A stretch of 64,000 nt of DNA from a virus. Lineage: Duplodnaviria > Caudoviricetes. Within the stretch, counting starts at the first letter, position 1. Every line of letters starts with the position of its first letter. Location: positions 13,090 to 77,089 of the IMG/VR virus record IMGVR_UViG_3300036793_000060; one strand, written 5' to 3'. The notes under the pieces are model-generated. The model made no database searches. It saw only the letters and a program-made list of their open reading frames with translations, and was not told the origin of the DNA. This document shows, in pieces, positions 1 to 64,000 of the stretch. Both the position numbers and the translations under genes were made by a program.

Positions 1-1485
1 GTACTGCAGCAGAACCTGCCAGGCATCCGGCCGCTCTGGCACAAGACCGAGGACTCGCTGACGCTCGGGCACCTGGACGACTCGATGAAGCTGGCTGGCC
101 TGAAGGAGCGGGCCGAGATAGAGGTCGACCCGACCGCCGCGAGGGGCCAGGCAGACCTCCAGGCGGGCATGAGGGCGAACCGGTGGACGTGGGGCACCGT
201 CCCCGCCACGTGGGCGCCTTACTGGTGCTACGGCGCGCTCGACCCCGTGCTGGCGGCGCACCTGTGGATGACGCTCGGGCCGCGCGTGCTGCCCAGGTAC
301 CGGGAGGCCTACGACCTGGAGCGGGCGGTCATCCGGATCTGCGCGGGGATGATGGACCGGGGGATGATGGTCGACCTGCCCTTCATCCGGGAGAAGATCG
401 CCGACATCGAGCGGTTCACCGCGCAGGCCCTGCCGTGGCTGCGAGAGAACTTCGGCATCGAGACGGTCAACAGCGGGCCGCAGGTGATGCGGGGCCTGAA
501 CAGCGCCGGGATCCAGACGGTGGTGCTCACCGAGGAGGGCAACCCCTCGATATCCAAGGAGGCGCTTGGCTTCTACGCGGGCGCCTACCCCGAGCACGCG
601 GCGCTGATCAACACCATCCGGCTGTGCCGCAAGGCGGGCGACCTGACCGGGAAGTACCTGGGCAAGTTCCTGGCCATGCAAGACGACGGGATCATGCACT
701 ACTCGATCTGGCCATGCCGAGCGCGCACATCGCGGATGAGCGTAACCGACCCGCCGATGCAGACCTACGACCGCGACGAGCCGGTAGTCCGTGGCGCGTA
801 CATCCCGAGGCCCGGCCACGTGCTGGCGCCCATCGACGCCGACCAGTTCGAGATGCGGCTCACCGCGCACTTCAGCGGCGACGCCCAGCTGATCGCTGAC
901 TTCCTGGAGGCCGAGCGGAACGGCCAGTCGTTCTTCGTCCTCGCCAGCGGGAGAATCTACGGGGAGCAGGTCTCCAAGAAGGACCCCCGGTACAACTACA
1001 CGAAGAACTCCAGCTACGCGCAGGTGTACGGGGCGTCGCTCCGCAAGGCGGCGGCCACGGCGGGCGTGCCCGAGGCGCAGATGGGCGAGGCCTACTACGG
1101 CTTCCAGCGGCGCTATCCGGGGGTGCCACGGCTCATGCAGCGGCTGATCTACGCCGCGAAGAGGCGGGGAGGCCGGCCATACGCCGACATCATCGACGGG
1201 CGGCGGCTCTGGGTGCCGAGGGGCCACGAGTACGCGATCCTCAACACTGAGGTCCAGGGAGGCCAGGCGGTGCTGATGAAGCGCAAGCTCGTCGAGCTGG
1301 ACGCGGCCGGGTTCGGCGAGTTCATGGACCTGACCATTCACGACGAGATCCTCTTCGAGTTCCCCGAGAAGGAGGCGGAGAGAATGCTGGCCCAGGCTAC
1401 GGAGCTGCTTACCGACCGCACGTCGTTGGCAGTTCCCATTACCTGGAGCGGGACAATTCTTAGGGAGAGATGGCGCAAAACATGA
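1..1485 (+). CDS. polA: Family A DNA polymerase, 5'-truncated by the window edge
   Basis: Frame is open from base 1. Motif A DADQFEMR, motif B KNSSYAQVYG, motif C IHDEILFE, plus RARTSRMSVTDPPMQT (TGRLSS-like). Confidence 0.95.
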   Translation, partial: VLQQNLPGIRPLWHKTEDSLTLGHLDDSMKLAGLKERAEIEVDPTAARGQADLQAGMRANRWTWGTVPATWAPYWCYGALDPVLAAHLWMTLGPRVLPRYREAYDLERAVIRICAGMMDRGMMVDLPFIREKIADIERFTAQALPWLRENFGIETVNSGPQVMRGLNSAGIQTVVLTEEGNPSISKEALGFYAGAYPEHAALINTIRLCRKAGDLTGKYLGKFLAMQDDGIMHYSIWPCRARTSRMSVTDPPMQTYDRDEPVVRGAYIPRPGHVLAPIDADQFEMRLTAHFSGDAQLIADFLEAERNGQSFFVLASGRIYGEQVSKKDPRYNYTKNSSYAQVYGASLRKAAATAGVPEAQMGEAYYGFQRRYPGVPRLMQRLIYAAKRRGGRPYADIIDGRRLWVPRGHEYAILNTEVQGGQAVLMKRKLVELDAAGFGEFMDLTIHDEILFEFPEKEAERMLAQATELLTDRTSLAVPITWSGTILRERWRKT

Positions 1486-2216
1486 GCAGCCTTGACGAGA
1501 GCAAGGAGCAGGTAGCCAGCGAGTTCGAGGAAAGGCTGGCTGATTACGAGGGCGCGGCCATTTCCGCGCCGGTACTGCGGCAGGTACTGCGGGACATGCT
1601 GAACCGCGCGGTGATAATCCCTGCCGCTGCAGCCCTGAAGCTGCAGGAGGAGGCCCTTGCCCAGCGAAGGGCGAAGGACCAGGCCTACTCCGAGCGGAAT
1701 GCGCTGGTCGCGGTAATGACCAAGGTCTGGCCGTCGCACCTGCTCGATCACCCTCGCAATCTCCCGGACTATGACCCGGAGTACCCGGTGGCTGTGTGCG
1801 TGCACATCCCCGAGGCGGGACAGCAGGGCTGGCATGTCCACCGGGATGAGCTGCACCTGTTCAGCCACCTGAAGGGCCTGGACATCCCGTCCTGCCCCGG
1901 CTGGCAGCCCTACAGCACGCAGGAAAAGTACCAGCGCCTGGGGCAGCTTCCGGTGCTCCGCAGGGACGCCGTCAGGACCGCGCTGAGGGAGTCATCGGGC
2001 AGTGACTTCCACGTGAGGGCCGACCTCTGGGACAGGGGCGACCTCGGCTGCAAGTGGGTGAAGTCCGACGCGTTCGGGCGCCCGGTGGCTACGCTGCGGC
2101 GCATCGGCTGGCTCGACCAGAAGGGCCGCGTGTACGTTCACGCGCCCGGAGTTACAGGGTTCGACGGGGGTAGCCTGACCCCGCTGCTCATCGACGTGCG
2201 AGAGGACGGACACTGA
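1482..2216 (+). CDS. Hypothetical protein with a WDGH-like phage domain
   Basis: ATGA overlap with the polymerase stop. AYSERNALVA...GQQGWHV...WQPYSTQEKYQRL resembles the YxER...GQxSWH...WDGHTTxEKYxRL pattern. Confidence 0.7.
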   Translation: MSSLDESKEQVASEFEERLADYEGAAISAPVLRQVLRDMLNRAVIIPAAAALKLQEEALAQRRAKDQAYSERNALVAVMTKVWPSHLLDHPRNLPDYDPEYPVAVCVHIPEAGQQGWHVHRDELHLFSHLKGLDIPSCPGWQPYSTQEKYQRLGQLPVLRRDAVRTALRESSGSDFHVRADLWDRGDLGCKWVKSDAFGRPVATLRRIGWLDQKGRVYVHAPGVTGFDGGSLTPLLIDVREDGH

Positions 2217-2314
2217 TGCGGAGCTTCTCCAACGGGGCGGGGGCGGACAACCGCGACCCTGACTGCCCCGAGGTAGCTGACCAGCAGCACCAGCTGGCAC
2301 CCGGCAGGATCTGA
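2216..2314 (+). CDS. Possible 32-aa ORF
   Basis: TGATG overlap with the upstream stop; no recognisable motif. Confidence 0.3.
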   Translation: MRSFSNGAGADNRDPDCPEVADQQHQLAPGRI

Positions 2315-2317
2315 GGA

Positions 2318-2343
2318 GGAACACCGGCCTGCCGGGCAGCGTT
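2318..2343 (+). promoter_or_regulatory. ECF-sigma-type promoter GGAAC-N18-GTT
   Basis: GGAAC accggcctgccgggcagc GTTATCC; one of seven similar sites. Confidence 0.7.
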
Positions 2344-2380
2344 ATCCGGAGTGCGTGAAGCCAGGAAAGGGAGCAGGGAG

Positions 2381-2506
2381 ATGTCAGTACGGATCGGGTT
2401 CTCGGTGGGGATCTGGCCGTTCCGCATCTGGATCGGCAAGACCTTCTACAAGAGGAAGAGGCGCAGCCGTGGGGCTTATCAGGCCAGGCGGAGGCAGCGG
2501 CCCTAA
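2381..2506 (+). CDS. 41-aa very basic protein (MSVRIGFSVGIWPFRIWIGKTFYKRKRRSRG...)
   Basis: AGGGAG RBS before the ATG, directly downstream of the promoter. Not in the supplied ORF track. Confidence 0.6.
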   Translation: MSVRIGFSVGIWPFRIWIGKTFYKRKRRSRGAYQARRRQRP

Positions 2507-2590
2507 CGGGTCGCCCGGCAGCAGTGACAGGGGCGGGTCCGGGCAGGGTGCCAACGGGCCGCACAGCAAGCCGCCTACCGGCCGCCCGAA

Positions 2591-2785
2591 GTGAGCCTCA
2601 GGCGGCCAGCGGGCCGGGCGGGCACGCACCCGTCCGGCCCTGCGGGCACCCGCCCTCAGCGGGTGCTGACGATCGAGCGGGGACCATGCGGGTGCGCCAC
2701 GTGCGAGTGCACGTGCCTGACGCTTGCTTGGGTCTGCCCGTGCTGCAAGGCAGGGAGGCACGACGGGACATGCTCACCCCAGTGA
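2591..2785 (+). CDS. Possible small Cys-rich protein
   Basis: CGCATCECTC...CPCCK cluster; fills the gap before the resolvase. Confidence 0.35.
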   Translation: MSLRRPAGRAGTHPSGPAGTRPQRVLTIERGPCGCATCECTCLTLAWVCPCCKAGRHDGTCSPQ

Positions 2786-3252
2786 CTACGTGGGTCGACC
2801 CCGGAGGCATGACGGGGGTCGCCACCTACTACAGGGACACCGGCCAGATGTGCGCGTTCGAGTGCGCGCAGATGGACGCCAGCGCGATGGTCTGGTCGCT
2901 GTGCGCGGCTCACCGCGACTCCCTCGCCATCGGCTGGGAGAAATTCACCATCACGGGAAACACGGCCAAGTTCACCAGGGCGGGGAGCAATGCCGCGATA
3001 GAGGTCATCGGGGTCTGCCGGTGGGCCGCGCACGCATGGTCGTGCACAGTGCTGCCAGCGGCCCAGCAGCACACGCCGGACGCCGCTGACCAGCACCTGC
3101 TGAAGTCGCTCGGCTGGTGGGTGCCCGGCAAGGATGACGCGCAAAGCGCTGCGGCGCATCTCGTAAGGTGGATGCTGCGCAGTAACCAGGCGCCGCCCGT
3201 GGTGGCGGCTGCCGTGCAGATGGCACAGGGATCAGGGAGACAGGGAACATGA
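2770..3252 (+). CDS. RuvC-like Holliday junction resolvase (actinophage type)
   Basis: WVDPGGMTG, WEKF, IEVIG and GKDDAQSAAAHL match the DPGxxTG/ExF/DA pattern. Start re-chosen at ATG 2770. Confidence 0.75.
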   Translation: MLTPVTTWVDPGGMTGVATYYRDTGQMCAFECAQMDASAMVWSLCAAHRDSLAIGWEKFTITGNTAKFTRAGSNAAIEVIGVCRWAAHAWSCTVLPAAQQHTPDAADQHLLKSLGWWVPGKDDAQSAAAHLVRWMLRSNQAPPVVAAAVQMAQGSGRQGT

Positions 3253-3701
3253 CCGCGAGAAGGGTCACGCAGATACGCACGGTCGCGCAGCGCAAGGCGG
3301 CCAAGATGGCGAGCATCAGTGACGGGCAGCTCATCTGCCTGTCGATGCACCGCCACGACTTCCCGAGCGACACGCTCTCGCCGAGGGACACCAAGCTCCC
3401 CAAGGGCATGGAGGCGAGGCTGGAGCGCCAGGGGAGCTACCAGATCACCGACACGTGCAGGCGGTGCGGCAAGAAGCGCACGTTCGACACGCCGACCGGG
3501 GACCTGTTCGGCCAGCGGGCCGGCTACAAGTACGAGAGGCCGGACGACCACGTCGTGTTCTCCCGCGATGAGTGCGAGGAGCTTGGCATCTCACCGTCCG
3601 CTGACGCGGCTGTCGAGAGGTTCCACCGGATCGCGCCGCTGATCCAGCGCACCGCGCAACCGGTGACCGAAGTGAAGTTCAAGGGGGCAGGCGCGTCATG
3701 A
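3249..3701 (+). CDS. Hypothetical protein with a putative Zn site (C..H..H...CRRC)
   Basis: ATGA overlaps at both ends; coding-like codon bias. Confidence 0.75.
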   Translation: MTARRVTQIRTVAQRKAAKMASISDGQLICLSMHRHDFPSDTLSPRDTKLPKGMEARLERQGSYQITDTCRRCGKKRTFDTPTGDLFGQRAGYKYERPDDHVVFSRDECEELGISPSADAAVERFHRIAPLIQRTAQPVTEVKFKGAGAS

Positions 3702-4084
3702 AGGGCATCATCGCCTACGACGACCTCGACGCGGCCGAGGGCAAGCGCACCATCGCCAGCGAGACCGTGCCGCTGTCCCTCGACGGGCAGGATGTCGAGG
3801 TCGACCTGTCAGAGGAGCACGCCAGCGCCCTGCGGGAGTTCCTGCACCCGTACCTGGTGGCGGGCGGCGCGTTCACGTCCAAGGCGTCATCCGGTGCGGG
3901 GGGCAAGTGGACCGAGCGCCGCGACTACCTGAAGCTGTACCGGCGGTGGGCGGCGAAGAACGGCGTTCACTACATCTCAGAGGGCGGCAGCTACTACTAC
4001 AGCAAGGACGGCATAGCCCAGTTCGACGCCTGGCTCGCAACAAGCCGCCAGCAGCTGGCGCCCATTCCGGAGGTAGGCGAGTGA
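3698..4084 (+). CDS. lsr2: Lsr2-like nucleoid-associated protein with an atypical C-terminus
   Basis: DDLD...ETVPLSLDGQDVEVDLSEEHASALREFLHPY matches the Lsr2 dimerisation domain. RRWAAKNG matches the REWARxNG helix. Confidence 0.85.
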   Translation: MKGIIAYDDLDAAEGKRTIASETVPLSLDGQDVEVDLSEEHASALREFLHPYLVAGGAFTSKASSGAGGKWTERRDYLKLYRRWAAKNGVHYISEGGSYYYSKDGIAQFDAWLATSRQQLAPIPEVGE

Positions 4085-4482
4085 CCGAGATCAGCGGCAC
4101 GCCCGACCCGTACGAGGGCGACCCCGTCTTCGAGGGCCTGGTCCCTGCCGTCAGCCCGGCCAGGGCGCTGGTGATCGCGGTCGAGCAGAAGCTGGCGGAC
4201 ACCTACGGGGCCTTCTGGCGGAATAGGCTGCCGGACGACCTGAAGCTGTACATGCACCCGTCGGTGCGCAGGGAGCTGTGGAAGGACGCGTCCTTCATGA
4301 GCTTCGAGGCCTTCCGGAACGGCGGCGACATCGAGGCGGTGTTCTACGTCCCGGTGCACGTCACCATCGACGGGCTGATGCCCGGCCAGTGGAAGCTGGC
4401 GATCATCACCGAGAACGTGCTGCTCGGCGGTACGCTGCTGCCTCCGGACGAGAGGGGCACGGGTGGCCTGGGCAGCAGCTGA
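4081..4482 (+). CDS. Hypothetical protein
   Basis: GTGA overlap; strong GC3 bias. Confidence 0.7.
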   Translation: MTEISGTPDPYEGDPVFEGLVPAVSPARALVIAVEQKLADTYGAFWRNRLPDDLKLYMHPSVRRELWKDASFMSFEAFRNGGDIEAVFYVPVHVTIDGLMPGQWKLAIITENVLLGGTLLPPDERGTGGLGSS

Positions 4483-6310
4483 CCTGGACAGCACGCCGGG
4501 CCAGGTCATCCTGGCCATCGGCTGCTCGCGGGCAGAATACGGTTTGTGCGAGCAGATCCCCGGCTGCAACTTCAGCAAGAAGGACTCGCTCTGGCGCGTC
4601 CCGCTGACCTGGCCAGCCTGGGTCTGCTTCCGCACCATCTGGGCGCAGCAGCACATCGTCATCTCGCCAGCCCTTCAGGAGTTCGAGCGCCAGGAGTGGG
4701 AGGTCATCAAGGACCGGTACCGGTGGCGCTCGGTGCTCAGCGAGACCGACCAGGGCATCGCGCTGCACCTCGATGAGCTGGATGAGCACTCGCCTGGGTT
4801 CGCGCTGCTCCCCTTCCAGCGAGGCGGGGCGCAGTGGCTGGACCTGGCCGGCCGGGCGATCCTGGAGGACCCGCAGGGCAACGGCAAGACTCCCCAGGTC
4901 ATCCGGGCACTGCAGATGCAGAGGCACCACGCGGGACGCGTCGGGTGGCAGGCGCTGGTCATCGCCACCCCCGCCGCGTGCCGGAACTGGAAGCGCGAGT
5001 TCGCCCGGTGGGCGCCGGAGATGGACGTGCAGGTCGTGTCGGGCACCGCGACCGCAAGGCGCAAGGCACTGGCCGCCGGGGACGCGAGCGTGTACGTCCT
5101 GCCGTGGCCCGACGTCCGGCTGCACACCCGGCTGGCGAACTACCCCGGCCAGGCGTTCGTCCGGTGCGACGCCCACGGCGGGTCGACCGGCAAGACGCCG
5201 GCCCAGTGCGAGGTGCACCCCAAGGAGCTGAACGCGATGACGTTCGACGTCGTCGTGGCCGATGAGGCGCACAGGATGAAGGACGCCAGGTCCAAGCAGA
5301 CGCGGGCAGCCTGGTACCTGGCCCACAGTGCCAGGTGCTTCTGGCCGGTGACAGGCACCCCGGTAGCCGACCACGTCGGCGACGTGTGGCCGGTCCTGCA
5401 CGGCATCAGCGAGGTGGCGTTCCCGTCCAAGTCGCGCTACCTGGACCTGTTCGCTCGCAAGGAGTATGCCTGGCACGGGGGCACGGAGATCCTCGGGCTG
5501 CGGCCGGACAATGAGCAGGCCTTCCACGCGATCGTGCAGCCGTACGTGCGCCGGATCCCCAAGGAGATCGGCCGCGCCCAGCTGGGCAGCGTGTACAAGG
5601 GCCGGCTGGAGCCAGCGTTCCGCTATCCCGAGATGGCCCCCGCGCAGCGCAAGTCCTACGACCAGATGCGCAAGGTGGCCCTGGCCGAGCTGGAGTCGAC
5701 CACTGTCGTCCCGGAGAACACCATCGTGGCGTTCACCCGGCTGTGCCAGATGGCCGCCAGCGCCATCGAGGCCTACGACGGGGAGGACAGGGACGGGTTC
5801 ACCACCCAGCGAATCAGGATGGTGGCGCCGTCGCACAAGGCGGCCGACCTGCTCGACTTCCTCGCCGACGAGGACGAGTCCGAGCAGTTCGTCGTCTACA
5901 TGAACAGCCCTCAGCTGCTGGCGATCTGCGAGGCGAAGCTGGCCGACGCGAAGATCAAGTACGACAAGGTCGCCGGGGGAATGGCGGAATGGCAGCAGGA
6001 TGAGTCCGTGCAGTCATTCCAGCGCGGCGACTCGCGCGTCTGCCTGATCACGCGGGCTGGCATGGAGTCAATTACGCTGACAGCCGCCAGCACCATCTTG
6101 TTCCTGCAGCCGAACCCGTCATTCCTGCAGACGGACCAGGCGATCGGCCGAATTGACAGGATCGGCCAGGAGTACCCGGTTCGGGTCATCTACTCGCTGA
6201 CGCCGAATACGGTGGAGGAAAGGCTGTTCCAGCTGTCGCAGGAAAAGCAGGAGAGGGCCGATGAGGTCACACGGGACGCGGACCTGATGCGCTGGATGCT
6301 GACGCCGTGA
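4463..6310 (+). CDS. SNF2-family helicase/translocase
   Basis: LLPFQRGG (Q motif), EDPQGNGKT (Walker A), VVADEAH (DEAH), VTGTP, QAIGRIDRIGQ (motif VI). Confidence 0.93.
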   Translation: MAWAAADLDSTPGQVILAIGCSRAEYGLCEQIPGCNFSKKDSLWRVPLTWPAWVCFRTIWAQQHIVISPALQEFERQEWEVIKDRYRWRSVLSETDQGIALHLDELDEHSPGFALLPFQRGGAQWLDLAGRAILEDPQGNGKTPQVIRALQMQRHHAGRVGWQALVIATPAACRNWKREFARWAPEMDVQVVSGTATARRKALAAGDASVYVLPWPDVRLHTRLANYPGQAFVRCDAHGGSTGKTPAQCEVHPKELNAMTFDVVVADEAHRMKDARSKQTRAAWYLAHSARCFWPVTGTPVADHVGDVWPVLHGISEVAFPSKSRYLDLFARKEYAWHGGTEILGLRPDNEQAFHAIVQPYVRRIPKEIGRAQLGSVYKGRLEPAFRYPEMAPAQRKSYDQMRKVALAELESTTVVPENTIVAFTRLCQMAASAIEAYDGEDRDGFTTQRIRMVAPSHKAADLLDFLADEDESEQFVVYMNSPQLLAICEAKLADAKIKYDKVAGGMAEWQQDESVQSFQRGDSRVCLITRAGMESITLTAASTILFLQPNPSFLQTDQAIGRIDRIGQEYPVRVIYSLTPNTVEERLFQLSQEKQERADEVTRDADLMRWMLTP

Positions 6311-6428
6311 GGGATTACTGGGGCTGGCTACGCGAGAATCCTTATCATATGACCTCATTCATCATCAACGTCGCCGGGCTGTGCTGCGCTGTATCTGCTA
6401 TCTGCCTGCTGATCGCCGGAGGCTGACC

Positions 6429-6728
6429 GTGAAGGCAAGAGGATGGGCTATCCAGTACAAGTTCCCGCTCCCTTATGACATCATCGTGACGAACGACGTC
6501 GGCGAGCACGTGATCGTGAATGTCCAGTCAATCGAGGTGCCTTTCGATACCGAGGCGTCGGCACTGGGCGCAGCCGACGACGGACTTCCGAGGGTTATCG
6601 CCAAGAACCAGGTCGTGGAGGGGGAGGTAATCACCGATGATAGCGATCAGCAATTCAGAGATCGCGCTGTGGAAGCGGTGCCGCCGTCAGTGGTACCTAA
6701 GGTATTACCTTGGCATGCGGCTGGCTGA
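6429..6728 (+). CDS. Possible hypothetical protein, 3' end overlapping the nuclease gene
   Basis: Coding-like codons from GTG 6429; start uncertain; ~90-nt overlap with the next gene. Confidence 0.45.
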   Translation: MKARGWAIQYKFPLPYDIIVTNDVGEHVIVNVQSIEVPFDTEASALGAADDGLPRVIAKNQVVEGEVITDDSDQQFRDRAVEAVPPSVVPKVLPWHAAG

Positions 6729-7641
6729 CGAGAACGCCACCGGCCCGATGCAGCAGGGCACGCGCATCCACACTGCCCTGGAGGCCCAGTACGGGTACGG
6801 CGTCCCGGCCCACAAGGCGCTGGCCACGATCTACGACCACGCCGAGGCCCGGTGGCCCGAGCCGGCCGACGTCGCCGCGCTGCGGGCCGAGCGCGAGACG
6901 TCGCTGATCATGGTCAGCGGCTACCTGGAGTGGGTAGACGAGACCGGCGCCGACGCGAATCTCCGGGTGGTGGCGACCGAGCGTGACATCAGGGTGCCGA
7001 TGCCAGGCATGCCGGAGGTGCTGCTGCGGGCCAAGCTGGACCAGGTGGTGCTGGACGAGCAGTCAGGAATGCTGTCGTTCCTTGACCACAAGACGTCGGC
7101 CAGCTTCGAGAAGCACGAGCACCTGGTGCTCGACCCGCAGTTCCGCCACTACGCGCTCATCCAGCGGCTGGCGCGGCCAGCCGGCGCTCCGCAGGTCTAC
7201 GGCGGGATCATGAACACGCTGCGCCGGGTCAAGCGCAGCTCGGCCAGCAAGCCGCCCTACTACCAGCGGGATGCCGTCCGGTTCAACGACGAGGCGATCG
7301 AGGCCACGCTGATGTCCGTGCGCGGCGCGGTCATGGAGATCGTCATGGCGCGCAGCGGGTTCGACGAGATCCGCGAGGCCGGCAACGTGCTGGAGTCCGT
7401 GAACGCGGCACAGCGGCTGATCACCTACCCCAACCCGCGAGTTCGCGACTGCAGCTGGGACTGCCCGTTCACGTCGCTGTGCCCGATGATGGACGACGGC
7501 AGCGACTGGGTGGGCGCCCTGATCGCCAGCGGCCGGTACGCCCAGGGCGACCCGTACGGGTACTACGGGGACTCACTGCTCCCGCTGGTCCTGGCGGCGG
7601 GTAAGGTGGGCGGCACGGAACAGGGAGAGGGCAACGGATGA
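6637..7641 (+). CDS. PD-(D/E)xK RecB/Cas4-like exonuclease
   Basis: ISNSE...KRCRRQW, GTRIHTALE, E...KLD...LDHKT, QxxHY, C-terminal CSWDCPFTSLC. Confidence 0.9.
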   Translation: MIAISNSEIALWKRCRRQWYLRYYLGMRLADENATGPMQQGTRIHTALEAQYGYGVPAHKALATIYDHAEARWPEPADVAALRAERETSLIMVSGYLEWVDETGADANLRVVATERDIRVPMPGMPEVLLRAKLDQVVLDEQSGMLSFLDHKTSASFEKHEHLVLDPQFRHYALIQRLARPAGAPQVYGGIMNTLRRVKRSSASKPPYYQRDAVRFNDEAIEATLMSVRGAVMEIVMARSGFDEIREAGNVLESVNAAQRLITYPNPRVRDCSWDCPFTSLCPMMDDGSDWVGALIASGRYAQGDPYGYYGDSLLPLVLAAGKVGGTEQGEGNG

Positions 7642-8393
7642 GGCCTCAGGGGCTGTCGTTCCTGATACACGCCAACGCGAAGGCAGGCAAGTCAACGCTG
7701 TGCGACAGCGGGCCGCAGCCACGGCTGATACTCGACGTCGAGGGCACGGCGGTCTGGACGCCGTCCAGGAAGACGGAGTGGGATCCGATGCGGACGCCGC
7801 CACCCCAGCTGGGGCAGCGGGTTACTGCCGGGTACGGCCAGCCGTCGGTCAACCCTGACTGGGAGTCCTGCCTGGTCATGGTGCGCGACATGTCCACCAT
7901 CACCTCGGCCTACAAGGTGCTGTCGAGCGGTCAGCACCCGTTCGCCAGCCTGTCGTTCGACTCGATCACCGAGGGCCAGCAGAGGATGATTGACAAGCTG
8001 GTCGGCACCAAGAAGATGGAGTACGACCACTGGGGGTCGATACTCCGGCAGATCAGCTCGATGACCAGGCAGTTCCGCGACCTGACCACGCACCCCACCA
8101 GGCCGCTGTGGTCGGTGGCGTTCGTGGCCGGCACGCACTGGGACAAGACGACCAGCAAGTGGCGACCGCTGGTGCAAGGGCAGTCCCAGGACTTCCTGCC
8201 GTACTACGTCGACATCGAGGGGTACCTCGGTGCGTCGCCGGGCGGGTCGAGAGACCTGCTCATCGGCCCTCACCCCCGCTTCGAGACAGGCGAGCGGGTA
8301 GCGGGCCGGCTCCCTTACTCGATGCAGATCGGGTACCGGGGCAGCCAGGGTTACACACTTGAGGGCATGGTCCGCCAGGTTCTCGCAGCCTAA
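7638..8393 (+). CDS. AAA-family ATPase (Sak4/AAA_24-like recombination protein)
   Basis: HANAKAGKST Walker A, ILDVEG, FDSITE; sits between the nuclease and the SSB-like gene. Confidence 0.85.
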   Translation: MRPQGLSFLIHANAKAGKSTLCDSGPQPRLILDVEGTAVWTPSRKTEWDPMRTPPPQLGQRVTAGYGQPSVNPDWESCLVMVRDMSTITSAYKVLSSGQHPFASLSFDSITEGQQRMIDKLVGTKKMEYDHWGSILRQISSMTRQFRDLTTHPTRPLWSVAFVAGTHWDKTTSKWRPLVQGQSQDFLPYYVDIEGYLGASPGGSRDLLIGPHPRFETGERVAGRLPYSMQIGYRGSQGYTLEGMVRQVLAA

Positions 8394-8415
8394 GCCGGGA
8401 AGGAAAGGCACGCAC

Positions 8416-9429
8416 GTGAGCAGCATGTACGACTACAGCGCACTCTGGGGCCAGGCGGACATGACCGCCGGGCAGCTCCTGGAGGCAGGCGACTATGACC
8501 TGGTGGTCGAGGACGCCGAGTGGGGGTCGACCAAGAGCGGGGACAAGGGTGCCTGGACGATCAAGTTCCGGGTCACCACCGGCCCGCACGCGGGCGCCTC
8601 GCTGACGCACACCATGAGCGTCTCGCCGACCAGGAACGACGGTGACCCCAACAACGCGGGCCTGGGCATCATGTTCCGCGAGCTGGGCGCGCTCGGCATT
8701 CCCGTGCCGCCCAACCAGCCCTTCTGGGCGCTCGGGTGGAACGAGCAGAACGTCGCGCAGGCGATGAAGGGCCGGCCGTGCCTCGCGCACATCATCCAGA
8801 ACGAGTGGGAGAACGGCACCAACAACAAGGTGCGCAAGATCCGCGACCCTCGCCCCGGTGCCCCGACCGACTGGCCGCGCAGCCAGGGCCAGCCGCAGCA
8901 GGCCCAGCAGCCGCAGCAGCAGGGCTGGGGACAGCCTCCGCAGCAGCAGGGCCAGTTCGCCCCGCAGCAGCCGCAGCAGCCGCAGCAGCCGCAGCAAGGC
9001 CCCTACGGGCAGCCGAACGCCCCGTGGAACCCGATGGCCCAGGGACAGCCGCAGCAGCCTCCCGCGCAGCCTCAGCAGCCCTGGCAGGGCCAGCCGCAGC
9101 AGCAGCAGCCGGTACAGCAGCCGGGCTTCGCGCCCGGCCAGGGCGGCGCCGGGGAGTTCACCCCGCAGGGACAGTCCCAGCAGCCCTGGCAGCAGGCCCA
9201 GCCACAGCAGCCGGCGCAGCCCGGCTACGGCACGCCTCCCGGCCCGCAGCCAGGCCAGCCCTCGCCGTGGAACCAGCAGGCACCGCCGCAGCAGCCCGGC
9301 TACGGCCAGCAGCAGCCCCCGCAGGGGCCGCAGGGGTACCCGCCCCAGCAGCCCCAGCAGGCACAGAACGGGCAGGGTCCTGGCCAGCCACCCCAGGCTG
9401 GCCCGGCCATGCCTCCCTGGGCGCAGTGA
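8416..9429 (+). CDS. DUF669-like ssDNA-binding protein with a long Pro/Gln-rich tail
   Basis: LLEAGDYDLVVEDAEWGSTKSGDKG..IKFRVTTGPHAG N-domain, then ~180 aa of QQP-rich low complexity. RBS AGGAAAGG. Confidence 0.8.
   Translation: MSSMYDYSALWGQADMTAGQLLEAGDYDLVVEDAEWGSTKSGDKGAWTIKFRVTTGPHAGASLTHTMSVSPTRNDGDPNNAGLGIMFRELGALGIPVPPNQPFWALGWNEQNVAQAMKGRPCLAHIIQNEWENGTNNKVRKIRDPRPGAPTDWPRSQGQPQQAQQPQQQGWGQPPQQQGQFAPQQPQQPQQPQQGPYGQPNAPWNPMAQGQPQQPPAQPQQPWQGQPQQQQPVQQPGFAPGQGGAGEFTPQGQSQQPWQQAQPQQPAQPGYGTPPGPQPGQPSPWNQQAPPQQPGYGQQQPPQGPQGYPPQQPQQAQNGQGPGQPPQAGPAMPPWAQ
8880..9420 (+). repeat. Low-complexity CAG/CCG-rich coding repeat (QQP units)
   Basis: Many cagcagccgcag units visible in the sequence. 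Confidence 0.85.
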
Positions 9430-9548
9430 CGGAATACCCGGATCCCGCGCTGCGCTTACAGGGCCGTCTCGTACCCTCCTGGCCGAGGGGCGGGGCGCGT
9501 GGCTCGCCCCCTCTCCGTCACGTGCTTCAGGGGAGGGGGCGGGAGCCG

Positions 9549-9574
9549 GGAATGAAAAGTACCGGCCAGGCGTT
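9549..9574 (+). promoter_or_regulatory. ECF-sigma-type promoter GGAAT-N18-GTT
   Basis: GGAAT gaaaagtaccggccaggc GTTAGAC. Confidence 0.75.
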
Positions 9575-9584
9575 AGACGGAGTA

Positions 9585-9678
9585 CAACAGCAGAACAGGG
9601 TCTCACCGCAAGGTAGGCGGGGGCAGTAAGGTTTCGACCTGAAGCCGCCGAGACGCGACTTGGCCCGTTCTGCTGCTG
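9585..9678 (+). ncRNA. Structured three-way-junction RNA (leader or sRNA) of unknown class
   Basis: Closing stem caacagcagaac/gttctgctgctg; inner gtctc/gagac; hairpin acc-GCAA-ggt; arm ggc-AGUA-aggu-UUCG-accu-GAA-gcc. Confidence 0.7.
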
Positions 9679-9719
9679 CAGAGGTAAGTGAGAGTCACTA
9701 CCAAGGAGAAGGCAAGGAA

Positions 9720-10973
9720 ATGGCACCACAGCTCATCGCCCGCAACGCGAGCGCGCAAGATCTGGTCGCCCTGCTCAACACGCAGAAGGCCGAGAAGCTC
9801 GACCTGGTCGTCCCGGCCGCCAACGTGTGGTCGAAGGACGGCAAGATCGTCGTCAAGAACGCCGAGCCGCAGATCACCGATGAGGGCGTCTCGACGGTCA
9901 ACGGCACCTACCGGCCGACCGAGGTCTTCGATGAGGGCCTGGCCAGCAAGCTGGAGATCCCGAGCAAGTACGTGCAGCGGCTTCGCGCCGACCGGCCCGA
10001 CCTGCTCGACGCCAACGTCAACGGCCTCCTTCACGGGCGGGCGCTGTTCGGCAAGGACGGCACGAGGACCGAGATATACCCGGCCGACACCCGAGCGTTC
10101 CTGCTCCGGCTGTTCCGGGGAGACGGCGGCGAGGGCGTTGCCCGCGCGATGCTGTCTGACCGGTACTCGCTCGGCATGGACAACCTGGACATGCTCACGG
10201 CGGTCATGAAGGGCGTGCAGGACGCGGGCGTGAACGTCATCACCCGCGTGTCCGACCTGTCCGAGCGCCGGATGCGGGTGCGGTTCGAGGCGCCCGACGT
10301 CTACACCCAGGCCCCTGGCCTGCTCGACGGCTACCGGTCCCCGTTCGACGGGGGCGGCGCGGTGCGCCGGGCCGGCAGCTTCAACGAGCTGCGCCAGCAG
10401 TACGGGCAGCACCACATCTTCAGCGAGAAGGACGCGCCGATCGCGTTCATCGGGTTCGACTTCACCAACTCCGAGACCGGCTCCGGGGCCTACACCCTGA
10501 CTCCCGTGATCGAGATGGTGCGGTGCACGAACGGCTGGGTGATGCGGAGGGAGGGCCTGCGCAAGGTCCACCTGGGATCCAAGCTGGAGGCCGGCAACGT
10601 CACCCCCAGCCTGGACACGCTCCGCAAGGCCGGCACGCTGGTCGCGGCCGAGACACGGGACGCGATCAAGCAGTGGCTGACCCAGGGGTACCTGGAGCAG
10701 CTGATCGCCAGCCTGACCGAGAAGGCGGCCACCCCGATCGCCAGCCCCGCGAACACGGTTCCGGCGGTCACCAAGAGCCTCGGCTTCACCTCCGAGGAGC
10801 AGGACGGCATCCTGGACCTGTTCATCAAGTCCGGCCAGCCCACCGCTGGCGGCGTCGCCCAGGCAATCAGCGCCTACGCCCAGATCGTCGAGGACCCCGA
10901 CCGGGCCTACGACATCGAGCTGAAGGCAGTCGACGGCCTCGATGAGGCCGCGCGGATCGGTGCCCGCGCCTAA
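9720..10973 (+). CDS. DUF932/DUF945-like phage protein
   Basis: RAMLSDRY..MDNLD, FDFTNSETGSGA, RCTNGWV, HLG pattern. RBS AAGGA before ATG 9720. Confidence 0.75.
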   Translation: MAPQLIARNASAQDLVALLNTQKAEKLDLVVPAANVWSKDGKIVVKNAEPQITDEGVSTVNGTYRPTEVFDEGLASKLEIPSKYVQRLRADRPDLLDANVNGLLHGRALFGKDGTRTEIYPADTRAFLLRLFRGDGGEGVARAMLSDRYSLGMDNLDMLTAVMKGVQDAGVNVITRVSDLSERRMRVRFEAPDVYTQAPGLLDGYRSPFDGGGAVRRAGSFNELRQQYGQHHIFSEKDAPIAFIGFDFTNSETGSGAYTLTPVIEMVRCTNGWVMRREGLRKVHLGSKLEAGNVTPSLDTLRKAGTLVAAETRDAIKQWLTQGYLEQLIASLTEKAATPIASPANTVPAVTKSLGFTSEEQDGILDLFIKSGQPTAGGVAQAISAYAQIVEDPDRAYDIELKAVDGLDEAARIGARA

Positions 10974-10990
10974 GCGCACCGCCAATGAGC

Positions 10991-11032
10991 GCAGCCCGTT
11001 CGGGATTCCCCCCTCCCGAGCGGGCTGCTTTC
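10991..11032 (+). terminator. Intrinsic terminator
   Basis: gcagcccgttcggga / tcccgagcgggctgc stem followed by TTT. Confidence 0.75.
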
Positions 11033-11039
11033 CATCTCG

Positions 11040-11065
11040 GGAACAAGAAGTACCGGCCAGCCGTT
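11040..11065 (+). promoter_or_regulatory. ECF-sigma-type promoter GGAAC-N18-GTT
   Basis: GGAAC aagaagtaccggccagcc GTTATAC, nearly identical to the 9549 site. Confidence 0.75.
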
Positions 11066-11102
11066 ATACTGGCTGAGGGACCGAGAGACGGCCCCGAGGG
11101 AG

Positions 11103-11579
11103 ATGGCTATGAGCAGGCAGTTCGACAAGATCGAGGTCGACGCCGAGTACCGGAGCACCGCGCGCACCAGCCCGGAGTTCACGCTCCGCAGGCACCGGTC
11201 CTTCGGGGGCGTGTACGACGCGCCCGAGGTCGGCCTCGGCACCCTGGACGACCTGAGGGCGCTGGACGAGAAGATCGCGTACGTCCTGCGGCCGACGGCC
11301 GAGCAGGTCTACGAGTCGACCCTGGACAACCTGTTCGACGGGGAGTCCGAGGGCGACGTGGAGGCGCCGACGGGCTGGTTCGCCCTGGTGAACTGGCCGA
11401 ACGGCTGCACGTACGTGGTCACGCATGATCACCTGGGGTTCTCGCACATGCGCGCGAGCGATGACCCGCAGCGCAACACGATCAGCACGGCGCCGACAAA
11501 GGCGCAGCTGACCAAGGTGTACCAGGGCCTGTGCGATGAGTTCAGCGCGTGGGCCGACCTTCCCGAGGAGGAAGTGTGA
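11103..11579 (+). CDS. Hypothetical protein
   Basis: RBS GAGGGAG; coding bias. Confidence 0.75.
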   Translation: MAMSRQFDKIEVDAEYRSTARTSPEFTLRRHRSFGGVYDAPEVGLGTLDDLRALDEKIAYVLRPTAEQVYESTLDNLFDGESEGDVEAPTGWFALVNWPNGCTYVVTHDHLGFSHMRASDDPQRNTISTAPTKAQLTKVYQGLCDEFSAWADLPEEEV

Positions 11580-11839
11580 CCAGGACAGAGGGAACAGGGG
11601 ACGCGGACCAGGAGCGCCGGGCCATGATCGAGGCCGGTGAGCCGGCCAGCGACCTGGACCACGCGAGGGCCCTTGGCCAGCAGACGTGGGACACCGGCCA
11701 GCTGGCCAGTGACTTCGACGTCCTGCAGTTCGCGGCGCCGTTCGTGATCGCCCGGCGCAAGCTGGACGGCAAGGTGGGGAGCCTGGAGTTCACCCACCAC
11801 CCGCGCGTTTACTTCGGATGGCGGGAGCACCAGGAGTGA
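11576..11839 (+). CDS. Conserved small phage protein (WDT..L..DFDVL.FAAPFV..RRK.DG..GSLEF.H.PR.YF)
   Basis: GTGA overlap; recognisable conserved pattern of unknown function. Confidence 0.75.
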   Translation: MTRTEGTGDADQERRAMIEAGEPASDLDHARALGQQTWDTGQLASDFDVLQFAAPFVIARRKLDGKVGSLEFTHHPRVYFGWREHQE

Positions 11840-12246
11840 ACAGGGACAAGGCGATAACGCTGATCAACGGGACGACCTTCAAGCCGGGCTGGCGGTTCAC
11901 CGCCGGCCCAGGCGACACGTACACCGAGGTCGAGGTGACATATCACGTCGACACGATGGACACGTCGCTGCCGGACGCGATGGGCCGCTACGAGGTGCCC
12001 AAGCTGCTGGAGTCGGAGGTCACCTTCGACGTCAGCCGCCTGGCCGAGGGCGAAGTCCTCTACCGGCTGCTGCTCATGGCGGCAGAGCTGGACTCCCACG
12101 AGAATCGCGAGTTCCTGCGGGTCCGCGACGAGAACGGCAACTGGATGGCCCCCTTCCACCCCCACACGGGGATCGGGGAGGCGTCCTTCGAGGCGGCTAA
12201 GGAGCTGGCAGCCCGCGAGGAATACGCGCGGCTGGCACGTCGTTGA
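11836..12246 (+). CDS. Hypothetical protein
   Basis: GTGA overlap; coding bias. Confidence 0.7.
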   Translation: MNRDKAITLINGTTFKPGWRFTAGPGDTYTEVEVTYHVDTMDTSLPDAMGRYEVPKLLESEVTFDVSRLAEGEVLYRLLLMAAELDSHENREFLRVRDENGNWMAPFHPHTGIGEASFEAAKELAAREEYARLARR

Positions 12247-12287
12247 CATTGGCGCAGGGCCAGGGCGGCACTGCGAGGGAGAAGATC

Positions 12288-12761
12288 ATGAGGTTTCAGC
12301 TTCACGGCCACAAGGGCGGCCTGCCCGTCGAGGTGGAGTCCGGCCGGCTGGCAAGCGCAATCATTGAGTTCCAGCTGGAGCACAACCAGCGAGTCACCAG
12401 CGCATGGGCGCTCAGCGATCAGCGCAGGCAGTGGGAGTCCGCAGACGGCCTCCTGGAGGAGTTCCGCCAGTTCGACGGGAGCGTGAACGGCGGGCAGATC
12501 TTCGTCGAGCCGAACACGCCCGGCAACGGGCACCCTGTGCTGGCTGACTGGGTGGCCTGGTGGAAGGGCGACATCGCCGGCTACATCATCGACGCCCGCA
12601 ACTGGGAGAGGCCCGCCAGCTACGACTCCCCCGAGAGCGAGGACGAGACCCCGTTCGAGGCGTGGGACACGGGCCGTGGCCCGGACGCGTTCCTCGGCGA
12701 GTACCACTCGGTGCGCGGCGCGGCGACCGTGGTCGTCGCCCGGAGGATCCGCAGGGCGTAG
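12288..12761 (+). CDS. Hypothetical protein
   Basis: RBS GAGGGAG before ATG 12288; coding bias. Confidence 0.7.
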   Translation: MRFQLHGHKGGLPVEVESGRLASAIIEFQLEHNQRVTSAWALSDQRRQWESADGLLEEFRQFDGSVNGGQIFVEPNTPGNGHPVLADWVAWWKGDIAGYIIDARNWERPASYDSPESEDETPFEAWDTGRGPDAFLGEYHSVRGAATVVVARRIRRA

Positions 12762-12770
12762 GGCACCCTG

Positions 12771-12806
12771 AGCAGGCCGGGGAATAACCCCCGGCCTGCT
12801 GGTGTT
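12771..12806 (+). promoter_or_regulatory. ECF-type promoter GGAAT-N18-GTT (12781-12806) inside a perfect 12-bp inverted repeat (12771-12800)
   Basis: agcaggccgggg aataac ccccggcctgct, followed by ggtGTTATAC. Confidence 0.75.
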
Positions 12807-12851
12807 ATACGAGCTGAACCGGTCAGGGAGACCGGAGAGGGAGACCGGGCA

Positions 12852-13034
12852 ATGAACGACGACTACGACCTGACAGGCGCACTGATCGGACTCGATGAGG
12901 GCACGCTGGACGAGGACGCGGAGATCGCGCTTTTCCAGTACCTGATCGACAGCGGCCTGGCGTGGAAGCTCCAGGGCCGGATCGGTCGCCAGGCGGCGGA
13001 CATGATCGAGGCCGGGCTGGTGGCAGTCCGATGA
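12852..13034 (+). CDS. Conserved 60-aa phage protein (LFQYLIDSGLAWKLQGRIGR)
   Basis: Recognisable widespread phage pattern (G.AW.LQG.YGR). Confidence 0.8.
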   Translation: MNDDYDLTGALIGLDEGTLDEDAEIALFQYLIDSGLAWKLQGRIGRQAADMIEAGLVAVR

Positions 13035-13285
13035 GCGTGCGGAACTTCTGGATCGAGACGCAGGTAGACGGCCACGGCGGGATCCCCGCCACTGGCCCCA
13101 AGGCAGCCGACGGCGGGTTCACGTCCAAGTTCTGGATCCGCAAGGGCGGCGAGCATGCGGCAGTCCTCCGGCTGGAGGGCATGACCACGCACAACGGAGA
13201 CGTTGAGCTGTACGTGATCCCGTCCGAGGGCACTGAGATCGAGCGCCTGGACCACGGCGGGTTCGTGATCCGCAGCAAGCGCTAG
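13031..13285 (+). CDS. Small phage protein (RNFWIETQVDG...GPKAADGG)
   Basis: ATGA overlap; coding bias. Confidence 0.75.
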   Translation: MSVRNFWIETQVDGHGGIPATGPKAADGGFTSKFWIRKGGEHAAVLRLEGMTTHNGDVELYVIPSEGTEIERLDHGGFVIRSKR

Positions 13286-13396
13286 ACAACTGAGCAGCAG
13301 TGCCTCGCAACGAGCGACAGCCAGCCGACGCGAGAGGCGCGGATGAAGGGGGTAGGGGCCTGATCAGCCCCGGATCCTGGATCGCGGCGCCGGCAA

Positions 13397-13505
13397 GGGC
13401 GTGCAACTGCGCCGCTGACGTGCTGTAGACCCCAGTACGTTGGCGGCCAGGGACAGGAACCCGCGTGGTCAGCGGGGGCTGGTTCAATTCCAGCCGCGCC
13501 CACCA
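13397..13505 (+). ncRNA. tRNA-like RNA: acceptor stem, T-arm and ACCA, no D-arm, long central helix
   Basis: GGGCGTG/CGCGCCC 7-bp acceptor stem; GCTGG-TTCAATT-CCAGC T-arm; A-CCA end at 13502-13505; 15-bp helix 13411-13447. Confidence 0.7.
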
Positions 13506-13544
13506 GCCCCGCAGGGAGCGGGGTGCAGGTGATCGGAGAAGATC

Positions 13545-14006
13545 ATGGCGGTTGACAAGAGGGACATCGAGCACAGGCTCACGCAGCAGGTGCACGCCAG
13601 GAACATCAGGGCGTGGCGCCGGGCGCTGTGGGCCAGCTGGATGGGCGACGGGTACGAGGTCACCCCGTTCGGCGGCGAGTCCCTGGTCCTGAAGCCAGCG
13701 GAGGCCTACGCGCTCCTGGCAGGCATCGAGAGCGCGGTCGCGGCCGAGAAGTCGCGGCAGGATGCCGAGGCCAGGGCCAGGGCCGAGCTTGACGCCGAGC
13801 AGGCGGGCAAGCGCGCGGCCGAGGCCGACGCTGAGAACCTTGCCGTCGAGACGACAGGGTGCCCTACCTGCAAGGCCGAGCCTGGCCAGCGGTGCACCCG
13901 CGAGCAGGCCGACCCGACCCCGTACGCGGCTCACCCGCACGCTCCCCGGCTGGCAGAGGCCGGGGTCAGGGTCAGGCAGGCCAGGGAGGAAGTGTTCGGA
14001 CGATGA
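13545..14006 (+). CDS. Hypothetical protein with a CPxCxAxPGxRC zinc finger
   Basis: RBS GGAG; CPTCKAEPGQRC...H..R. Confidence 0.75.
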   Translation: MAVDKRDIEHRLTQQVHARNIRAWRRALWASWMGDGYEVTPFGGESLVLKPAEAYALLAGIESAVAAEKSRQDAEARARAELDAEQAGKRAAEADAENLAVETTGCPTCKAEPGQRCTREQADPTPYAAHPHAPRLAEAGVRVRQAREEVFGR

Positions 14007-14404
14007 TCACCAGGAGCGAGGCCAGGGCGGACGCGCTGAAGCTGGAGTGCCCGTTCTGCCAGGCGAAGCCCGGCAGCAGGTGCCGCCAGCTCACGTCGCA
14101 CCTGGCCGGGCAGATGTGGTCGGACAAGCCGGCCCGCGACGCGCACGTGCAGCGAATGATGCTCGTGCCCGAGTGGGCGGCCCGAGAGAACGAGAGGAAG
14201 CACGCTGATGTGGCACCAGTGGGATCTTCGGCTAGCAGGTTACGCAGCGCTGGCGATGGTGGTCCTGTGGGGCATCGCGTTCGGCGTGCTGTACGCAGTC
14301 GATGCGGCGGCAACGGTGTCCGTCTGGCCGGTTTTCCCGGCAGGCTGGCTCGTGACGTCCGTGGCATCCTATGTTCGCCTGAGGTGGCGATGAGTGATGT
14401 GTGA
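14003..14404 (+). CDS. Second CPxCxAxPGxRC zinc-finger protein; the frame runs through the next gene
   Basis: ATGA overlap; CPFCQAKPGSRC...H..R. The C-terminal half looks like an alternative-frame read of 14208-14393. Confidence 0.55.
   Translation: MITRSEARADALKLECPFCQAKPGSRCRQLTSHLAGQMWSDKPARDAHVQRMMLVPEWAARENERKHADVAPVGSSASRLRSAGDGGPVGHRVRRAVRSRCGGNGVRLAGFPGRLARDVRGILCSPEVAMSDV
14208..14393 (+). CDS. Small two-TM membrane protein
   Basis: Two hydrophobic segments. Confidence 0.6.
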   Translation: MWHQWDLRLAGYAALAMVVLWGIAFGVLYAVDAAATVSVWPVFPAGWLVTSVASYVRLRWR

Positions 14405-14633
14405 AGACCAGGACCGCAGGATCGCGGACAGCGCGCTGTTCCTGCAGACTAGCTGGTACCTGCCGATGGAGGCCGAGCAGCGGACACACGAGGTGACGTT
14501 GCTGCTCCGCGACTGGTACGGCAGCGGCAAGCCGGGCACGATCACGGCGTTCGCGCAGGACCGCCAGCCCAGCGGCGAGGACTGGAAGACAGCCCCGTGC
14601 CGCGTGCAGCGATTGTTCTTCGAGCCGGAGTAA
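14394..14633 (+). CDS. Hypothetical protein
   Basis: Abuts the previous stop; RBS GAGGTGG. Confidence 0.6.
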   Translation: MMCEDQDRRIADSALFLQTSWYLPMEAEQRTHEVTLLLRDWYGSGKPGTITAFAQDRQPSGEDWKTAPCRVQRLFFEPE

Positions 14634-14652
14634 CCGCAGCTCGGGAAAGCAT

Positions 14653-14689
14653 GAAGCCCCCAGGGAGTGCTGATCCTCCTGGGGGCTTC
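14653..14689. terminator. Hairpin at the convergence of the two transcription directions
   Basis: gaagcccccagg...cctgggggcttc inverted repeat. Confidence 0.7.
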
Positions 14690-14722
14690 CTGCTGTCGAC
14701 AGTTCCCCAACTATGACGGCAG

Positions 14723-14983
14723 CTACACTACCGGCCTGCAGCCTGTCATCGGGTCCGCGCCCGGATCCGGGCCGGGAGCCTCCGGCGGCTCGGCCTTCGC
14801 CTTCTCCCTGGCGAACCGCCAGGTGCCGCGCGGGTCGAGCAGGTCAATCACGTGGTCCACGGAGACGTCCGCAGAGCCGCCACGGGACCTTCCCATGGAC
14901 TGGTAGCCCTCCAGCCGGCTGCGGACCCTCAGCAGTGTCTCCTCGGCGCTCTCGCCGCCGCTCCTGCGCCGTCCCAGCGGCAT
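14723..14983 (-). CDS. Hypothetical 86-aa protein, last gene of the late operon
   Basis: ATG 14983 just after the endolysin stop, with RBS GGAG; start re-chosen. Confidence 0.6.
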   Translation of the reverse strand: MPLGRRRSGGESAEETLLRVRSRLEGYQSMGRSRGGSADVSVDHVIDLLDPRGTWRFAREKAKAEPPEAPGPDPGADPMTGCRPVV

Positions 14984-14985
14984 GG

Positions 14986-15579
14986 CTACCCGCGCTCCTT
15001 GACGTACGTCCCCAGGGTCGCCAGCGCCGCGTCCGCCGCCGCCGCCGTGACGGCCGGCGGCTTGACGATCGCCGGGGCCTGGGGCAGCCAGATGTTCGGG
15101 TTGTAGATCAGCGACTCGTCCCAGTTGCCGCCGGTCTGCTTGGCGCCCTTCCACTGGCAGGCCACGATGCCGTCCCCGCCCTGGTGGGGGTACTCCTTGC
15201 CGCTGAGCGTGGCGATCCAGAGGCCGTAGTGCTTGCCCCTCACCAGGCCTCGCGCGCTGCACGCGGTGACCACGGCGTCTAGCGTCGACCCGTTGCAGTA
15301 GATGACGGGCAGGCCCGTGTGCAGGACATGCCAGCTCTCCACCCACAGGGCCGCCTTGGCGGGCGTGGCGTCGCCTGTCTCGACGTCGATGATCCCCGCG
15401 ATGTTGGCGTTGTCCCCCGTGACGTCGATGCGCCCCAGCCCGTACCTGGTCGGCGAGAACCTCGCGTGCACCGCGTCCAGCGACACCGCGTACAGCCCGT
15501 TGCAGTAAGTGAACGCGACCTGCACCGACGTCGGTATGTCGGCCAGGGTGATGCTGTCTCCGCCGGTCCTGACTGCCAT
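14986..15579 (-). CDS. Endolysin, GH25-like muramidase
   Basis: IDVETGD (DxE), PVIYC, LWIA and ACQW patterns; follows the tail genes. Confidence 0.7.
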   Translation of the reverse strand: MAVRTGGDSITLADIPTSVQVAFTYCNGLYAVSLDAVHARFSPTRYGLGRIDVTGDNANIAGIIDVETGDATPAKAALWVESWHVLHTGLPVIYCNGSTLDAVVTACSARGLVRGKHYGLWIATLSGKEYPHQGGDGIVACQWKGAKQTGGNWDESLIYNPNIWLPQAPAIVKPPAVTAAAADAALATLGTYVKERG

Positions 15580-15618
15580 GCTCGTCTCCTTCTGCCTGCC
15601 CCTGCGGCCAGGCTACCG

Positions 15619-17316
15619 TCACGAGTCCAGCGGGTAGCGGGACTGGAAGGACATCGCGGCCCCCACAGTCAGCGCGCCGTACACCTTGATGGTTCCCGAC
15701 CCGTCCACCTGGGCATAGTGCGAGACCCCCGTGAACGGGCTGGCACCTGTCTCCACGACGATGAGCGGCTCTGTCCGCGCGGGGAAGTACCCGGATGGCA
15801 CTGCCCCGAGCGTGGCCGGGTTCGCCGGGGCGACTGACGTGGTCACCCTGCCCCTGATCGCCACGGTGTTGTCCGGCATCAGGCAGACTGAGAGTTCCTC
15901 GCCCGAGACGTTGGTGAAGTTGCCCGTGTTAATCGAGCAGTTGGTGAACGAGTCCGTGGTGATGACCGTCGGCCTGGTCAGGGTGCCATCCGAGGACGTG
16001 ACGTTCCCGCGCATCTGGTTGGTCAGCGACGTGATTGACCCGCCCGACGTGCCCACCTGGTAGGACATGGCGCTGATGCTCGACGACCAGCCTGACTGGC
16101 TGGTGTTCGCCCAGACGTTGACGGCCAGCAGGTCGTTCTGCACCGCGAAGTACGTGGCGCCGATGTTCGCGTAGGTGGTGAACCCGGACAGGGCCTCGTT
16201 CCCGAAGGGGTCGGTCACGGACGCCAGCCCTGGCACGACCGACGCCGAGAGGCTGTTCACGCCTGGTACGCCGTTGTAGTAGAACGCTCCCTGAGAGTTA
16301 GTGATCCAGTCAATGCCGAAGATCGTCGGGCTGAACAGGCTGGCGCCCTGGAGCACGGGCACGGACACCACCATGGTGACCGAGCCGCCCGCTATCGTCG
16401 ACACGCGGAAGTACGCGCCAGTCGCGCCGGCCGGGACGGTCACCACGCCTGACACGGTGTACGTGCCCGCGCCGCCGGCGGCCAGGGACATGTACACCGC
16501 GCCGCCGTCGGTCTGCAGCGTCACGTAGATCGTGCACGCGATGTTGACCTGCACCGTCGCGCTGACGTAGTACTGCTCGCCCGGTGACACCCACACGGGC
16601 GGGGTGGCCGACGAGAGCAGCACGAGCTGCGCGCCGCCGGAGGAAGGCTCGCACGTCGCAGTACCGCCGCCGAACGCCCACGTCCCGGTGTTCTGCGCGT
16701 CAGCAGCCCGGCTGGCGTTCAGTGCGGCCTGCGTGAACTGCGGATCCGGGATCATGTTCAGGCCGAAGCTGTTGGCCGCGACGTGCTGGGCGCCGACAGC
16801 CTGCGTGAGCGCGCTTGAGTAGAGGCCCGGCCCGCTGGTGGTGCCTGTCTCGTTGACGGCCACCAGGCAGCAGTAATAGGTCGCCTGGGCCGTCAGCCCG
16901 GTCACGTTGATGCTCCCCGACGACGGCATCACGCCGACCAGCGTGGCCGAGCCGGGGGTGAACCCAGGCGTCATCGAGACGTGCACCTGGACCATGGCGA
17001 AGTCGGAAAGAGGGGTCGACCCGTCCTGCATGTTGCCGTCCCAGGTGATCATCAGCCCGAGGGACGTGGCGACGAGGAGCGGGATGCTGGGAGGGAGCGG
17101 GGTGCTGGCGGGGTCGCTCGATACCGACGTGTACGTGCCGTCCGGCTGGAGTCCCAGTGACAGCACCTGGTTGCCGCTGCCGTCGTTGATGACCAGCGCG
17201 CCGTTCTCGATGGCGGCGTTGCCGATGTTGTTGACCCGCTGGTTGCGCTCCAGCTGCGCGATCTTCGCCTGCATGGACGCGATCTCCTGGAGCAGCCCTC
17301 CGAGGCTGGCCGTCAC
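15619..17316 (-). CDS. Tail fibre / receptor-binding protein (FnIII-like and carbohydrate-binding-like regions)
   Basis: N-terminal coil IAQLERNQR; YYCCLVAVNETG..SG FnIII-like segment; GTGA overlap at 17316. Confidence 0.7.
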   Translation of the reverse strand: MTASLGGLLQEIASMQAKIAQLERNQRVNNIGNAAIENGALVINDGSGNQVLSLGLQPDGTYTSVSSDPASTPLPPSIPLLVATSLGLMITWDGNMQDGSTPLSDFAMVQVHVSMTPGFTPGSATLVGVMPSSGSINVTGLTAQATYYCCLVAVNETGTTSGPGLYSSALTQAVGAQHVAANSFGLNMIPDPQFTQAALNASRAADAQNTGTWAFGGGTATCEPSSGGAQLVLLSSATPPVWVSPGEQYYVSATVQVNIACTIYVTLQTDGGAVYMSLAAGGAGTYTVSGVVTVPAGATGAYFRVSTIAGGSVTMVVSVPVLQGASLFSPTIFGIDWITNSQGAFYYNGVPGVNSLSASVVPGLASVTDPFGNEALSGFTTYANIGATYFAVQNDLLAVNVWANTSQSGWSSSISAMSYQVGTSGGSITSLTNQMRGNVTSSDGTLTRPTVITTDSFTNCSINTGNFTNVSGEELSVCLMPDNTVAIRGRVTTSVAPANPATLGAVPSGYFPARTEPLIVVETGASPFTGVSHYAQVDGSGTIKVYGALTVGAAMSFQSRYPLDS

Positions 17317-19298
17317 AGCGTCCCTCCCTGCCCTGTCTCGGCGATGTAGGTGAACGAGTCGGACCTGGCCATGGTGAGCGTCATCAGGTTGGTGGTCGGG
17401 TCCTGTGTTATCGACGTGATCCGCGACCAGATGAGGGCATTCCGCCAGCTGGTGCAGAGGATCACCGGGATGTCGTCGCCGACGAAGAACGAGCCGAACG
17501 GGGCGTTCGGGTGGTTCTTGACGGTGATCTGCGTGACGGTGTCGATGTTGTGCCTGGCCAGCAGCTGCTTGCGGGCCATGACCGTGATCCGGGCCGTGGT
17601 GGTGGCCCCCGCGTTCGTGTAGATGTACGGCCGGTGCAGCCGGCCGGAGTCCTCGCTGACGTCGGCGCGAACCGTGGTGGTCCCGGACCCGTACCCGAGG
17701 CCGATGACCCGGTCTGCGTACGCGGACCCGTCGCGGGTGGTCGTGGCCGGGGAGACGATGTTCTCTCCCTCGGCGAACCGCAGCTCCGACCGGCGGGCGC
17801 CTAGCCGTGGCACGCCAGTCGTCCAGGTGTGCGTGACCGCCGTCTTGGCTGGGTCGGCCCACTTGTGGACCTCGCGCCAGTCGAAGACCGCCTCCTGGCG
17901 TATCTGCTCGATCTCCTGGCCGATGTCGGTGGAGTTGTACCAGTACAGGGAGAACGGGTTGGGTGGCACCACCTGCGTGACCACTGCCCCGGTGACGTAC
18001 CTGCTCGACACTCCCTTCAGCCTTGTCGTCAGGTTCGCGATGTGGCCGACCATGGACGCGATCGTGTACGTGGTCCCCTCGTTGCCCACGCGGATGACCA
18101 TGCCCTGCTGGAACTGGTCGGGGTGGCTGATCCACAGCTGGTGGCTGCCCGTTGCCGACGGCTGCCCGAGCCGGTCTGTGACCGGGATGCTGGGCAGCTG
18201 CGCGCCGAGCAGGACCCCGGTGTTCTTAGGGTCGACGACCATTCCTATGTTCGAGTACTGGGACTGCACCCACTGCCACAGGTACCTGATGACGGTCATC
18301 GCCTCGCGGAACGTGACCGTGTAGTTGGCGCCCTCGTACGTGATGCCCGCCGGGTACCCGGCGAAGCCGGTGAACGTCATCTGCCACGACGGGCCGGTGA
18401 TGCCGCTGCTGGTGAGGATCCCGCCCCACTTGAGCTGGCCGTCCTGCTCCAGGTAGCAGGCGTCCCGCCACTCCGCCAGCAGGGGGTTGCCTGTGGGGTC
18501 CATCATGTCCGGGCGAGGGGGCGACAGCGTGCAGGTGAACGAGTCGGCCGCGTTCAGGTTCCAGGTGACCGACGGCTGGGTGATGCCCTGCACGTTGCGG
18601 TGCAGCCACTGGCCGGTGACCAGGTTCTGCACGTGCATGACCGGCATTACCTGCTTCACGAACACGGCGGGCGATGGCGCCGTGGACAGCGGCGCCTGGA
18701 AGGTGACATTGACCTGCGTCGTCCAGATGCTGTTGCTCAGCGCGTCCGGGCCGACCATGGCGATGGCGTAGACGGCCGAGGCCGGCGGGTTGGCCGCGTA
18801 CGGCAGCTGCACCCATGTGGACGGCGGGACGGTGAACGTCGCCGTGGACGTCGAGATGGTGCCGTGGCTGGCGTTCTGCCAGGTGAAGCCGATGGTCGCC
18901 AGCCCTGAGAGCGAGTACACCCAGCAGGTCATCAGGGGGCTGGTGACAGGTATCAGCGTGAACGGGATGCTGCCCTCGATGAACCCGAGGGCTATGCCGT
19001 TGTTGGTGAACTGGGCCGCGTACTGCTGGGGGCACCCGGACGGCGGCGACCCGCTGACCGCGAAGAACCCATTGACCACCGTCCACCCGGTGCTGAGTCC
19101 CCCGGCGAAGCTCGGATTGGCGTTGACCGGGGCGCCCTGAGCCGGGATCCAGGGCTGCACGAACCGGGTGACGCGCAGCGACTCGGACGCGGCGCTGAAG
19201 TCCCTGCCAGACGGCAGGGCGGTCAGGGACTGGGTGACCTGCAGCCCAGACGGGTAGTCGGTCGCGCCCGCGCTGTCGCGGAGGGTGATGGCGACCAT
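17313..19298 (-). CDS. Minor tail protein (hub/Tal-like, ReqiPepy6 gp37-like C-half)
   Basis: WNLNAADSFTCTL, LKWGGIL, FAEGENI and F.VGDDI patterns; ATG/TGA overlap at 19298. Confidence 0.75.
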   Translation of the reverse strand: MVAITLRDSAGATDYPSGLQVTQSLTALPSGRDFSAASESLRVTRFVQPWIPAQGAPVNANPSFAGGLSTGWTVVNGFFAVSGSPPSGCPQQYAAQFTNNGIALGFIEGSIPFTLIPVTSPLMTCWVYSLSGLATIGFTWQNASHGTISTSTATFTVPPSTWVQLPYAANPPASAVYAIAMVGPDALSNSIWTTQVNVTFQAPLSTAPSPAVFVKQVMPVMHVQNLVTGQWLHRNVQGITQPSVTWNLNAADSFTCTLSPPRPDMMDPTGNPLLAEWRDACYLEQDGQLKWGGILTSSGITGPSWQMTFTGFAGYPAGITYEGANYTVTFREAMTVIRYLWQWVQSQYSNIGMVVDPKNTGVLLGAQLPSIPVTDRLGQPSATGSHQLWISHPDQFQQGMVIRVGNEGTTYTIASMVGHIANLTTRLKGVSSRYVTGAVVTQVVPPNPFSLYWYNSTDIGQEIEQIRQEAVFDWREVHKWADPAKTAVTHTWTTGVPRLGARRSELRFAEGENIVSPATTTRDGSAYADRVIGLGYGSGTTTVRADVSEDSGRLHRPYIYTNAGATTTARITVMARKQLLARHNIDTVTQITVKNHPNAPFGSFFVGDDIPVILCTSWRNALIWSRITSITQDPTTNLMTLTMARSDSFTYIAETGQGGTL

Positions 19299-21496
19299 CA
19301 GTAGGCGGTGAGCTGCCCGATGAACCTGACCGGCACCTCGGTGCCGCCGGTCAGCTTGGACCACACGTCGTAGGTGACCCCCGCCGTCAGGGTCGTCACC
19401 CCTCCGGTAGGCCCGACCAGGAACTGGGCGATGTTGCCTGTGCCGAGCGTCGAGTCGTCCAGCCACGCCCCGGTGTACCAGGTGACCGGCTCCGCCGGCT
19501 GGCGGATGTTTCCGCTGGACACGGGCAGCGCGACCTGCGGCGTCAGCTCCGCCTCCCCTGTAGTCTGCCCGGTCGGGTCATAGCTGGTGCTGCCCAGCCT
19601 GCCTGACCACAGCACGTTGACGTCCTCCAGCGATAGCGCCGCAACTGGCTCGAAGTTCATCAGTATCGCGATCCTGTCACCTTGTAGGGCGATTGGCACT
19701 GCACTCCATCTCGGCGGCCCTGCCACGGCTCCCAGCCGTGGGGGCATGTCTGCTGCCTGCCACCGTCCTGCCTGCGCCACGGTGGTCCACCGTGGGGGCA
19801 GTGCGGCTGCCTGCCAGCGGGGTGGTGCCGGCGTCGCCCAGTACATCGGCTGCGGACCCGTTGGCGCAGGTACTCCAAGTATTACGTCTGCCGCGCCCGC
19901 CACGTCACCCCAGGCGGCCGAGACTGCCTGTGACGTGCCGTCTGCCGCGCCCGCCAGCTCCGCCAGCCCGACCCCGATCGCGGGCACAGCTGCCGCGTCA
20001 GCGGCCCCGGCCACGTCTGAGGGAGCGACCGACGCCGATACGGACAGGTGCTCCGCCGCGCCTGCCACGTCGGGCACCGGCAGGCTGGCAGCGACCGCAG
20101 GGGAGTCGGCCGCGCCCGCCACGTCGGCTGCCGATGATGTCACGGCCTCCGAGATCTTGTCGGCCGCGCCTGCGACGTCAGCGCCGGACGCTGTCACTGC
20201 CTCCGTGACCGCGTCGGCCGCGCCCGCTGCGTCGGGCAGGGACGGTGTGCCCGCGCCGGACACCGCGAGGGCGTCCGATGCCCCGGCGACGTCGGCTGCG
20301 CCGGACGTGACCGCCTCCGACAGCGCCTCTGCGGCGCCCGCCACGTCGGGCAGCGCCGCGCCGACCGAGTGCGCGAGCACGTCGGCAGCGCCCGCCACGT
20401 CGGCTGCCCCGGCCGTGGCCGACACGCTGGCGGCGTCGGCGGCCCCGGCGACGTCGGCGAGCGGGCCTGCCTCCGCCTCGGCCGGCGCCCCCTCAACGGC
20501 GGCGCCCACGTCGGACAGGGTGATCGGCACGCCGGACGCGGCGCTCTCCACTGCGCCCGCGACGTCTGCGAGGGGAAGGGCCGCCGACGCGGCTGCTGCC
20601 TCGGTGGCTGCCCCCGTGTCGGCCAGGGCTGCGGTCGCGGCTGCCTGGCTGGATTCCTGCGCCCCGGCCACGTCCGCCAGCGGCGCCAGGACGGCCTGTG
20701 AGCCGCTGTCGGCCGCGCCGGCAGAATCACCCAGGGACAGCGTGACCGTGTCCGGCAGGCCCTCCACTGCCCCGGCCACGTCCCCTTGCGTGACTGCGGC
20801 GGAAACCTGCTGCGCGAGCGGGTCCGTATCCTCGGCCGCCGCGACGTCGGACAGCGTGATGAGCGTGGGCGCGGTGCTGGCCGCCGGGGGCACCTGCTGC
20901 TGGACCCGGTGGTGCCTGCGGCGGAACCTCAGGCTGCCGGGCTGCTCGGGCGAGGGTGGTGGAGCGGATCCGAACGTGACCTCGGCGTCGAGCAGCCAGT
21001 TCAGGCTCTGGCCGTTGTACGTCGCGGGGAATGCCACTGCGCCTGTGTTGAACGGCGCATTGTTGTTAGCCGGCGTAGCCTGCGGGGCTGTGATGTTCCC
21101 GTCAGCGCTGACCGACGGGAACCACGCGGCGGGGGTGCTGCCCGTGAACAGGTACGCCTGGCTGGTGAGCGTCCCCGCCGTGTAGTAGAACGCCATGTAC
21201 CCGGCTCCGCCGGGCAGCGCTGTCGGGGTGACGGCGGCACGCACCCACCCGGACCCGGCGGCCCCCGACCATGACGGCGATGCGTTCGTGACCAGCAGCG
21301 CGGATCCGGTGTACGCGTAGCAGCCGACCTGGCTGGGGAGGCTGGTTGACCCTGAGGGGGAGTAGAACCAGATCGCCTGGAGGGTTCCGGCCTGCGCCAC
21401 GGTGAAGTACAGGCCGTACAGGGTGTTCGACTCGGTGGTGGTCGTGTACCCGGTGACGCCGGTCGGGCTGGCCTGCGCCCAGATGGTGGTGGCCAC
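19298..21496 (-). CDS. Virion protein: DUF4082-like N-domain, ~18-aa DVAGAAD repeats, C-terminal beta domain
   Basis: GLYFTVAQAGTLQAIWFYSP; repeated xxDVAGAA[DE]; PPRW repeats. Confidence 0.75.
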   Translation of the reverse strand: MATTIWAQASPTGVTGYTTTTESNTLYGLYFTVAQAGTLQAIWFYSPSGSTSLPSQVGCYAYTGSALLVTNASPSWSGAAGSGWVRAAVTPTALPGGAGYMAFYYTAGTLTSQAYLFTGSTPAAWFPSVSADGNITAPQATPANNNAPFNTGAVAFPATYNGQSLNWLLDAEVTFGSAPPPSPEQPGSLRFRRRHHRVQQQVPPAASTAPTLITLSDVAAAEDTDPLAQQVSAAVTQGDVAGAVEGLPDTVTLSLGDSAGAADSGSQAVLAPLADVAGAQESSQAAATAALADTGAATEAAAASAALPLADVAGAVESAASGVPITLSDVGAAVEGAPAEAEAGPLADVAGAADAASVSATAGAADVAGAADVLAHSVGAALPDVAGAAEALSEAVTSGAADVAGASDALAVSGAGTPSLPDAAGAADAVTEAVTASGADVAGAADKISEAVTSSAADVAGAADSPAVAASLPVPDVAGAAEHLSVSASVAPSDVAGAADAAAVPAIGVGLAELAGAADGTSQAVSAAWGDVAGAADVILGVPAPTGPQPMYWATPAPPRWQAAALPPRWTTVAQAGRWQAADMPPRLGAVAGPPRWSAVPIALQGDRIAILMNFEPVAALSLEDVNVLWSGRLGSTSYDPTGQTTGEAELTPQVALPVSSGNIRQPAEPVTWYTGAWLDDSTLGTGNIAQFLVGPTGGVTTLTAGVTYDVWSKLTGGTEVPVRFIGQLTAY
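19880..20860 (-). repeat. Degenerate coding tandem repeat (about 17 DVAGAAD units, ~54-nt period)
   Basis: Recurrent gccgcgcccgccacgtc on the + strand. Confidence 0.8.
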
Positions 21497-21513
21497 CAGT
21501 CACGCTCCCGGCG

Positions 21514-22095
21514 TCAGTTCTCCAGGTAGATTTTCAGCCCTTGCAGGCTGATCGAGTTGGACGCGCTCGACGTGCCGCAGGCAGCGGACAGCCACAGGTA
21601 GTAGCTAGTGGCCCCCGTGGTGTCCAGGGTCGAGTTGACGCTGGAGGTGCCGGTCGCCGGGATGGTGCCCCCTGCCGGGAATGCCAGCCCTCCTATGGCC
21701 CCCATCGCAGAGATTGACGACGTGGCCGCTCCTGCTGCGATAGACCTCAGGATCGCGTCAGTGTCCAGCTGCCACCAGGCAGTAGTCACCGTGGACCCGG
21801 CGGTCATGGCATTCGATGACCCGAGTAGCAGCCCTCCGGCAGACCATGTCGTGGCTGACGAGAGCAGCCGGATCGACAGTGTGAACGTCGGAGTGGCGGT
21901 CGAGCTGACACTTCCGTACGCCTTTACCTTCAGGGCAGACGACAGGTTTCCCAGCTTGCTGAAGAACGTCGCCGGAATCTGGGGAACCGGGTAGCCGCCC
22001 ATCAGGCTGGCCTCGGTAGTGAAGGTAGACAGGGCCGTCCCGGCGGCGCTGTACGAGTAGTACAGCTCCGGCTGGGTCAGCGTGTAGCCGCTCAC
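21514..22095 (-). CDS. Virion structural protein
   Basis: Ser/Thr/Gly-rich beta-type composition; located in the tail cluster. Confidence 0.7.
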   Translation of the reverse strand: MSGYTLTQPELYYSYSAAGTALSTFTTEASLMGGYPVPQIPATFFSKLGNLSSALKVKAYGSVSSTATPTFTLSIRLLSSATTWSAGGLLLGSSNAMTAGSTVTTAWWQLDTDAILRSIAAGAATSSISAMGAIGGLAFPAGGTIPATGTSSVNSTLDTTGATSYYLWLSAACGTSSASNSISLQGLKIYLEN

Positions 22096-22096
22096 G

Positions 22097-22738
22097 CTAG
22101 ACGACCGTGTTCGCGGCGCTCGGGTACCCGAACTGGATCGTCTCTGTGGCGGTCCACGTCTGGCCGGCGACCTTGGTGCCCTGGTTGGAGATGCCGTGGT
22201 TGAAGAAGATCGTGGTGCCGCCCAGCCCGTTGAGCTGCACGCCGTCGGCGGTGTAGTTGTCGGTGCCGAACTCGGCCCAGGCGAAGTTGGCCACCGCCGT
22301 GCCGAACGTCGCGGTGAACGTCAGCGTGGGGGGCGAGCTGGTGGTGGCGATGGCCGGAGCGCCGGAGACCAGCTTGTAGTAGGAGGTCGTCGAGGAGACC
22401 CCCGTGTCGCCGCCCAGCCAGGTGTCCGCGTAGGTGGCCGCCGTGTTGACCGTGCCGACGCCGATCCGCCCGGCCGTGCCGCTGAACTTGGTGGTGATCG
22501 ATGTGCCCGCGACGCCGCCGAGCAGGGCGATCCAGCCGTTCTTGACCACCAGGTTGCAGTCGTGGTCGGTGAAGTCGCTGTACGGGCGCACGCCAAGCCG
22601 CTCGAACGTGGCTGCCCCGATGGTGACAGCGCGGGGAAGCCTGCTGCCGCTGGTCAGCCTGCGGTACGCCCAGCGGGTCTGGTCCTCATCCCACTTCTGG
22701 ACCCGGAAGTCGGTCTTGACGATCGCGCTATCCCACAA
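22097..22738 (-). CDS. Virion structural protein (ANFAWAEFG motif)
   Basis: TTG start after AGGAGG; ATFGTAVANFAWAEFG...KVAGQTW pattern of tail proteins. Confidence 0.7.
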   Translation of the reverse strand: MWDSAIVKTDFRVQKWDEDQTRWAYRRLTSGSRLPRAVTIGAATFERLGVRPYSDFTDHDCNLVVKNGWIALLGGVAGTSITTKFSGTAGRIGVGTVNTAATYADTWLGGDTGVSSTTSYYKLVSGAPAIATTSSPPTLTFTATFGTAVANFAWAEFGTDNYTADGVQLNGLGGTTIFFNHGISNQGTKVAGQTWTATETIQFGYPSAANTVV

Positions 22739-22752
22739 TTGTTTTCGCCCTC

Positions 22753-23727
22753 CTAGGACGTGACCGCCTTCTGGTAGAACTCGATGTCCACCTTGAAGAC
22801 CGAACCCTCGGTTACCTCGATTATGCCCGTGTTGGTGCCGTCGGTGGTCTGCGCGAGCTGCAGTGTCTGCGTCGTGCCGCGCAGCGCGGTCGAGACGGTG
22901 GCGTCGGCCGATCCTGAGATGGTGCAGGGCAGGAACGTGGTGGCCGACGTGATCGAGGCGAGCGTGGACGTGAACGTCTGGTTGGGCGCGGACACCGAGG
23001 CGCCGAACACCGGGTACACGTTGCCGCGAGCGTGGGCATTGCCCCCGGCGATGTACACGCACCCCTCCAGCACCCAGCTGATCTTGACGCCGGTACCCCA
23101 GGCGGGAACCGGTACCTGCCAGGTTGCCAGGGCAGGCCAGGCTGTTGGGGATGTCCCGACCGTCCAGCTCACTGGGCTGGCTGCGCCAGAGGCCTGCAGC
23201 AGGGTCCGCTGCCTCTTGGGATTCGCCAGCACCCGGAGGTCGACGATGTAGCTCTGCTGCACGTTGGTAGTCGACGCGGGCATGTTGACCAGGCAGAGCG
23301 GGATGGCGGTGACCCCGCCGGGCGGCCAGGTGGCCGAGCTGGACACGCCGGAGATGACGCGGGGAAAGATCGTCTGCGCTGCGGGGGAGCCGCCCCACGG
23401 GGAGCCGGAGAACGTCGGGTCCTCCACCCGGACGACCACCATGTCTGTGCGCGGAGAGCCGGACGTGGCCGCGATCGTGACGGACGTGTCGATGCCCACG
23501 TTGTATCCGTAGTAGGCGCCCTGGTTGGCGATCTCCACCCCGTCAATGATGCACTCGCCGCCGCTGATGCTCACGATGTTGTTGGTGCCGGTGGCCGTGC
23601 AGATCATGTCGAGCGGGTTGGTGATGCCGCCGGGGCTGGCCAGCGACAGCGCCTCGGCCATCTGCCGCCACAGCTGGCTGCTGGTGTTGCCGCCGTCGAT
23701 CTGGTACGTGAGCGCGCTGAATGTCAT
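22753..23727 (-). CDS. Minor tail protein
   Basis: RTDMVVVRVEDP...AIPLCLVNMPA...IVDLR pattern typical of actinophage baseplate proteins. Confidence 0.75.
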   Translation of the reverse strand: MTFSALTYQIDGGNTSSQLWRQMAEALSLASPGGITNPLDMICTATGTNNIVSISGGECIIDGVEIANQGAYYGYNVGIDTSVTIAATSGSPRTDMVVVRVEDPTFSGSPWGGSPAAQTIFPRVISGVSSSATWPPGGVTAIPLCLVNMPASTTNVQQSYIVDLRVLANPKRQRTLLQASGAASPVSWTVGTSPTAWPALATWQVPVPAWGTGVKISWVLEGCVYIAGGNAHARGNVYPVFGASVSAPNQTFTSTLASITSATTFLPCTISGSADATVSTALRGTTQTLQLAQTTDGTNTGIIEVTEGSVFKVDIEFYQKAVTS

Positions 23728-23729
23728 GG

Positions 23730-24644
23730 CTAGTAGCTTCCTCCGAGCGACTGCGTCGCGTTGTACCAGGCGATGGTGGCCGACGCGATCCCGCTGCGCG
23801 AGGGGGTGCCGGACAGCTGCACGGTGGTCGTGCCCGGCCACAGCTGCATGCCGATCAGTGGCGTGCCCGTCATGCCTCCTGCGGCCGACGCCGCGCCGAT
23901 CATGAACGTCCTGGCCCACGGCCTGGTGTCGACCACTAGGGACTGCCCGCTGGCGAGGCTGCCGTTGTACCCGGTGAACACGGGCGTGCCGGTGAACGTC
24001 ACCTGCGGGTTGGTGACCGGCCCGCTGATCGTGATCACCGGCCAGGTGGGCACCGTGCCGCCGATGGTGATCCTCGCGATGTCCCCGAGGTACGCGGGCT
24101 GCATCACGCCGGGCGGCTTGAAGGGCGCCGGGAATGCCAGGTTAGGGATCATCTGCAGCTGGATGACGTTCTGGATGTCCTCGTAGACGTTGTTGTCCGC
24201 GCACTGGAACTGAGCCGTCCAGGGCATCAGGCCCTGGAATACCTGCCCGTAGCCTGGGGTGATGGCCCGGCCCCGCCCGTAGACGCGGCGCACGACGGCC
24301 GAGCCTGGGTAGTACAGCCGCAGGATCTGGTACCGGTTGTCTGCCAGGCGGATCACCGGGTCATTCCAGGCTGCGGAGAGCGCGTCGAAGGCATCCATCG
24401 CGTACGCCCCGGTAGCGGGCGTAGTCATGGCCTGCCCGGTCTGCGTGATGACCGCGCCTGCCTGCGTGTCGACGCCGAACAGCACGCCGTCGTGGCCGAC
24501 CACCGACTGGTCCTGGACGACCATGGTGCCCGGAGAGTAGGCCGTGTTCACGACCTGGATGCTGGAGGCGCCCCGGCCGTAGGTGAGCGCGTTGCTCCCG
24601 TCGTCGCGGGTGAGCTGGTACTGGCCCGAGGAGAGGCTAGGCAT
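23730..24644 (-). CDS. Distal tail protein (Dit-like)
   Basis: Directly follows the tape measure gene; RRVYGRGR, FQCAD, WPVITISGPVTNP. Confidence 0.75.
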   Translation of the reverse strand: MPSLSSGQYQLTRDDGSNALTYGRGASSIQVVNTAYSPGTMVVQDQSVVGHDGVLFGVDTQAGAVITQTGQAMTTPATGAYAMDAFDALSAAWNDPVIRLADNRYQILRLYYPGSAVVRRVYGRGRAITPGYGQVFQGLMPWTAQFQCADNNVYEDIQNVIQLQMIPNLAFPAPFKPPGVMQPAYLGDIARITIGGTVPTWPVITISGPVTNPQVTFTGTPVFTGYNGSLASGQSLVVDTRPWARTFMIGAASAAGGMTGTPLIGMQLWPGTTTVQLSGTPSRSGIASATIAWYNATQSLGGSY

Positions 24645-27600
24645 TGGCCAGGTACCCGCTCATCTTCGCCGCGTGCAGCCGGTACTCCAGCTCGTTGAGC
24701 GCCTTGTTCAGGCTCATGTTGTCCGGCTGCATGATGTTGATCGTGTCAGCGATCTTGCTGCTCCCCCAGCCGGGCTGCGAGGGCGCGGTGCCGCCCATCG
24801 GGGACACCCACTCCGGCCCGCGCTCGCCGAACATGTACCGATCGCCCGACTTCAGGCCGGTGCCGAGCACAGGCTCGTAGATCGGGCCGCCGTCCCCGTA
24901 CCAGTGCATCGACTGCTCATGTGCCCAGGCGGCACCAGGGTTGCCATAGCGACTTCTGATGTAGTTGAGCATGGCAATGATCTGGCCGGGGATGGTGGTC
25001 GGGTTGCCGCCCCACGTGTAGTACTCGCTAGGCCCGAGGATGAACTGCGCCAGCCCGTAGGCGCCCGAGCCGGGGTTCTGCGCGGTCGGGTTGAAGCCTG
25101 CCTCGGCCATCTCGACGTCGTAGAGGGCATTCCACTGGCCGCCCGTCCACCCGTAGCCTGCGGCCATCGTCCGCATGATGCCCTCGATGACGGCCTGGCT
25201 GGCGCTCAGGCCGCCCGCAGGGGGTCCTGGGAGGCCGATGGCGGACTTGGCGGCGGCGGCCACGCTGGCGGCTGCCTTGGCGGCTACGTGCTTGGCCTGT
25301 GTCATGCCGATGCCGATGCCGTTCATGATGTGCATGCCGGCGTCGATGGCCCACTGGGGCGGGGAGTGGATCCCCAGCGCGTGCAGGATGGCCGTGGGCA
25401 GCCCCTTGAAGAAGTTGTATACGTCGGTCCATATCCCCTTGATGCCGTTGTACAGGCCTATGAGGATATTCCGGCCGCCCTGTGTCAGCCAGTTAGCGGA
25501 CCCGGTGAACGTGCGGACGATGGACCCGTATATCCCGTGGAAGAAGTTGAATATCGTCGTCCACGTGGCCTTGGTGTCGTTATAGACGGTCCCCCAGATC
25601 TGGTGCCAGTGCTGGTACAGCTCAATGGCTCCGAGGGCGATCAGTCCAGCCGGTCCCAGCAATGGCAGCAGGAACTTCCCGAACCCGTGCCATATGAAGT
25701 TCCAGGCGTCCGAGGCCGCCCCCTTGATGAATCCCCATATCTGCTTCCAGTGCTGCCAGACCTCAATGACGCCAAGGGCGATCCAGCCCACCGGCCCGAG
25801 CAGCGGCAGCAGGTACTTGCCGAACCCGTCCCAGATGAAGTGCCAGGCGTCCTCGGCGATCCGCTTGATGAACGCCCAGATAGTGCTCCAGTGCTTGTAC
25901 ACCTCGAATACGGCTACCCCGAGGGCGACAAGGGCAAGGATAATGACACCGATCGGGTTGGCGTCCAGGGCGATGTTGAGGATTGCCTGCGCTATCGCCC
26001 ACAGCTTCACCGCCGCGACGATTGCGAGGATGGCGCCGACTATTCCTGTCAGTACATTCGGGGGAATGGCGTTAATGATGGCCGACAGCGCGTCTGCGAC
26101 CCCGGTTATCGCCCCGACCAGCGCAATGGTGAACAGCTTCGCGAACGTGAGCAGCAGCGGGAGCACCACGGGCAGGATCTGCGCGATTGACTTCAGCACC
26201 TCCGTGGCCAGCTGGGTCAGCGGGGGAAGCAGCACCTCGATCGCCGACACCAGCCCGCCGATGAGGATCCCCGACAGCTGGGAGATGAACTGGATGACCG
26301 GCGGCAGGATGGGAGTCAGCCCCTTGACCAGCGCGTCGATCAGCTTGGCCAGGGGCTTGACCAGCCCCTCGATCGCGTCGCCGAGGATGGCGAACGTGCC
26401 TGTGTTCTCCAGCACGGTGAACACGCCGGAGATCGCCTTGGCGAACACTGTCAGCGACGGGGCGATAGCCTCCAGGAGCTGTGCCAGCGCCCCGAACGCG
26501 GCGACCAGGTCACCGAGGATGGCTCCCGCGAGCGACGCCAGCACCCTGCCGATGAGCGTCAGGAACGGCAGGAGGGACTTGATGACCGCCGCGAGCTGGA
26601 CGAACACGGGAGCCAGGGCAGCGGCGAAGATGGCGGCCAGCTTGCCGATGATGGGCAGCAGCGCGCCGACCACGTCGAACAGCGCCTTGAAGATGGTGCT
26701 GCTCGCCTTGATGACCGGCACGAACGCGGAGAACAGCCCGCTCAGGTCATGCCCTAGCGTGCCCAGCACCTGCGCAAGCACGGTGATCGCCGGGTTGGCG
26801 ACCTTCAGCAGGGCGATGATCCCTGGCAGCGCCTGCTTGACGAACTGGCCGAGTCCGTCCAGGAGGATCTTCAGCAGGGGGGCGACGGTGGAGAATCCGG
26901 ACCCGAGCGCAGGGAGGACGTCCTTGACGATGTCGCCCAGCCCGGCGATCAGCGGACCCGCCAGCACCAGCGCGCTCTTGAAGAACGTGTTCACCGTCGG
27001 CGTCAGCCCGTTGAGGAGGCTGGCCACCTGCTGGAGCACCTTCGCCATCGGCGCGGTCATCCCGGCGGTCATGTTCTGCCAGGCGTTCTGGATGCTGGTG
27101 ATTGAGTGCAGGATGGCCTGCTGAGGGCCTGTGAGCGCCGCGATCTGCTGGTTGACCCCCTGCATCTGCTGGAGGGCTGCTGTCCGCGCAGCGGGCGTTG
27201 TGGCCGACTGCAGGGCCGTCTTCGCTGCAGACTGCGCCTGGAGGATCGGGCTTATGGGCTTGATCGCGCTCATCCCGCCGAGCGCCAGCGCGCCGATGCC
27301 GGCCCCGCCCACGCCGAGCACCCCGAGGCCTGCCAGCAGCGGGCCTAGCCCACCGAGCACCGACCCGCCGAGTCCGACGATGCCTGATGTCTTCAGGCCC
27401 ATGCCGAGGATGCCCGGCCCGATCCCGCCGAGCAGGTTGCTGAAGAAGCCCCCGCCGCTGCTCCCCGGCTTCCCGCCGCTGCTCCCGCCTCCGCCGCTGC
27501 TCCCGCCGCCCATCCCCAGCAGGCCGCGCATCGAGGTCGCGCGCTTCCCGCCGATGCCGAACAGGCCGCTCAGCCAGCCCCCGCCCTGGCGGTTGACCTC

Positions 27601-28086
27601 GTTGGTGGCTGCCGTGTTGGCGCTGTCGGCTGCCTCCTTGCCCGCTGCCCTGGCCTTGGCCTTGATGTCCGCGTCGTCGAACCCGAGCACGTCGTCGACT
27701 ACGGTCTTCTGGGCGGGCGGCTTGACTCCGCCAGCCCCTCCTGGGGCGCTGACCAGCTTGCCCAGCGCGCCCTGCGAGCCGGACTGCAGGGCCGTGGGCG
27801 CCCCGGTGACCGGGTGCGGGGAGAACAGCGAGTTGAGCGTGCCCAGGACGCTGCCCTGCGGGGAGGACCGCAGCCGCATGGCCGCCTCGCGCGAGAGCTG
27901 GTTGTCCAGCTGGGCGAACATCCTGCTGGCACGGCCGAACGCGGCGTGGTCGAACGCGGCGGTGATCTTGACCTCGTGCCGGGCGCCAGTGAACCGCCGG
28001 ACGCGGGCCTCGGCCTTGTCCATGTCCCTGTCGAACTGGTCCAGCCGGACGGTGAGCCGTGCCTCGATCGCACCCGCGTCGTACAC
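24637..28086 (-). CDS. Tape measure protein with a C-terminal lytic transglycosylase domain
   Basis: Long Ala/Leu/Gly helical repeats, ANPIG and W-repeat region; EAGFNPTAQNPGSGAYGLAQF...YIRSRYG SLT motif; SD AGGAGG. Confidence 0.93.
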   Translation of the reverse strand: MYDAGAIEARLTVRLDQFDRDMDKAEARVRRFTGARHEVKITAAFDHAAFGRASRMFAQLDNQLSREAAMRLRSSPQGSVLGTLNSLFSPHPVTGAPTALQSGSQGALGKLVSAPGGAGGVKPPAQKTVVDDVLGFDDADIKAKARAAGKEAADSANTAATNEVNRQGGGWLSGLFGIGGKRATSMRGLLGMGGGSSGGGGSSGGKPGSSGGGFFSNLLGGIGPGILGMGLKTSGIVGLGGSVLGGLGPLLAGLGVLGVGGAGIGALALGGMSAIKPISPILQAQSAAKTALQSATTPAARTAALQQMQGVNQQIAALTGPQQAILHSITSIQNAWQNMTAGMTAPMAKVLQQVASLLNGLTPTVNTFFKSALVLAGPLIAGLGDIVKDVLPALGSGFSTVAPLLKILLDGLGQFVKQALPGIIALLKVANPAITVLAQVLGTLGHDLSGLFSAFVPVIKASSTIFKALFDVVGALLPIIGKLAAIFAAALAPVFVQLAAVIKSLLPFLTLIGRVLASLAGAILGDLVAAFGALAQLLEAIAPSLTVFAKAISGVFTVLENTGTFAILGDAIEGLVKPLAKLIDALVKGLTPILPPVIQFISQLSGILIGGLVSAIEVLLPPLTQLATEVLKSIAQILPVVLPLLLTFAKLFTIALVGAITGVADALSAIINAIPPNVLTGIVGAILAIVAAVKLWAIAQAILNIALDANPIGVIILALVALGVAVFEVYKHWSTIWAFIKRIAEDAWHFIWDGFGKYLLPLLGPVGWIALGVIEVWQHWKQIWGFIKGAASDAWNFIWHGFGKFLLPLLGPAGLIALGAIELYQHWHQIWGTVYNDTKATWTTIFNFFHGIYGSIVRTFTGSANWLTQGGRNILIGLYNGIKGIWTDVYNFFKGLPTAILHALGIHSPPQWAIDAGMHIMNGIGIGMTQAKHVAAKAAASVAAAAKSAIGLPGPPAGGLSASQAVIEGIMRTMAAGYGWTGGQWNALYDVEMAEAGFNPTAQNPGSGAYGLAQFILGPSEYYTWGGNPTTIPGQIIAMLNYIRSRYGNPGAAWAHEQSMHWYGDGGPIYEPVLGTGLKSGDRYMFGERGPEWVSPMGGTAPSQPGWGSSKIADTINIMQPDNMSLNKALNELEYRLHAAKMSGYLANA

Positions 28087-28099
28087 GGCTCACCTCCTC

Positions 28100-28421
28100 T
28101 AACGCTGCTGCGGCTGGCTTGCGCCCCGTCGCCCTGTCCAGGTCTTCCTTCATCTTCGCAAGGTCGATGACGTCCACGCCAGCGTCCACGTTGCTGCGGA
28201 TCGTCGGTCCCTGCGGGGCCTTCTCCTCCTGGAGGGTGAACGGCACGTCCTCATCGGCCACCATCCCCTCGATGTACGTCTTCTGGATATCCCAGCTGAG
28301 GGTGTCCCACTCTGAGGCACTGATCTGCAGGTACTTGCGGACGACATACAGGATTACCCGACGGCTCAGCGCTTCCGGCTGCTCGCTGGCTGCGCTCCAC
28401 CGCCGGTCGCGGCTTCCGGGG
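28100..28421 (-). CDS. Tail assembly chaperone -1 frame extension (G-T type)
   Basis: The -1 frame reads GSRDRRW...VILYVVRKYLQ..EWDTLSW with no start codon of its own. Candidate shift site CCCGGAA near 28414-28421. The frame has an in-frame TTA at 28102-28100 and no nearby stop. Confidence 0.6.
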
Positions 28422-28785
28422 ACATCACCTGCTCCTGCAGCCAGACGTAGAAGATGTTCCGGTGTCGTGGCGGCAGCGCCAGGATCTGCTCCCTGCTCGG
28501 GAACCCGGAGCACAGGTCGGCCATTACCTCAGCCATCTTCTGGTTCATCGAGACCATCACCTCGACGTCCAGCTCGCCCATCGCGTCCATGATCGCCGCA
28601 GGGTCACTGGCGTCGATGTCCTGCGGGATCTGGTCGCGTACCTCCTTGGTCAGCGCCTTGTAGTCGTTGAGGAACTTGTTGATCTGGTCGTCATTCGGCT
28701 CCTTGATGGTGCCGTGCACGCTGACGAACGGCTCGAACGTGAAGTCGAGCGCATCGACGACCGATGCTGCGTTGAACTGCGGCAA
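28366..28785 (-). CDS. Tail assembly chaperone (G)
   Basis: Lies between the tail tube and tape measure genes; acidic; GTIKEP...LCSGFPS. Confidence 0.85.
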   Translation of the reverse strand: MPQFNAASVVDALDFTFEPFVSVHGTIKEPNDDQINKFLNDYKALTKEVRDQIPQDIDASDPAAIMDAMGELDVEVMVSMNQKMAEVMADLCSGFPSREQILALPPRHRNIFYVWLQEQVMSPEAATGGGAQPASSRKR

Positions 28786-28866
28786 TGTGACTCCTCGCGC
28801 CCGGTGCTGCCCGGTTGGAGCCGCCAGCCCCGCACCGGGCGGGCGGGACTGGCGGCGTTCTCGGCA

Positions 28867-29484
28867 CTACGAGGTGGCGACCGCCGTCAGGTCGGTCCAG
28901 GTGATGGCGTTGAAGGGGCAGATGACCGACAGCGTCAGCGGGTACAGGCGCTGCTGCGCCGCCCTGCGGAACGCGGTCTGGACCTGCCCGGCGCTGACCA
29001 TGACCGGGACGTACAGGACGCGGGCGAAGCCCAGCTGGTTCTTGCCGACCAGCGCGACGGACAGCGTCGAGAAGTTGGTCGACAAGGTCAGCACCTGCTT
29101 GCCGGGCTGGCCTGCCCCGGCCGCCGTGGTGGCGATCGAGCCGCCGTTGCCCCACGTGGTGTTGATGTTGACCAGCGTCTCCTCAGACAGGTTGCAGGTG
29201 ACCTGGAGGTCTGCCGTGGAGATCGCGACGCCGACGGGGGTCGGCTGCTCCTCGATCATGATGTTCTGCGTGGTCGGGTTGAAGGTGAGCGTGACGCCCG
29301 CCTCGGTCGACCCGACGTAGCTCCAGCCAAGGCCTAGCCAGGAGGACCCGATGCCCAGCGACGCGTCGCCGGGGACGGTGGCCCCGACGCCGGGCGAGGG
29401 GTTGGGCGCGGTGAACGCGATTGCCATGCCGTACAGCACGTTGAGGACGTTGTACGCAGGCGGGGTGTACGGCAGCGTTGGCAA
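28867..29484 (-). CDS. Major tail (tube) protein
   Basis: WSYVGSTEAGVTLTF, LSEETL; position before the chaperone. Confidence 0.85.
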   Translation of the reverse strand: MPTLPYTPPAYNVLNVLYGMAIAFTAPNPSPGVGATVPGDASLGIGSSWLGLGWSYVGSTEAGVTLTFNPTTQNIMIEEQPTPVGVAISTADLQVTCNLSEETLVNINTTWGNGGSIATTAAGAGQPGKQVLTLSTNFSTLSVALVGKNQLGFARVLYVPVMVSAGQVQTAFRRAAQQRLYPLTLSVICPFNAITWTDLTAVATS

Positions 29485-29488
29485 CTGC

Positions 29489-29821
29489 TCATCCTTCCTC
29501 GGTCAGCGTCACGCCAGCCTCGCTGGCGGACTGCATGAGGCCGGGCACCGCAGAGGCGGGTACCTCGGTGGGGTCCGTCCCGACGGTTACCCCGCCGTAG
29601 GTGAAGCTCTCGTGCGGCGGCTGGACGCTCAGCGTCACGGTGCCCGAGCGCAGGTGCGGGGGCAGCCCAGGCGGGTCCAGGGCGTCCGCCTGGGCGCGCA
29701 GCCTGGCTGCCTGGCTGGCAGGGTTCTCGGCCATCACAGCCGCGTCCTCGGCCGACACGGAGCCGTACGCGGGCAGCTCCGCGTCCGGGGGCGGCGTCGC
29801 GTCGTCTTCTGGTGTCGTCAT
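29489..29821 (-). CDS. Hypothetical virion-associated protein
   Basis: RBS GAGAGG; acidic. Confidence 0.65.
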   Translation of the reverse strand: MTTPEDDATPPPDAELPAYGSVSAEDAAVMAENPASQAARLRAQADALDPPGLPPHLRSGTVTLSVQPPHESFTYGGVTVGTDPTEVPASAVPGLMQSASEAGVTLTEEG

Positions 29822-29834
29822 GCCTGTGATCCTC

Positions 29835-30305
29835 TCACGCCTGGATGACCTGGTACGCGCGCACGGCCAGCGTGGTGGTGGTCGTGAAGTCGACGCACAC
29901 GGACCCCTGCGCGGCAGCGGCCACGGCGCCGCCGACCGGCGACCCGAAGTTCGCATTGACGTTCGAGATGTTGTACGTGTTCATGTTCCACGGCCCCAGC
30001 CAGCCGCTGGAGCTGGCGGTGATCGTGAACTGCTGCGTGGTGTGCGGGAGAACCTGGCCTGTCGTGCCGACTGTCTGCCCGATCAGCACCTCGGAGATCC
30101 CGCCGGCCGTCGCGCCGCACCAGTAGACGAGGATGATCAGCCCGTTGTTGGGGATCATCACGCCGTTGTTGCTGCCCCAGGCGGTGAACGTCCCGCCTGG
30201 GCTGCCTGTGTCGTACCCCGGAGTGGCCGGCGGCAGGGCGGGGAACGCGGTTCCCCCGGCTCCCGCGTTGAAGCTGACCGGGCTTATCGCAACTCTTCCC
30301 GCCAT
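29835..30305 (-). CDS. Virion structural protein
   Basis: RBS GGAG; Gly/Thr-rich. Confidence 0.7.
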   Translation of the reverse strand: MAGRVAISPVSFNAGAGGTAFPALPPATPGYDTGSPGGTFTAWGSNNGVMIPNNGLIILVYWCGATAGGISEVLIGQTVGTTGQVLPHTTQQFTITASSSGWLGPWNMNTYNISNVNANFGSPVGGAVAAAAQGSVCVDFTTTTTLAVRAYQVIQA

Positions 30306-30309
30306 GTTC

Positions 30310-30741
30310 TCAGGCTCCTGTCTGACTGGTGAGCAGGTACGTGCACGTGTACTCGAACCTGCGGTCAGCCGGGTCGAGAGGGAGCGGGGCCGGTGGTGCA
30401 CCACTGCGCGTCGCCAACTGGATGCTAACGCCATCGACCGTGATCGGGTAGCTCGCCGTGAGGATCAGCCAGTCCAGCTGCTGCATCGCCAGCTCCGGGG
30501 CGAGCGTGTCATCGGACGGGCCGCGCAGCCTCACCTGGAATCCCCAGCTGTCCAGGCCGGCCTCCTCGGTGACGTAGCCGGGGCCAGTGGTGGGCGTCAG
30601 GAACACCGCCTGGTCGGGTGACGCGAGGATCTCCGGCCCTGGGTACAGCGGGTAGCCGCTCTCCTGGGTGACGTTCCACCCGAGCGCGGTGATGAAGTCG
30701 GCCAGCAGCTGCGTCTTGGCCACGGTGGGCAGCGGCATCAC
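30310..30741 (-). CDS. Tail terminator-like protein
   Basis: GFQVRLRGP...RRFEYTCTY pattern and position. Confidence 0.7.
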   Translation of the reverse strand: MMPLPTVAKTQLLADFITALGWNVTQESGYPLYPGPEILASPDQAVFLTPTTGPGYVTEEAGLDSWGFQVRLRGPSDDTLAPELAMQQLDWLILTASYPITVDGVSIQLATRSGAPPAPLPLDPADRRFEYTCTYLLTSQTGA

Positions 30742-31289
30742 AGCCTCCCGCGCGGCGGGTGCGGCTCGTTCTTGCCTGGGATGACCATGATCTTGCCGTG
30801 CCTGAAGAAGTAGACGGTCAGCCCGGCCGCCAGCCTCGCGCGCATGATCGCACGGCTCTTGGCCCGCAGCTCCTGCTTAGTGAGCCGCTGGACCTTAGGC
30901 TCGCGGTCGCGGGTGACCCGGCCGCTGTCAGCCTCTCCGCTGCCGCCCGTCAGCAGGCGGGGGTGGCCTGACTTGTGCAGGTCACCCCACTCGCGCGGCG
31001 CGTGGATCTCCACCTGGTCGCTCAGGTGCTCCGCGCTGCGCCACAGCGCGTCCTCGCCGCCGTCCCGCAGGACTTCCCGCGCGTACGCGCGCAGGTAGTC
31101 GGCGTAGTTCTCGTGCAGCGGCCCCTCCAGGTACTTGGCCCGGCCGCCGCGCGGGTGGTGCAGGTCCAGGCGCTCGTGCTGGTAGTGGGCGTACGCCTGG
31201 TCGACGACGACGGACGCGGTAATCCGGCCCTCGCGGCTGTGCACGAGGTCGCGCAGCTCGCTGATCCTGTCGGAGAACGTCGTCGCCAC
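30738..31289 (-). CDS. Head-tail/tail completion protein (HK97 gp10-like)
   Basis: YAHYQHE...AKYLEGP pattern. Confidence 0.65.
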   Translation of the reverse strand: MATTFSDRISELRDLVHSREGRITASVVVDQAYAHYQHERLDLHHPRGGRAKYLEGPLHENYADYLRAYAREVLRDGGEDALWRSAEHLSDQVEIHAPREWGDLHKSGHPRLLTGGSGEADSGRVTRDREPKVQRLTKQELRAKSRAIMRARLAAGLTVYFFRHGKIMVIPGKNEPHPPRGRL

Positions 31290-31293
31290 GCGG

Positions 31294-31833
31294 TCACCCC
31301 TGGTAGATGGCACCGCCGGACAGCGAGTCGTCGCCGCGCGGGGTCCACATGCCGTAGGGGGTGTCGGAGGTCAGGTAGCCGGTGAACTGGTCGATCCGCG
31401 TGTTGGAGTCATTGCCGTTGAAGATCGGCGGGATGCGGTTGATGACCGTCCCCGTCTCGGAGTTGATCCCGCCGGCCGCCGCCGGGTCGAGCCTGATCTT
31501 GCCGTCGCGCACGTCGTTGAGCAGCGTCATGGCGTCCTTGTACGCCAGGTAGACCGGGTGGGTGGCCGGGAACTCCTTGTTCTTCAGGTAGATCCTGGTC
31601 GCGTAGAACGCCGCCAGGTCAAGGGTGAGCGGCTGGAAGACGTCCGGCGGCACGGCCTGCGGCACGGAGCTGTCCATGATCGAGCCGAAGTAGACAGACA
31701 CGCGGGTGCTGGCTGCGGTCAGCGCCTGCGTGAGCTGCTGGTCGGTGAGCTTGGCCGCCGTGCCTTGTCCGTCGTCGGTGCTCTGCACCCAGCTCCGCAG
31801 GTCAGCGATGCTCGCGTAGAGAGTTACCGTCAC
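31294..31833 (-). CDS. Head-tail adaptor (Mu gp36/DUF1320-like)
   Basis: YASIADL...LAAFYA...YKDAMTLLNDVRDGKIRL. Confidence 0.8.
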   Translation of the reverse strand: MTVTLYASIADLRSWVQSTDDGQGTAAKLTDQQLTQALTAASTRVSVYFGSIMDSSVPQAVPPDVFQPLTLDLAAFYATRIYLKNKEFPATHPVYLAYKDAMTLLNDVRDGKIRLDPAAAGGINSETGTVINRIPPIFNGNDSNTRIDQFTGYLTSDTPYGMWTPRGDDSLSGGAIYQG

Positions 31834-32015
31834 GGAACCGCCCCCGCCAGCACCCAGGAGGCGAAGCCCCCGAAGCCGAAGGCCCAGGCCGACAGGCCGG
31901 TCAGGACCCCGCCGGCCGCGAGGGCGGCGATGACGAACAGGAAGCAGGCCACGAACAGCAGGACCCGGCTGAAGGTGATGGCGTATGCGCTCGCCACGGG
32001 CTGGACTGGTGTCAT
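31830..32015 (-). CDS. Small two-TM membrane protein inside the head genes
   Basis: Hydrophobic segments; GTGA overlap. Confidence 0.65.
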   Translation of the reverse strand: MTPVQPVASAYAITFSRVLLFVACFLFVIAALAAGGVLTGLSAWAFGFGGFASWVLAGAVP

Positions 32016-32036
32016 GGTCTCACCTACTTCCCCGGA

Positions 32037-32306
32037 TTACTGCGGGTAGGCGTACGGCATCCCGCTGGTGCCCGTCGGCCCGTTGATGCCCGTGTTCTCC
32101 ATGAACGCCCCGACCGACGCGCCGCCGCTGTCGTACTTCTGCTGCGTGGTCAGCCCGGTGATGTACCCGGTGAGCGCCGTCGCCAGCGCCGACCCCACCG
32201 GGACGTCGATAAGGGTGCCACGCTGGATGAAGTTGTTTGGCACGCCATCGTAGGTGAACGTGCCCGCCTGAATGTCCTTGGTGACTACCTGTCCGTTAGC
32301 TGCCAT
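32037..32306 (-). CDS. Small putative head-decoration protein
   Basis: RBS GGAG; RGTLIDVPVGSAL motif shared with neighbours. Confidence 0.6.
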   Translation of the reverse strand: MAANGQVVTKDIQAGTFTYDGVPNNFIQRGTLIDVPVGSALATALTGYITGLTTQQKYDSGGASVGAFMENTGINGPTGTSGMPYAYPQ

Positions 32307-32311
32307 GTCTC

Positions 32312-32521
32312 CTAGTCTCCCAGGTCTGCGTGATCCGCGCTCGCCGCGTCCCCTGCCTGGCTGCCTGCCAGAGGCATCAGGTTGGCCGCCCCTCCGTAGG
32401 CCGTGTACAGCGCAGAGCCGGGCACCAGGCTCACGACCGTCCTGGCCACGACGAACATGACCTCCCCGCCCCAGGTGACGTCTGTGTCGGCCTGGACGAC
32501 GTAGGGCTGGGAGGCGGCCAC
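32312..32521 (-). CDS. Small putative head-decoration protein
   Basis: RTVVSLVPGSALY motif shared with neighbours. Confidence 0.6.
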   Translation of the reverse strand: MAASQPYVVQADTDVTWGGEVMFVVARTVVSLVPGSALYTAYGGAANLMPLAGSQAGDAASADHADLGD

Positions 32522-32524
32522 CGG

Positions 32525-33130
32525 CTAGTTCGACGCCCCGGTGGCCAGTCCCGTCTGGCCGGCCTGCGCGTGCTGGGCGTACGGGAGCACGGTGAGCGGG
32601 CTGTACCCGGCGGCCTCGGCCAGCGTGTTCATGCCGGGGTAGTAGCCGGGCGTGTAGCCCTCGTCGAGGGGGTTCGTCCAGGCCCAGGTGGGCGCGGCGC
32701 TGTAGATCAGCTCGATGGAGCAGCCGGGCGGGACGGGCACGCTGTTCGGCGACGACAGGGTACCTGCCAGCCCGGCCACGATCGGCGTCCATGTCCAGGT
32801 GGGCGCGACGCTGTACGTGATGGCGATGGTGCCGCCGGCCGGGACGACCGCTGTCACGCCTGTCGCGGTGAACTGGCTGGACCCGTTGACTGTCACAGCC
32901 GTGACAGTGCCGCCGGTCACGGCCACGGCCACCGGGTACTGGCTGGTGTTGGTTGCCGGGACAGTGGTGGCAGGCACCGCAGGGGTCGCCTGCACCGGGA
33001 CCGGGTTGGTGCCGAACAGGGTCAGGATCCCCGTCACGGTGCCGCCGGTCACGGTGACGCTGACGTTCTGCCCGGTCTGGTTCGCCTGAGCGACCGTGGT
33101 AGCCGGGACGCTGGGCGTGGGTACGGCCAT
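32525..33130 (-). CDS. Virion protein with an internal duplication (V.VTGGTVT; YS.APTW.W)
   Basis: RBS GGAGG; two-fold internal repeat. Confidence 0.7.
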   Translation of the reverse strand: MAVPTPSVPATTVAQANQTGQNVSVTVTGGTVTGILTLFGTNPVPVQATPAVPATTVPATNTSQYPVAVAVTGGTVTAVTVNGSSQFTATGVTAVVPAGGTIAITYSVAPTWTWTPIVAGLAGTLSSPNSVPVPPGCSIELIYSAAPTWAWTNPLDEGYTPGYYPGMNTLAEAAGYSPLTVLPYAQHAQAGQTGLATGASN

Positions 33131-33139
33131 CGGAGCCTC

Positions 33140-33436
33140 CTAGTTGCTCAGGGCCGCGCGGCCCACCGAGTCGTTCAGGGTGGCCGCGCGGATGACGCCG
33201 GCCGTGTTCAGCGCTGAGTACAGTGCGCTGGGGGTTCCTGAGTCGAGCATGATCGACATGCCCTTCTGCAGAGAGACGGGGAACGCGCTCTCAACCTGCC
33301 CGGTGGCTAGCGCAGCGTTGCCGTAGCCTGCTGCGCCGCCGGTAGCCACCTCGCCTGCCACGGGTGCAGCTGCTGTGCCCGGAGTGATCGTGTACGCCTG
33401 GGTCATCACAAAGACGTTCAGTGAGATCGCGCCCAT
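33140..33436 (-). CDS. Small putative decoration protein
   Basis: RBS GGAGGG; KGMSIMLDSGTPSALY motif. Confidence 0.65.
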   Translation of the reverse strand: MGAISLNVFVMTQAYTITPGTAAAPVAGEVATGGAAGYGNAALATGQVESAFPVSLQKGMSIMLDSGTPSALYSALNTAGVIRAATLNDSVGRAALSN

Positions 33437-33446
33437 GTGCCCTCCA

Positions 33447-33869
33447 TCAGTACGGGGTCTGCAGGATCGACTCTACGGACGCGAAGGTCGGCGCCGCCAC
33501 CGCGACGGTGACGGCCTTGCCGCTGGCGTGGCTGTTGTCCAGGCCGGAGATCGGGACGCTGGTACCAGTCGCGGTGCCGTTGACAACGACGATCTCGCTC
33601 AGTGCGGCGTCGTTGATGAACAGGACTGACCCGATCAGGGAGAACTGGGTGCCGCCGCTGGCGAACGACAGGGCGGTGCTCGTGCCCGCCGTCAGCGCGC
33701 CGCTGGTGCTCAGCGGGTTGCTGCCGGCCCCGAACGTCAGCTGGTACTCACAGCCGCCGCACCGGTACGAAAGGGGCGTGATCGACTCGAACACGCGGTT
33801 GGACGTCCGGCATCGCGGGCACGTCGCAGTGACCCTCGTAGGCGTGATCGTGCCCGCGATCCACGGCAT
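33447..33869 (-). CDS. Zn-ribbon (CPRC...CGGC) plus beta-rich protein
   Basis: Two CxxC pairs. Confidence 0.7.
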   Translation of the reverse strand: MPWIAGTITPTRVTATCPRCRTSNRVFESITPLSYRCGGCEYQLTFGAGSNPLSTSGALTAGTSTALSFASGGTQFSLIGSVLFINDAALSEIVVVNGTATGTSVPISGLDNSHASGKAVTVAVAAPTFASVESILQTPY

Positions 33870-33877
33870 CTCGGCTC

Positions 33878-34480
33878 CTAGTTCTTGCCTGGCGGCATCG
33901 GCGGCATCTGCGCCCTGGCGCGGTCAACCAGCTCCTGGTCGACCCCGGCGACCGCCTCCCGAGCGGCTGAGCGCGTGGGGGGCAGGTCGATGGCGTCGGC
34001 CTGCGGCACCTGCTCGGTGCCGGGCGCGGCGGGCGTCGCCTCGGGGATGGCGACCTGCTGCACGAAGCTGGATCCGGCGGGGTCGGCTCGCGCGTGCACG
34101 GGCGGCCCGAACTGCCTGCCCGACACGAGCCGTGGCAGCAGGAAAGGCTGCTCGGCCTTGCTCTCCGGCCCGTTCACCTTCTGGATGACGGGGATCTGCC
34201 TGCCGTCCCTGTCCGGGTCGGCGCGCATGAACAGCCGCGCCTCCTCGTCGGTCAGCCAGACAGTCTCCCCCCGGCGCACCAGGTCGACCTGCCGGTCCTT
34301 GGCGTCCACCAGCGAGTTGGTGCGCCGTGGCACTGACAGGTTGATCAGCGCGACGTACTCCTCGCCGATCCTGATGGCGGGCGCGTGCGGAGACTGCAGC
34401 AGCGACGCGCGGGTCAGCAGCTCGGTGAGGGTGCGCTGCTCAGCGGCGGTCAGCGGCTTGGTGGCCGTACCGTTCGGCAT
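33878..34480 (-). CDS. Hypothetical protein following the capsid gene
   Basis: ATG/TGA overlap at 34480; coding bias. Confidence 0.7.
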   Translation of the reverse strand: MPNGTATKPLTAAEQRTLTELLTRASLLQSPHAPAIRIGEEYVALINLSVPRRTNSLVDAKDRQVDLVRRGETVWLTDEEARLFMRADPDRDGRQIPVIQKVNGPESKAEQPFLLPRLVSGRQFGPPVHARADPAGSSFVQQVAIPEATPAAPGTEQVPQADAIDLPPTRSAAREAVAGVDQELVDRARAQMPPMPPGKN

Positions 34481-34707
34481 CAGGGCGCCGTCCTGTAGTC
34501 GTGGTCGCCCGGCCGCAGGGAGACCGGGGTCTCCTCGCTGTCGCGCACCAGCTCCTTGGACGCGCCCGTGGTGATGGACGCCCGGTGCACTGAGTGCCCG
34601 GCGTGAAGGAGCTTGTCCACGAACTCCTTCAGCTGCACGTCGGCGTCCCTCGGATCCCCGTTGTCGTGGACCCCGTGGCCGCTGACGTGCATGGTCCAGT
34701 TGCCCAT
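34480..34707 (-). CDS. Hypothetical 75-aa protein
   Basis: Abuts the capsid stop; coding bias. Confidence 0.7.
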   Translation of the reverse strand: MGNWTMHVSGHGVHDNGDPRDADVQLKEFVDKLLHAGHSVHRASITTGASKELVRDSEETPVSLRPGDHDYRTAP

Positions 34708-34710
34708 GCC

Positions 34711-35622
34711 TCACACTCCAGACAGCAGGCACATCGCCAGCGGCTGGTCAAGGCCGATGGCAGCTGCCCGCTGGGTGTCGGAGCGCCAGGTCTTGCGCGG
34801 CTCGTCGCGGTAGAGAGGCCCGGCCAGGAAGGGCAGCTCGTCCGCGTAGAAGCCAGCGCGCTGGCGCTGCATGACGATGGCGTTGCCGACGGGGACCTGG
34901 CGGGACACCAGGACGTCCAGGTTGAAGATCTTCTGCGGGAGGACGCCCGTGTACTGCAGGTTCTCGCTGGCGATGTCGCCGATGTAGGGCGCCGCGAACG
35001 TGCTCGACTGGAGCAGCGTGTTCTTGGTGCCGTGGTTGATGATGAGCGTGTCCGCCTCGAAGCCGAGCCACTGGGTGACCCCGTTCGGCGAGACGATGTT
35101 GGCGTTCTCCACCAGGTAGCAGGCCTGCGCGAGGTCCGCTCGGGTGGTCGCTGACGCGGTGCTCCAGGCGTTCGCCACGGCGAGCGTCTGGATCGAGGCG
35201 TTGGCGACGGTGGCCGAGTAGAACGCGGTGTTCCAGCTGTAGACCATCGTGTTCTTGACCTGCAGCAGCTGGCGTGTCACCGGGTCGATGGCCTGCCTGC
35301 GGCGCATCTCGTCGGAGACGGTGATCGCCATCGCCCGCTCGTGGCTGAAGACCACGCGGGGCGTGCCGATCGAGGTCGGCATGACCGGGACCTCGCCGAA
35401 CTCTGCCCTGATCTCGGGGAAGTCGTCCGCGTACAGCGGGGTGGACTCCGAGTACCTGACAGCGCCGCTTGGTGCCGCGCCTCCCATGCGGAGCACGGAG
35501 TCCATGATGAACTCGTTCTCCGTGATGTCCAAGATGAGCGCGGGAATGACCAGGGGGTCCTTCAGCAGCTCATTGACGGTTACTCTCGGAGCGTCCGAGT
35601 AGCCCCTAGCGCCCGTAGGCAT
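34711..35622 (-). CDS. Major capsid protein (HK97 fold, gpE-like family)
   Basis: EIRAEFGEVPV, ITVSDEMRRR, follows the protease and decoration genes; RBS GAGAGGGAG. Confidence 0.9.
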   Translation of the reverse strand: MPTGARGYSDAPRVTVNELLKDPLVIPALILDITENEFIMDSVLRMGGAAPSGAVRYSESTPLYADDFPEIRAEFGEVPVMPTSIGTPRVVFSHERAMAITVSDEMRRRQAIDPVTRQLLQVKNTMVYSWNTAFYSATVANASIQTLAVANAWSTASATTRADLAQACYLVENANIVSPNGVTQWLGFEADTLIINHGTKNTLLQSSTFAAPYIGDIASENLQYTGVLPQKIFNLDVLVSRQVPVGNAIVMQRQRAGFYADELPFLAGPLYRDEPRKTWRSDTQRAAAIGLDQPLAMCLLSGV

Positions 35623-35641
35623 GGTTCACTCCCTCTCTTGC

Positions 35642-36148
35642 CTAGAAGATCCGCGCACGGCCGAGGAAGTAAGACGCGCTTCCCTGCCCGCCGATCTGCT
35701 GCGTGAGCATCCCGGCCGCGACGCCTCCGGGGTGGGTGCACATCCCGACGACCTGGTCAGCAGCCGGGCCTGCGCCCGACGTGATGACGGTGCCGTTGTT
35801 GCCGCCGCCGATCTTGATCTTGGTGCCCTCGATGACGGCGCCCGCGTACCACACCCAGATGTCCACGTCACCGTAGTACACCGGGATGTAGTCCTGCAGC
35901 ACGGAGATGTCGATCGCCGGCTGGCCGTAGGCGTTGGCTGCCGCCGTCTGCGAGGAGACGACGTTGCCGTCTGCCCCCGCGACGCCGAGCACGTTCACGC
36001 TGGCCGACAGGGCGAGGGTGACCGTCAGGTCGGTGGTGCCCGCCGTCAGCGTGTTGGGCTGAACCAGCTGGCCGCCGTAGATCAGCGTGGCCACCTGCTT
36101 GTTCATCGGGCCGCAGCCCGACTTGTAGTGCGGAATGACCGCCGACAT
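35642..36148 (-). CDS. Capsid decoration/cement protein (DUF2190-like)
   Basis: VLGVAGAD pattern; lies between scaffold and capsid genes. Confidence 0.7.
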   Translation of the reverse strand: MSAVIPHYKSGCGPMNKQVATLIYGGQLVQPNTLTAGTTDLTVTLALSASVNVLGVAGADGNVVSSQTAAANAYGQPAIDISVLQDYIPVYYGDVDIWVWYAGAVIEGTKIKIGGGNNGTVITSGAGPAADQVVGMCTHPGGVAAGMLTQQIGGQGSASYFLGRARIF

Positions 36149-36171
36149 GTGTCAGTCTTCCCTTCCCCGGC

Positions 36172-37329
36172 CTACAGGCCGACCTGTGTGCGGTACCTCG
36201 ACTTCAGCTCACTGCGAGCCTGCTCGGCGGTAGCCGTGTTGTCCGGCTCGTCCATCGGCGTGCCAAGCTCAGGACCCAGGTCCAGCAGCCGGGCAGCGTT
36301 GGAGTACTCCGTCAGCACCCGACGCATCACCAGGCCCGCGTCCACGCCCTGCCCGCCGGCCAGCTCGACGACGTGCCCCGTGCCCTCCAGCAGCGGCCGG
36401 GCCATGTCCACGATGTACGGGGGCACCCCGGCGTCGGCGAGCTTCCTGGCCTCCAGCTTGAACGCGTCCTGATCCATCTTGCGCTGCACGATTCCCAGCT
36501 GCCTCTGCGTCTCCGCCAGCTCGATGGCGGCGGGATCCCAGCCGCCGGACAGCTGCGCGGGCTGCCTCTGCTCGGCCTCGAACTCCTCCTGCATCGCCTG
36601 CAGCGACTCATCGTCGACCTGGGCGATGACCTCCGCCAGCTCCTCATCGGTGAGCAGCCTGTCATCACCGTCCCCGGCGTCGCCCGTGACGTTGTTCATC
36701 AGCGCCTCGAACGCCGAGTCGTCCAAGTCGAGCAGCCTGTCCAGCCGCGCCTGCTGCCTGGCGTCCAGTCCTGGCACTGTCTCATTCCCTTCCGAGGAGC
36801 TGTAGGTAGAAGCGGAGAGGTCGAGCACCTGCTCGACGGTGGTGTTCGACATCTCGACCGCTTCCCACGGCCCCAGGTCGGGGATGCGCGGGTCAAGCGT
36901 GCCGAGCACGTGCTGGATGGCGGCCGGGTAGCTCTTGCCGTCGCTGCGCGCGTAGTTCTCCACGATCCGCGCGGACACGCCGAGCCTGGGGTTCTCCTTC
37001 AGCAGCCGCTCGCCGCTGGGCGTGGGAACCATGCCGATGTACAGCCCGTCGTCGCGCACGTCGAAGTCGATGACCTCGCCCCGGAACCGCTCGGGGTCGT
37101 TGGTGTGCGTGTTCTTGGCGTCCGCGATCTGGAAGGGCACCTGGTCGTACGCCCTGTCGGCGAAGGACTTGGCGAGGTCTTGCAGGTAGTCACGGGTGAA
37201 CTTCAGCGTGCGGCCCATGTACTCGACGTCGTCAATGGGCAGCACCCGCTTCCACCAGACCCGCCCGCTGCCATGGACGGCGGGCTTCTGGCTGTCGAAC
37301 GGGGTGAGGACGGCTACCTGGGGCTTCAC
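36172..37329 (-). CDS. Mu gpI-type prohead protease/scaffold
   Basis: NTH...RGEV...DGLY...LGVSARI...HVLGTLDPRIPDLGPW, followed by an acidic coiled scaffold region. Confidence 0.85.
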   Translation of the reverse strand: MKPQVAVLTPFDSQKPAVHGSGRVWWKRVLPIDDVEYMGRTLKFTRDYLQDLAKSFADRAYDQVPFQIADAKNTHTNDPERFRGEVIDFDVRDDGLYIGMVPTPSGERLLKENPRLGVSARIVENYARSDGKSYPAAIQHVLGTLDPRIPDLGPWEAVEMSNTTVEQVLDLSASTYSSSEGNETVPGLDARQQARLDRLLDLDDSAFEALMNNVTGDAGDGDDRLLTDEELAEVIAQVDDESLQAMQEEFEAEQRQPAQLSGGWDPAAIELAETQRQLGIVQRKMDQDAFKLEARKLADAGVPPYIVDMARPLLEGTGHVVELAGGQGVDAGLVMRRVLTEYSNAARLLDLGPELGTPMDEPDNTATAEQARSELKSRYRTQVGL

Positions 37330-38336
37330 GAGCCACCGCCGCCGAACGAGCCGGGCTTGGTGTTCTGCGCACGCCTGGCCATCGCCATCGCCTGCGCGGG
37401 GGACAGCTTCCTGGCGATCAGCTTCTTGTAGATCGCCTGGCCGCGCGGGTTCAGCCCGTTGCCGTCGGAGCTGCCGCCGCCGCTGCTGCTGTCGTCGCCG
37501 TCGTCGGTGCTGCCTGCGAACGACCGGACGTTGGTGACGCCCAGCTGGGACAGCAGGTCAGGCTGCGGGGGAGGCCCCTGCAGCGCCATGGCAGGAGGCC
37601 GGGCCGGGTCAAGCGCGGAGCGGTTCCACGTGCCGACCAGCTCCTGCAGCGCCCCGCGCTGGTGGGTGTGCGGGGAAAGCTCTGTGCCGTCGATCAGCGA
37701 CCGCCAGGCCCCGTCGTCGCCCCTGCCCAGCTCTCCGATGTACTCCCCGCCCATCCGGTGTCGGATGACAGCCGTTCCGCCCTGCCCCCTGGTGACGATG
37801 AGGTCACCTGGGTCGCGGACGGGGATGCGCGGCCTGCCGTTGGCCATCAGGACCACGCCGCCGGGCGTGCGCTGCGTCTCGTTGGACAGGCCGGCCCCGC
37901 CGGGTCCTGTCGTCACGGTCACCTGACGTGGCCTGAAGCCAGACCGGGCGGCGTAGTCGCCGCGCGCCGGGGTCTGCAGGTCCGAGGGGGATGCCGGGTC
38001 GCTCGTGTCAGCCGTCCCGCCGCTGACCTGGAAGTCCGCGTTATCCGACCGGTACCCGCAGTTCGGGCACTGGAGCTTGCCCATCGAGGGCATGTCGTCA
38101 ATGTCGTTGTCGCCGTCGTCGGCCAGGCGGAGCACCTGGCCTTCCCAGCCGATGTTCGAGTGGACGTGTGACCCGCCGTGTCGTGACAACCTAGCCATTC
38201 CCTTCCGGCCGTACTTCTTGCGGCCGATCCACGCGGCAAGGGCGCCGGGGTTATGCGCACCGCGAGCAGCCAGGGACGCCGACAGTGCCTTGAAGTTAGC
38301 CCCGCTCCCTGGTGGTGCTCCTGCGGCAGTTGGCAC
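37326..38336 (-). CDS. Head-region protein with ALAAWIGRKKYG motif and Zn ribbon
   Basis: GTG start after GGAGGAG; NPGALAAWIGRKKYG; CPNCG. Confidence 0.75.
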   Translation of the reverse strand: MPTAAGAPPGSGANFKALSASLAARGAHNPGALAAWIGRKKYGRKGMARLSRHGGSHVHSNIGWEGQVLRLADDGDNDIDDMPSMGKLQCPNCGYRSDNADFQVSGGTADTSDPASPSDLQTPARGDYAARSGFRPRQVTVTTGPGGAGLSNETQRTPGGVVLMANGRPRIPVRDPGDLIVTRGQGGTAVIRHRMGGEYIGELGRGDDGAWRSLIDGTELSPHTHQRGALQELVGTWNRSALDPARPPAMALQGPPPQPDLLSQLGVTNVRSFAGSTDDGDDSSSGGGSSDGNGLNPRGQAIYKKLIARKLSPAQAMAMARRAQNTKPGSFGGGGS

Positions 38337-38403
38337 GGATTCTCCTCCAGGTAAGGCCATTGATCGACATAGTACGCTCATCTGCCTGCCTGGCTACTGA
38401 CGA

Positions 38404-41400
38404 TCAGTATCCGGCAGCAGACATTACCTCTCGGGTAAGGCTTGCAGCGCTCATCGCGTCCAGTCCAGCCCCGACCATCTGCCTCGCCAGCTCGGAGCGG
38501 ACCATCCTCACAAGGGCGGGCGTAGCGGCCGGCGTGGCATGCTGCACGGTCTTCTGCGACTTCTTGCGCATCCTCGCCATGCCGTAGACAGCGTCCGCCA
38601 GGGCTGGGCCGGCCGCGCCGACGGTGGCCGCCACGGCTGGGACCACCACGCCCATCATGTCCGGTACCTCGCCGTGCAAGCCGGTGAAGTACGCCCCTAT
38701 CCCGATTACCCCGCCGATCGCGACGCTCATCGCCGTGGTCAGCGCCGACCGCATGCTGTGCCGGGCCTCGTCCTTCGCCTCGATGGCAGCCTGCGACTCC
38801 TCAGCCGCCCTGGCCCGCTTCTCCTCGGCCAGCTCGCGGCCTCGCACGGTGTGCAGCTCGCGTTCTGTCTTCAGGGCGCGCTGAAACTGCTGGCGCTGAG
38901 TGCTCTCCAGCGCGGACATCCTGTCGTGCATGTCGGACATGACCTGCGCCTGTGCCCGCAGCAGGTCACCCAGGTCAGCCCTGACCGGGTCATCGACGCC
39001 GAGCTTGTCCGCCAGCTTGAATGCCGCGTCGTTCATCAGCCTGGTGTGCAGGTCCATGGCCTCGCCTGATGCCCGCCAGCCGCCGGGGGAGTGGCCTGCC
39101 AGGCGCATCTGCTCGACGGCGCCCTTCACGCTGGTGACCTTGCCCGCCGCGACCGCCTTCTGGGCGCGCAGCTCCATCCGCTTCTCGCCCGTCGTCCTCA
39201 CCGGGGTGGCCCTCGGCCGGGGGGTCGCTGCCATGGTCCGCGCCTTGCGCGCACTGCGGACCTGCATCAGCGTCGCGGCTGTCCCCGCAGGGGTGCGGCG
39301 GGGCAGCGGCTCGCCGGGCGCGCTTCCGGCCTTCACCCACCGCCCGTGCGGGCCGCGCAGCTGGCCGGGGTTGAAGTGGTGGAGCACGCCTAGCTCGACG
39401 GCTTGCGCTGCAATCCCTTGCGGATGGCCGTCGCTAGCTTGTCCGCCTCCGCCAGCCTCTCTTCCTCCGTCAGGTCCCAGTAGTCGTCCGGTATAGCCAC
39501 GTGGACCTTGCGAGGGCCAGGCGAGCTGGTGGTCTGTGATGTGCCCGCCACCGCTGCCTCCTGTACTGATCGTCTCGAACGTGTTGAGGTCGAAGATGCC
39601 CACCTGGTCCCGCTCCTTTCCCAGCCGCTCGGCTGTCGCGCGGTCTGGGACGTTCTGCGAGGGGTCGAGCCACAGCTTGCCGTCTTCCACCCATCCACCA
39701 AGGTACATGTCGTGCCCCTTGAAGGACTCCTTCTCCTTCACCAGCAGGTCGTCGATGGCGTGCCGCAGCTTCACCTGGTCATCGAGGATCTCCGCCGGGT
39801 ACCGGTGCGTGTGGCCCTCCAGCGCGACCATGAACCCGCCCGGCGGCGATTCCCCTGTGCGAGGGGATACCGAGAACCCCTCGCGGTTCTTGCTCATCGT
39901 CTCCTCGGCCTCGCGGGCGCCGGGGAACCGCGACCACCGGCCGCGCGAGTCCCGTGGCTGGAGCGGGTCGAAGTGCAGGCCCAGCTCGATCACCTGGTCA
40001 TACACGGAGTTGCTCAGGATTCCCGCCTGGTTAAGCTCGCCCGGCCATAGCGCCTTCTGGCCCTCCTTGACGATCTTCCACCGGGGCGCGCGGTACTCCG
40101 CCAGGGTGGTCCCCCTGGTGACCTGCCCCTCGGGCTTCACCTCGTAGACCCAGCCCTTCGGGCCGCCCTCCGGCTTCCCTGCGTCGAACCACTTCCTCTT
40201 CGCGGCGTCTGTCGCGTAGCCGTGCGCCTCGCGCAGGTTGGTGGTCGTCGCCTGCGTGCCGTGCATGTCGAAACCCCAGCTCTTGTCATGCCCTGGCTCG
40301 ATGTAGTCACCGACGCCGAGCTTCGCCCCTGAGCCGTGGTAGAACGTGGTCTCCGAGACCCACTTGCCGAGCGGGTCGCGTGGCTCGTGATCGTCGAATC
40401 CCAGCTCGATTGCCTGGCCCCAGATGCCTGCCAGCGCCGTGGTGCCGTGCTGGACGTCCAGGTTGTGCGCGGCGGCGTAGGAGTCCCAGTTGTCCCAGAA
40501 GTTGGCCACCGAGGTCGCCCTGCCCTTGGCTGACTTCCACGGCGTGCCCTTCTGCGCTGCCTGGATGAGCAGCTGGTCCTCCGCGTTGTTGACCCGCTGC
40601 TGGCGCTGCCAGGTGATCGCCTGCAGCTGGTGCGGGGATACGTCCTCGCCCTCAGATCGCAGCTGCTCAGCGGCCTGCCGGTACATGTCGGCGATGTGCG
40701 CGTAGCCCTGCGGGGAGTCAACGGGGGCCTGGTCCTCCTTGACCTTGCCGTCCACGTCGTCCTTGAGCAGCCGCTTGCCGGCCGCCACCGACAGGGCGTG
40801 CCGGTCGATGACCACCTCGCCGTCGCTCTCGCCGGGCAGGTCACCGCCGTTGCGGATGAGCCGGTAGAACGCCCTGGTCTTGGGCGAGGGGAAGGCGGCG
40901 TCGCCGGTCTTCCCGTCCATGATCGCCTGGGCTGTGTCCTTGATCCGCCCGGTGACGCCGATGCCCTTGTCGACGGGGTGGCCCAGCTCGATGCTGCGCG
41001 CCGCGTTCATCATGTTGACCGGCCACGCGGTCTGGGGCGAGAAGACGCTCAGCAGCGCGGCGCCCTTGTCCGCGTCCCCGCTGCCGAGCATCCGCCCGAG
41101 CAGGTGCGCGTCCGAGTACCAGCGCTTGCCTGTCTCGCGCTCGTCCGGCGTCGAGTCGTGATAGGCATCGACGATGTTCTTCGCCGACATCTGGTGCTTC
41201 GCGAAGAACGGGTGGTCAGCCGGGTCGCTGATTACGCTGCCGTCCTTGCGCCGCCTGATCAGCCGGTCATGGTCGGGCACCTTGTAGTCCGTGCCCGGCG
41301 TGTCCCAGTGCGGGTCCTCAGACTCCCTGGTGCTTGCGTCCCGCGTCCACTCCCCGTGGCGGTTACGGTGCTCAAGGGGGTCGAACCGCCAGCCCAGCTC

Positions 41401-42279
41401 GGTGACGGCCGGGGGCGGCGGCGCCTGGATCATGGCCAGCTCGATGGTGTGCGCGGTGTCGTCTCGGGCCAACACCTGGTACCTGCTGCCCCGTGGCAGC
41501 ACCCACTCTCCCAGGTCGCCTTCGCCCGGCATGACGTGCTGGCCGACCTTCGCGTGCACGATCACGTGGTACGGGGTGCCCGTGTGCTTGCGTGCCTCGG
41601 GATCGAGCACCGACGGGATCTGCGACCTGAACCGGGCGAACTGGTCAGCCCACTCAGACGACACGCTGGTGGACGTGTAGTTCGGGTCGGTGAACTGCGC
41701 GCCCGGCTTCATCTTCTCCGACAGTGCCGGGGTCATCGCGATGCCCCGGTGAAAGTCCGTGTCCTCGGCCAGCGAGTGCCTGGACTCCGCGCTGTCCAGC
41801 TTGTTAATGGCATCCTTGACGACAAGCTCGTCCTTTATGCTCCCCCGGAGCAGTGACTTGTCACCGCGCAGCAGCCCGGCGATTAGCGCATTGTCGCCGG
41901 GCGCTACGTAGTCCTCTATTGCCGTCTTCTCATTGGGTGTGTACTCACGCCCGGTTAGCTCGCTGTCCAGGTGCGGCGGCGCTGGCTGGAATCCGAAGTA
42001 CTTAGGCGGGATGGTGCCGCGCGGGTCGAGGAACCTGCCCGTGCTGTCGCTTGCCTCGTAGGGGAAGTCGACGGTCTTCCCGCCCTTGAACCGCACCGTG
42101 GCCTTGTGCTCGTCCTCGAACACGTCCGTAACCTGGCCCCTGCCGTAGTCCGGGTGCTGTACTCGGCGTCCGACCGGTGCCATCCCTGACAGGCTCCCGA
42201 CGATCCACCGCCCGTGCGACCCTCGAAGCTCGTGCTCCCAGGCAGCCAGGTCGAGCTGCTCGGATATCTGCGCGGTCAT
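38404..42279 (-). CDS. ~1291-aa polyvalent virion cargo protein (SH3-like, VIP2-type ART, DUF7178/HhH-like, Arr-type ART, SAM-lyase-like, coil plus TM)
   Basis: FHRG/YTSTS/GEWVLPRG; KRWY..SPQTAW..KTRAFY..IDRHA..QAITW; FYHGS...VYEVKPEG; GGW..LWLD..LG...DQVGIFDL. Start re-chosen at ATG 42279. Confidence 0.85.
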   Translation of the reverse strand: MTAQISEQLDLAAWEHELRGSHGRWIVGSLSGMAPVGRRVQHPDYGRGQVTDVFEDEHKATVRFKGGKTVDFPYEASDSTGRFLDPRGTIPPKYFGFQPAPPHLDSELTGREYTPNEKTAIEDYVAPGDNALIAGLLRGDKSLLRGSIKDELVVKDAINKLDSAESRHSLAEDTDFHRGIAMTPALSEKMKPGAQFTDPNYTSTSVSSEWADQFARFRSQIPSVLDPEARKHTGTPYHVIVHAKVGQHVMPGEGDLGEWVLPRGSRYQVLARDDTAHTIELAMIQAPPPPAVTELGWRFDPLEHRNRHGEWTRDASTRESEDPHWDTPGTDYKVPDHDRLIRRRKDGSVISDPADHPFFAKHQMSAKNIVDAYHDSTPDERETGKRWYSDAHLLGRMLGSGDADKGAALLSVFSPQTAWPVNMMNAARSIELGHPVDKGIGVTGRIKDTAQAIMDGKTGDAAFPSPKTRAFYRLIRNGGDLPGESDGEVVIDRHALSVAAGKRLLKDDVDGKVKEDQAPVDSPQGYAHIADMYRQAAEQLRSEGEDVSPHQLQAITWQRQQRVNNAEDQLLIQAAQKGTPWKSAKGRATSVANFWDNWDSYAAAHNLDVQHGTTALAGIWGQAIELGFDDHEPRDPLGKWVSETTFYHGSGAKLGVGDYIEPGHDKSWGFDMHGTQATTTNLREAHGYATDAAKRKWFDAGKPEGGPKGWVYEVKPEGQVTRGTTLAEYRAPRWKIVKEGQKALWPGELNQAGILSNSVYDQVIELGLHFDPLQPRDSRGRWSRFPGAREAEETMSKNREGFSVSPRTGESPPGGFMVALEGHTHRYPAEILDDQVKLRHAIDDLLVKEKESFKGHDMYLGGWVEDGKLWLDPSQNVPDRATAERLGKERDQVGIFDLNTFETISTGGSGGGHITDHQLAWPSQGPRGYTGRLLGPDGGREAGGGGQASDGHPQGIAAQAVELGVLHHFNPGQLRGPHGRWVKAGSAPGEPLPRRTPAGTAATLMQVRSARKARTMAATPRPRATPVRTTGEKRMELRAQKAVAAGKVTSVKGAVEQMRLAGHSPGGWRASGEAMDLHTRLMNDAAFKLADKLGVDDPVRADLGDLLRAQAQVMSDMHDRMSALESTQRQQFQRALKTERELHTVRGRELAEEKRARAAEESQAAIEAKDEARHSMRSALTTAMSVAIGGVIGIGAYFTGLHGEVPDMMGVVVPAVAATVGAAGPALADAVYGMARMRKKSQKTVQHATPAATPALVRMVRSELARQMVGAGLDAMSAASLTREVMSAAGY

Positions 42280-42539
42280 GAGAAGTCCAGGTCGCTCTCG
42301 CCCCAGGTGAACCGGGGCGCGTGCTGCTCGGTCGTCACCTCGGGCTGGCCTACGGTTCCCTTCAGCCTGGCCAGCATGGTGCCCGCGTCCTGGACCTGCA
42401 TGAGGGCCTTGCCGTCGGGCAGCGTCTGGGCCAGGGCGCCGACCTGCCTGATTGCCTCGTCCACCCGGCCTGCCGGGTCTTCCCACGCCCAGCTGGCGAT
42501 GTCCGCCGCCTGCTGCCCCTCGGGGGTGAGCTGGATCAT
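42276..42539 (-). CDS. Hypothetical 87-aa protein
   Basis: ATGA overlaps at both ends. Confidence 0.7.
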   Translation of the reverse strand: MIQLTPEGQQAADIASWAWEDPAGRVDEAIRQVGALAQTLPDGKALMQVQDAGTMLARLKGTVGQPEVTTEQHAPRFTWGESDLDFS

Positions 42540-44683
42540 GGCCTCGCCGCCTCTGGGTGCCTCTGTATGGCCAGTGCGTACGCCTGCGCTGCCTGCAGCG
42601 CGCGGTCGTACGCATCGCTCATCTGTACCACGGCATCCCCGCCGATCTTCGGATTCGGGCCTATCTCTCGGAGCGCGGCCTTCGTGATAGACGGGTCAGG
42701 GACGTCATTGCCTGTCGCAAGCATGGCGACCTGCGTGGCCATGGCCCACCGCTTGCCTGCCGGCCCCTGCCGGTTGATCTCGTCGGAGACCGCCCGGATG
42801 CCCTCCGGCCCGTTGCCCCTCGCGTCGGCCACCAGCCTGGCCCACTGGTAGGCGGCTGCCGTCTGCTGCGGGTAGTGACCCCACGCGTCGCCGTTCATGA
42901 TGCGGTCGGGATTCTGCAGGCGCTCCGCGTACTCGCTCAGGGTGGCGTGCTTCTGGCTGCCCAGGGCCTTCCACTCGCCGATCATCTTCCTCAGCCTGTC
43001 GGCGTCCCCGGAGAACTCCGGCCAGCCGGAGTGCTGGAGCTTGGACAGGTGCGACAGCGCATTGACGTCGTCGTGGTACACCGCGATGTACATCCGCACG
43101 TCGCCCAGTGACCGCGCGATCTCCAGGGCCTGCGCCTGGCCGTGCGGGAGCGACGAGTCCGCCAGCCTCCTCTGGATGTCGCCGATCGCCTTCTTGATCT
43201 CGCCCAGCTTGGCCAGCGCCTCCGGGTTGTCGACCGGGGCGCCGTTCTCGTCTACTGCGGTAATCGGCGTGGGACGGCCTCCCACGCCCATCGCATCGAA
43301 GAACTCCGGGGCGTGGAATATGGCCCCCAGCTCGGTATTGCCCTCCTCGATCGCCGCATTAGTCGGGTCCTGGTAGGCGGACATGTGCGCCTTGTAGCTC
43401 TCCGGCGCCTTGGGAATGGCGCTCACGCCCTTTGCTGACAGCCGCCATTCCTCGGGCTTCACTGTAATTACGCCCGCGTAGTTCTTCTCCGTCCGCTGCT
43501 CACGGTGCTCCAGGTACCCGCTGTCCGACAGGCTGGCGAGGGTGATGTCACTGGCGTCGGACAGCCCGTGCTCGGCTTGCAGCTCGGCCAGCGAGTGATA
43601 TGAGCCTTCCGGGCCGTCCCGGTACGTGAACGAGTCCATGTGGTCGAACGCCAGCAGGGCGTCGGACTGCCTCTGCGTGACGCCGGGAACCGTCCGGTCT
43701 GTGCTGCCGGGGAGCGTCCCGTGGATCAGCTCGTGCAGCTGGATCATGAGTGCCTCGGGGTGCTTGACCTCGCCGTCGGACTCCATGTCCTCGCGCACCT
43801 GGGCGGCGATCACGTCGGAGACGCGCATCCGCCCGTCCCAGTCCAGGTCAGCCTCCAGGTACGGGTTGCCCGAGGCGGCGAAGACTCCTAGCTGGCCGTT
43901 CCACGCGCTGTGCTCCCTGCCGCCGAGCAGGCCGGGCGCCCTGCCGCTGAGCAGGCCGGGCACGATCTTGGCTGCCTTGTCCGCCCACTTCAGCGCGTAC
44001 TCCTGGTCAGTGCCCTTCTGGACGACGTCGCCCTGCATCATGTTCACCCGGTGGATCAGCGACCTCAGTCGCTTCTCCTGGTTCAGGTCCCGCTTGTCGT
44101 GGGCCAGGTCAGCGGCCAGGCCTATGAAGTGCGCAGCCTTACCCCTGTAGTTCGTGTTCGGGTCGGACGCCTCCAGCACGCGCGCCGCCCAGCGCAGCCG
44201 CTCGCCGATGTCGTCGTTGCCCATGTCCTCGGCGCCCTTGGCCTCCTTGAGGATCTGGTTGCGCAGGTCGGCGTCGGTGGAGAACTTCTCCGGCTTGGGC
44301 GTGGTGTCCTTGCGGGATTCCCTCGTGATCTCGTCAATCATCGACTTCAGCGTCTCCGGGCTGCCCATCCCGCTCGCGCTGGGCTTCTCGGTGATCAGCT
44401 TGATGGCCGTCCGCAGGTGCTTCTTCGCGTCCAGCGGCTTGCCGTCCTGCAGCGCCCGGTCAGCGTCTCCCATGATCTGGCTGAAGATCGGCCACGCCCC
44501 CGGCTCACCGCCGAGCATCTGCAGCCTCTTGCTGACGCTGGAGTAGTCGGGGCCGCCGGATCCCCCGCTCCTGGCCCACTCACCGTTCTTCCCGCGCAGC
44601 TCGTGCATCCAGGCGGTCTCCCACCCCGCCAGGTCCAGCTGCTCGCTGATCAGCCCAGCGTGGCCAGTTCGATCGCCGTCCAC
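42536..44683 (-). CDS. Cargo protein with a zincin-like metallopeptidase motif
   Basis: QLHELIHG (HExxH) and downstream IEEGNTE; N-terminal QLDLA..ELRGKNGEW; RBS GGGAGG. Confidence 0.8.
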   Translation of the reverse strand: MDGDRTGHAGLISEQLDLAGWETAWMHELRGKNGEWARSGGSGGPDYSSVSKRLQMLGGEPGAWPIFSQIMGDADRALQDGKPLDAKKHLRTAIKLITEKPSASGMGSPETLKSMIDEITRESRKDTTPKPEKFSTDADLRNQILKEAKGAEDMGNDDIGERLRWAARVLEASDPNTNYRGKAAHFIGLAADLAHDKRDLNQEKRLRSLIHRVNMMQGDVVQKGTDQEYALKWADKAAKIVPGLLSGRAPGLLGGREHSAWNGQLGVFAASGNPYLEADLDWDGRMRVSDVIAAQVREDMESDGEVKHPEALMIQLHELIHGTLPGSTDRTVPGVTQRQSDALLAFDHMDSFTYRDGPEGSYHSLAELQAEHGLSDASDITLASLSDSGYLEHREQRTEKNYAGVITVKPEEWRLSAKGVSAIPKAPESYKAHMSAYQDPTNAAIEEGNTELGAIFHAPEFFDAMGVGGRPTPITAVDENGAPVDNPEALAKLGEIKKAIGDIQRRLADSSLPHGQAQALEIARSLGDVRMYIAVYHDDVNALSHLSKLQHSGWPEFSGDADRLRKMIGEWKALGSQKHATLSEYAERLQNPDRIMNGDAWGHYPQQTAAAYQWARLVADARGNGPEGIRAVSDEINRQGPAGKRWAMATQVAMLATGNDVPDPSITKAALREIGPNPKIGGDAVVQMSDAYDRALQAAQAYALAIQRHPEAARP

Positions 44684-45432
44684 GTGTCCTCCCAGCTCAG
44701 CCTCGCGTTCCGCCGCCTGTTCGCCGCCTGCTGGGCGATCAGCCTCCGCCGCGACTCGCCGGACGCGTACGCCTGGGCCTGCGCGGTTCGCCTCAGCGAC
44801 TCGGCGTTGTCGGCCGGGTTGCGGGCCAGCCCCTCGTTCATGGGCAGCTTCCGCAGCTTGTCGGCCGCCGCCGACAGCCGGTCGGAGTACTCCGGGCGCA
44901 TCCGCCGCTCAGTGGCCGAGTCTGCCTTCAGCGTCCCGGCGTGCACGCGCGCCAGGGACGGCTGGCCTCGCTCGATCATGGTGGCCGCGCGCCGGAGCGT
45001 CCTGGCCGTCTCGGACTCGGGGACCTTGTCCGGTGACGTGCCGCCGGCCCGCTGCATGTCGTGGAAGCTGGCGCCGCCGCCGTGCGTCTTGAGCAGGTTG
45101 TAGTTCTCCACCTGCCTGCGGTCGGCCTCCGCCGCCAGCGCCCTCAGCTCCTTCGCGTGCTCGGGCGACCCCGCGCTGGCGGGCATCGCCTTGTGCGCGA
45201 GGGCGCCGCGCGAACCCTCGCTGGACCGCGCCACGCCGACGGACTTCTCGCCGAACCCGCGCCTTCGCAGCGAGTTGCCCCGCAGGTCGACGCCATGCCG
45301 GCCGCCGGGCGGGACAGACGGCAGGCCTGGGCCGCCGACGTACCGCCAGCCGTGCACGTACCCCTTAGGCCCGGCCAGCTCGACCGCGCCAGCCCCCAGG
45401 ACTGCGAGCAGGATGGCCTCATCGATGTTCAC
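44650..45432 (-). CDS. Basic head-region protein
   Basis: VELAGPKGYVHGW at the N-terminus; AIELA at the C-terminus. Confidence 0.75.
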   Translation of the reverse strand: MNIDEAILLAVLGAGAVELAGPKGYVHGWRYVGGPGLPSVPPGGRHGVDLRGNSLRRRGFGEKSVGVARSSEGSRGALAHKAMPASAGSPEHAKELRALAAEADRRQVENYNLLKTHGGGASFHDMQRAGGTSPDKVPESETARTLRRAATMIERGQPSLARVHAGTLKADSATERRMRPEYSDRLSAAADKLRKLPMNEGLARNPADNAESLRRTAQAQAYASGESRRRLIAQQAANRRRNARLSWEDTWTAIELATLG

Positions 45433-47528
45433 TTGAGCCTCGCAGCCTGCGCGGTCAGCTGTGCCGCCTGCGCCTGTAGCTGGGATATCTGCGTGTTAAG
45501 CGTGGCTATGCCCGCCCTGAGCTGGGCCGCGCTCGCGGGCGGCCTGGCTGCCGTTGCCGTCGTCTTCTTCGCTGCCGTGGTGGTGGCCGTAGTCGTCTTC
45601 GCTGCCGTGGTGGTGGCTGCCGGGGCGTTGGACGCCGTGGTCGATGCCTTCGCGGTCGTCTTGGACCCCGCCTGGCCGGTTGTCACCTTGCCGCTCGCGC
45701 TGGCCAGGGCCTTCATCATCGCGTTGCGCTGGGCGATCAGCGTGTTCGCCCTGGCCCGGTCGTTCCTGGCCTGAGACAGCATCGCCGACCTCTTCTGCGC
45801 CACGACCTTCAGGTGCGACAGGTGGGCCATGTGCTTCTGGTGCGCGGTGGGCTGCTTGCCCTTGGCCTGCTGGCCCTTCTGCGCCTGCTGGCCGCCGCTG
45901 CCGTACTGGCCGAGCACGTTGCGCGAGTCCTTGGCCGATCCTGCCGCCGTGCCTGTCAGCTCGATTGCCGCGCATACGTCGTCCCACGTTGCATTAGCGT
46001 GTGCATGCGCTCTTGCCTCCGCGACCTTCTCCAGGGCAAGGCTCCCGGCCGCCGCCGCGCGCACCTCGGGGTGGACGTGGCCGCCGCCGCGCTCCCACTT
46101 GCGCAGCGCTGCCCAGGCGATCGGGTAGGCCTTCCCCGGCGGCATCCCCCTCTTCTCGATCAGGGCCTTGACCACCTGCTGGAAGTACGGGGAGTGCATG
46201 TTCCCCTTGACGTTGTACAAGCCTGGCCCGCCGGGCTTGCCGCGCGGGGCAGGGGTCGCCGCCAGCCTCGCGGTGTCCGCTGACAGGTCCAGGGCTGCCC
46301 GCTCGGCATCACCCCAGCTCGTCGACACGCCAGGCAGGCTGCGCGTGCGCTGGTCGGCCATCATCGGCCCGTAGGCCCGTGAGACCTTGCCCCACTGCGC
46401 CTGCAGATCCTTGTGCGCCTTAGTTACGCTGGCTGCCGCGCGAGGGTCGCGGGCCTGAAGGTCACTCAGCATGCGCAGCTTGGACGGGGGCCGGTAGTTG
46501 CCCACGATCGTGCGGTCCAGCAGCTCACGCCGCGCGGCCTCCTGCGCCTGCGGATCAACGTTAGCGGGGACGGACGTGTGGAAGCCCGCGTCATTCTCCA
46601 GGTCGTCATTGGACTTGCCGTGGGCGGCTGACAGCGTGGTCGCGTCAGGCTCGAACCCCAGCGCTGCCTCCTCCTTGTGCACGTACGATGTGTCATTGAC
46701 GGGGGCAGAGCGGACCTGGCCGGCCATCCTGCGCAGCGCGCTGGCGTCGCCTGGGCTGCGCGCCCGGTCTGCATTGCCGTCGATCTCATCGGCCGCCTCA
46801 TGGACCCGGCCCGCCATCACAAGGGCGGGCGCACTGGCCCGGTAGCCGGGCACGCGGTCCACCTTGTGCCGGGCGTACGCCTTCTCGATTGCATCGGCCG
46901 CCCCCGCCCGGTCCCACTCCCCGCGTGCGTTGCGACGCTCCAGGGGGTTGAACAGCGACAAGTCGATGGCACGGCCACCGCTCCTGGACGCTGCCACCTG
47001 CCTCGTGGCCGGCCCGGTGACCTTCTGCGGCATCGCCACGCTGGCGTCCGGGCCTCCGGTGGGCAGCGCCCGTGCCCCGCCCGGCTGCTGGCCCGTGGGC
47101 ACAGCCGCGAGGGGCGACGTCGGCGTGCCCTGCTCGGGGAAGTCAGACGCGCGGGGCAGCGAGTTGTTGTGGTCCTCGTCGTCGGCGATGTCCTTGACCA
47201 GCAGCAGGTGCCTGTGCACGGCGTCCATGTTCAGCTTGGCCCGGTGGTAGTCCGCGTCGCTGGTGATGCCGTGCCTGTACAGGGACTGCGGCGCGGCATT
47301 GCCGATCGCCGCCGTCAGGTGCCTCTGGGCGGCCTGAGTGGCGCCGCGCTCCAGGGCGCTGGCCGCGTCCCTCAGGTGCTGGTGCATGCCCATCTCAGGG
47401 TGGTCGTCCTTGAGCCTGCCCGCGAGCTGGCGCATGCTGCCCGCCGTCTCCCTGCGCCGGCTGGCTACCGGCCGGTAGGCCGTGGCCCTGCTCGCCGGGG
47501 GCCGGTACGATCCCGCCTTACCTGCCAC
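45429..47528 (-). CDS. Modular head-region protein (~699 aa)
   Basis: IDLSLFNPLERRNARGEW; YFQQVVKALIEKRG..AIAWAALRKW domain; Thr/Ala/Lys-rich tail. GTG start after GGAGG. Confidence 0.75.
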   Translation of the reverse strand: MAGKAGSYRPPASRATAYRPVASRRRETAGSMRQLAGRLKDDHPEMGMHQHLRDAASALERGATQAAQRHLTAAIGNAAPQSLYRHGITSDADYHRAKLNMDAVHRHLLLVKDIADDEDHNNSLPRASDFPEQGTPTSPLAAVPTGQQPGGARALPTGGPDASVAMPQKVTGPATRQVAASRSGGRAIDLSLFNPLERRNARGEWDRAGAADAIEKAYARHKVDRVPGYRASAPALVMAGRVHEAADEIDGNADRARSPGDASALRRMAGQVRSAPVNDTSYVHKEEAALGFEPDATTLSAAHGKSNDDLENDAGFHTSVPANVDPQAQEAARRELLDRTIVGNYRPPSKLRMLSDLQARDPRAAASVTKAHKDLQAQWGKVSRAYGPMMADQRTRSLPGVSTSWGDAERAALDLSADTARLAATPAPRGKPGGPGLYNVKGNMHSPYFQQVVKALIEKRGMPPGKAYPIAWAALRKWERGGGHVHPEVRAAAAGSLALEKVAEARAHAHANATWDDVCAAIELTGTAAGSAKDSRNVLGQYGSGGQQAQKGQQAKGKQPTAHQKHMAHLSHLKVVAQKRSAMLSQARNDRARANTLIAQRNAMMKALASASGKVTTGQAGSKTTAKASTTASNAPAATTTAAKTTTATTTAAKKTTATAARPPASAAQLRAGIATLNTQISQLQAQAAQLTAQAARLK

Positions 47529-48177
47529 TGGGTAGCATCCTTCCTCCCGGCCATGGCCGCCCTGGGTAGCACCTGCAGTGCGGGTGCACCCCTCCGGGGA
47601 ACCCGATGGACGGCATGCTCGTGACGTTGAAGTTCCGGCCGTTGGCCGCCCGGCACTCAGCTGACGTGTGCTTGTCAAGGACAGTGTGCCACCCCAGCAG
47701 CAGCCCGTACGTGGACGCGGCTGTGTCGGCCATCGCGGCTGCCTGCCTGCGCTGCCAGATGGCCGTCATGTGCTGGCCGAAGAACCTCCGCTCGCGGGTC
47801 ACCGACTCCGCCAGCGCCTGGGTGAGAGGGATCCCGTGGCTGCGGGCGGCGATGATGTCGGCGGTGATCCTGCGCGTCGCCATGACCGCGAACTGAGCGC
47901 GCCGCAGCAGGTTCAGCCTGGCCACCTGCGCGCTGGCTGGCCCGCTGATCCCGTGCGCGTCGGGCGGCATGCCCATCACCACGTCCAGGGCCGCCCTGAG
48001 CGCAAGCCCCTCGCTCCTCGCCTGCAGCCAGGCTGGCGTCGCGGTGATGATGGCTGCGGCTGCGGCCACGGTGACCTCGGTCGCCAGCACCGAGGCGATC
48101 ACGACGGCCAGTGGCATGACGGGAGGAGCCTGCCCCGCCGCCGGGGGCTGCGACTGGGGCGGCGCCGGGGTGGTCAT
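47518..48177 (-). CDS. MuF-like head morphogenesis protein
   Basis: GWHTVLDKHTSAECRAANG...PGGVHPHCRC. Confidence 0.85.
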   Translation of the reverse strand: MTTPAPPQSQPPAAGQAPPVMPLAVVIASVLATEVTVAAAAAIITATPAWLQARSEGLALRAALDVVMGMPPDAHGISGPASAQVARLNLLRRAQFAVMATRRITADIIAARSHGIPLTQALAESVTRERRFFGQHMTAIWQRRQAAAMADTAASTYGLLLGWHTVLDKHTSAECRAANGRNFNVTSMPSIGFPGGVHPHCRCYPGRPWPGGRMLPSGR

Positions 48178-48494
48178 TTCCTGTAGCGCTGCGTGCGCCA
48201 TATCGCGATGCAGCGCCAGAGGATGCTCACCGGGATGAGCCAGATGGCCACCGTGTCAATCCACAGGAATGCGTAGGCGTCCGGGTTAAGCCCGATAACA
48301 CGGTGCAGGAAAGGCCCGAGAAGGGCCAGTGCCACGGTGGCGTCAAAGAATATGACATTCCACCCGAACTCATTCTTCCACCATGGCCAGTAGCCGATCT
48401 TGGGAATGCCGATGGCGGGAAACAGTACCGAGAGGATAAACGCGACGATGACCCCGTTCTCAATGAGGTCAACCAGCAGGTGCTCCGTTACCAC
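48174..48494 (-). CDS. Holin-like three-TM membrane protein
   Basis: Three hydrophobic segments; WWKNEFGWN motif. Confidence 0.65.
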   Translation of the reverse strand: MVTEHLLVDLIENGVIVAFILSVLFPAIGIPKIGYWPWWKNEFGWNVIFFDATVALALLGPFLHRVIGLNPDAYAFLWIDTVAIWLIPVSILWRCIAIWRTQRYRK

Positions 48495-48678
48495 TATTCC
48501 CCTCCCTGCGCTCGCGGACCAGGTCGCTCACCATGCCTGCGACGTGGTTCTGCTCGATCATCTCATGGAATGTCCGCCGCAGCGGCTCAGTCTCCGCCAG
48601 CCTCTTCTCCGACAGCTCCCGCTCCGCGCGGGCAGCTGCTACCCCTCCCCTCATGTGCCTCCTCCAGAACCATTTCAC
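48469..48678 (-). CDS. Small coiled protein typical of actinophage lysis cassettes
   Basis: ...QNHVAGMV motif; sits between two membrane genes. Confidence 0.6.
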   Translation of the reverse strand: MKWFWRRHMRGGVAAARAERELSEKRLAETEPLRRTFHEMIEQNHVAGMVSDLVRERREGNSGNGAPAG

Positions 48679-48923
48679 TGGCTAATCTCCTTACGGAGTC
48701 CGGTCATCACTTCCCTGACGACGTGTGCCGTCTGGACATTGATGTCCGATCGGGTGCGCTCATCGTGCAGCGCCTGCGTCAGGTCCGCGATCTGCTTGTC
48801 CTTGGCATCCATCGCGCCCTTGGTGTTAAGCCAGCCGGTGACGATGAGCGCCAGGACGATGACGAGCACACTGGCCGCGCCCACGCCCCCGTCGAACAAG
48901 GCCACGACATCTGTGACTCCCAC
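48675..48923 (-). CDS. Holin-like single-TM plus coiled-coil protein
   Basis: N-terminal TM followed by an amphipathic coil. Confidence 0.65.
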   Translation of the reverse strand: MGVTDVVALFDGGVGAASVLVIVLALIVTGWLNTKGAMDAKDKQIADLTQALHDERTRSDINVQTAHVVREVMTGLRKEISQ

Positions 48924-48954
48924 GCCTGCGAACCTCCCCTGGATGTCAGGATCA

Positions 48955-50616
48955 TCACCCCCCTAGCTTGCCGGTAGGCGAGTTCATCGAGGGCTTGGAC
49001 GGGGGCCGTGGCGGGCCTGCGGGCGCCTGCTGCACGCGCGGCTGGCCGGCCTGCCCCGGCGTGCCCCCTGCGCGCTGCCCTGGCGCCGGGGGAGGCCGAA
49101 GCCCTCCGTTCTGCGCCCCGGCCTGCTGGGCGATGCCGAACGCGGCGCTGGTCATGCCCTGCATGGCGCCCAGGCTGCCCGCTGCCTCCGGCGGCATGCC
49201 GGGCGGCGGGTTCCCCGCCAGCTGCTCGGCGCGCTGGTTGGCGGTCGAGGACAGCGCCTCGTGCACCGCGTCCACGTCCAGCTGCAGGATCGAGGCCATC
49301 CGCTCGCAGATCATGTCGAACACGGGCAGCGGGATGTGCATGGCGGGCGCCGCGTTCAGCTGGCCGAACAGGGTCATGATCGCCTGCGCCTGCTCATCCT
49401 CCAGCGGGCCGAACTTGAACGTGGGGAAGACGGCCTTGCTGCCGAAGTTGAGCAGGATCAGCGGCCGGATCACGTCGTAGGCGATCGACTCGGAGATCTC
49501 CGTGGCGATTGCCTGCCTGGACTGCAGGAAGAAGCTGGACTGGTCCTGGGACAGGGCGAAGCTGCCCTTCCCGCCGGTAGCGCTGCCGGTCAGGGCGAGG
49601 AACCCTGCCAGGATGCTGTGCGTCTGCCAGCTCTCCAGCCAGGCCATCGCCTCGGAGAAGAACTTGCCGCCGTCGCCGCTGCCCTCCAGCACCTCGAATG
49701 TCTTGGCGTTGTCGCTCGGGCGCTCCAGGCCGACCACGCCGCTGGACTTCAGCGAGGCGATGTCGCTCGCCTTGGCGTTGGCCTCGTTCTGGTCGTTGCC
49801 GTAGACGATGGTGCGCGGCAGGGCCTGGTTCTCCAGGAAGTGGTACCAGAGGTACAGGAGCTTCATCTTGGTCTGGTAGCACCAGTAGCAGACCTCAAGC
49901 TCGGACACGCCGGTCATCGGCTCGCGGTACTTGCCGTGGGTGTAGATGTAGCTGCGCATCCGTGGGATGTCGACGTAGCCGGGGACCTTCTGCTTGCGCT
50001 GCACCATCAGGTTGCCGCCGAACAGCCACACCTGCTGGCGGAACCCGTTCGGCTCGCCGCTGCGGTCGTTGTAGCGGGCCTGGCAGGTCGCCGGGGGCCG
50101 GTAGGCGATCTTGTCGTAGATGACCTTGCCGTCGCTGTCGCGGATCTTGAACGTCTTCTCGAAGAAGGACCGCCGGAAAATCTGGGCCGACGTGACCTGG
50201 CCTATCAGCTCGGACATCGGGGTCTTCATGCCGCCCTCGGAGTCCGGCGTCATCAGGACGCTGTTCGCCAGCTTGGCCTCGCCGCTGTCCCCCTTGCCCC
50301 CGGTTATCGACCTGTCTGCCTGCCTGATCGGGAGGGTGAGTGCCTGCGCCAGCGCTGCGGAGATGCCGTCGCGGGAGAACATGACCTTCATGTCCCTCGC
50401 GCCCCACTCGCCTTAAACCGTAGTCAAAGACATCACCTTCCCCATAGTACGCAAACAACCTCTGACCCCAGTCAAATTGGGTAATTGCGTGCCGATCTCC
50501 GGACCAAGCAGCGAGCGCCTACCTCCGCCCGCAGACTTGCTCCCCTTTGGGGGAAGATCAGGAAACTCAACTACATTCTCTAGTCCAGCTACCTTCTTCT
50601 TGGATGAATCAACCAC
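48955..50616 (-). CDS. Portal protein (Mu gp29/DUF935-like), predicted 548 aa after two translational bypasses
   Basis: Main frame: LTLPI, YTHG...GVSEL, P....Y, GSFALSQDQSSFF. The 5' part is split into 50616-50485, 50476-50417 and 50409 onward by 8- and 7-nt TTA-containing gaps. Confidence 0.85.
50410..50419 (-). other. Candidate bypass site 2: GGU (take-off), UUA, A, GGC (landing); 7 nt skipped
   Basis: Minus strand reads gac tac GGT TTA A GGC gag tgg. Confidence 0.75.
50477..50487 (-). other. Candidate bypass site 1: CAA (take-off), UUA, CC, CAA (landing); 8 nt skipped
   Basis: Minus strand reads ggc acg CAA TTA CC CAA ttt gac tgg. Confidence 0.75.
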
Positions 50617-50683
50617 AGTGGCATCACCTCCCTTGCTTTCGGGCGGCGTATGCCGCTGAGGACTTGCTGCTCATCATGCCCGC

Positions 50684-52342
50684 TCAGCGGTAAGGATGCA
50701 CGACCGCTCGCCCAGACGGGCGTGCTGACTCGTCGTCGTCGGCCGGCTGGGGGGCGAACCCGTCGGGCGTCCAGTCGCCGCCCGCGACGTTGTAGGCGCC
50801 TCCGTGCGCGGTCACCAGGCGCCTGCTGGCCTGCGCCTCCTTGCTCGGCTCGGTGGGCGAGAACCCGAGCGAGCCGCCCGCCGCGTCCAGGATCGCCGAG
50901 TCGGAGTCAGTGGCCCACTTGCGGGGCCGTGCGGCCTCCTGCGGGACGCTGGACAGGTACAGGAACTTCTGCAGCGCCCAGACCATCGAGTCCATCCTGT
51001 CCGGGGACCGCTCGCCCTCAGCCCCGGTGAACGTCTTCATCTGGTCCTCAAGCTCGATCATGCCCTCGGAGTCCAGCTCGCCCTGCCTGTCGCGGCGCTC
51101 CATCTTGCAGTGCCGGACCTTCATCCGCTGGTACAGCGCGGCCACCGGCTCAGCGCGGGTGCGCTTGTTCTGGCTGGCCCATACCTCCTCGATCACCGGC
51201 ACGTGGCCGGGCGGCACCAGCCCGTCTGCCTGCAGCTCCTTGATGACCTGCCGGAACATGGAGATCATCCACTGCCCGCCGTGGTTGCGCTCGACCACGA
51301 TCCGCGCCTGCCACTGCACGGCCTTCAGCACTACCCTGCGCCCGAACTGCGGCGGAGACTCCTGGCCGCCCCAGTTCTCGGCCACGTACACCGTGTCGTC
51401 GCCGCCGAACCCCAGCCCGGCGATCGTGTAGGCCTGCTCGTCGGAGGTCTCGGTGCCGTCGGAGGGGTCGACGCCGATCACCGCGTTGCGCAGCCACGGC
51501 TCGCCGTCCGGCCCGCTGATCGCCGGGACCTGGATGGACTCCAGCAGCTCAAGCGTCCACATCGCGTTGGGGACGTCGTCGAGCAGGACGCCCTCAAGCT
51601 CCTGCCGCTCAAGCCGGGTTCCCCTGCTCGCGCCGATGACCGTCCGGTAGAACGCGTCGGACAGGTTGTCCCGGTTGTCGACGGTGCGCAGCCGGCGCGA
51701 GATGACCCCGCCGTGCTCCTCCTCGTTGCGCAGCAGGGACCGGAACAGCCGGGCGGCCGGCCTGGCTGCCTTGGGCGTGGCCGTCGCGATGATCACAGAC
51801 ACGCCATGGCGCACCGCGTACCGCAGCGACTCATTCCAGGTGGTCTCCCACTTCTCCCACAGGCCGATCTCGTCGCACCAGGCAGCCTTCAGGTTGCGGC
51901 CCTGGATCCGCAGGCCTCCCTCAGCGGCCGAGTCGATGTAGACGACGATGCCGCTGTGCAGGATCACCTGGCCGTAGGTGCGCCACGCGTTCCGAACCGT
52001 CTTGGACGTGTGCGCCTTGACCTCCTTCATCGAGGTCCCCAGCGCCCTCAGCAGGCCGGACTCGCCCTCGACGCACTTGGTCCAGGCGTCGGCGTAGGTG
52101 GGCGCCACGATGCCGTACTCACCCTCGCCGTCGGTGTCGCCCTGGATGATCTCGGCCAGGTCTTGCGCGCCGGCCCGCGTCTTCCCGGACCCGCGCCCGC
52201 CGGACAGCAGCAGGACCCGCCAGCTGCCGTCCATCGGGGGCAGCAGCTGGTCGGGCCTGGCGTCCTGCCGCCAGCGGACGCGCGGGTCTCCTGCGGGCTT
52301 CTCGAACCGTGCCTGCACCATGCCGAGGACCGCGAGGTCCAC
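50684..52342 (-). CDS. terL: Terminase large subunit
   Basis: LSGGRGSGKTRAG Walker A, AWCDEIG Walker B, TATPK, IGVDPS, SPDRMDSMVWA. Confidence 0.95.
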   Translation of the reverse strand: MDLAVLGMVQARFEKPAGDPRVRWRQDARPDQLLPPMDGSWRVLLLSGGRGSGKTRAGAQDLAEIIQGDTDGEGEYGIVAPTYADAWTKCVEGESGLLRALGTSMKEVKAHTSKTVRNAWRTYGQVILHSGIVVYIDSAAEGGLRIQGRNLKAAWCDEIGLWEKWETTWNESLRYAVRHGVSVIIATATPKAARPAARLFRSLLRNEEEHGGVISRRLRTVDNRDNLSDAFYRTVIGASRGTRLERQELEGVLLDDVPNAMWTLELLESIQVPAISGPDGEPWLRNAVIGVDPSDGTETSDEQAYTIAGLGFGGDDTVYVAENWGGQESPPQFGRRVVLKAVQWQARIVVERNHGGQWMISMFRQVIKELQADGLVPPGHVPVIEEVWASQNKRTRAEPVAALYQRMKVRHCKMERRDRQGELDSEGMIELEDQMKTFTGAEGERSPDRMDSMVWALQKFLYLSSVPQEAARPRKWATDSDSAILDAAGGSLGFSPTEPSKEAQASRRLVTAHGGAYNVAGGDWTPDGFAPQPADDDESARPSGRAVVHPYR

Positions 52343-52352
52343 GGCGTGCGGG

Positions 52353-52646
52353 CTAGCCGTAGATGGCACGCCAGTGCTCGCGGACGTCTTCCTTCGCGTC
52401 ATCCCACTCGGGCAGCTCCTCGCCCCGGACGGACACGTAGCCCGCGTGCTGGGCGTACCGCTGGTAGCCGCCCTTCGCCATCGCCTCACGGTGCTCGGGG
52501 TGCTGCGCCAGCAGCCTGCCCAGCTCATTCCAGAAGCTGGCCACGTGGCCCCTGTCCTCGGTGACCAGGTTCGTGACGGGTCCGTAGGTCGTCCTGACCG
52601 TGACCTGGTCCTTCGCCGTGCCCTCCCAGCTCGCGCTGAGCGTCAT
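52353..52646 (-). CDS. Hypothetical protein
   Basis: RBS GGAGG before ATG 52646. Confidence 0.65.
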   Translation of the reverse strand: MTLSASWEGTAKDQVTVRTTYGPVTNLVTEDRGHVASFWNELGRLLAQHPEHREAMAKGGYQRYAQHAGYVSVRGEELPEWDDAKEDVREHWRAIYG

Positions 52647-52704
52647 GACTTCCTCCGGGGGTCGTAGTGCTCGTACCTGTACTGCGCCGACGGGCGTGCG
52701 TGCG

Positions 52705-53460
52705 TCATGACGCGGCTCCCTGCTCCTTGACGATGTGCAGGCGCCGCCCCAGCGTCGCGCGGGCCGCCGCCTTGCCCTCAAGCCCGACGCCGCTGTCCTC
52801 CAGCGCGTCGTCGAGCGCACGCTCGATCATATCGGCGGTCTGCTGCCTGATCCCGGCAAGCCGGTCCTCGATCTTGAGCTTGGAGATGTCGACCAGGATC
52901 TTGCCGAACCGCTCCAGGGCGCGCTCGTAGAGCAGGATCTCCACCCTCAGCTGCTCGCCCGCCTTGCTGTGCGCGTACCTGATCTTGTTCTGAGACCAGA
53001 GCACCTGCACCGCCTCGCGCAGCAGCTCCTTGCCCGCCTTGATCTCCGCCGCCAGCGCCAGCAGCTCATCGAGGGGGTTGCCGATCGGGTCGGGGTGCAT
53101 GAGCTTCTCGCCGTGCGCGGTCATGATCGCCGCCAGCCGGTCGGCTGCCTGCCCCTCGACCAGGTTCATGGTCGCCGACTTCCGCCCGTCCCCGCCGCCG
53201 GCCATGCCGTGGGTGACGCACCGGGCGGGGTCGCTGCCCGCCACGGCCTTGTTGGAGCACCGGCCGTTGTGCCTGCACAGCCGCTCGCCGGTCAGCTCCT
53301 CGGCCTCGTCCAGCAGCTCGTCGGGGACATGCCGCAGGCAGGCGTCCAGGCCGTCGATCTCCCACTCCTGGCAGGGCTGGCCCAGCTTGGTTGGCTGCCC
53401 GCACCGGTTCGGCCCGGCCCAGTGCCCCTTGCCTGGGAAGACGCCCTTAGGAGGCGCCAT
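52705..53460 (-). CDS. terS: Terminase small subunit
   Basis: C...C..C.RH and C.THG Zn motifs plus helical ALLERALERFG region typical of actinophage TerS; upstream of terL. Confidence 0.75.
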   Translation of the reverse strand: MAPPKGVFPGKGHWAGPNRCGQPTKLGQPCQEWEIDGLDACLRHVPDELLDEAEELTGERLCRHNGRCSNKAVAGSDPARCVTHGMAGGGDGRKSATMNLVEGQAADRLAAIMTAHGEKLMHPDPIGNPLDELLALAAEIKAGKELLREAVQVLWSQNKIRYAHSKAGEQLRVEILLYERALERFGKILVDISKLKIEDRLAGIRQQTADMIERALDDALEDSGVGLEGKAAARATLGRRLHIVKEQGAAS

Positions 53461-53770
53461 CGTCGTCCCCGATCATGGCGATGATCGCCTGGTCACGGTC
53501 GGTCATCCAGGCCTGCGGCGGCGGGTCCTCCTCGATGACCAGCGACAGCGGCGGCAGCCCGTTGCGCTCGCGCCAGGCCGCGTGCTCGCGGTCGTGCATG
53601 GCCTTGCACTCAGCCGACCCCGGCACGTGCCCGGCGCGCATCTCCGCCCTGATGTACAGCTTCCTGACGATGTGCGGGCAGGTGGTCACCAGGTCCGGCT
53701 TGTGCGGGTAGCGGGTCCGCCTCTTGTGGCTGAACCCGACCAGCCGGCCGTGGGTGTGCAGTAGCTTCAC
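53447..53770 (-). CDS. Hypothetical protein
   Basis: GTGA overlap; RBS GGAGG. Confidence 0.6.
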   Translation of the reverse strand: MKLLHTHGRLVGFSHKRRTRYPHKPDLVTTCPHIVRKLYIRAEMRAGHVPGSAECKAMHDREHAAWRERNGLPPLSLVIEEDPPPQAWMTDRDQAIIAMIGDDDGAS

Positions 53771-54096
53771 CTGGCGTTTCCCTCCGTGTACTCCCTGTGC
53801 GCCTGGTGGATGTGCTCCAGGGTGATGACCGGGACATGGTGGTGCCGCCGGCACACGCGGAACTCCCCTCCGGCCATGTGGTGGATCCCGATGCGCGGGC
53901 AGCCGGGCGCGTGGCAGTTGTTGCGCTTGTACCAGCCGTAGAGTCCTGCGGCCAGTGCGCCCGCGACTGTCAGCTCGCCGATGTCGGAGCCGGAGCCGGA
54001 CAGGAAGTTGTACCAGTTCCACGTGCCGTAGGGAAGCCCGTTGTCGACCCCCAGCGTGTGGATGACCCAGTGCCAGATCATGTGTCCATTGTGCAT
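53767..54096 (-). CDS. Membrane protein with C-terminal Cys/His cluster (WYNFLSGSGSDIGE...CHAPGCPRIG.H)
   Basis: Recognisable conserved actinophage pattern. Confidence 0.7.
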   Translation of the reverse strand: MHNGHMIWHWVIHTLGVDNGLPYGTWNWYNFLSGSGSDIGELTVAGALAAGLYGWYKRNNCHAPGCPRIGIHHMAGGEFRVCRRHHHVPVITLEHIHQAHREYTEGNAR

Positions 54097-54272
54097 GCAG
54101 CGGGGGCCTGCGGCGCCTCACCCTCGGGGGCGAGGTGGTGGCGCCGCATGGCCGTCCGCCCTGCGAGGGCGCCTCACTTCCGACGGGTCGGCGCCCCTGC
54201 AGTCATCCAGCCGCCCGCGCCGCGCTGCTGGTGGGTGCCAGATATGCGCGCCTGCAACGGGCCTGGGACCTG

Positions 54273-54524
54273 TTAGGCCTCCACGGTACCTCGTGCTGCC
54301 CGCTCAATCCGCAGGCAGCGCAGGTACGCCTCAAGCGTGGCCTGGCCCTGCAGCGCGTCCAGCTCGGCGTCGAGGGCCGCGACCTCGCGGTGCCTGCGCC
54401 AGCCGGGGAACGCCGTGGTCCAGAACCCGCTGATGACCAGCAGCACGAGGACGAACAGCGCCACGCCGAGCAGCTGGGACCACAGGCCCGGCAGCGCCGA
54501 CGTCGTCGTCACGATCTCGTTCAT
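54273..54524 (-). CDS. Single-TM membrane protein
   Basis: RBS GGGAG; hydrophobic helix. Confidence 0.65.
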   Translation of the reverse strand: MNEIVTTTSALPGLWSQLLGVALFVLVLLVISGFWTTAFPGWRRHREVAALDAELDALQGQATLEAYLRCLRIERAARGTVEA

Positions 54525-54551
54525 TTCCGCTTCTCCCTATTCGCATAGGAC

Positions 54552-54577
54552 AACACGAAATGACACTGTGTTATTCC
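54552..54577 (-). promoter_or_regulatory. ECF-sigma-type promoter GGAAT-N18-GTT
   Basis: Minus strand: GGAAT aacacagtgtcatttcgt GTTGTCC. Confidence 0.7.
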
Positions 54578-54581
54578 TGGC

Positions 54582-55382
54582 TCACGGCTGGCAAACCCAG
54601 GCACTCCATGTGTTTCCCGAGGACTGGAACTTGGAGACGGCGTTCGCCGCGTTGACCACCGCGTCGTACAGGGACCGGCCGAAGTCGACTACCTGCCCGA
54701 GGATCTGGAACAGCCCGGTGGCGCCGCTCGGGTTGTAGGCCTGCGTGTTGTGCCCGCTCTCGCACATGCTGACCGCCTCAGCCCCTGGAACGGCCCAGGA
54801 CGGCCCTCCGGCGCACGTCCAGACCATGGCGACCTGCGCGTCCGTCAGGGTGCCCGAGGGGTCGTAGCAGCCGCTGGCGGGCGCTGCGGCGCCCTTCGCC
54901 GCTGGCGCGTGGGCGGGGGCCGCTGCGGTCACGGCGTGGCCGCCGTCGCCGCTGATGCTGTCGCTGTCGCTGTCCCCGCTGCTGGCCCGCACGGGCTGCC
55001 TGGCGACGTCCTGGACTGCTGGCCGGGACGCCCTGGCGGGCGCTGCCGGCGCGGCGAGGACGCTCGCGTCCGTGGCGCAGTGGACGGTGACCTTCTGGCC
55101 GGGGTAGATCAGGTTCGGGTCCGACCCGAGGGAGTGCCGTGACGCGCTGTAGATGCCGGTCCAGTCGGCCGCGCTGTGGCACTGGGCCTGCGCGATCGAG
55201 GAGAGAGTGTCCCCCGGCTTGACGGTGTAGTGAGCCAGCCCGGCGACCGCCGCGACCGCCGCGACGCCGCTCAGGACCGCTGCGGCCCGCTTCCCGCTGC
55301 TGCGGCCGGCGTAGCCGGTGCCCGTGACGTTCCTGTAAAAGCGGCTCGCACCTGCGAGGACCCGTTCAGCAAGCGTGGTCAT
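54582..55382 (-). CDS. Secreted LysM plus lytic transglycosylase (Rpf/SLT-like) protein
   Basis: Signal peptide; YTVKPGDTLSSIA...PNLIYPGQ LysM; CESG...ATGLFQ...WSAW lysozyme-fold motif. Confidence 0.88.
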   Translation of the reverse strand: MTTLAERVLAGASRFYRNVTGTGYAGRSSGKRAAAVLSGVAAVAAVAGLAHYTVKPGDTLSSIAQAQCHSAADWTGIYSASRHSLGSDPNLIYPGQKVTVHCATDASVLAAPAAPARASRPAVQDVARQPVRASSGDSDSDSISGDGGHAVTAAAPAHAPAAKGAAAPASGCYDPSGTLTDAQVAMVWTCAGGPSWAVPGAEAVSMCESGHNTQAYNPSGATGLFQILGQVVDFGRSLYDAVVNAANAVSKFQSSGNTWSAWVCQP

Positions 55383-55513
55383 TCCTGTATCCTTGCCCTT
55401 GGTTGATGAAAGCCGCTCTGGCGGGGGATCTTGCCAGGGAATTCCCGCCGTGACGGCTGCTCCGCCGACGATAACAGGCCGGACACGACTCTCGCCACTG
55501 AATCGTCAACGAA

Positions 55514-55553
55514 AAGGCCCCGGAACCGCCTGGTCAGCGGAATCCGGGGCCTT
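55514..55553 (-). terminator. Intrinsic terminator
   Basis: aaggccccgga/tccggggcctt stem followed by TTCGTT on the minus strand. Confidence 0.75.
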
Positions 55554-55561
55554 ATTCGCGC

Positions 55562-55654
55562 TTACGGGCAGCCAATCCAGGGCTGCTCCGCCAGCTCGGG
55601 CGCAGCAGGGCTGTAAGGCCCCTGCATCTGCGCGTTCTGGGTTCCCCTGGCCAT
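55562..55654 (-). CDS. 30-aa peptide MARGTQNAQMQGPYSPAAPELAEQPWIGCP
   Basis: Strong RBS GAGAGGAGGAG; stop followed by a terminator. Absent from the ORF track. Confidence 0.6.
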   Translation of the reverse strand: MARGTQNAQMQGPYSPAAPELAEQPWIGCP

Positions 55655-55709
55655 AGCTCCTCCTCTCAGCGGGGACAGGGTCATCTGGGTACTGCGCTGC
55701 CAGGGGAGG

Positions 55710-56375
55710 TTACTCCCTGGCCGTGGCGAGCCTCGTGGCCTCCTTCATGGCCTCCTCGACCGCGCGCTGGACCTCTGTGTCGAGGTTCCAGCTGCCGCCG
55801 GCCGGGGCAGTGCGCCGGACCTGGTCGCCGAAGAAGGCCGACCAGTCCCTGGCGCTCTGGGCCGCCGCGATGCGCAGGGCCTTGGCCTTCTCCGCGTCCT
55901 CTTTCGACATGGGCGGCAGCACCGCCATGCCGCCGTAGCCGTAGGACGCGCTGTACTGCGTGTCCTTGGTGCCGTCGTCCCACTCGACCATCGGCTTCCC
56001 GCTGCCCGCGTTCAGCCCGTAGACGACGCCGTGGCGGACGGAGCCGGACTGGCTCACCTCGGTGAACTCGACGTGCAGCCTGGCCCGGCGCTTGCGCGCG
56101 ATGACCTTGGCCCGGTTCAGCATGTCGTCCCAGTCCCTGGCCTGCACGCGGGTCTCGGGAGACCCGCGCAGCACGCCCTCGAACGTCCCGTGCCTGCTCA
56201 CCGTGGCGTCCCACTTCGTGCCGAACGCCTCGAACGCGCCGGCCGGGAACACCTGGATGGTGGCCGGGTCCAGCAGCCTGAGGGTTACCGTCCCGTGCTC
56301 GTCCGCAGGGCCTGCCTGCACGACGTACTGCCCCGGCTCCAGCTCGTCCGGGAACTCGTCGATCCTTGCCTTCAT
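55710..56375 (-). CDS. Hypothetical protein
   Basis: ATGA overlap; coding bias. Confidence 0.75.
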   Translation of the reverse strand: MKARIDEFPDELEPGQYVVQAGPADEHGTVTLRLLDPATIQVFPAGAFEAFGTKWDATVSRHGTFEGVLRGSPETRVQARDWDDMLNRAKVIARKRRARLHVEFTEVSQSGSVRHGVVYGLNAGSGKPMVEWDDGTKDTQYSASYGYGGMAVLPPMSKEDAEKAKALRIAAAQSARDWSAFFGDQVRRTAPAGGSWNLDTEVQRAVEEAMKEATRLATARE

Positions 56376-56836
56376 CGTGCCTGCTCTCCCTGCTCCAGTA
56401 GGATCCTCGCGCCGTCCAGCACGATGTTCGATATCGCGTGCACCGCGCTGTACTCGCGCTCCAGGTCTGCGGCGAGGCGGGCGATGGCCGTAGTGTCCTC
56501 AGTGCCGGCGTGCCCGGACGCCGCGACCTCGCCTGCCCGCCGCGACAGGTTCTCCGCGTGGGCTGACGCCGCTGCCAGGTCCCCGGCCATCTCCATGGCC
56601 TTGTCCCGCAGCTGGGCTGCCTGCCGCTTGGTGACGCGGCTGCGCCCGCCCGGCCAGGGCGTGACCTCGAAGCCCTCCGGCGTCTTGGCCACCATCACGC
56701 CGTGCTGCTCGTCGCCGACCTCGCCGAACTCGGCCGCCGCTATCAGCAGCCTGCGCGCCCTGCTCGGGTCGGCCGAGTACGGGCTGGCGGACAGCACGTC
56801 CACCGCGACCTCGCGCTCATAGCTGATCATCGTCAT
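56372..56836 (-). CDS. Hypothetical protein
   Basis: RBS GAGGGAG downstream of the promoter. Confidence 0.75.
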   Translation of the reverse strand: MTMISYEREVAVDVLSASPYSADPSRARRLLIAAAEFGEVGDEQHGVMVAKTPEGFEVTPWPGGRSRVTKRQAAQLRDKAMEMAGDLAAASAHAENLSRRAGEVAASGHAGTEDTTAIARLAADLEREYSAVHAISNIVLDGARILLEQGEQAR

Positions 56837-56875
56837 TCTCCCTCTGCCCGGCTCCCTGCCGGGCTGCTAGTGGAC

Positions 56876-56901
56876 TACACCGGTCGGCCGGTGATTATTC
56901 C
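56876..56901 (-). promoter_or_regulatory. ECF-type promoter variant GGAAT-N18-GTA with palindromic spacer
   Basis: Minus strand: GGAAT aatCACCGGccgaCCGGT GTAGTCC. Confidence 0.65.
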
Positions 56902-57161
56902 TCAGGCTCCGGCGTGCCTCCCAGCCAGCTGACCGCTGATGCGGCGAGCTGGGCCAGCTGCCTGCGGTCGAGCCGCAGGACAGGCTCCTCGGTGCGAGTG
57001 CCCTTGACCGGCGCCCAGTGCGTCCCGGTGGCGTTGGACACCTCGTCGATCGACACCCGCCAGACGATGAACTCATTGCCGTTGAACGGGTGCTCGATGC
57101 CCACGTCAGTGATCATCGGCCAGGTGCGCGTGCGCCGCTGGCTTGCCGTCTCGGTGGTCAT
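56895..57161 (-). CDS. Hypothetical protein
   Basis: RBS AGGA; coding bias. Confidence 0.65.
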   Translation of the reverse strand: MTTETASQRRTRTWPMITDVGIEHPFNGNEFIVWRVSIDEVSNATGTHWAPVKGTRTEEPVLRLDRRQLAQLAASAVSWLGGTPEPEE

Positions 57162-57167
57162 AGCGTC

Positions 57168-57464
57168 CTACCCCCTGTCCCGCACGAGCCGCTTCCACGC
57201 CTCGTACCGCTCGCGCCTGCGCCTCTCCCACTCGCCCGCAGGCCACATCAGGTCGCGGGCTGAGTCGGGGTCATCGTGGATGAGCCGGTTCAGCTCCAGG
57301 CTGGTCAGCCCCTCTGCCTGCGCGCCGTCCCAGATCAGCTCGGCAGATACCGCGCCGAGCAGGATCTGAGCCGCCGACTGCAGGAACCCGGCCATGGCCG
57401 CCGCGTCGTCGCACCTGCTGATGTTGCCCTTCTCGCGCTTCAGGGCCTCGGTGTACGCGCTCAT
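57168..57464 (-). CDS. Hypothetical protein
   Basis: ATGA overlap. Confidence 0.7.
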   Translation of the reverse strand: MSAYTEALKREKGNISRCDDAAAMAGFLQSAAQILLGAVSAELIWDGAQAEGLTSLELNRLIHDDPDSARDLMWPAGEWERRRRERYEAWKRLVRDRG

Positions 57465-58003
57465 AGCTGGCTCGCCCTCGCCTCGGCCAGGACGATGCGC
57501 GCGTCGACCAGCGCGTCCCTGTAGACGTCCGCCAGCAGGTCCCTGGTGGCCCTCACCTGCTCGATGTCGCTGGCCAGGCGCTCGGCGTCATCCCTGGTGA
57601 CGCCCTTGCGCCTCAGGGTGGCCGCCGTGCCCCGCAGGCCGGCTGTGGTGCCGGCCGCGTCGCGGACGGCGCTCTGCAGTGCCCCCGCGCTCTTGTCCAG
57701 GTTCTCGGTGGCCTCGCTGACCTTCACCATGATGAACGCCAGGTGAGCGGGCTTGCCGTCCCGCTGGCCCGCGTCCCGCCTCTTCCAGGCCGTCTCGGTC
57801 CTGTCGTGCAGCGACATGAACTCCGGGGTGACCACCGCGTAGGGGAACACCTGCCGGGCCTTGCGCTGCAGTCCGGTGCTGGAGCGGTACACCTGGCTGC
57901 CGTCTGGCATCGGCTCGCGGGTGACCTCGATGTCCTTGCCGTCATACTGCCAGTACCTGGCGCCGTGCTGCGTGCGCGCCTCCTGCCACTTGCTGTCGCT
58001 CAT
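57461..58003 (-). CDS. Hypothetical protein with C-terminal coiled coil
   Basis: ATGA overlap; start re-chosen at 58003. Confidence 0.7.
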   Translation of the reverse strand: MSDSKWQEARTQHGARYWQYDGKDIEVTREPMPDGSQVYRSSTGLQRKARQVFPYAVVTPEFMSLHDRTETAWKRRDAGQRDGKPAHLAFIMVKVSEATENLDKSAGALQSAVRDAAGTTAGLRGTAATLRRKGVTRDDAERLASDIEQVRATRDLLADVYRDALVDARIVLAEARASQL

Positions 58004-58575
58004 CGCCTGCCTGCCTTCTTGTCCTCCAGGAACTGCTCCCAGCTGCCCGCGCCGTGCGTGCGCAGGTACTCCTCGTACAGCGCGTCCCACTCCGGGGTGC
58101 CGTTCTTTGGCTCGGTGAACTTCGCCCTAGGACTCCCGGCCCGCTGCCAGGCGCCGAACGCGGCCTGCTTGGCGGCCTCGGCCCGCTGCCAGGCCTTGCG
58201 AGCCTGCTCCAGCAGCTCCAGCGCGTCATCGGCGCGGTCGCCTGCCTCCAGGTAGCGCGCGTACTCCGGCGCGTGCTGGCGGTAGTGCTCGCTGGCGTCG
58301 CTGTTACTGGCCAGGATCCGCCACCGATAGAGCCGGCCGCCGTAGTACAGCGTCAGCTCCCGGTCAGCCGCGATGGCGAAGACGGCGGCGTAGTTGTTGC
58401 CGTTCTCCCTGCGGACGTCGCGGGCGATGGCCAGCATCGCGCTGACCTCCTCGGAGTCGATCCCGAGGTCGCCCGACAGCGCCTCGACAGCCGGGCGCCT
58501 GAGCAGCCCGCCCTTCAGCTGGTCGTGCTCGTCGTACCCCAGCTTCCTGAAGCTCACGTAGTCCGTGTGGATCAT
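58000..58575 (-). CDS. Hypothetical protein
   Basis: ATGA overlap; RBS GGAGG. Confidence 0.7.
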   Translation of the reverse strand: MIHTDYVSFRKLGYDEHDQLKGGLLRRPAVEALSGDLGIDSEEVSAMLAIARDVRRENGNNYAAVFAIAADRELTLYYGGRLYRWRILASNSDASEHYRQHAPEYARYLEAGDRADDALELLEQARKAWQRAEAAKQAAFGAWQRAGSPRAKFTEPKNGTPEWDALYEEYLRTHGAGSWEQFLEDKKAGRR

Positions 58576-58826
58576 CGCGCGTCCTCCTGCCCGAAGATCG
58601 TGACGTCCAGGCCGTCTGCGGATGTGTTGAACAGGACGTGCTGGTCGCGGGGCCTGGTGCCGTGCATGATGCCGGCCTCGGTGTACCCCTCGTACCTCAC
58701 GTCCAGGGTGCCGTTGCCGCGCACCTGGAAGATCCCGTACTCGTCGGTTCGGCCGTTCCTGCCCGCAGCTCGGGCGATCCCGATCCGGCCGCTGAGCGCG
58801 TTCAGCGCGCTGACTGCGTACTCCAT
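58572..58826 (-). CDS. Hypothetical protein
   Basis: RBS GAGGGAGAAGGA downstream of the promoter. Confidence 0.7.
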   Translation of the reverse strand: MEYAVSALNALSGRIGIARAAGRNGRTDEYGIFQVRGNGTLDVRYEGYTEAGIMHGTRPRDQHVLFNTSADGLDVTIFGQEDAR

Positions 58827-58868
58827 GTCCTTCTCCCTCGGGGCACTCCCTGTGCCCTCGTGCTGTGT

Positions 58869-58894
58869 AACACCGGCCTGCCGGTGGCTATTCC
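58869..58894 (-). promoter_or_regulatory. ECF-sigma-type promoter GGAAT-N18-GTT with palindromic spacer
   Basis: Minus strand: GGAAT agcCACCGGcaggCCGGT GTTACAC. Confidence 0.75.
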
Positions 58895-59424
58895 GGCTGC
58901 CCCAGCTCCTCGATCAGCTGGCGGGCCGCGCCCAGCGCGTCGCTGAGGTTGTGGTTGTCCCTGGTCAGCCGCCCCAGCTCCTCGCCAAGCTGCCTGGCCT
59001 CGCCCCTGGCGTCGCTCAGCTCCTTCAGGACCGCCAGCATCTCCGTGGGCGGGAGCTGGTGCCAGGTGCCGCCGTCGCCCAGCTCCCACAGCTCGCCCGT
59101 GTCGGTCGTGCGGATCCGCTGGGGCGTGGTGACCATCCTCGCCTCGGTCGCCGAGATCGAGTCGCGCACGGTGCCCAGGTCCCTTGACATGCAGTAGTGG
59201 ACCGTGCCGGCGAAGATCCGGTCCTCGTACGTCAGCATGTCCCTGCGCAGCTGCTCCAGCTCCTCCCAGAGCGCCTGCACCGGGTTCTCGCCCAGTGCGA
59301 TCCGCAGGGCGCTGTAGGCCTGCTGTGCCTCGGCCAGGCCGTTGCCCTTCCACGTCCGCTCCAGCGCGTCGCTGGCCTCCCTCACCAGGCCTGCCTGCGC
59401 CTGCCGTGCCTTCTCCTCGTTCAT
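58888..59424 (-). CDS. Coiled-coil hypothetical protein
   Basis: RBS GGAGG; ATGA overlap. Confidence 0.7.
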   Translation of the reverse strand: MNEEKARQAQAGLVREASDALERTWKGNGLAEAQQAYSALRIALGENPVQALWEELEQLRRDMLTYEDRIFAGTVHYCMSRDLGTVRDSISATEARMVTTPQRIRTTDTGELWELGDGGTWHQLPPTEMLAVLKELSDARGEARQLGEELGRLTRDNHNLSDALGAARQLIEELGQPE

Positions 59425-59645
59425 GTCCCTGGCCTCCTGTGATGCGGGTACTGGTAGTAGTAGGCGGGCCGCCCCGACGCGGCGAGGCTGCCCACGTGCA
59501 TGTAGACGTCCGGGTCGCGGCCGGCGCCGCTCACCCCTGGCGGCATGGTCGGCGAGCACGTGATCTCACTGGGCATCCGCTTGCCGTCGGGCACCTCCAT
59601 GGTCGACCCGTCCTTAGGACCGCCGATCAGCTCGATGACCATCAC
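59421..59645 (-). CDS. Small protein (IELIGGPKDG motif)
   Basis: Common phage GGPxDG pattern. Confidence 0.65.
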   Translation of the reverse strand: MMVIELIGGPKDGSTMEVPDGKRMPSEITCSPTMPPGVSGAGRDPDVYMHVGSLAASGRPAYYYQYPHHRRPGT

Positions 59646-59677
59646 TGCTCCCTTGTCCCTGTGCCTACCCTGATGCT

Positions 59678-59980
59678 ATGACCTACCCGAGCATGCCAGT
59701 GCCGATGGTCGCCCTGGTGACGCTGTCCCGGTCGCTGTGGTCGGGCCGGCTGCCGAACGTGACCGCAGGGCAGCCGTTCTGGTGCCGCCATGACCAGGTG
59801 GCGCCGCTGGAGGACGCCGGCTACGCCCGCCCGTGGACGGACGCTGACCCGCCGATGCCGCCCGCCGAGCCGGACAACACGGTGCACGGCTCGGCGGGGT
59901 TCTCAGCGGGCACTACGAACGGGTCGCCAGGCCTGTCGCTGCTCACCCCGGACGCACCAGCGCCACGGCGCCAGAACTAG
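59678..59980 (+). CDS. Lone plus-strand gene, hypothetical
   Basis: Fills the gap between minus-strand genes; coding bias on the + strand. Confidence 0.55.
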   Translation: MTYPSMPVPMVALVTLSRSLWSGRLPNVTAGQPFWCRHDQVAPLEDAGYARPWTDADPPMPPAEPDNTVHGSAGFSAGTTNGSPGLSLLTPDAPAPRRQN

Positions 59981-60161
59981 CGACGATGCTGGCCGCCATC
60001 CGCGCCTCCTGCTCGCGGATGAGCTGGGCGTACGACTTCTGGTGCTGGCAGGTGCATCGGCGGCTGCCCGCCTTCTCCGTGCCGTTCAGGGCGCTGGACA
60101 TCTGCCTCGCCAGCTCCGGGCAGTTGGCGTGGTTGGTGTTGCGGCAGGGCTTGCAGATCAC
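59943..60161 (-). CDS. Small Cys/His Zn-binding protein
   Basis: CKPC...H..C...CTCQH. Confidence 0.65.
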   Translation of the reverse strand: MICKPCRNTNHANCPELARQMSSALNGTEKAGSRRCTCQHQKSYAQLIREQEARMAASIVASSGAVALVRPG

Positions 60162-60379
60162 GCTGACAGCGCCCAGTCATCCGCGAGGATGTCGGCCTGG
60201 CCGGGCACCCAGGGAACCCGGTCTCCGCCGTCTGCCTCGATGTACAGGTACGGGAGCGTCATCTTGCTGCTCTCGTCCGGCACCTGCAGCTGGATCCACG
60301 TGTGGACAGGGTGCTTCCACCCCTCGCGGAACAGCCGCCGGTTCCTTCGCAGGAAGATCAGGGCCTCACTGAAGTTCAC
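60158..60379 (-). CDS. DUF2829 / Tad2-like protein (candidate immune-signal sponge)
   Basis: MNFSEAL..L....RLFREGW...KMTLPYLY...VPWVPGQADILADDW. Confidence 0.85.
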   Translation of the reverse strand: MNFSEALIFLRRNRRLFREGWKHPVHTWIQLQVPDESSKMTLPYLYIEADGGDRVPWVPGQADILADDWALSA

Positions 60380-60383
60380 GGCG

Positions 60384-61064
60384 TCACCCGGCTGGCGTCA
60401 GCTGCACCAGGTGCAGCGTGGCGCTGATGAGGTTGTACGTGCCGGACCCCTGGTCGCTGTCGTAGCCGAACGCGTACAGCCGCAGCGTGACGGGGCTGCT
60501 CTCCGTGACGATGGTGCACCCGTTCAGGTACGCGTCGTGGCTGGTCCCGCCCTGGGTGTCGGCACTGACGTTGAGCAGGTCACCTGTGTAATTGCTGCTC
60601 TTTGCCTGGTCATACAGGAACAGCTGGGCCGACACGGACCCGCTGGCCGCAACGGGCTGCTCTGCCTTGCCGGAAAGGCACGCCTCGTACGTGCCCGCTG
60701 CCAGGTCATACGTGCTGCCCGCCTGCGTGGACAGGCTCACGAAGCTCCCGCCGGTCACTACAGCGAGCGCCGCCGTCGGGTCGACGAAGTCGTGCGATGC
60801 GATGGCCTGCACGCCGGACGGGCCTGCCTTGCCGGCCGGCCCCGTGGCGCCCGTTCCGCCGATCGAGACCGAGGTCGTGCCCGCCGGGCAGCTCCTGCTC
60901 GGCGATGACATCGGGGTGAACCCCGCGTGAATCGCCGGGTCGCAGCCGTACACCGTGCGGCTGACCGGGCCTGCGCTGGTGTCCGCTCGGGCAACGCCCG
61001 CCAGCGCCAGCACCACCGCCGCGATGGGAAACGCCACCAGCAGCAGGATCCTCTTCTTGCTCAT
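60384..61064 (-). CDS. Secreted protein with short collagen-like stretch and beta-sandwich C-domain
   Basis: Signal peptide MSKKRILLL...ARA; GATGPAGKAGPSG. Confidence 0.75.
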   Translation of the reverse strand: MSKKRILLLVAFPIAAVVLALAGVARADTSAGPVSRTVYGCDPAIHAGFTPMSSPSRSCPAGTTSVSIGGTGATGPAGKAGPSGVQAIASHDFVDPTAALAVVTGGSFVSLSTQAGSTYDLAAGTYEACLSGKAEQPVAASGSVSAQLFLYDQAKSSNYTGDLLNVSADTQGGTSHDAYLNGCTIVTESSPVTLRLYAFGYDSDQGSGTYNLISATLHLVQLTPAG

Positions 61065-61669
61065 CCTTTTTCTCCTGTCTTGTCTGACTTCTCGTCCAGG
61101 GCGCCGACGACCGCGACGCCCACCTGGGCAGCCGTGCCGCTGGCGACCAGCTCGCGCAGGCCTCCCAGGAGGCCCTGCACGAAGATCCTGTCCAGGCCGG
61201 GGTGCTCGCGGGCGAACCTCTCCACGAACTGCGCGACATGCTCGACGTGCAGGAACACGTCGTCGCCGATCCGCACGAGGGGGTTAACGCGCTGGGCAGA
61301 ACCTCCGGCGGGTGAAGTAGCAGTCCCAGCTGCAGTAGGGCCTGTAACCGGAGGTGCGGCCTCCGCTTCCGGCTGCGGCTCGGGAAGCGGGACGTCGACC
61401 GAGTACGGCGCCCGCTCCGTGCCCGGTCCTGACTTGTCCACGCTGATCCCGTCGGTGGCGGTTGCCTGGTCTGGTGCCTCGCTCATGATCTTCCGTACCT
61501 CCCGGTCGATGTCGTCCCAGTCGATGGCGCTGCACAGCATGCAGGTCCGCACCCAGTACAGCAGGTGCCCTGGCACGTGGTGACTGATCCAGGCGTGCTG
61601 CTCGCCGTAGGGGCAGGCGCTAAGGTCAGCCGCCTGGACGGCTGTCATCCGGATCCCCGCCCAGGTCAC
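61061..61669 (-). CDS. Hypothetical protein (C..H..H...C..C N-terminal Zn site)
   Basis: ATGA overlap with the downstream gene; coding bias. Confidence 0.7.
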   Translation of the reverse strand: MTWAGIRMTAVQAADLSACPYGEQHAWISHHVPGHLLYWVRTCMLCSAIDWDDIDREVRKIMSEAPDQATATDGISVDKSGPGTERAPYSVDVPLPEPQPEAEAAPPVTGPTAAGTATSPAGGSAQRVNPLVRIGDDVFLHVEHVAQFVERFAREHPGLDRIFVQGLLGGLRELVASGTAAQVGVAVVGALDEKSDKTGEKG

Positions 61670-62180
61670 GGATCAGGTCGTCGCTCGGGCGGGGGATGAC
61701 TACAGGGTCGCGCATGATCATGTCCACGGTGCGCAGCCCCTCGGCCATCCGGCGCGCGATGCCGCCGGCCGCCTTCATGGCGGCCTGCGCCCCGGCCTCC
61801 TGCTCGGTGATGTCCAGGTAGCTCCTGGCGATGTGCGCGCTCGCCGCGAACTGCGGGTCGGTAGCCATCGCACGTGCGGTATCCGGCACCTGCGACAGGC
61901 AGAACAGCAGGTACCTGCCTGCGGTCCCCTCGGGGATCGTCTCCTCAGGATGGGCTGCCTGCGTCATCCGGATCCCTGCCCAGGTCATGTAGCCGAGCCG
62001 CCTCCGCCTGCGGTACTCCTCGATGGTGGCCATGACCACCGACTTGCCTCCGCCCCGGCCCATCGAGCACAGGAACGCGGTCGGCGACTGGCCCTCGTCC
62101 CAGTCCAGGACGGCCTGCACGACCTGCTCCTGATGGGGGAACAGCTCGACCTCGGTCCCGTCGTCCGTCCAGCCCCTCAT
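61626..62180 (-). CDS. Hypothetical protein with an isolated Q-motif/Walker A fragment
   Basis: LFPHQEQVV...MGRGGGKS; ATGA overlap at 62180. Confidence 0.65.
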   Translation of the reverse strand: MRGWTDDGTEVELFPHQEQVVQAVLDWDEGQSPTAFLCSMGRGGGKSVVMATIEEYRRRRRLGYMTWAGIRMTQAAHPEETIPEGTAGRYLLFCLSQVPDTARAMATDPQFAASAHIARSYLDITEQEAGAQAAMKAAGGIARRMAEGLRTVDMIMRDPVVIPRPSDDLIRDLGGDPDDSRPGG

Positions 62181-62254
62181 CGCTTCACGCCCCGTACGGC
62201 GTAGGTGAAGCACACTATGGCGACGCAGGTCAGGATGGTGTCCTGCCAGTTCAT
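62177..62254 (-). CDS. 25-aa hydrophobic peptide
   Basis: ATGA overlaps; RBS GGAGG. Confidence 0.5.
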   Translation of the reverse strand: MNWQDTILTCVAIVCFTYAVRGVKR

Positions 62255-62367
62255 GAGTGCTTCCTCCGCATGTGCCTGCGGTACCTCGCCAGCCCGCGCG
62301 CTGCGATGCGCGCGCTCCAGCCGCAGTCCCAGTGCGCGCAGTAGATGCGCGTCCCGCCCGTCTTCAC
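62251..62367 (-). CDS. 38-aa C2H2-like zinc-finger peptide
   Basis: CAHWDC...HMRRKH; GTGA overlap. Confidence 0.55.
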   Translation of the reverse strand: MKTGGTRIYCAHWDCGWSARIAARGLARYRRHMRRKHS

Positions 62368-62720
62368 GATCCCTCTCCGTCTCCCTGGTGAACGGTCCTT
62401 GCCGCCGCGCCGTCGCGGAGGAAGCCCGCAAGCTCCCAGCACGGGATCTCCAGGCGCCTCGCCAGGGCGGCCTCTGCCTGCGCGCCGAGCGAGTCCCGCC
62501 AGCCGGGCATCAGCACGACGCCCTGCGCCACCAGGCAGATCCAGGTGGTGTCCATCGCGAGGTTCATCCTCAGCCCGTCCGGGCTGGAGTCGCCGATGTC
62601 GTGCTCGGCCGGGCACATCACGAAGTGCCCCAGCTCGCGCAGGGCGCCCGCAGCCTGCATGAACGCCGGGAAGTTGTCCTCCGGGTAGCCGCGCATAGGC
62701 CCGGCCAGGTAGATCCTCAT
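62364..62720 (-). CDS. DUF4406 / nucleoside 2-deoxyribosyltransferase-like protein
   Basis: IYLAGPMRG....NFPAF...PAE...LMPGWRDSLGAQAE. Confidence 0.85.
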   Translation of the reverse strand: MRIYLAGPMRGYPEDNFPAFMQAAGALRELGHFVMCPAEHDIGDSSPDGLRMNLAMDTTWICLVAQGVVLMPGWRDSLGAQAEAALARRLEIPCWELAGFLRDGAAARTVHQGDGEGS

Positions 62721-63028
62721 TCTCCCTCTCCTGCTCCCTGCGGCAGCCCGAGCGGCCCTTCGCCCTGCTGCTGCCCCTTCCAGTGCTCCTGCACAGCCGC
62801 CATGGCCGCCGCGTAGTCCGGCGCCTCGACGATGACCAGGTCAGCGTGGTGCATGATGCACGTCAGCCGCACGTCCGTCGTCAGGAACGCCGGGGGCATG
62901 TCCAGGACGGCCAGCTGGTGGGCGAACTCTGCCGTCAGCTCGCTGAAGCTCAGCCTCCGGCTGGCCGCGACACGGACAGTCCCGTCTGCCCTGGTACTGC
63001 CCGTGATCACGAAGTCCGGCCTGGTCAG
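62717..63028 (-). CDS. Hypothetical protein, start uncertain
   Basis: Coding bias from about 63028 down; no canonical start found. Confidence 0.45.
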   Translation of the reverse strand: MTRPDFVITGSTRADGTVRVAASRRLSFSELTAEFAHQLAVLDMPPAFLTTDVRLTCIMHHADLVIVEAPDYAAAMAAVQEHWKGQQQGEGPLGLPQGAGEGE

Positions 63029-63201
63029 GCCGAGGCTGACGCCGTTTCCTCCAGGCGCCTTGCCAGGTCTTCCGGCAGCTGCGCTGCCGGATCGCTCGAC
63101 GTACGTACCCAATCCTTGCAGTCCTCCCTCATGCTGTTCACCTCCTCCGTGCAGTCCTCGGTCAGCGGGGCGTCGTCCTCGGTGCAGTCCGGCGCGCTCA
63201 C
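63025..63201 (-). CDS. 58-aa acidic protein with repeated (E)DC[TK][ED] units
   Basis: GTGA overlap; VSAPDCTEDD...EDCTEE...EDCKD. Not in the ORF track. Confidence 0.5.
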   Translation of the reverse strand: MSAPDCTEDDAPLTEDCTEEVNSMREDCKDWVRTSSDPAAQLPEDLARRLEETASASA

Positions 63202-63479
63202 TGCGACTCGGCGTCATCGAGGGCCTGGATCCAGGTGAGCGTCACTGCTGCGGCCTGGACCAGCGCCGCGCGCAGCCTCTCCAGGCTGCCCGGCGTGCCG
63301 TGGTGCAGCTCGTTGACCTCCCTGGCCACCTCGCCTGCCTCCTCAGACAGGATCGCCAGCCTGCGCTCGCTGGTGGCGCTCGGGTAGTACAGCGAGTCGC
63401 TGCCGTGGTGCGCGTGCGCCCTGGCTGCCTCTGCCTGCACCTCCGCTAGGGCCATCTCGCCGATGATCAGGCGGCTCAC
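63198..63479 (-). CDS. MazG-like nucleotide pyrophosphohydrolase
   Basis: ILSEEAGEVARE...ALVQAAAV...W; GTGA overlap. Confidence 0.75.
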   Translation of the reverse strand: MSRLIIGEMALAEVQAEAARAHAHHGSDSLYYPSATSERRLAILSEEAGEVAREVNELHHGTPGSLERLRAALVQAAAVTLTWIQALDDAESQ

Positions 63480-63823
63480 TTCTGCCTCGCCTGCTGCCCG
63501 AACGCCATCGCCTCCATCGGGCCGGCCGGGACCAGCCCGCCCTTGCCCGGCGCGGCCATGCCTGCCAGGTGCGCCCAGCACAGCGGGGCGTTCATCGCCT
63601 GCCCGAGCAGCATGGTGACCCCGATCGCCACCGCGTCGCGCAGCTCGTGCTTGCCTGCCTCGTGGACCATCACCACCATGGCCTCAGCCTCGGCGACCGT
63701 CGCGTCCGTCCGGCCCTTCAGGGCCTCGTTGACCGCTCCCTTGAGCATCATCGTGCACACCAGGCACAGGCCCAGCGGTGAGTCGGGCATCGGCAGCCTC
63801 GACAGCTGCTGCTTGTGGACCAT
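63476..63823 (-). CDS. Hypothetical protein (CLVC...CWAH)
   Basis: Coding bias; Cys/His pairs. Confidence 0.65.
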   Translation of the reverse strand: MVHKQQLSRLPMPDSPLGLCLVCTMMLKGAVNEALKGRTDATVAEAEAMVVMVHEAGKHELRDAVAIGVTMLLGQAMNAPLCWAHLAGMAAPGKGGLVPAGPMEAMAFGQQARQK

Positions 63824-64000
63824 GATCCATCTCCCTTTCCCTCGCGGGGCAGCCCGGCGCCTGGCACATCCGGCCTCGCCCGCATCCGTCTCGCGTGTCC
63901 ATTATGGGGTACCACGCGGACCAGTGATGCCCGTCACTCATTCCTTCGCCTGCGGCCAGTCCCACGTGACCTTCGGCTTCTCCGTGACCCCGCTGGCTGC

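Follow-up and report, generated by a model that had tools for sequence, protein, structure and literature searches.

The 94-nucleotide domain at positions 9585 to 9678 of the phage DNA analyzed here is, with a probability that we put near one half, a cis-acting structure in the 5' leader of an mRNA, one that would mainly stabilize or protect this message and would be a lineage-specific elaboration of a conserved hairpin. The domain lies outside any known RNA family, and the evidence does not support a new RNA that is catalytic or senses a ligand. A stem-closed fold stands behind an exact promoter match, a hairpin keeps its position in orthologous leaders, and the interior of the element is not conserved among them; we infer that the leader functions at the RNA level and that its effect is stabilizing. 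The initial annotation had proposed a novel leader switch, ribozyme or sRNA. Its description of a structured RNA leader behind a dedicated promoter holds, but the remainder of the proposal is not supported, as no Rfam family matches and the interior is unconserved.

Genomic context

The virus record is 77,089 bp long, carries direct terminal repeats and is rated 100% complete. The window, by which we mean the whole stretch of 64,000 nucleotides that was analyzed, corresponds to bases 13090 to 77089 of this record. It has a GC content of ~68% and belongs to a soil virus with actinophage-like genes. The element occupies a 290-nucleotide gap between a gene for an SSB-like protein and a gene of the phrog_1362 family, in the following arrangement.

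6637-7641: PD-(D/E)XK exonuclease gene, upstream of the element
7638-8393: gene for a Sak4/AAA_24 annealing protein, upstream of the element
8359-9429: gene for an SSB-like protein with a P/Q-rich tail, upstream of the element
9431-9456, plus strand: upstream SigR-like site, GGAAT-N18-GCTT, with a degenerate -10, two bases past the SSB-like stop codon
9463-9547, plus strand: two strong hairpins between the promoter-like sites (-55.1 kcal/mol, z -2.3)
9549-9574, plus strand: ECF/SigR-type promoter, exact GGAAT-N18-GTT (5 in the window versus 0.72 expected)
9585-9678, plus strand: stem-closed structured domain of 94 nucleotides, from folding and shuffles
9683-9702, plus strand: second small hairpin, 8 bp with one bulge and a GAG loop, ending 1 nucleotide before the ribosome-binding site
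9703-9712, plus strand: ribosome-binding site AAGGAGAAGG, unpaired in all predicted folds
9720-10973, plus strand: phrog_1362 gene (417 amino acids), first gene of the predicted transcript, encoding a conserved actinophage protein

Relatives of the phrog_1362 protein occur in 239 deposited phage records, where they are annotated as "hypothetical protein", and in more than 200 metagenomic sequences. Because nearly all of the deposited records are Mycobacterium, Gordonia and Arthrobacter phages, the host is most likely an actinobacterium. The downstream gene had been called DUF932-like, a label that its product does not bear out: there is no HMM match to DUF932 (PF06067) even at E <= 10, and in a neighbor cluster of predicted structures (TM 0.81) DUF932 is found in 12% of members, so that any kinship would be remote at most. 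The AlphaFold model of the protein is confident (pLDDT 85.5, pTM 0.81). No sequence match was found in the PDB, Foldseek gave no convincing fold match when the model was compared with the PDB, and the nearest clusters of predicted structures consist of hypothetical proteins. The model thus presents what appears to be a widespread phage protein without a recognized fold or function.

No RNA-binding domain was recognized in the genes neighboring the element, and a tRNA/tmRNA scan of the window detected none. In the relative carrying P0005 (a Logan contig), a gene encoding a Ricin_B_lectin domain (391 amino acids) lies between the SSB-like and phrog_1362 genes, indicating that this intergenic position also takes gene insertions.

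Promoters and leader layout

The dedicated promoter that had been proposed at 9549 to 9574 is confirmed as an exact ECF/SigR-type match ahead of the element. GGAAT-N18-GTT is the consensus of SigR-type ECF promoters, and the sites of this form in the window are intergenic and ahead of genes. The same type of promoter also precedes the orthologous phrog_1362 gene in relatives. No sigma-70 type promoter (TTGACA/TATAAT-like with a spacer of 16 to 18 nucleotides) was found between 9200 and 9900. From established knowledge of ECF promoters, we take the transcript to start at about 9581 to 9583.

The leader of the phrog_1362 gene measures 145 nucleotides, which is unusually long. At five other SigR-type sites of this phage whose downstream sequence was read, leaders are ~25 to 45 nucleotides, and three of these sites, as well as the one at 58869 to 58894, are followed by a hairpin of ~6 bp and then by a ribosome-binding site of the GAGGGAGA type. 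Among the SigR-type sites read in this phage, that at 9549 to 9574 alone has a long leader. Hairpins begin ~10 nucleotides after the GTT at the 11040, 12781, 58894 (minus strand) and 12219 promoters. Their loops are AGGGA at 12781 and at 58894 (minus strand) and AGAGA at 11040, both of which resemble a ribosome-binding site; the 12219 loop differs from these and is longer. The promoter spacers at 9557 to 9575 and 11048 to 11066 contain a near-identical stretch of 19 nucleotides (AAGTACCGGCCAG...CGTTA), which was also recovered by blastn-short as a match between the spacers of the 9549 and 11040 promoters, and this resemblance suggests a promoter duplication.

The degenerate site at 9431 to 9456 is conserved, with GTT, in L088 and L159, two of the related loci described below. 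The hairpins at 9463 to 9547 are terminator-like, but they have no U tract; the second has an 11-bp G/C stem with a 13-nucleotide loop, and 5 more pairs below a 2-nucleotide bulge. The succession of this upstream site, its hairpins and then the main promoter presents promoter-plus-structure modules in tandem. T4-type PeSL cassettes are modules of an early promoter plus a stem-loop, and they share with the present arrangement the repetition of intergenic "hairpin, promoter, hairpin" units in the early/middle region and a conserved promoter sequence. The modules described here differ in that the promoter is of ECF type and in that the variable structure is downstream of it, inside the transcript.

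Architecture and stability of the element

All of the helices proposed in the initial annotation are present within 9585 to 9678 at the coordinates given there. Its distances are also correct, in that the fold begins 11 nucleotides past the promoter and ends 41 nucleotides before the ATG at 9720. The parts of the predicted structure are as follows.

9585-9596 with 9667-9678, plus strand: outer stem, 11 pairs with one A.C mismatch
9597, plus strand: bulged A between the outer and inner stems
9598-9602 with 9662-9666, plus strand: inner stem of 5 bp, GGGUC/GGCCC, with one U.G pair
9585-9602, plus strand: 5' strand of the closing helix (outer and inner stems), partner of 9662-9678
9662-9678, plus strand: 3' strand of the closing helix in the predicted fold
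9605-9614, plus strand: candidate C(GCAA)G hairpin, ACC-GCAA-GGU, with a 3-bp stem, a minority conformer in the energy model
9618-9650, plus strand: long arm with an internal loop of loop E/bulged-G type and a UUCG cap

The internal loop of the long arm is a 4x3 loop, with AGUA (9625-9628) opposite GAA (9641-9643), and is flanked by canonical C-G and A-U pairs. The UUCG loop (9633-9636) caps a 4-bp AGGU/ACCU stem whose closing pair is U-A. In the three-way-junction fold, A9615 is the sole nucleotide between the two hairpins. The closing helix consists of 11 plus 5 pairs broken by a mismatch and a bulge, compared with the ~20 bp (two turns) of largely regular duplex expected of an RNase III substrate, and its basal stem is built of CAG/CUG-type repeats. 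The helix starts at 9585 to 9588, 11 to 14 nucleotides after the GTT and close to the presumed 5' end of the transcript. Neither an ATG nor a ribosome-binding site occurs within the 94 nucleotides, and a leader peptide was accordingly rejected.

The three-way junction that had been proposed is supported in its component helices, but as a whole it sits 1.9 kcal/mol above a rod (-40.4 versus -42.3 kcal/mol), which is the minimum-energy fold. The rod keeps the closing helix and the arm and adds pairs of 9607-9609 to 9654-9656 and of 9613-9614 to 9652-9653; the result is a longer but irregular helix. The three pairs of the GCAA hairpin have a model probability of ~0.08. The outer stem, the inner stem and the loop-E/UUCG arm are present in all 15 of the lowest-energy folds, these being the best 15 of 94 within 3 kcal/mol.

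The stem-closed fold has a z of -3.1 and is better than all 200 dinucleotide shuffles. The opposite strand of the element also folds (z -4.2), and when all 94-nucleotide windows on both strands are ranked after correction for GC content, the element comes 207th of 21,302 (z -2.5, top 1%). Classical terminators are among the strongest structures that this ranking brought out. The stability of the fold is therefore moderate and unexceptional.

It had also been argued that three RNA modules together are unlikely by chance. This argument survives for the AGUA/GAA hairpin, whose descriptor has a single match on both strands of the 77-kb genome versus 0.125 expected in shuffles, but not for the GNRA and UUCG hairpins, which are common in the genome (177 and 15, respectively) and not enriched. 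Any case for more than chance rests mainly on one motif plus its position, rather than on stability. Like the sarcin-ricin and eukaryal loop E motifs, the arm has an asymmetric 5'-AGUA-3'/5'-GAA-3' loop with Watson-Crick flanks, recognized here from sequence and predicted pairing. Unlike the sarcin-ricin loop, it has no adjacent GAGA tetraloop closed by C-G; its cap is UUCG and lies 4 bp away. The structure consequently does not mimic the toxin target, and the suggestion of a ribotoxin decoy finds no support.

Searches for homologues

The initial annotation could not assign the element to a known RNA, and a Rfam search of the whole window likewise returned nothing. At gathering thresholds, Rfam 15 detected no family anywhere in the window, with hammerhead, twister, pistol, HDV and hatchet among those covered, and none of its riboswitch, YrlA/Y RNA or 6S models. 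When 9400 to 9800 (401 nucleotides) was searched at E <= 10, no family had a meaningful score. The best overlapping match, to a microRNA model, scored 17.3 bits against a threshold of 78 bits and involved the long stem alone. By eye, the CUGAUGA/GAAA sequences of a hammerhead core are absent, and a resemblance of GAAGCCGCC to twister, also noticed by eye, receives no backing from the models.

Sequence comparison gave a similar result. Searching 9400 to 9800 against the phage collection with blastn returned no match. We collected ~160 loci encoding phrog_1362 relatives for a comparison of leaders, and against these blastn-short found chance 12-mers to 14-mers and nothing alignable to the 94 nucleotides. 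A covariance model (R1), for which this one sequence with its three-way-junction fold was the input, was searched against 46 related virus records and 11 loci; in the 46 records it found the element itself and no homologue, and weak matches inside coding regions (E 0.04 to 0.7) were rejected as homologues. A pattern for the loop-E arm had 0 matches in viral contigs, and its 6 matches in prokaryote genome contigs are about the number expected by chance and lack extended similarity. In viral contigs, the matches listed for a pattern that combines the promoter with ACAACAGCA are dominated by chance occurrences in low-GC phages. In a search of sequencing runs, the element is covered by its probable source run only, a second run covers part of the coding region, and there is no RNA run among the listed holders.

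The collection of homologues that had been recommended thus yields none for the interior, whether in the phage collection, the 46 virus records, the ~160 loci or the pattern scans, and the interior is a singleton in every collection searched. A mobile repeat of MITE or REP-like type was rejected, because the element is present in single copy in the phage and in none of the loci, records, phage collection or viral contigs.

Short and enlarged hairpins in orthologous leaders

We compared 17 distinct orthologous leaders with the same promoter type, including that of the window. When the leaders are folded individually, a hairpin occurs at a fixed position while the sequence of its stem varies. 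It begins 9 to 13 nucleotides after the GTT in all 17 leaders with the exception of L159, where it begins 23 nucleotides after the GTT, or 18 nucleotides if the basal stem is counted. Eleven of the 17 leaders are short (53 to 78 nucleotides), and have hairpins of 4 to 9 bp with differing sequences at the same place, including the stems GGACA/UGUCC, GGGC/GCCC, GGGCCGG/CCGGCCC, UUCCGC/GCGGGA, CGGGC/GCCCG and GACAG/CUGUC. Against shuffles, the 11 short ones have an average z of -1.7. As read from the individually folded sequences, compensatory variation appears in the basal hairpin alone. MAFFT and RNAalifold gave no consensus structure for the 11 short leaders, because the lengths of their hairpins differ.

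Enlarged versions of 65 to 175 nucleotides, with z of -1.2 to -6.8, are found in six lineages, this phage included. They are listed here with the identity of the encoded phrog_1362 protein to that of the window.

This phage: 94 nucleotides, three-way junction or rod
L159: 79% protein identity, 165 to 175 nucleotides depending on where the ends are set, multi-branch
L005: 62% protein identity, 150 nucleotides, five hairpins, z -6.8
L079: 74% protein identity, 66 nucleotides, three-way junction
L080/L083: 66 to 70% protein identity, 65 nucleotides, plus 134 nucleotides in L083, three-way junction
L293: 65% protein identity, 96 nucleotides, stem-closed with internal loops and short helices

No two enlarged lineages have related interiors, and these cannot be aligned between lineages. 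Even L159, the closest relative at 79% protein identity, has the basal stem alone in common with this phage. The sequence GTACAACAGCA (9582-9592, 11 nucleotides) is common to these two, and its ACAACAGCA core is also found in L005. In L283, L003 and L006, the counterpart of the inner stem GGGUC/GGCCC is the bottom of the small hairpin, and L080, L083 and L293 have another base in common, UUGCAAGGCC/GGUCUUGCA. Across 62 to 79% protein identity, leaders have either wholly different interiors or a mere hairpin of 4 to 9 bp, and none of the orthologous leaders contains the AGUA/GAA motif. Enlargement is distributed patchily over the protein tree, with L159 (79%) and L079 (74%) enlarged and L006 (72%) and L003 (67%) short.

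The C(GCAA)G hexamer, an extra-stable loop sequence, recurs in 4 of 11 enlarged elements of the six lineages, the window's own included. Its occurrences number 5 in the sense orientation and 0 in the antisense, versus 0.45 expected, in a test that was chosen after the data had been seen. Enrichment of GNRA sequences in general is weak (5 observed versus 2 expected, P ~0.04). The sense-strand bias lends some support to the GCAA hairpin of the initial annotation despite its low probability in the energy model. Moreover, G.U pairs are found in the basal stems of relatives, as is a U.G pair in the inner stem of the window, and together with the sense-strand C(GCAA)G sequences they favor selection on a transcribed RNA over a DNA palindrome. 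A DNA operator was rejected, as the sequences of the two arms covary and the spacing between them ranges from 3 to ~130 nucleotides.

A box, GGAAUGUCAGACC, is conserved in the stretch from the hairpin to the ribosome-binding site in L003, L005, L012, L089, L098, L160 and L283. It is absent in the subgroup of the window, where the small hairpin at 9683 to 9702 is found instead. Stem-closed, Y-shaped elements of 68 to 80 nucleotides are also present in L005 (2185-2265), L080 (590-665) and L089 (217-285). Each is situated between two SigR-type promoters in tandem and has no gene immediately behind it, and they are possible stand-alone small RNAs.

A leader that may protect the mRNA

In the reading that we prefer, the 94 nucleotides would form the 5'-proximal domain of an mRNA that is transcribed from the promoter at 9549 to 9574 and encodes the phrog_1362 protein and the products of the following genes. 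A hairpin a few nucleotides past the transcript start would be kept across the phage group. Its enlargement in this lineage would have two components, namely the addition of a basal stem of 12 positions (11 pairs), in common with the closest relative, and the gain of a private apical insert of ~60 nucleotides that forms separate capped helices (with UUCG, the AGUA/GAA internal loop and possibly GCAA). The compact 5' end could shield the transcript from decay by RNase E or RNase J that depends on the 5' end, and the long untranslated leader would be guarded from attack while the ribosome-binding site stays free. The apical motifs would more likely be devices for stability or folding than a conserved active site.

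Several points weigh against a stabilizer. A plain hairpin would suffice for this role, which leaves the elaborate interior unexplained, and the AGUA/GAA loop, being unique in the genome, could hint at a specific protein partner. Also, a start at 9581 to 9583 leaves 2 to 7 single-stranded nucleotides before the stem, which is borderline for protection of a 5' end, and in thermodynamic stability the fold does no better than the top 1% of windows.

Alternative explanations

The best placed of the alternatives, though still unlikely, is a neutral or near-neutral expansion, in which a hairpin tolerant of insertions in its loop and of lengthening at its base grew by an accident such as palindrome growth or slippage, and no function exists beyond that of the small hairpin. 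The unrelated interiors, the patchy distribution on the protein tree, the CAG/CUG-type repeats in the basal stem and the unexceptional stability of the fold are all as such growth would leave them. However, the inserts fold well (z as low as -6.8), C(GCAA)G loops on the sense strand are far above background, and large inserts have been kept in six independent lineages.

A more doubtful proposal is that the loop E and the capped helices bind a phage or host protein, for example in autoregulation of the operon or in control of translation or stability. Proteins often bind bulged-G/loop E motifs, the genome contains no second AGUA/GAA hairpin, and the leader with the element belongs to the gene that opens the operon. 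Set against this are the lack of the motif in all orthologous leaders even though the protein is 62 to 79% conserved, a ribosome-binding site that is outside the structure, and neighboring genes in which no RNA-binding domain was recognized.

Processing of the leader ranks lower again. An RNase III-like cut of the 16- to 17-bp helix would free a stable Y-shaped RNA, possibly a decoy acting in trans, and would reset the 5' end of the message. The long closing helix does join both ends of the element, and Y-shaped elements without a gene directly after them lie between two promoters in L005a, L080a and L089a. Yet the helix falls short of two full turns and is broken by a mismatch and a bulge, and the element has no target complementarity, no second copy and no conservation of its interior. 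We regard as similarly improbable a broader view, under which the enlarged leaders of this phage, L159, L005, L079, L080/L083 and L293 constitute one class of released, small, stable RNAs whose interiors are under diversifying selection, possibly decoys or scaffolds in phage-host conflict. Such RNAs could be stem-closed, the base being conserved and the interior evolving fast but folding well and having many C(GCAA)G sequences, and the loop-E arm of this phage might then be a specific binding surface.

By analogy with the HK022 put RNAs, which are cis-acting antiterminator RNAs, two stem-loops might instead modify the polymerase so that terminators are read through. The element directly follows its promoter and its hairpins are one A (9615) apart in the three-way-junction fold, and hairpin terminators, not all of them with a U tract, are numerous in the phage. 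We nevertheless consider a processive antiterminator very improbable, in that the element has no known similarity to put, the four remaining exact promoter matches of the window have no such element, and the orthologues have a small hairpin only.

A new self-cleaving ribozyme or riboswitch, the class preferred in the initial annotation, would fit a 5' leader whose compact fold has several helices, tetraloops and a motif of loop-E type, but is the least credible reading of all, since a catalytic or ligand-binding core is expected to be conserved and would not be replaced wholesale at 74 to 79% protein identity, whereas here the core is wholly unconserved among orthologous leaders and a singleton in every collection searched, Rfam is empty even at E <= 10 on 401 nucleotides, and the fold is uncoupled from the ribosome-binding site and from any terminator.

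Comparison with known leader RNAs

Stem-loops at the 5' terminus stabilize several bacterial and phage mRNAs, as in the 5' UTR hairpin of E. coli ompA and the stabilizers of B. subtilis phage SP82 and of ermC. The element resembles these in having a stable helix a few nucleotides from the predicted 5' end and a free ribosome-binding site downstream, and here the position of the hairpin is conserved across relatives while its sequence is variable. It differs from them in being larger and branched (94 nucleotides, and ~175 in other lineages) and in having a hypervariable interior, and its 5' end is a presumed one. RNase III sites are known in the leaders of phage early mRNAs, such as T7 R0.3, the lambda N leader and the early transcripts of phiC31. 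As in these, an irregular long helix is found between an early/middle promoter and the first gene of an operon, and the host of the present phage, like that of phiC31, is probably an actinobacterium; unlike these, the closing helix measures no more than 16 to 17 bp, with one mismatched position and one bulge, and the sequences are not similar. With HK022 put, the element shares a promoter-proximal position and, in one predicted fold, adjacent stem-loops one nucleotide apart, but it has an enclosing long stem and is not repeated at the other promoters of the phage.

If the protective-leader reading is true, the element would be of an ordinary type, a 5' leader hairpin, in an unusual state, in which independent lineages have inflated one hairpin to branched domains of 65 to 175 nucleotides that have no sequence in common. 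This patchy, repeated inflation into unrelated branched domains is its sole unusual aspect, and the 94-nucleotide element opens no long-standing question. The series from short to enlarged leaders at one locus offers natural material on leader structure versus mRNA stability in actinobacterial phages with ECF promoters. For motif-based discovery of RNAs it also carries a caution, in that the joint presence of GNRA, UUCG and loop-E motifs in a GC-rich fold is not in itself a sign of a conserved functional RNA.

Other structures in the window

Two further regions rank with the most stable structures of the window, at ~55440 to 55620 on the minus strand (z -4.9) and at ~14590 to 14750 (z -3.4). 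Both include classical G/C hairpins followed by U runs and are probably intrinsic terminators, the one near 14660 possibly being bidirectional.

Follow-up and report, generated by a model that had tools for sequence, protein, structure and literature searches.

Phages carry tRNAs which replace those cut by host defences. To our knowledge, few cases have been published in which a tRNA look-alike does not decode, namely RNA C and RNA D of phage T4 and the YrlA RNAs, and the roles of these RNAs are largely unknown. RNA C and RNA D of T4 have tRNA-like ends. They were described as stable RNAs of small size, encoded in the tRNA region of T4 and without a known role (PMC3014915). For YrlA of the actinobacterium M. 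smegmatis, the tRNA-like module, in which the acceptor stem has 7 bp, was shown to be cut by RNase P in vivo, and the product carries CCA (PMC4201824). A tRNA frame has also been used in engineered tRNA scaffolds, in which the RNA of interest is grafted in place of the anticodon arm (PMC3753655).

The phage RNA presented here is a real non-coding tRNA-shaped module of 109 nt, in which the half formed by the acceptor stem, the T arm and the CCA end is kept and the D arm is gone.

Genomic setting of the RNA

The RNA is encoded by IMGVR_UViG_3300036793_000060, an IMG/VR record of 77,089 bp with direct terminal repeats, which is estimated to be complete. The window, which is the whole stretch of 64,000 nucleotides that was analysed, comprises bases 13090-77089 of this record. 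The phage has a GC content of 65-72% (2-kb windows). In the left arm, genes for a Prim-Pol and a D5-type helicase are located on the - strand. A central block on the + strand codes for DNA polymerase A, an SNF2 helicase, a PD-(D/E)XK nuclease, an AAA_24 protein and Lsr2, and the right arm is again located on the - strand, with one large ORF showing a weak carbohydrate-binding match. No integrase was seen among the annotated large ORFs, and no other tRNA was identified by ARAGORN or RF00005 in the whole 77,089-bp genome. The marker protein encoded at 9660-10973 of the window, a DUF932-like protein (phrog_1362), has relatives in Arthrobacter, Mycobacterium and Gordonia phages with at most 45% identity. 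Since these relatives are actinobacteriophages, the host is therefore expected to be an actinobacterium, and the low identity implies that the phage has no close cultured relative.

The RNA is located at 13397-13505 on the + strand, inside a gap of 259 nt (13286-13544) between two genes. It begins 111 nt past the upstream stop codon, and the next start codon is found 40 nt downstream of the RNA. The surrounding features are as follows:

12781-12806, + strand: nearest upstream promoter-like site, GGAAY-N18-GTT, before small gene(s), identified by the motif
13031-13285, + strand: upstream gene, coding for an 84-aa protein predicted to be all-beta (phrog_37977), GC3 0.91
13545-14006, + strand: downstream gene, coding for a 153-aa protein with a weak match to a phage zinc-finger family (PF24623), RBS 8 nt before the ATG
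2318, 9549, 11040, 12219, 12781 and 13041, + strand: GGAAY-N18-GTW sites
54577, 56901 and 58894, - strand: GGAAY-N18-GTW sites

In the 259-nt gap, the GC content is 0.66-0.71 in every frame, without codon-position bias, compared to a GC3 of about 0.9 and a GC2 of about 0.46-0.55 in the flanking genes. This flat profile between biased neighbours shows that the gap is non-coding. The part of the gap upstream of the RNA (13286-13396, 111 nt) had been called hairpin-rich; this description did not hold, since its folding is no better than that of shuffles (z -0.55).

The family of the 84-aa protein comprises about 330 representative clusters of proteins with 75-100 aa and a conserved motif RNFW...DG...GP...GGF. 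A confident all-beta model was predicted for the structure of the 84-aa protein (pLDDT 89). The protein was not assigned to a Pfam family, and the model has no fold match in the PDB. Inspection of the genomic contexts of its homologues revealed no such RNA behind them. For both proteins flanking the RNA, no relatives were found in the word-indexed database.

The GGAAY-N18-GTW motif had been flagged as an ECF-sigma-like promoter motif in the original prediction, and it is indeed enriched, with 9 sites in the window compared to 1.4 expected in shuffles; the site at 13041 is located inside a gene and may be due to chance. The site at 12781-12806 is the probable start of the transcript carrying the RNA, as judged from the motif. 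No sigma-70-like promoter was identified between this site and the RNA or flanking the RNA, and a terminator scan revealed no U-tract terminator on its flanks. From the sequence, the RNA would most likely be cotranscribed with its neighbours and then excised.

Fold of the RNA and comparison with RNA families

The original prediction had drawn a tRNA-like fold of 109 nt with a CCA end and without a D arm, and this drawing matched the sequence and the MFE fold base for base. The MFE fold is the same as the centroid fold. Its elements, together with the hairpin that follows, are these:

13397-13403, + strand: 5' strand of the acceptor stem, GGGCGUG, which pairs with 13495-13501 (7 bp, one U-G)
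13404-13406, + strand: junction CAA of 3 nt, which replaces positions 8-9 and the whole D arm in the fold; no D stem can be drawn
13407-13450, + strand: long helix of 3 bp and, after a bulge at C13410, another 15 bp, three of them G-U, with the loop UAGACCC at 13426-13432
13451-13459, + strand: linker GGACAGGAA of 9 nt, single-stranded in the fold
13460-13476, + strand: small hairpin CCCGC/GCGGG of 5 bp with the loop GUGGUCA (z -2.7)
13478-13494, + strand: T arm GCUGG/CCAGC of 5 bp with the loop UUCAAUU and a closing G-C at the G53-C61 position (sequence, fold)
13495-13505, + strand: 3' strand of the acceptor stem, CGCGCCC, followed by discriminator A13502 and the encoded CCA at 13503-13505 (sequence, fold, descriptor)
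13506-13524, + strand: GC hairpin of 7 bp, which starts at the first base after the CCA and has no U tract (z -2.9; terminator scan negative)

The small hairpin at 13460-13476 is located at the position of the extra arm in class II tRNAs, separated from the T stem by 1 nt (one G), and is placed as the variable arm by the tRNA-Sec covariance model. It also resembles the extra arm of a tRNA-Leu-like gene at L109:3162-3242, which is described below. The GC hairpin at 13506-13524 would, in this model, either act as a terminator, though a weak one, or cap the 5' end of the downstream mRNA.

The whole RNA folds with -63.3 kcal/mol (z -4.32), and none of 200 shuffles folded as well. The reverse strand reaches -52.6 kcal/mol (z -1.9), which is 10.7 kcal/mol worse than the + strand. 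The three G-U pairs in the long helix and the one in the acceptor stem identify the element as a + strand RNA and not as a DNA palindrome; owing to its G-U pairs, the long helix was also missed by a DNA inverted-repeat finder. With these four G-U pairs included, all 35 pairs are intact, which argues against a decaying relic as well as against a palindrome on the DNA level.

The long helix alone contributes -28.8 kcal/mol (z -6.4), and hairpins of similar or greater stability, mostly GC-rich, were found at 10 or more other sites in the genome. Very stable GC-rich hairpins, with -31 to -36.5 kcal/mol in 44-nt windows, are located at 10990-11033 (+), 2571-2614 (-), 28815-28858 (-) and others, at least 10 in number. 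The hairpin behind the DUF932-like gene, at 10990-11033 (+), ends in TTTCC and is terminator-like. For the tRNA frame, a descriptor was used which consists of a 7-bp acceptor, a 5-bp T stem with a TTCRANN loop, an abutting 3' acceptor strand and then NCCA. It identified a single match in the 77,089-bp genome, which is this RNA, and no match in 200 dinucleotide shuffles. The exceptional feature is the tRNA frame, not the long helix.

The RNA has the 7-bp acceptor stem of a tRNA on a 5-bp T stem, the UUCRANY T loop, the discriminator and the CCA. It lacks a D arm as well as an anticodon stem of 5 bp whose loop, 7 nt long, has U33 and a purine at position 37. ARAGORN reported 0 tRNAs and 0 tmRNAs (-m) in the window and in the whole genome, and nothing was found by Rfam at gathering scores. 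RF00005 (tRNA; threshold 29 bits) and RF00023 (tmRNA; threshold 47 bits) gave no match at E<=10 in the phage's own genome, in searches in which control sequences were detected. The view that the RNA is tRNA-like rather than a tRNA is therefore borne out by the absence of a D arm and a canonical anticodon loop and by the failure of ARAGORN and RF00005.

In a permissive Rfam search of 311 nt, the best match was tRNA-Sec (RF01852), with 20.9 bits and an E value of 0.078 at a cut-off of 47, and the alignment was forced through the long helix. An assignment to tRNA-Sec was rejected, since the score is below the cut-off, the arrangement is 7/5 and not 8/5 or 9/4, and a UCA loop is missing.

The tRNA-like domain of tmRNA had been named in the original prediction as the closer likeness. 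In tmRNA, the 5' junction is formed by a D-loop analogue, about 12 nt long, and a class-II-like extra hairpin before the T arm has no counterpart. In the RNA, the 5' junction is 3 nt long and the extra hairpin is present, RF00023 gave no match at E<=10, and the permuted-tmRNA model RF04321 aligned with the T arm only (14.4 bits compared to a cut-off of 47), so that the likeness was not upheld. The lack of G3-U70 and of a tag ORF, which had been pointed out as well, was confirmed: G13399 pairs with C13499, and no tag reading frame is present. The suggested decoy for SmpB/tmRNA at ribosomes paused at UUA sites found no support.

A relation to YrlA and other Y RNAs was also rejected: no YrlA was among the matches with E<=10, a Ro60 (TROVE) gene is absent from the genome, and the Rsr motif of YrlA, GNCGAA(N)G as defined in PMC4201824, is absent from the 109 nt. 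With the Rfam covariance models, the RNA was classed neither as an ordinary tRNA nor as a tmRNA or YrlA.

In a tRNA, the stack of the D stem and the anticodon stem comprises about 10 layers. By comparison, the 18-bp helix is inferred to place its loop about 8 bp too far out for the decoding centre, and in this loop, UAGACCC, positions 33 and 37 are occupied by A and C, respectively. The loop of the small hairpin, GUGGUCA, offers U33, the triplet GGU and A38, yet it has G32 and C37. Since the small hairpin is separated by 1 nt from the T stem and by 9 nt from the long helix, a stacking of the D/anticodon type is not possible. We think that the 109-nt RNA, modelled in this way, would be unable to decode. 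Because a 5-bp stem with a 7-nt U33/R37 loop is lacking, a decoy for anticodon nucleases, another role suggested in the original prediction, is also unlikely. A tRNA interrupted by one insertion or intron was rejected: among 2,088 single-segment deletions, one gave an ARAGORN call, which was marginal (96 nt).

Relatives and other tRNA-shaped genes

No homologue of the RNA was found by blastn against INPHARED (50,697 phage records) or by an exact 29-mer search of IMG/VR. Three degenerate IMG/VR patterns covering the loops, the linker and the T loop, combined with a covariance-model screen, retrieved only ordinary or odd unrelated phage tRNAs. The covariance model, a single-sequence model built from this RNA, was applied to 5 related virus records as well as to about 180 loci, including 25 which were reached via the DUF932-like marker protein, and no homologue was identified there. 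The nearest relatives, which were reached via the DUF932-like protein, comprise 7 IMG/VR and 20 metagenome loci with a marker identity of 61-72%. The RNA is absent from them in the covariance-model search, both from the flanks and from the whole records, which implies that it is dispensable for the phage life cycle. No homologue with compensatory base changes was found in any of these searches. As far as the databases searched are concerned, the RNA is an orphan, for which no conserved family of its own was detected.

At one of the related loci (L003), homologues of the window genes 11818-12246 and 13545-14006 bracket the corresponding slot, which contains different small genes. The RNA is missing from this syntenic slot, and the homologue of the 153-aa protein, which is 41% identical, is present there without such an RNA upstream. 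Judged from this gene order, the 109-nt RNA is located in a variable accessory slot between conserved genes of a replication-gene operon.

The 21-mer consisting of the T arm and the 3' acceptor strand was identified in GTDB (one genome per species) only in four alphaproteobacterial tRNA-Val genes, which are identical to it. The same acceptor stem is present in an unrelated phage tRNA(CAU) at L182:6458-6534. By these sequence matches, the tRNA frame is Val/Met-like and ordinary, and it was not copied from any actinobacterial tRNA of known sequence. An attP origin from such a tRNA was rejected, since none of them matches the 21-mer in GTDB (one genome per species). An antisense target in the phage genome was rejected as well, the longest matches being 14 nt or less.

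Several other tRNA-shaped genes were observed at the loci compared. In IMGVR_UViG_3300049574_000083, a distant relative, an 83-nt gene is located directly behind the DUF932-like gene (L034:1501-1583, which is the same as L007:2794-2876). It was identified as tRNA-Gly(GCC) by ARAGORN and scores 54 bits with the Rfam tRNA model, and its acceptor stem, D arm and T arm are normal. The place of the anticodon loop is occupied by 17 nt, which form an extra 6-bp helix with a CGCC tetraloop instead of a 7-nt loop. This gene is a second tRNA-shaped gene of the phage group with an over-long helix at the anticodon position, and a pattern scan of IMG/VR revealed no other copy of it. The tRNA-Leu-like gene at L109:3162-3242 has an acceptor stem, a GGAAUUGGUA-type D region, a long extra arm and a T arm, is apparently without an anticodon arm, and is not called by ARAGORN.

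A 104-nt class-II-like tRNA-shaped gene with a CCA end, also missed by ARAGORN, heads a tRNA-Thr/tRNA-Arg array on three contigs (L117:5125-5228, L118:597-700 and L127:2822-2925, all on the - strand), with one base change among them. In the closest relative, IMGVR_UViG_3300043788_000078, the sole tRNA is a tRNA-Thr(CGU) with an encoded CCA. Direct repeats of about 55 nt, which contain a GC hairpin followed by TTTTC, are located on either side of it (L035:1440-1660, - strand).

Possible roles and known systems

The reading that we favour, tentatively and short of calling it probable, is that of a CCA-ended, non-decoding RNA, excised by RNase P from the replication-gene operon, which would serve as a mimic for a factor reading the acceptor end. 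The RNA would be transcribed jointly with the gene for the 84-aa protein from an ECF-type promoter at 12781. A cut by RNase P at G13397, predicted on the basis of the acceptor/T-arm stack, would release it, and its 3' end would be trimmed back to the encoded CCA, as is suggested by the RCCA end. It may then accumulate as a stable 109-nt RNA, protected through its tRNA-like ends. The long helix would extend about 8 bp beyond the length of stacked D and anticodon stems, so that its loop could not reach the decoding centre. As a free RNA, it might act in trans by occupying, or being consumed by, a host factor which reads the acceptor/T-arm/CCA end and ignores the anticodon, and which perhaps also reads the long extra arm. 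The RNA may be a decoy for factors which read the acceptor/CCA end.

The most concrete candidate targets would be abortive-infection toxins of Actinobacteria which act on the acceptor end, that is MenT/AbiEii nucleotidyltransferases, CCA-pyrophosphorylating toxSAS and tRNA-tail nucleases. The 3' ends of tRNAs are reported to be established immune targets. MenT3 was shown to recognise the CCA end together with the long variable arm and the distance between this arm and the T arm (PMC11541572). The 9-nt linker before the extra hairpin is unlike that of a class II tRNA, so that a mimicry of tRNA-Ser or tRNA-Leu could only be approximate. That the RNA is a dedicated anti-defence decoy, made in quantity as a sacrificial or sequestering substrate for MenT/AbiEii, toxSAS or tail nucleases, we consider improbable in this specific form. 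If this is true, no RNA decoy against defences attacking the tRNA 3' end would have been described before it.

The proposed mimic has to be weighed against readings in which the RNA itself has no function. It could be a punctuation mark acting in cis, where the tRNA shape serves only to recruit RNase P and 3' processing between the genes for the 84-aa and the zinc-finger protein, the excised RNA is functionless, and the hairpin at 13506-13524 stays on the downstream mRNA, whose 5' end it would protect as a cap. The location inside an operon, 111 nt past a stop and 40 nt before a start, the lack of an own promoter or U-tract terminator, and a GC hairpin which starts at the first base after the CCA are all consistent with this, and RNase P needs only the stack of acceptor stem and T arm, for which YrlA of M. 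smegmatis is the precedent (PMC4201824). For this purpose, however, a minihelix would suffice, which does not explain why an 18-bp helix, an extra hairpin and an encoded CCA are present, and the homologue of the downstream gene in L003 has a similar RBS context without such an element; we regard punctuation as unlikely, though worth keeping in mind. Rather unlikely is also a relic of a captured tRNA with a Val/Met/Ile-type acceptor and T arm, in which the region of the D and anticodon arms was replaced by hairpin-forming sequence and which is neutral and has not decayed. The ordinary sequence of the acceptor and T arm, with its matches to alphaproteobacterial tRNA-Val (21-mer) and to the acceptor stem of the phage tRNA(CAU) at L182:6458-6534, would fit such an origin, as would the lack of conservation in relatives and the abundance of stable hairpins in this genome. 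A neutral relic does not agree well with four intact helices having G-U pairs instead of mismatches, with the finding that no single deletion restores a tRNA (one marginal ARAGORN call in 2,088), or with the retention of a 259-nt non-coding gap in a compact genome.

The remaining readings have much less in their favour. An unusual working decoder could use the small hairpin as its anticodon arm (GGU, Thr) next to a giant arm at the D position, or the long helix, presenting GAC (Val). The 5-bp stem, 7-nt loop, U33 and A38 of the small hairpin speak for the former, and the acceptor stem and A73 are Val-like; but G32 and C37 in the small loop, a spacing of 1 nt and 9 nt which bars D/anticodon stacking, A33 and C37 in a long-helix loop lying about 8 bp too far out, and the lack of any RF00005 match make a decoder very unlikely. 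Similarly remote is an element acting on the DNA level, such as an attP-like tRNA fragment, an origin or a protein-binding palindrome, or a chance fold. Phages often carry 3' fragments of tRNAs at attP. Here, both acceptor strands are present, the four G-U pairs would turn into mismatches if the other strand were folded, the descriptor has 0 matches in 200 shuffles, no integrase is seen among the annotated large ORFs of a genome with direct terminal repeats, and the 21-mer matches no actinobacterial tRNA. Least probable of all, and hardly to be expected, is a mimic of the tRNA-like domain of tmRNA which titrates SmpB or blocks trans-translation at paused ribosomes. It would account for the acceptor stem, the T arm, the CCA, the long helix and the missing D stem, and there is the weak alignment of the T arm with the permuted-tmRNA model (14.4 bits), but neither RF00023 (E<=10) nor ARAGORN recognises a tmRNA, G3-U70, a D-loop analogue and a tag ORF are lacking, and the extra hairpin is foreign to tmRNA.

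With only that half of a tRNA kept which is contacted by processing and 3'-end-reading enzymes, the RNA would, if expressed, be a compact natural probe of what host and phage factors need for the recognition of a tRNA, and a candidate counter-measure to defences targeting the acceptor end. As a single sequence for which no relatives were found, it is for now a clear-cut oddity that can be tested, and not a system that has been demonstrated.

With class II tRNAs (Leu, Ser, Tyr), the RNA shares the 7/5 stack of acceptor stem and T arm, the T loop, the discriminator, the CCA and a stem-loop located 1 nt before the T stem. It differs from them by the lack of a D arm, by an 18-bp helix with a non-canonical loop in place of the 5-bp anticodon stem, and by 9 unpaired nt before the extra arm. 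In common with the tRNA-like domain of tmRNA (RF00023, RF04321), the RNA has an acceptor stem, a T arm, a CCA and a long helix that emerges from the core, and a D stem is missing from both. It differs from this domain in that the G3-U70 pair, the 5' D-loop analogue, the pseudoknots and the tag ORF are lacking and the extra hairpin is present. Like the RNA, YrlA is non-decoding and has both a tRNA-like module and a long helix, which extends in the direction of the anticodon arm. However, YrlA is circularly permuted, so that it ends in the long stem, keeps the D arm, carries GNCGAA(N)G and adjoins the Ro60 gene, and none of these features is present in the RNA. RNA C and RNA D of T4 are likewise small, phage-encoded and non-decoding RNAs which are tied to tRNA-type processing, but they are part of a tRNA cluster of a T4-type coliphage and are likened here by their description and not by their sequence. 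In the engineered tRNA scaffolds, a foreign helix is also placed on a tRNA frame which allows processing by RNase P and at the 3' end and confers resistance to nucleases, with the difference that scaffolds are artificial and keep the D arm. By analogy, the way in which the 109-nt RNA would work is most like that of YrlA, T4 RNA C and RNA D and the tRNA scaffolds, while it is a member of none of these groups.

Follow-up and report, generated by a model that had tools for sequence, protein, structure and literature searches.

[quoted passage not shown] The SPN3US protease cuts at AXE, 'reminiscent of T4 gp21' (PMC7411985), and in P1 the cleavage of the capsid protein falls between E120 and S121 (PMC9024508). 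P1 sends its giant antirestriction protein DarB to the head by the first 30 or fewer residues, and the authors found no consensus among the N-termini of the Dar proteins (PMC9024508). Polyvalent proteins of portal-terminase phages and conjugative elements are, in the passages considered here, strings of unrelated effector domains (ART, zincin MPTase, ParB, GNAT, kinase) predicted to be packaged, injected and processed, with zincin peptidases credited with the processing; the same passages describe no conserved junction peptide (Iyer, Burroughs, Anand, de Souza, Aravind 2017, PMC5512222). MuF polymorphic toxins combine a head-protein anchor (MuF), a conserved boundary and a variable C-terminal toxin, and the passages considered mention neither portal anchors, S78-protease anchors nor the tag described below (Zhang et al. 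2012, PMC3482391; Jamet et al. 2017, PMC5576092). Known terminal packaging peptides likewise bring a non-structural protein into the procapsid.

We analyzed a 64,000-nt window (the whole stretch of DNA studied) from an uncultured, 77-kb, high-GC phage (68% GC), in which the modules of cargo proteins each begin with the same two-part linker signal of ~25 residues, a putative protease half-site followed by a tag. As in T4, the signal heads otherwise unrelated cargo that includes ART, the putative site has an acidic residue and the protease is of the same fold. The signal has no sequence likeness to the CTS and, unlike it, also repeats inside polyproteins; the CTS is discarded, whereas the tag lies downstream of the putative cut, is more widely conserved and would stay on the mature protein. 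Compared with polyvalent proteins, a defined linker motif heads every module; as with MuF toxins, MuF fusions and classic toxin domains are found among the tag-bearing proteins; and, unlike the tag, the known terminal packaging peptides are C-terminal, single-copy and lineage-specific. Our preferred explanation, held with middling confidence, is a head-cargo cassette whose modules, headed by the putative protease site and the widespread tag, would be cut apart in the procapsid and delivered with the DNA. As a widespread mark on head-carried proteins, the tag may reveal how phages bring enzymes into the head, separate them and deliver them by injection.

Gene content of the cassette

The source phage has portal and MuF genes, multi-enzyme cargo genes and the head protease in this order (Table 1), and the original prediction was right in placing six genes, five large and an 87-aa ORF, between MuF and protease. 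The ART, DUF7178, Arr-like and zincin-like content supports its proposal of a polyvalent effector locus inside the head module; the cassette, between portal/MuF and prohead protease, would encode two ADP-ribosyltransferase types, DUF7178, a zincin and other effectors. In the 1291-aa protein the order is tag 1, ART, tag 2, DUF7178, tag 3, Arr-like domain, tag 4, a further module, tag 5 and a C-terminal region with hydrophobic stretches, with Pfam matches to ADPrib_exo_Tox, DUF7178 (1e-31) and Arr-ms and a PHROG match to Alt-like ART. A Pfam search with the 715-aa protein gave no match. Its gene may have an alternative start, a CTG at 44653 that overlaps the upstream stop codon. The MuF-like protein scored 28.2 bits against Phage_Mu_F, slightly below the cut-off of 29.6, and its PHROG matches are minor head and head morphogenesis families. 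Among relatives, the major capsid protein is ~90% identical, compared with ~50% for the protease.

Table 1 Features of the cassette and its surroundings (window coordinates)
Feature	Position	Strand	Evidence or remark
Major capsid protein (context)	34711..35622	-	phrog_1650 3.6e-69; no motif or half-site
Prohead protease (residues 1-145) with fused helical scaffold tail	36172..37329	-	AF2 model, Foldseek, VIA
Four conserved scaffold-tail sites, h-h-[ED]-L-[SAG]	36814-36828, 36514-36528, 36358-36372, 36274-36288
351-aa conserved gene just upstream of protease	37326..38381	-	homologues at same position in related loci L001-L014; no motif, half-site, Pfam or PHROG match
1291-aa polyvalent cargo protein	38404..42279	-	Pfam and PHROG domains, five tags
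Motif copy 1, N-terminus of 1291-aa protein	42205..42258	-	aa 8-25
Motif copy 2, between ART and DUF7178	41347..41406	-	aa 292-311
Motif copy 3, between DUF7178 and Arr-like domain	40360..40413	-	aa 623-640
Motif copy 4, 1291-aa protein	39934..39993	-	aa 763-782
Motif copy 5, 1291-aa protein	39337..39402	-	aa 960-981
87-aa ORF between two cargo genes	42276..42539	-	ATGA overlaps at both ends; motif absent
715-aa cargo protein, N-terminal motif and HELIH ... EEG.TE zincin-like module	42536..44683	-
Motif, N-terminus of 715-aa protein	44576-44641	-
260-aa cargo gene, degenerate N-terminal motif	44650..45432	-
Half-site in degenerate motif, N-terminal, 260-aa gene	45373-45384
Lone half-site, 260-aa gene	44662-44673		5 residues before stop
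699-aa cargo gene, first after MuF	45429..47528	-	conserved N-terminal module, motif, variable modules
Motif, 699-aa gene	46914-46970	-
Lone half-sites, 699-aa gene	46281-46292, 45954-45965
MuF-like minor head protein, 227 aa	47518..48201	-	Phage_Mu_F, PHROG; no motif
Mu-type portal (context)	48955..50391	-	Pfam Portal_Mu 2.8e-32; no motif

The two-part motif bounds the modules

All seven two-part motifs quoted in the original prediction were found on the minus strand, five in the 1291-aa, one in the 715-aa and one in the 699-aa gene, and they mark module boundaries as it had proposed: copies stand either near the start of stand-alone cargo genes, at residues 2-30, or between domains that are unrelated to one another (ART, DUF7178, Arr-like). 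With an HMM built from the motif copies, a six-frame search of the genome and three related loci returned 22 copies scoring at least 14, the next best match scoring 5.9, and every instance was in coding orientation and fell within the MuF-protease interval. The proposed restriction to the locus was thus borne out: no reading frame of the 77-kb genome outside the locus contains the two-part motif, and beyond this genome it recurs solely at the corresponding locus of related phages. Since the copies are only 64-74% identical in DNA, the peptide itself is conserved, rather than duplicated recently at the DNA level. In an AF2 model of residues 281-651 of the 1291-aa protein, the DUF7178 core had pLDDT above 90 and the flanking tags 33-58; the motif copies are thus modeled as disordered linkers around a confidently folded domain.

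The same modules are fused in one phage and split into separate genes in another, and the motif always bounds them. The 260-aa protein is homologous to an internal module behind a full motif in the 843-aa protein of L001, and L002 and L005 have a full motif where the 699-aa gene has the 45954 half-site.

The half-site and the prohead protease

The half-site has the consensus [IVL][ED]L[GAS], in fuller form h-h-[ED]-L-[GAS], and is specific to this phage lineage. Counted as [IVL][ED]L[AGST], it occurs 15 times in the 3148 aa of the locus, where 1.6 would be expected, and 3 times in the other 18,632 aa, where 9.6 would be expected, a ninefold enrichment inside the locus and a depletion outside it. 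In line with the original prediction, the enrichment is confined to the cargo and the scaffold tail of the protease; a scan of the major capsid protein, portal, MuF and terminase found none but one. The lone half-sites were as originally quoted (VELA and IELA in the 260-aa protein, LDLS and IELT in the 699-aa protein, VLDLS, AIELA and VVELA in the protease/scaffold), and the protease/scaffold has a fourth, LLDLG.

The label 'Mu-type protease' was not confirmed, as the Pfam search matched no family, the Mu I protease family included. Instead, the AF2 model matched T4 gp21 (5jbl) in Foldseek with probability 1.0 and in VIA with Z 9.3 (rmsd 4.0 Å, 131 residues aligned), followed by herpesvirus assemblins (Z 4-6), which places the modeled protease in the gp21/assemblin fold. 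Across 44 homologues, H75, S119 and H140 do not vary. The four scaffold-tail half-sites are conserved in the same homologues, with D170 and L171 of site 1 invariant, and site 1 is predicted to lie in a disordered linker (146-182) just after the protease domain. Studied relatives of this fold cut after Glu in short motifs. In our preferred explanation, the prohead protease would cut the h-h-[ED]-L-[GAS] site inside the procapsid, and probably its own scaffold tail at the four similar sites.

Several observations count against this explanation. First, the half-site spans just four residues and its definition was post hoc. Second, several copies have D instead of E, which is unusual among gp21-type sites. 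Third, two of the four scaffold sites fall in a predicted helix or strand, and the conservation there could be structural. At last, because the major capsid protein has no half-site, no known substrate anchors the specificity.

Alternatively, a zincin metallopeptidase in the cargo itself (HELIH, 715-aa protein) might cut the motif before, during or after injection, with the prohead protease uninvolved. A conserved LHELIH ... EEG.TE module, mostly in last place, is present in 43 of the 150 proteins that bear the motif, related proteins match Pfam ATLF, a conserved zincin would suit a conserved tag, and MPTases are predicted to process polyvalent proteins in the passages considered of Iyer et al. 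2017 (PMC5512222). However, because most motif-bearing proteins are without the module, the zincin would need to work in trans, supplied by a neighboring gene; moreover, none was seen with portal-tag-toxin fusions or in cluster-H phages, the source phage's own zincin has no Pfam support, and the scaffold-tail half-sites would be unexplained. We consider this alternative credible but unlikely.

The tag and its possible roles

The consensus of the second half is F[DN]Px[EQ]PRDxxG[RK]W, then a Gly-rich stretch, or more broadly [FYW][DN]Px[EQ]PRDxxG[RKE]W, then a flexible stretch. A search of 1.84 billion proteins gave 869 matching clusters at E <=0.001, including 178 at <=1e-10. That the recurrence reflects chance or the biased composition of a 68% GC genome, as the shortness of the half-site alone might suggest, was rejected as exceedingly improbable in view of these matches, the HMM score gap, the strict locus restriction and the half-site enrichment. 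The tag is far more widespread than the half-site, in head-gene modules of viral contigs of 37-70% GC; by summed PHROG family counts, the 140 ORFs neighboring it there include 24 portal, 26 major head, 21 head protease and 18 large terminase matches. The 150 motif-bearing proteins contain 553 copies with a median spacing of 268 aa. Motif-bearing proteins are polyvalent effectors, with DUF7178, ART, GNAT, ParB, kinase, Acb1 and zincin domains. We found no published description in the literature and no match to Pfam pre-toxin families; the tag is apparently an undescribed, widespread mark on head-carried proteins of tailed phages.

Of the original interpretation, supported in part, the reading of this half as simply a capsid-targeting peptide is weakened. 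The tag also sits immediately behind domains of portal, MuF and S78 protease, and as these are in the head anyway, an address alone is insufficient; it is also carried by chromosomal toxin-like proteins of Alphaproteobacteria whose neighbors are mostly ordinary cell genes. Both point to a role needed at the N-terminal edge of every module: processing, docking or ejection. The copies behind portal and MuF domains favor a docking or processing element of the head assembly/maturation machinery over a pure address label. In our preferred explanation, the tag, directly behind the cut site in a disordered linker, would presumably be read in trans, and once cut, every module would begin with the tag and be free for delivery together with the DNA.

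Of the 150 motif-bearing proteins, 68 have their first copy no more than 15 aa from the N-terminus, in keeping with a position at module starts. With N-terminal copies there is almost nothing to cut off, which counts against this explanation. Such copies, whose cutting would remove nothing useful, would suit a repeated docking peptide for scaffold, capsid interior, portal or MuF, its copies giving avidity and the giant proteins being packaged and ejected whole. A disordered short linear motif fits such docking, the N-terminal 30 residues of P1 DarB are enough for packaging (PMC9024508), and the passages considered of PMC5512222 describe uncut transfer for N4 vRNAP and several plasmid polyvalent proteins. 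Nevertheless, docking without cleavage appears improbable: the tag is kept behind portal, MuF and S78 domains that need no address, sister phages have the same modules working as separate genes, and small toxin modules fused to portal could not exit the head uncut.

In bacterial genomes the tag also stands ahead of toxin domains, and many tag-bearing genes are not beside head genes, which counts against our preferred explanation. Chromosomal copies outside clear head modules would be expected if the tag were a 'pre-toxin' demarcation motif like VENN in CdiA, serving C-terminal module swapping by recombination or an action after delivery (tail threading, entry, activation in the target cell) rather than head assembly. 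Consistently, portal-, MuF- and S78-anchored proteins have hypervariable C-terminal modules right behind the tag (including CdiA-CT RNase A-like, Ntox50, EndoU and Tox-REase-5), modules are shuffled between phages, and each released module would retain its own tag copy, as an ejection leader would need. However, copies of such low DNA identity are poor substrates for homologous recombination, and the invariance of R, G and W over 541 copies implies a biochemical reader. The tag is at residue 3 of one head-module protein annotated as a maturation protease, which, if the annotation is right, fits assembly better than ejection. A pre-toxin role is accordingly doubtful in our judgment. Unlike the Dar N-termini of P1, the tag is a sharply conserved consensus across many phage lineages, and two tag-bearing ORFs match the PHROG family 'DarB-like antirestriction'.

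A two-part motif within the head-gene module

The seven two-part motifs quoted in the original prediction were all located in the window. When all six frames of the genome were scanned, the complete pattern, which joins an [IVL][ED]L[AGST]-type half-site (ELx) to a second half (the tag, F[DN]Px[EQ]PRDxxG[RK]W with a Gly-rich stretch), was confined to the three genes that encode the 1291-, 715- and 699-aa proteins. An HMM of the copies recovered 22 instances from the window and three related IMG/VR loci, with scores of 14–51 against 5.9 for the best other match, and all 22 lay on the coding strand between the MuF and protease genes; the same placement was found by DNA pattern in further relatives. 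Nucleotide identity among the copies was only 64–74%, which led us to reject the view that the repeats arose by recent DNA duplication and which indicates that selection acts on the peptide.

The cargo locus is flanked on the same strand by the genes for the terminase, portal, MuF, protease and major capsid protein (MCP), as assigned with Pfam and PHROG (see the table), and GC content across the window (64 kb of the 77,089-bp contig) is 65–72%. The head module is of the Mu type in that it combines a Mu portal with a MuF protein, the latter scoring just below the family cut-off, and the position of the cargo within the head module of a phage with portal and terminase is the one known for polyvalent proteins. 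When the locus was compared with cultured phages by megablast, there were zero matches at the DNA level, and tblastn with the 1291-aa protein returned only DUF7178 homologues in Streptomyces phages, remote from the head genes. Among the related loci L007–L012 the MCP is ~90% identical, and the same relatives are more diverged in the portal (~68%), the protease (~50%) and MuF (~50%).

Features of the head module and cargo locus, and tagged genes of two cultured phages
Feature	Location	Strand	Remarks
Large terminase	50684-52528	-	
Mu-type portal	48955-50391	-	Pfam Portal_Mu 2.8e-32
MuF-like protein	47518-48201	-	Phage_Mu_F 28.2 bits, just under Pfam cut-off 29.6
699-aa cargo gene	45429-47528	-	
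260-aa cargo gene	44650-45432	-	
715-aa cargo gene	42536-44683	-	
87-aa ORF	42276-42539	-	without motif
1291-aa cargo gene	38404-42279	-	
351-aa gene	37326-38381	-	
385-aa protease/scaffold	36172-37329	-	
Major capsid protein (MCP)	34711-35622	-	phrog_1650 3.6e-69
Thumb gp10, tagged, annotated capsid maturation protease	L016 6736-7509		phrog_12708, no Pfam match
Nocardia phage P3.1 tagged protein, annotated capsid maturation protease	L017 6986-7696		phrog_12708, no Pfam match

The copies of the motif mark the borders of exchangeable modules. In the 1291-aa protein they occupy aa 8–25, 292–311, 623–640, 763–782 and 960–981, and thereby delimit the ART, DUF7178 (1e-31) and Arr-like domains. The ART and Arr assignments rest on a weak match to ADPrib_exo_Tox (19.5 bits), an Alt-like ART PHROG and a weak match to Arr-ms; the chain thus holds at least two unrelated effector domains, as polyvalent proteins do. 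Where cargo genes stand alone, in the window and in the related loci L001, L002 and L005, the motif starts at residue 2–30, so that a short N-terminal peptide is common to diverse, here predicted, internal proteins, in the manner of the T4 capsid targeting sequence (CTS). The modules also change context: DUF7178, internal in the window, opens a 920-aa protein in L002, whose C-terminal module stands in L005 as a 380-aa gene of its own, and the 260-aa gene of the window is an internal module after a full motif in L001. In an AlphaFold model of residues 281–651 of the 1291-aa protein, DUF7178 is confidently folded (pLDDT >90) and both flanking copies of the motif have pLDDT values of 33–58 and no regular structure; since they are disordered beside a folded domain, the motif is, as modeled, a short linear signal in linkers, outside any domain.

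Several details of the gene layout bear on the motif or its neighbours. The 260-aa gene carries a lone half-site 5 residues ahead of its stop (44650–44683 region, minus strand). In the 715-aa gene, an alternative CTG start that overlaps the upstream stop (CTGA) would set the motif at residue 2, and since the motif begins at this codon, the true start may be the rare CTG instead of the GTG at 44683. The 87-aa ORF between the 715-aa and 1291-aa genes is joined to both by ATGA start/stop overlaps, and it could be a candidate inhibitor- or immunity-like partner of a neighbouring module.

The protease/scaffold and the first half of the motif

The protein at the downstream end of the locus had been called a Mu-type protease. 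It matched no Pfam family even at E 10, and thus none of S77, S78, S21 or any Mu-like protease family, and it had no sequence match in the PDB; therefore, the label stays unverified, and the protein resembles Mu I/Z only in its protease-plus-scaffold arrangement. Its AlphaFold model consists of a confident N-terminal domain (1–145), a disordered linker (146–182) and a helical tail. Foldseek placed the domain with T4 gp21 (5jbl; probability 1.0, E 3e-4), and the VIA comparison aligned 131 of 166 residues with gp21 (Z 9.3, rmsd 4.0 Å), followed by ~25 herpesvirus assemblin/protease entries at Z 4–6. The modeled domain thus has the gp21 / HK97 gp4 / herpesvirus assemblin fold, a kinship visible at the fold level only. 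H75, S119 and H140, in the order His-Ser-His, are invariant in 44 homologues and are, by their conservation, candidate catalytic residues.

The original prediction took ELx for the site of this protease. The pattern [IVL][ED]L[AGST] occurs at 15 sites in the 3148 aa of the locus, where 1.6 are expected, and at 3 sites in the 18,632 aa encoded elsewhere in the genome, where 9.6 are expected; this rarity outside the cargo locus might mean that a protease site is avoided there. Four h-h-[ED]-L-[SAG] sites are conserved across the 44 homologues in the tail of the protease itself, the first of which, with D170 and L171 invariant, lies in the disordered linker just after the protease domain. Those proteases of the gp21 fold that have been studied cleave short motifs on the C-terminal side of Glu and take off N-terminal targeting propeptides (PMC7411985, PMC9024508): in SPN3US cutting occurs after AXE, 'reminiscent of T4 gp21', in T4 the CTS peptides of 10–20 aa are removed (both PMC7411985), and in the P1 MCP the cut falls between E120 and S121 (PMC9024508). 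A role of ELx as the predicted protease site is consistent with the enrichment, the scaffold sites and the cutting habits of these studied relatives. Three points keep it an inference: the pattern has few residues and was chosen post hoc, two of the scaffold sites sit in predicted secondary structure, and the capsid protein gives no anchoring substrate, the whole-genome pattern count having found no half-site in MCP, portal or MuF. Comparing the junction half-site with the linker site of the same phage's own protease gave no clear covariation by eye. Complex prediction of the protease/scaffold with a motif peptide, run without controls, scored 0.01 and counts neither for nor against the assignment.

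Occurrence of the tag in protein databases and genomes

Searched with a profile of the 22 copies, a set of 1.84 billion representative proteins yielded 869 matches at E ≤0.001 and 178 at ≤1e-10, mostly proteins of 500–3000 aa with 2–9 copies. The best 150 of the 869 matches contain 553 copies at a median spacing of 268 aa, and in 68 of these 150 the first copy lies ≤15 residues from the N-terminus. The remote matches retain the second half only. Among 541 anchored copies ELx accompanies 216, and the tag reads F/Y (−6), D/N/W (−5), P (−4), E/Q (−2), P/L/A (−1), R (100%), D (75%), G (100%), R/E/K, W (99%) and T (61%), and then becomes Gly-rich. Self-cleavage at the Asp/Asn-Pro bond was set aside, as about half of the copies in the window's lineage have no D/N-P and N-terminal copies would shed only ~4 residues.

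Judged from their domain matches, the motif-bearing proteins show polyvalent-protein content. Among 34 of them, DUF7178 occurs in 25 and an alpha/beta hydrolase in 6, along with GNAT, ParB, PI3/4-kinase-like, ART, ART-PolyVal, Acb1, LPD1, Arr, ATLF zincin and MuF domains. In the alignment of these proteins (P0002–P0035), one polyprotein has an Acb1 anti-CBASS domain (3e-39), and others have PI3/PI4-kinase-like, ParB_N and Abhydrolase_8 modules; by domain assignment, Acb1 and its companion modules directly support anti-defence cargo in the family. Neither viral nor metagenome contigs gave a match in a related-locus search with P0017.

An exact DNA pattern for the tag found 53 IMG/VR loci of 37–70% GC. 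Portal domains (HK97, lambda, Mu and a fourth type) are present in 13 of their tag-carrying ORFs and MuF in 4, and further ORFs encode ARTs, Zeta toxin, InPase, topoisomerase IB, NUDIX, lysozyme and DarB-like proteins. The summed PHROG family counts of 140 neighbouring ORFs were led by head functions (major head 26, portal 24, head protease 21, large terminase 18). In the portal fusions the tag stands between the end of the crown helix and a Cys-rich, hypervariable module of 90–190 aa; HK97-type portal ORFs with the tag and a Cys-rich C-terminal module are present in L035, L042, L043, L054 and L056 and, in bacterial genomes, in L077, L088, L093 and L098. By their architecture, the tagged portals look like portal-anchored polymorphic effectors akin to MuF toxins, for which we regard them as candidates; the portions of the literature that we searched contained no mention of portal-fused toxins.

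The same pattern found 48 loci in bacterial genomes, mostly of Hyphomicrobiales and other Alphaproteobacteria, the remainder being in Amycolatopsis, Actinoplanes, a Nitrospinota MAG and Sediminibacterium. The 50 tag-bearing ORFs scanned from these loci include 10 with portal domains and 2 with Peptidase_S78, and CdiA-CT RNase A-like, Ntox50, EndoU, Tox-REase-5 and CHAP domains occur at the C-terminus; many neighbours are ordinary cell genes. Many small chromosomal proteins (L073–L118, mainly Hyphomicrobiales) consist of a ~40-aa N-terminal amphipathic helix, the tag and a variable module of 150–320 aa, some of these modules having RNase or nuclease toxin domains, and they too lie mostly among ordinary cell genes; they may be delivered by way of a prophage remnant, a gene transfer agent or otherwise.

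Possible roles of the tag

By sequence, all of these contexts fit a common grammar of anchor, lineage-specific site, tag, flexible stretch and variable module, in which the anchor may be a portal, MuF, an S78 protease, the previous module or nothing. The second half had been proposed to be a capsid-targeting peptide. A pure address label is insufficient, because the tag is also kept behind portal and MuF domains, and these belong to the head already. A pure cleavage site is likewise insufficient, because tags also sit at residue 2–6. Since neither fits all copies, we favour, with about even confidence, a tag that would serve as an element for docking or processing: the machinery of head assembly and maturation would read it in trans, and the cut would fall just ahead of it, at the lineage-specific site.

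Three rivals to this reading were considered. In the first, the cut would be made by the cargo's own putative zincin, as is proposed for polyvalent proteins generally (PMC5512222). The 715-aa protein, itself without a Pfam match, contains a HELIH ... EEG.TE pattern, its relatives match the Pfam family ATLF, and the LHELIH module is kept in 43 of 150 related proteins. In the second, the tag would dock the cargo without any cleavage. In the third, it would be a VENN-like demarcation motif or an ejection leader: the tag, like pre-toxin motifs, is a conserved motif directly ahead of variable C-terminal modules on a conserved trafficking domain. The Pfam matches of the 34 + 70 + 50 tag-bearing proteins included none of PT-VENN, PT-TG or PT-HINT and no Pfam-A family over the tag.

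Beyond docking or processing read in trans, we consider it possible, and somewhat less probable, that the second half with its Gly-rich stretch is a general tag that marks head cargo of tailed phages across lineages; a conserved factor in head assembly, maturation or ejection would read it, and each lineage would set its own protease site just ahead of it. The range behind this suggestion spans HK97-, lambda- and Mu-type portals, contigs of 37–70% GC, and prophages of Alphaproteobacteria, Actinomycetota and other phyla. If true, the tag would predict a phage's injected proteome from sequence alone and could be transferred to foreign proteins as a handle by which to load them.

Enzymes that phages inject disarm host defences, and to our knowledge almost nothing is known outside T4 and P1 about how injected proteins are selected, processed and released. 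With a sharply conserved peptide at the head of every cargo module, injected effectors in metagenomes could be found by a sequence rule; among the carriers of the tag there are already ARTs, Acb1, DarB-like proteins, nucleases and kinases. Such a peptide would also explain the free swapping of cargo modules between phages and unite polyvalent proteins, MuF toxins and portal-fused toxins under one grammar. Closest to the tag among known systems are polyvalent proteins, MuF toxins, the T4 CTS and the P1 DarB signal; the portions of the literature searched nowhere describe it, an absence that is no proof of novelty. Its interest lies in being sharply defined, widespread and directly testable, and it would serve as a direct experimental handle.

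Cultured carriers are available for such work. With two short queries, tblastn returned 9 and 13 cultured-phage records at weak E-values, and all matches but one (a Microviridae record) fell at the beginning of a gene in the head module whose annotation is capsid maturation protease (phrog_12708). The carriers are the cluster-H mycobacteriophages Thumb, Damien, Konstantine and Predator and Nocardia phage P3.1, in which the tag is at residue 3–6 and the gene adjoins those for a JAB (JAB/M67) peptidase, MuF, scaffold and capsid. The tag could be tested in Thumb and P3.1, both of them cultured; in the tagged proteins of both, a very basic low-complexity stretch follows the tag.
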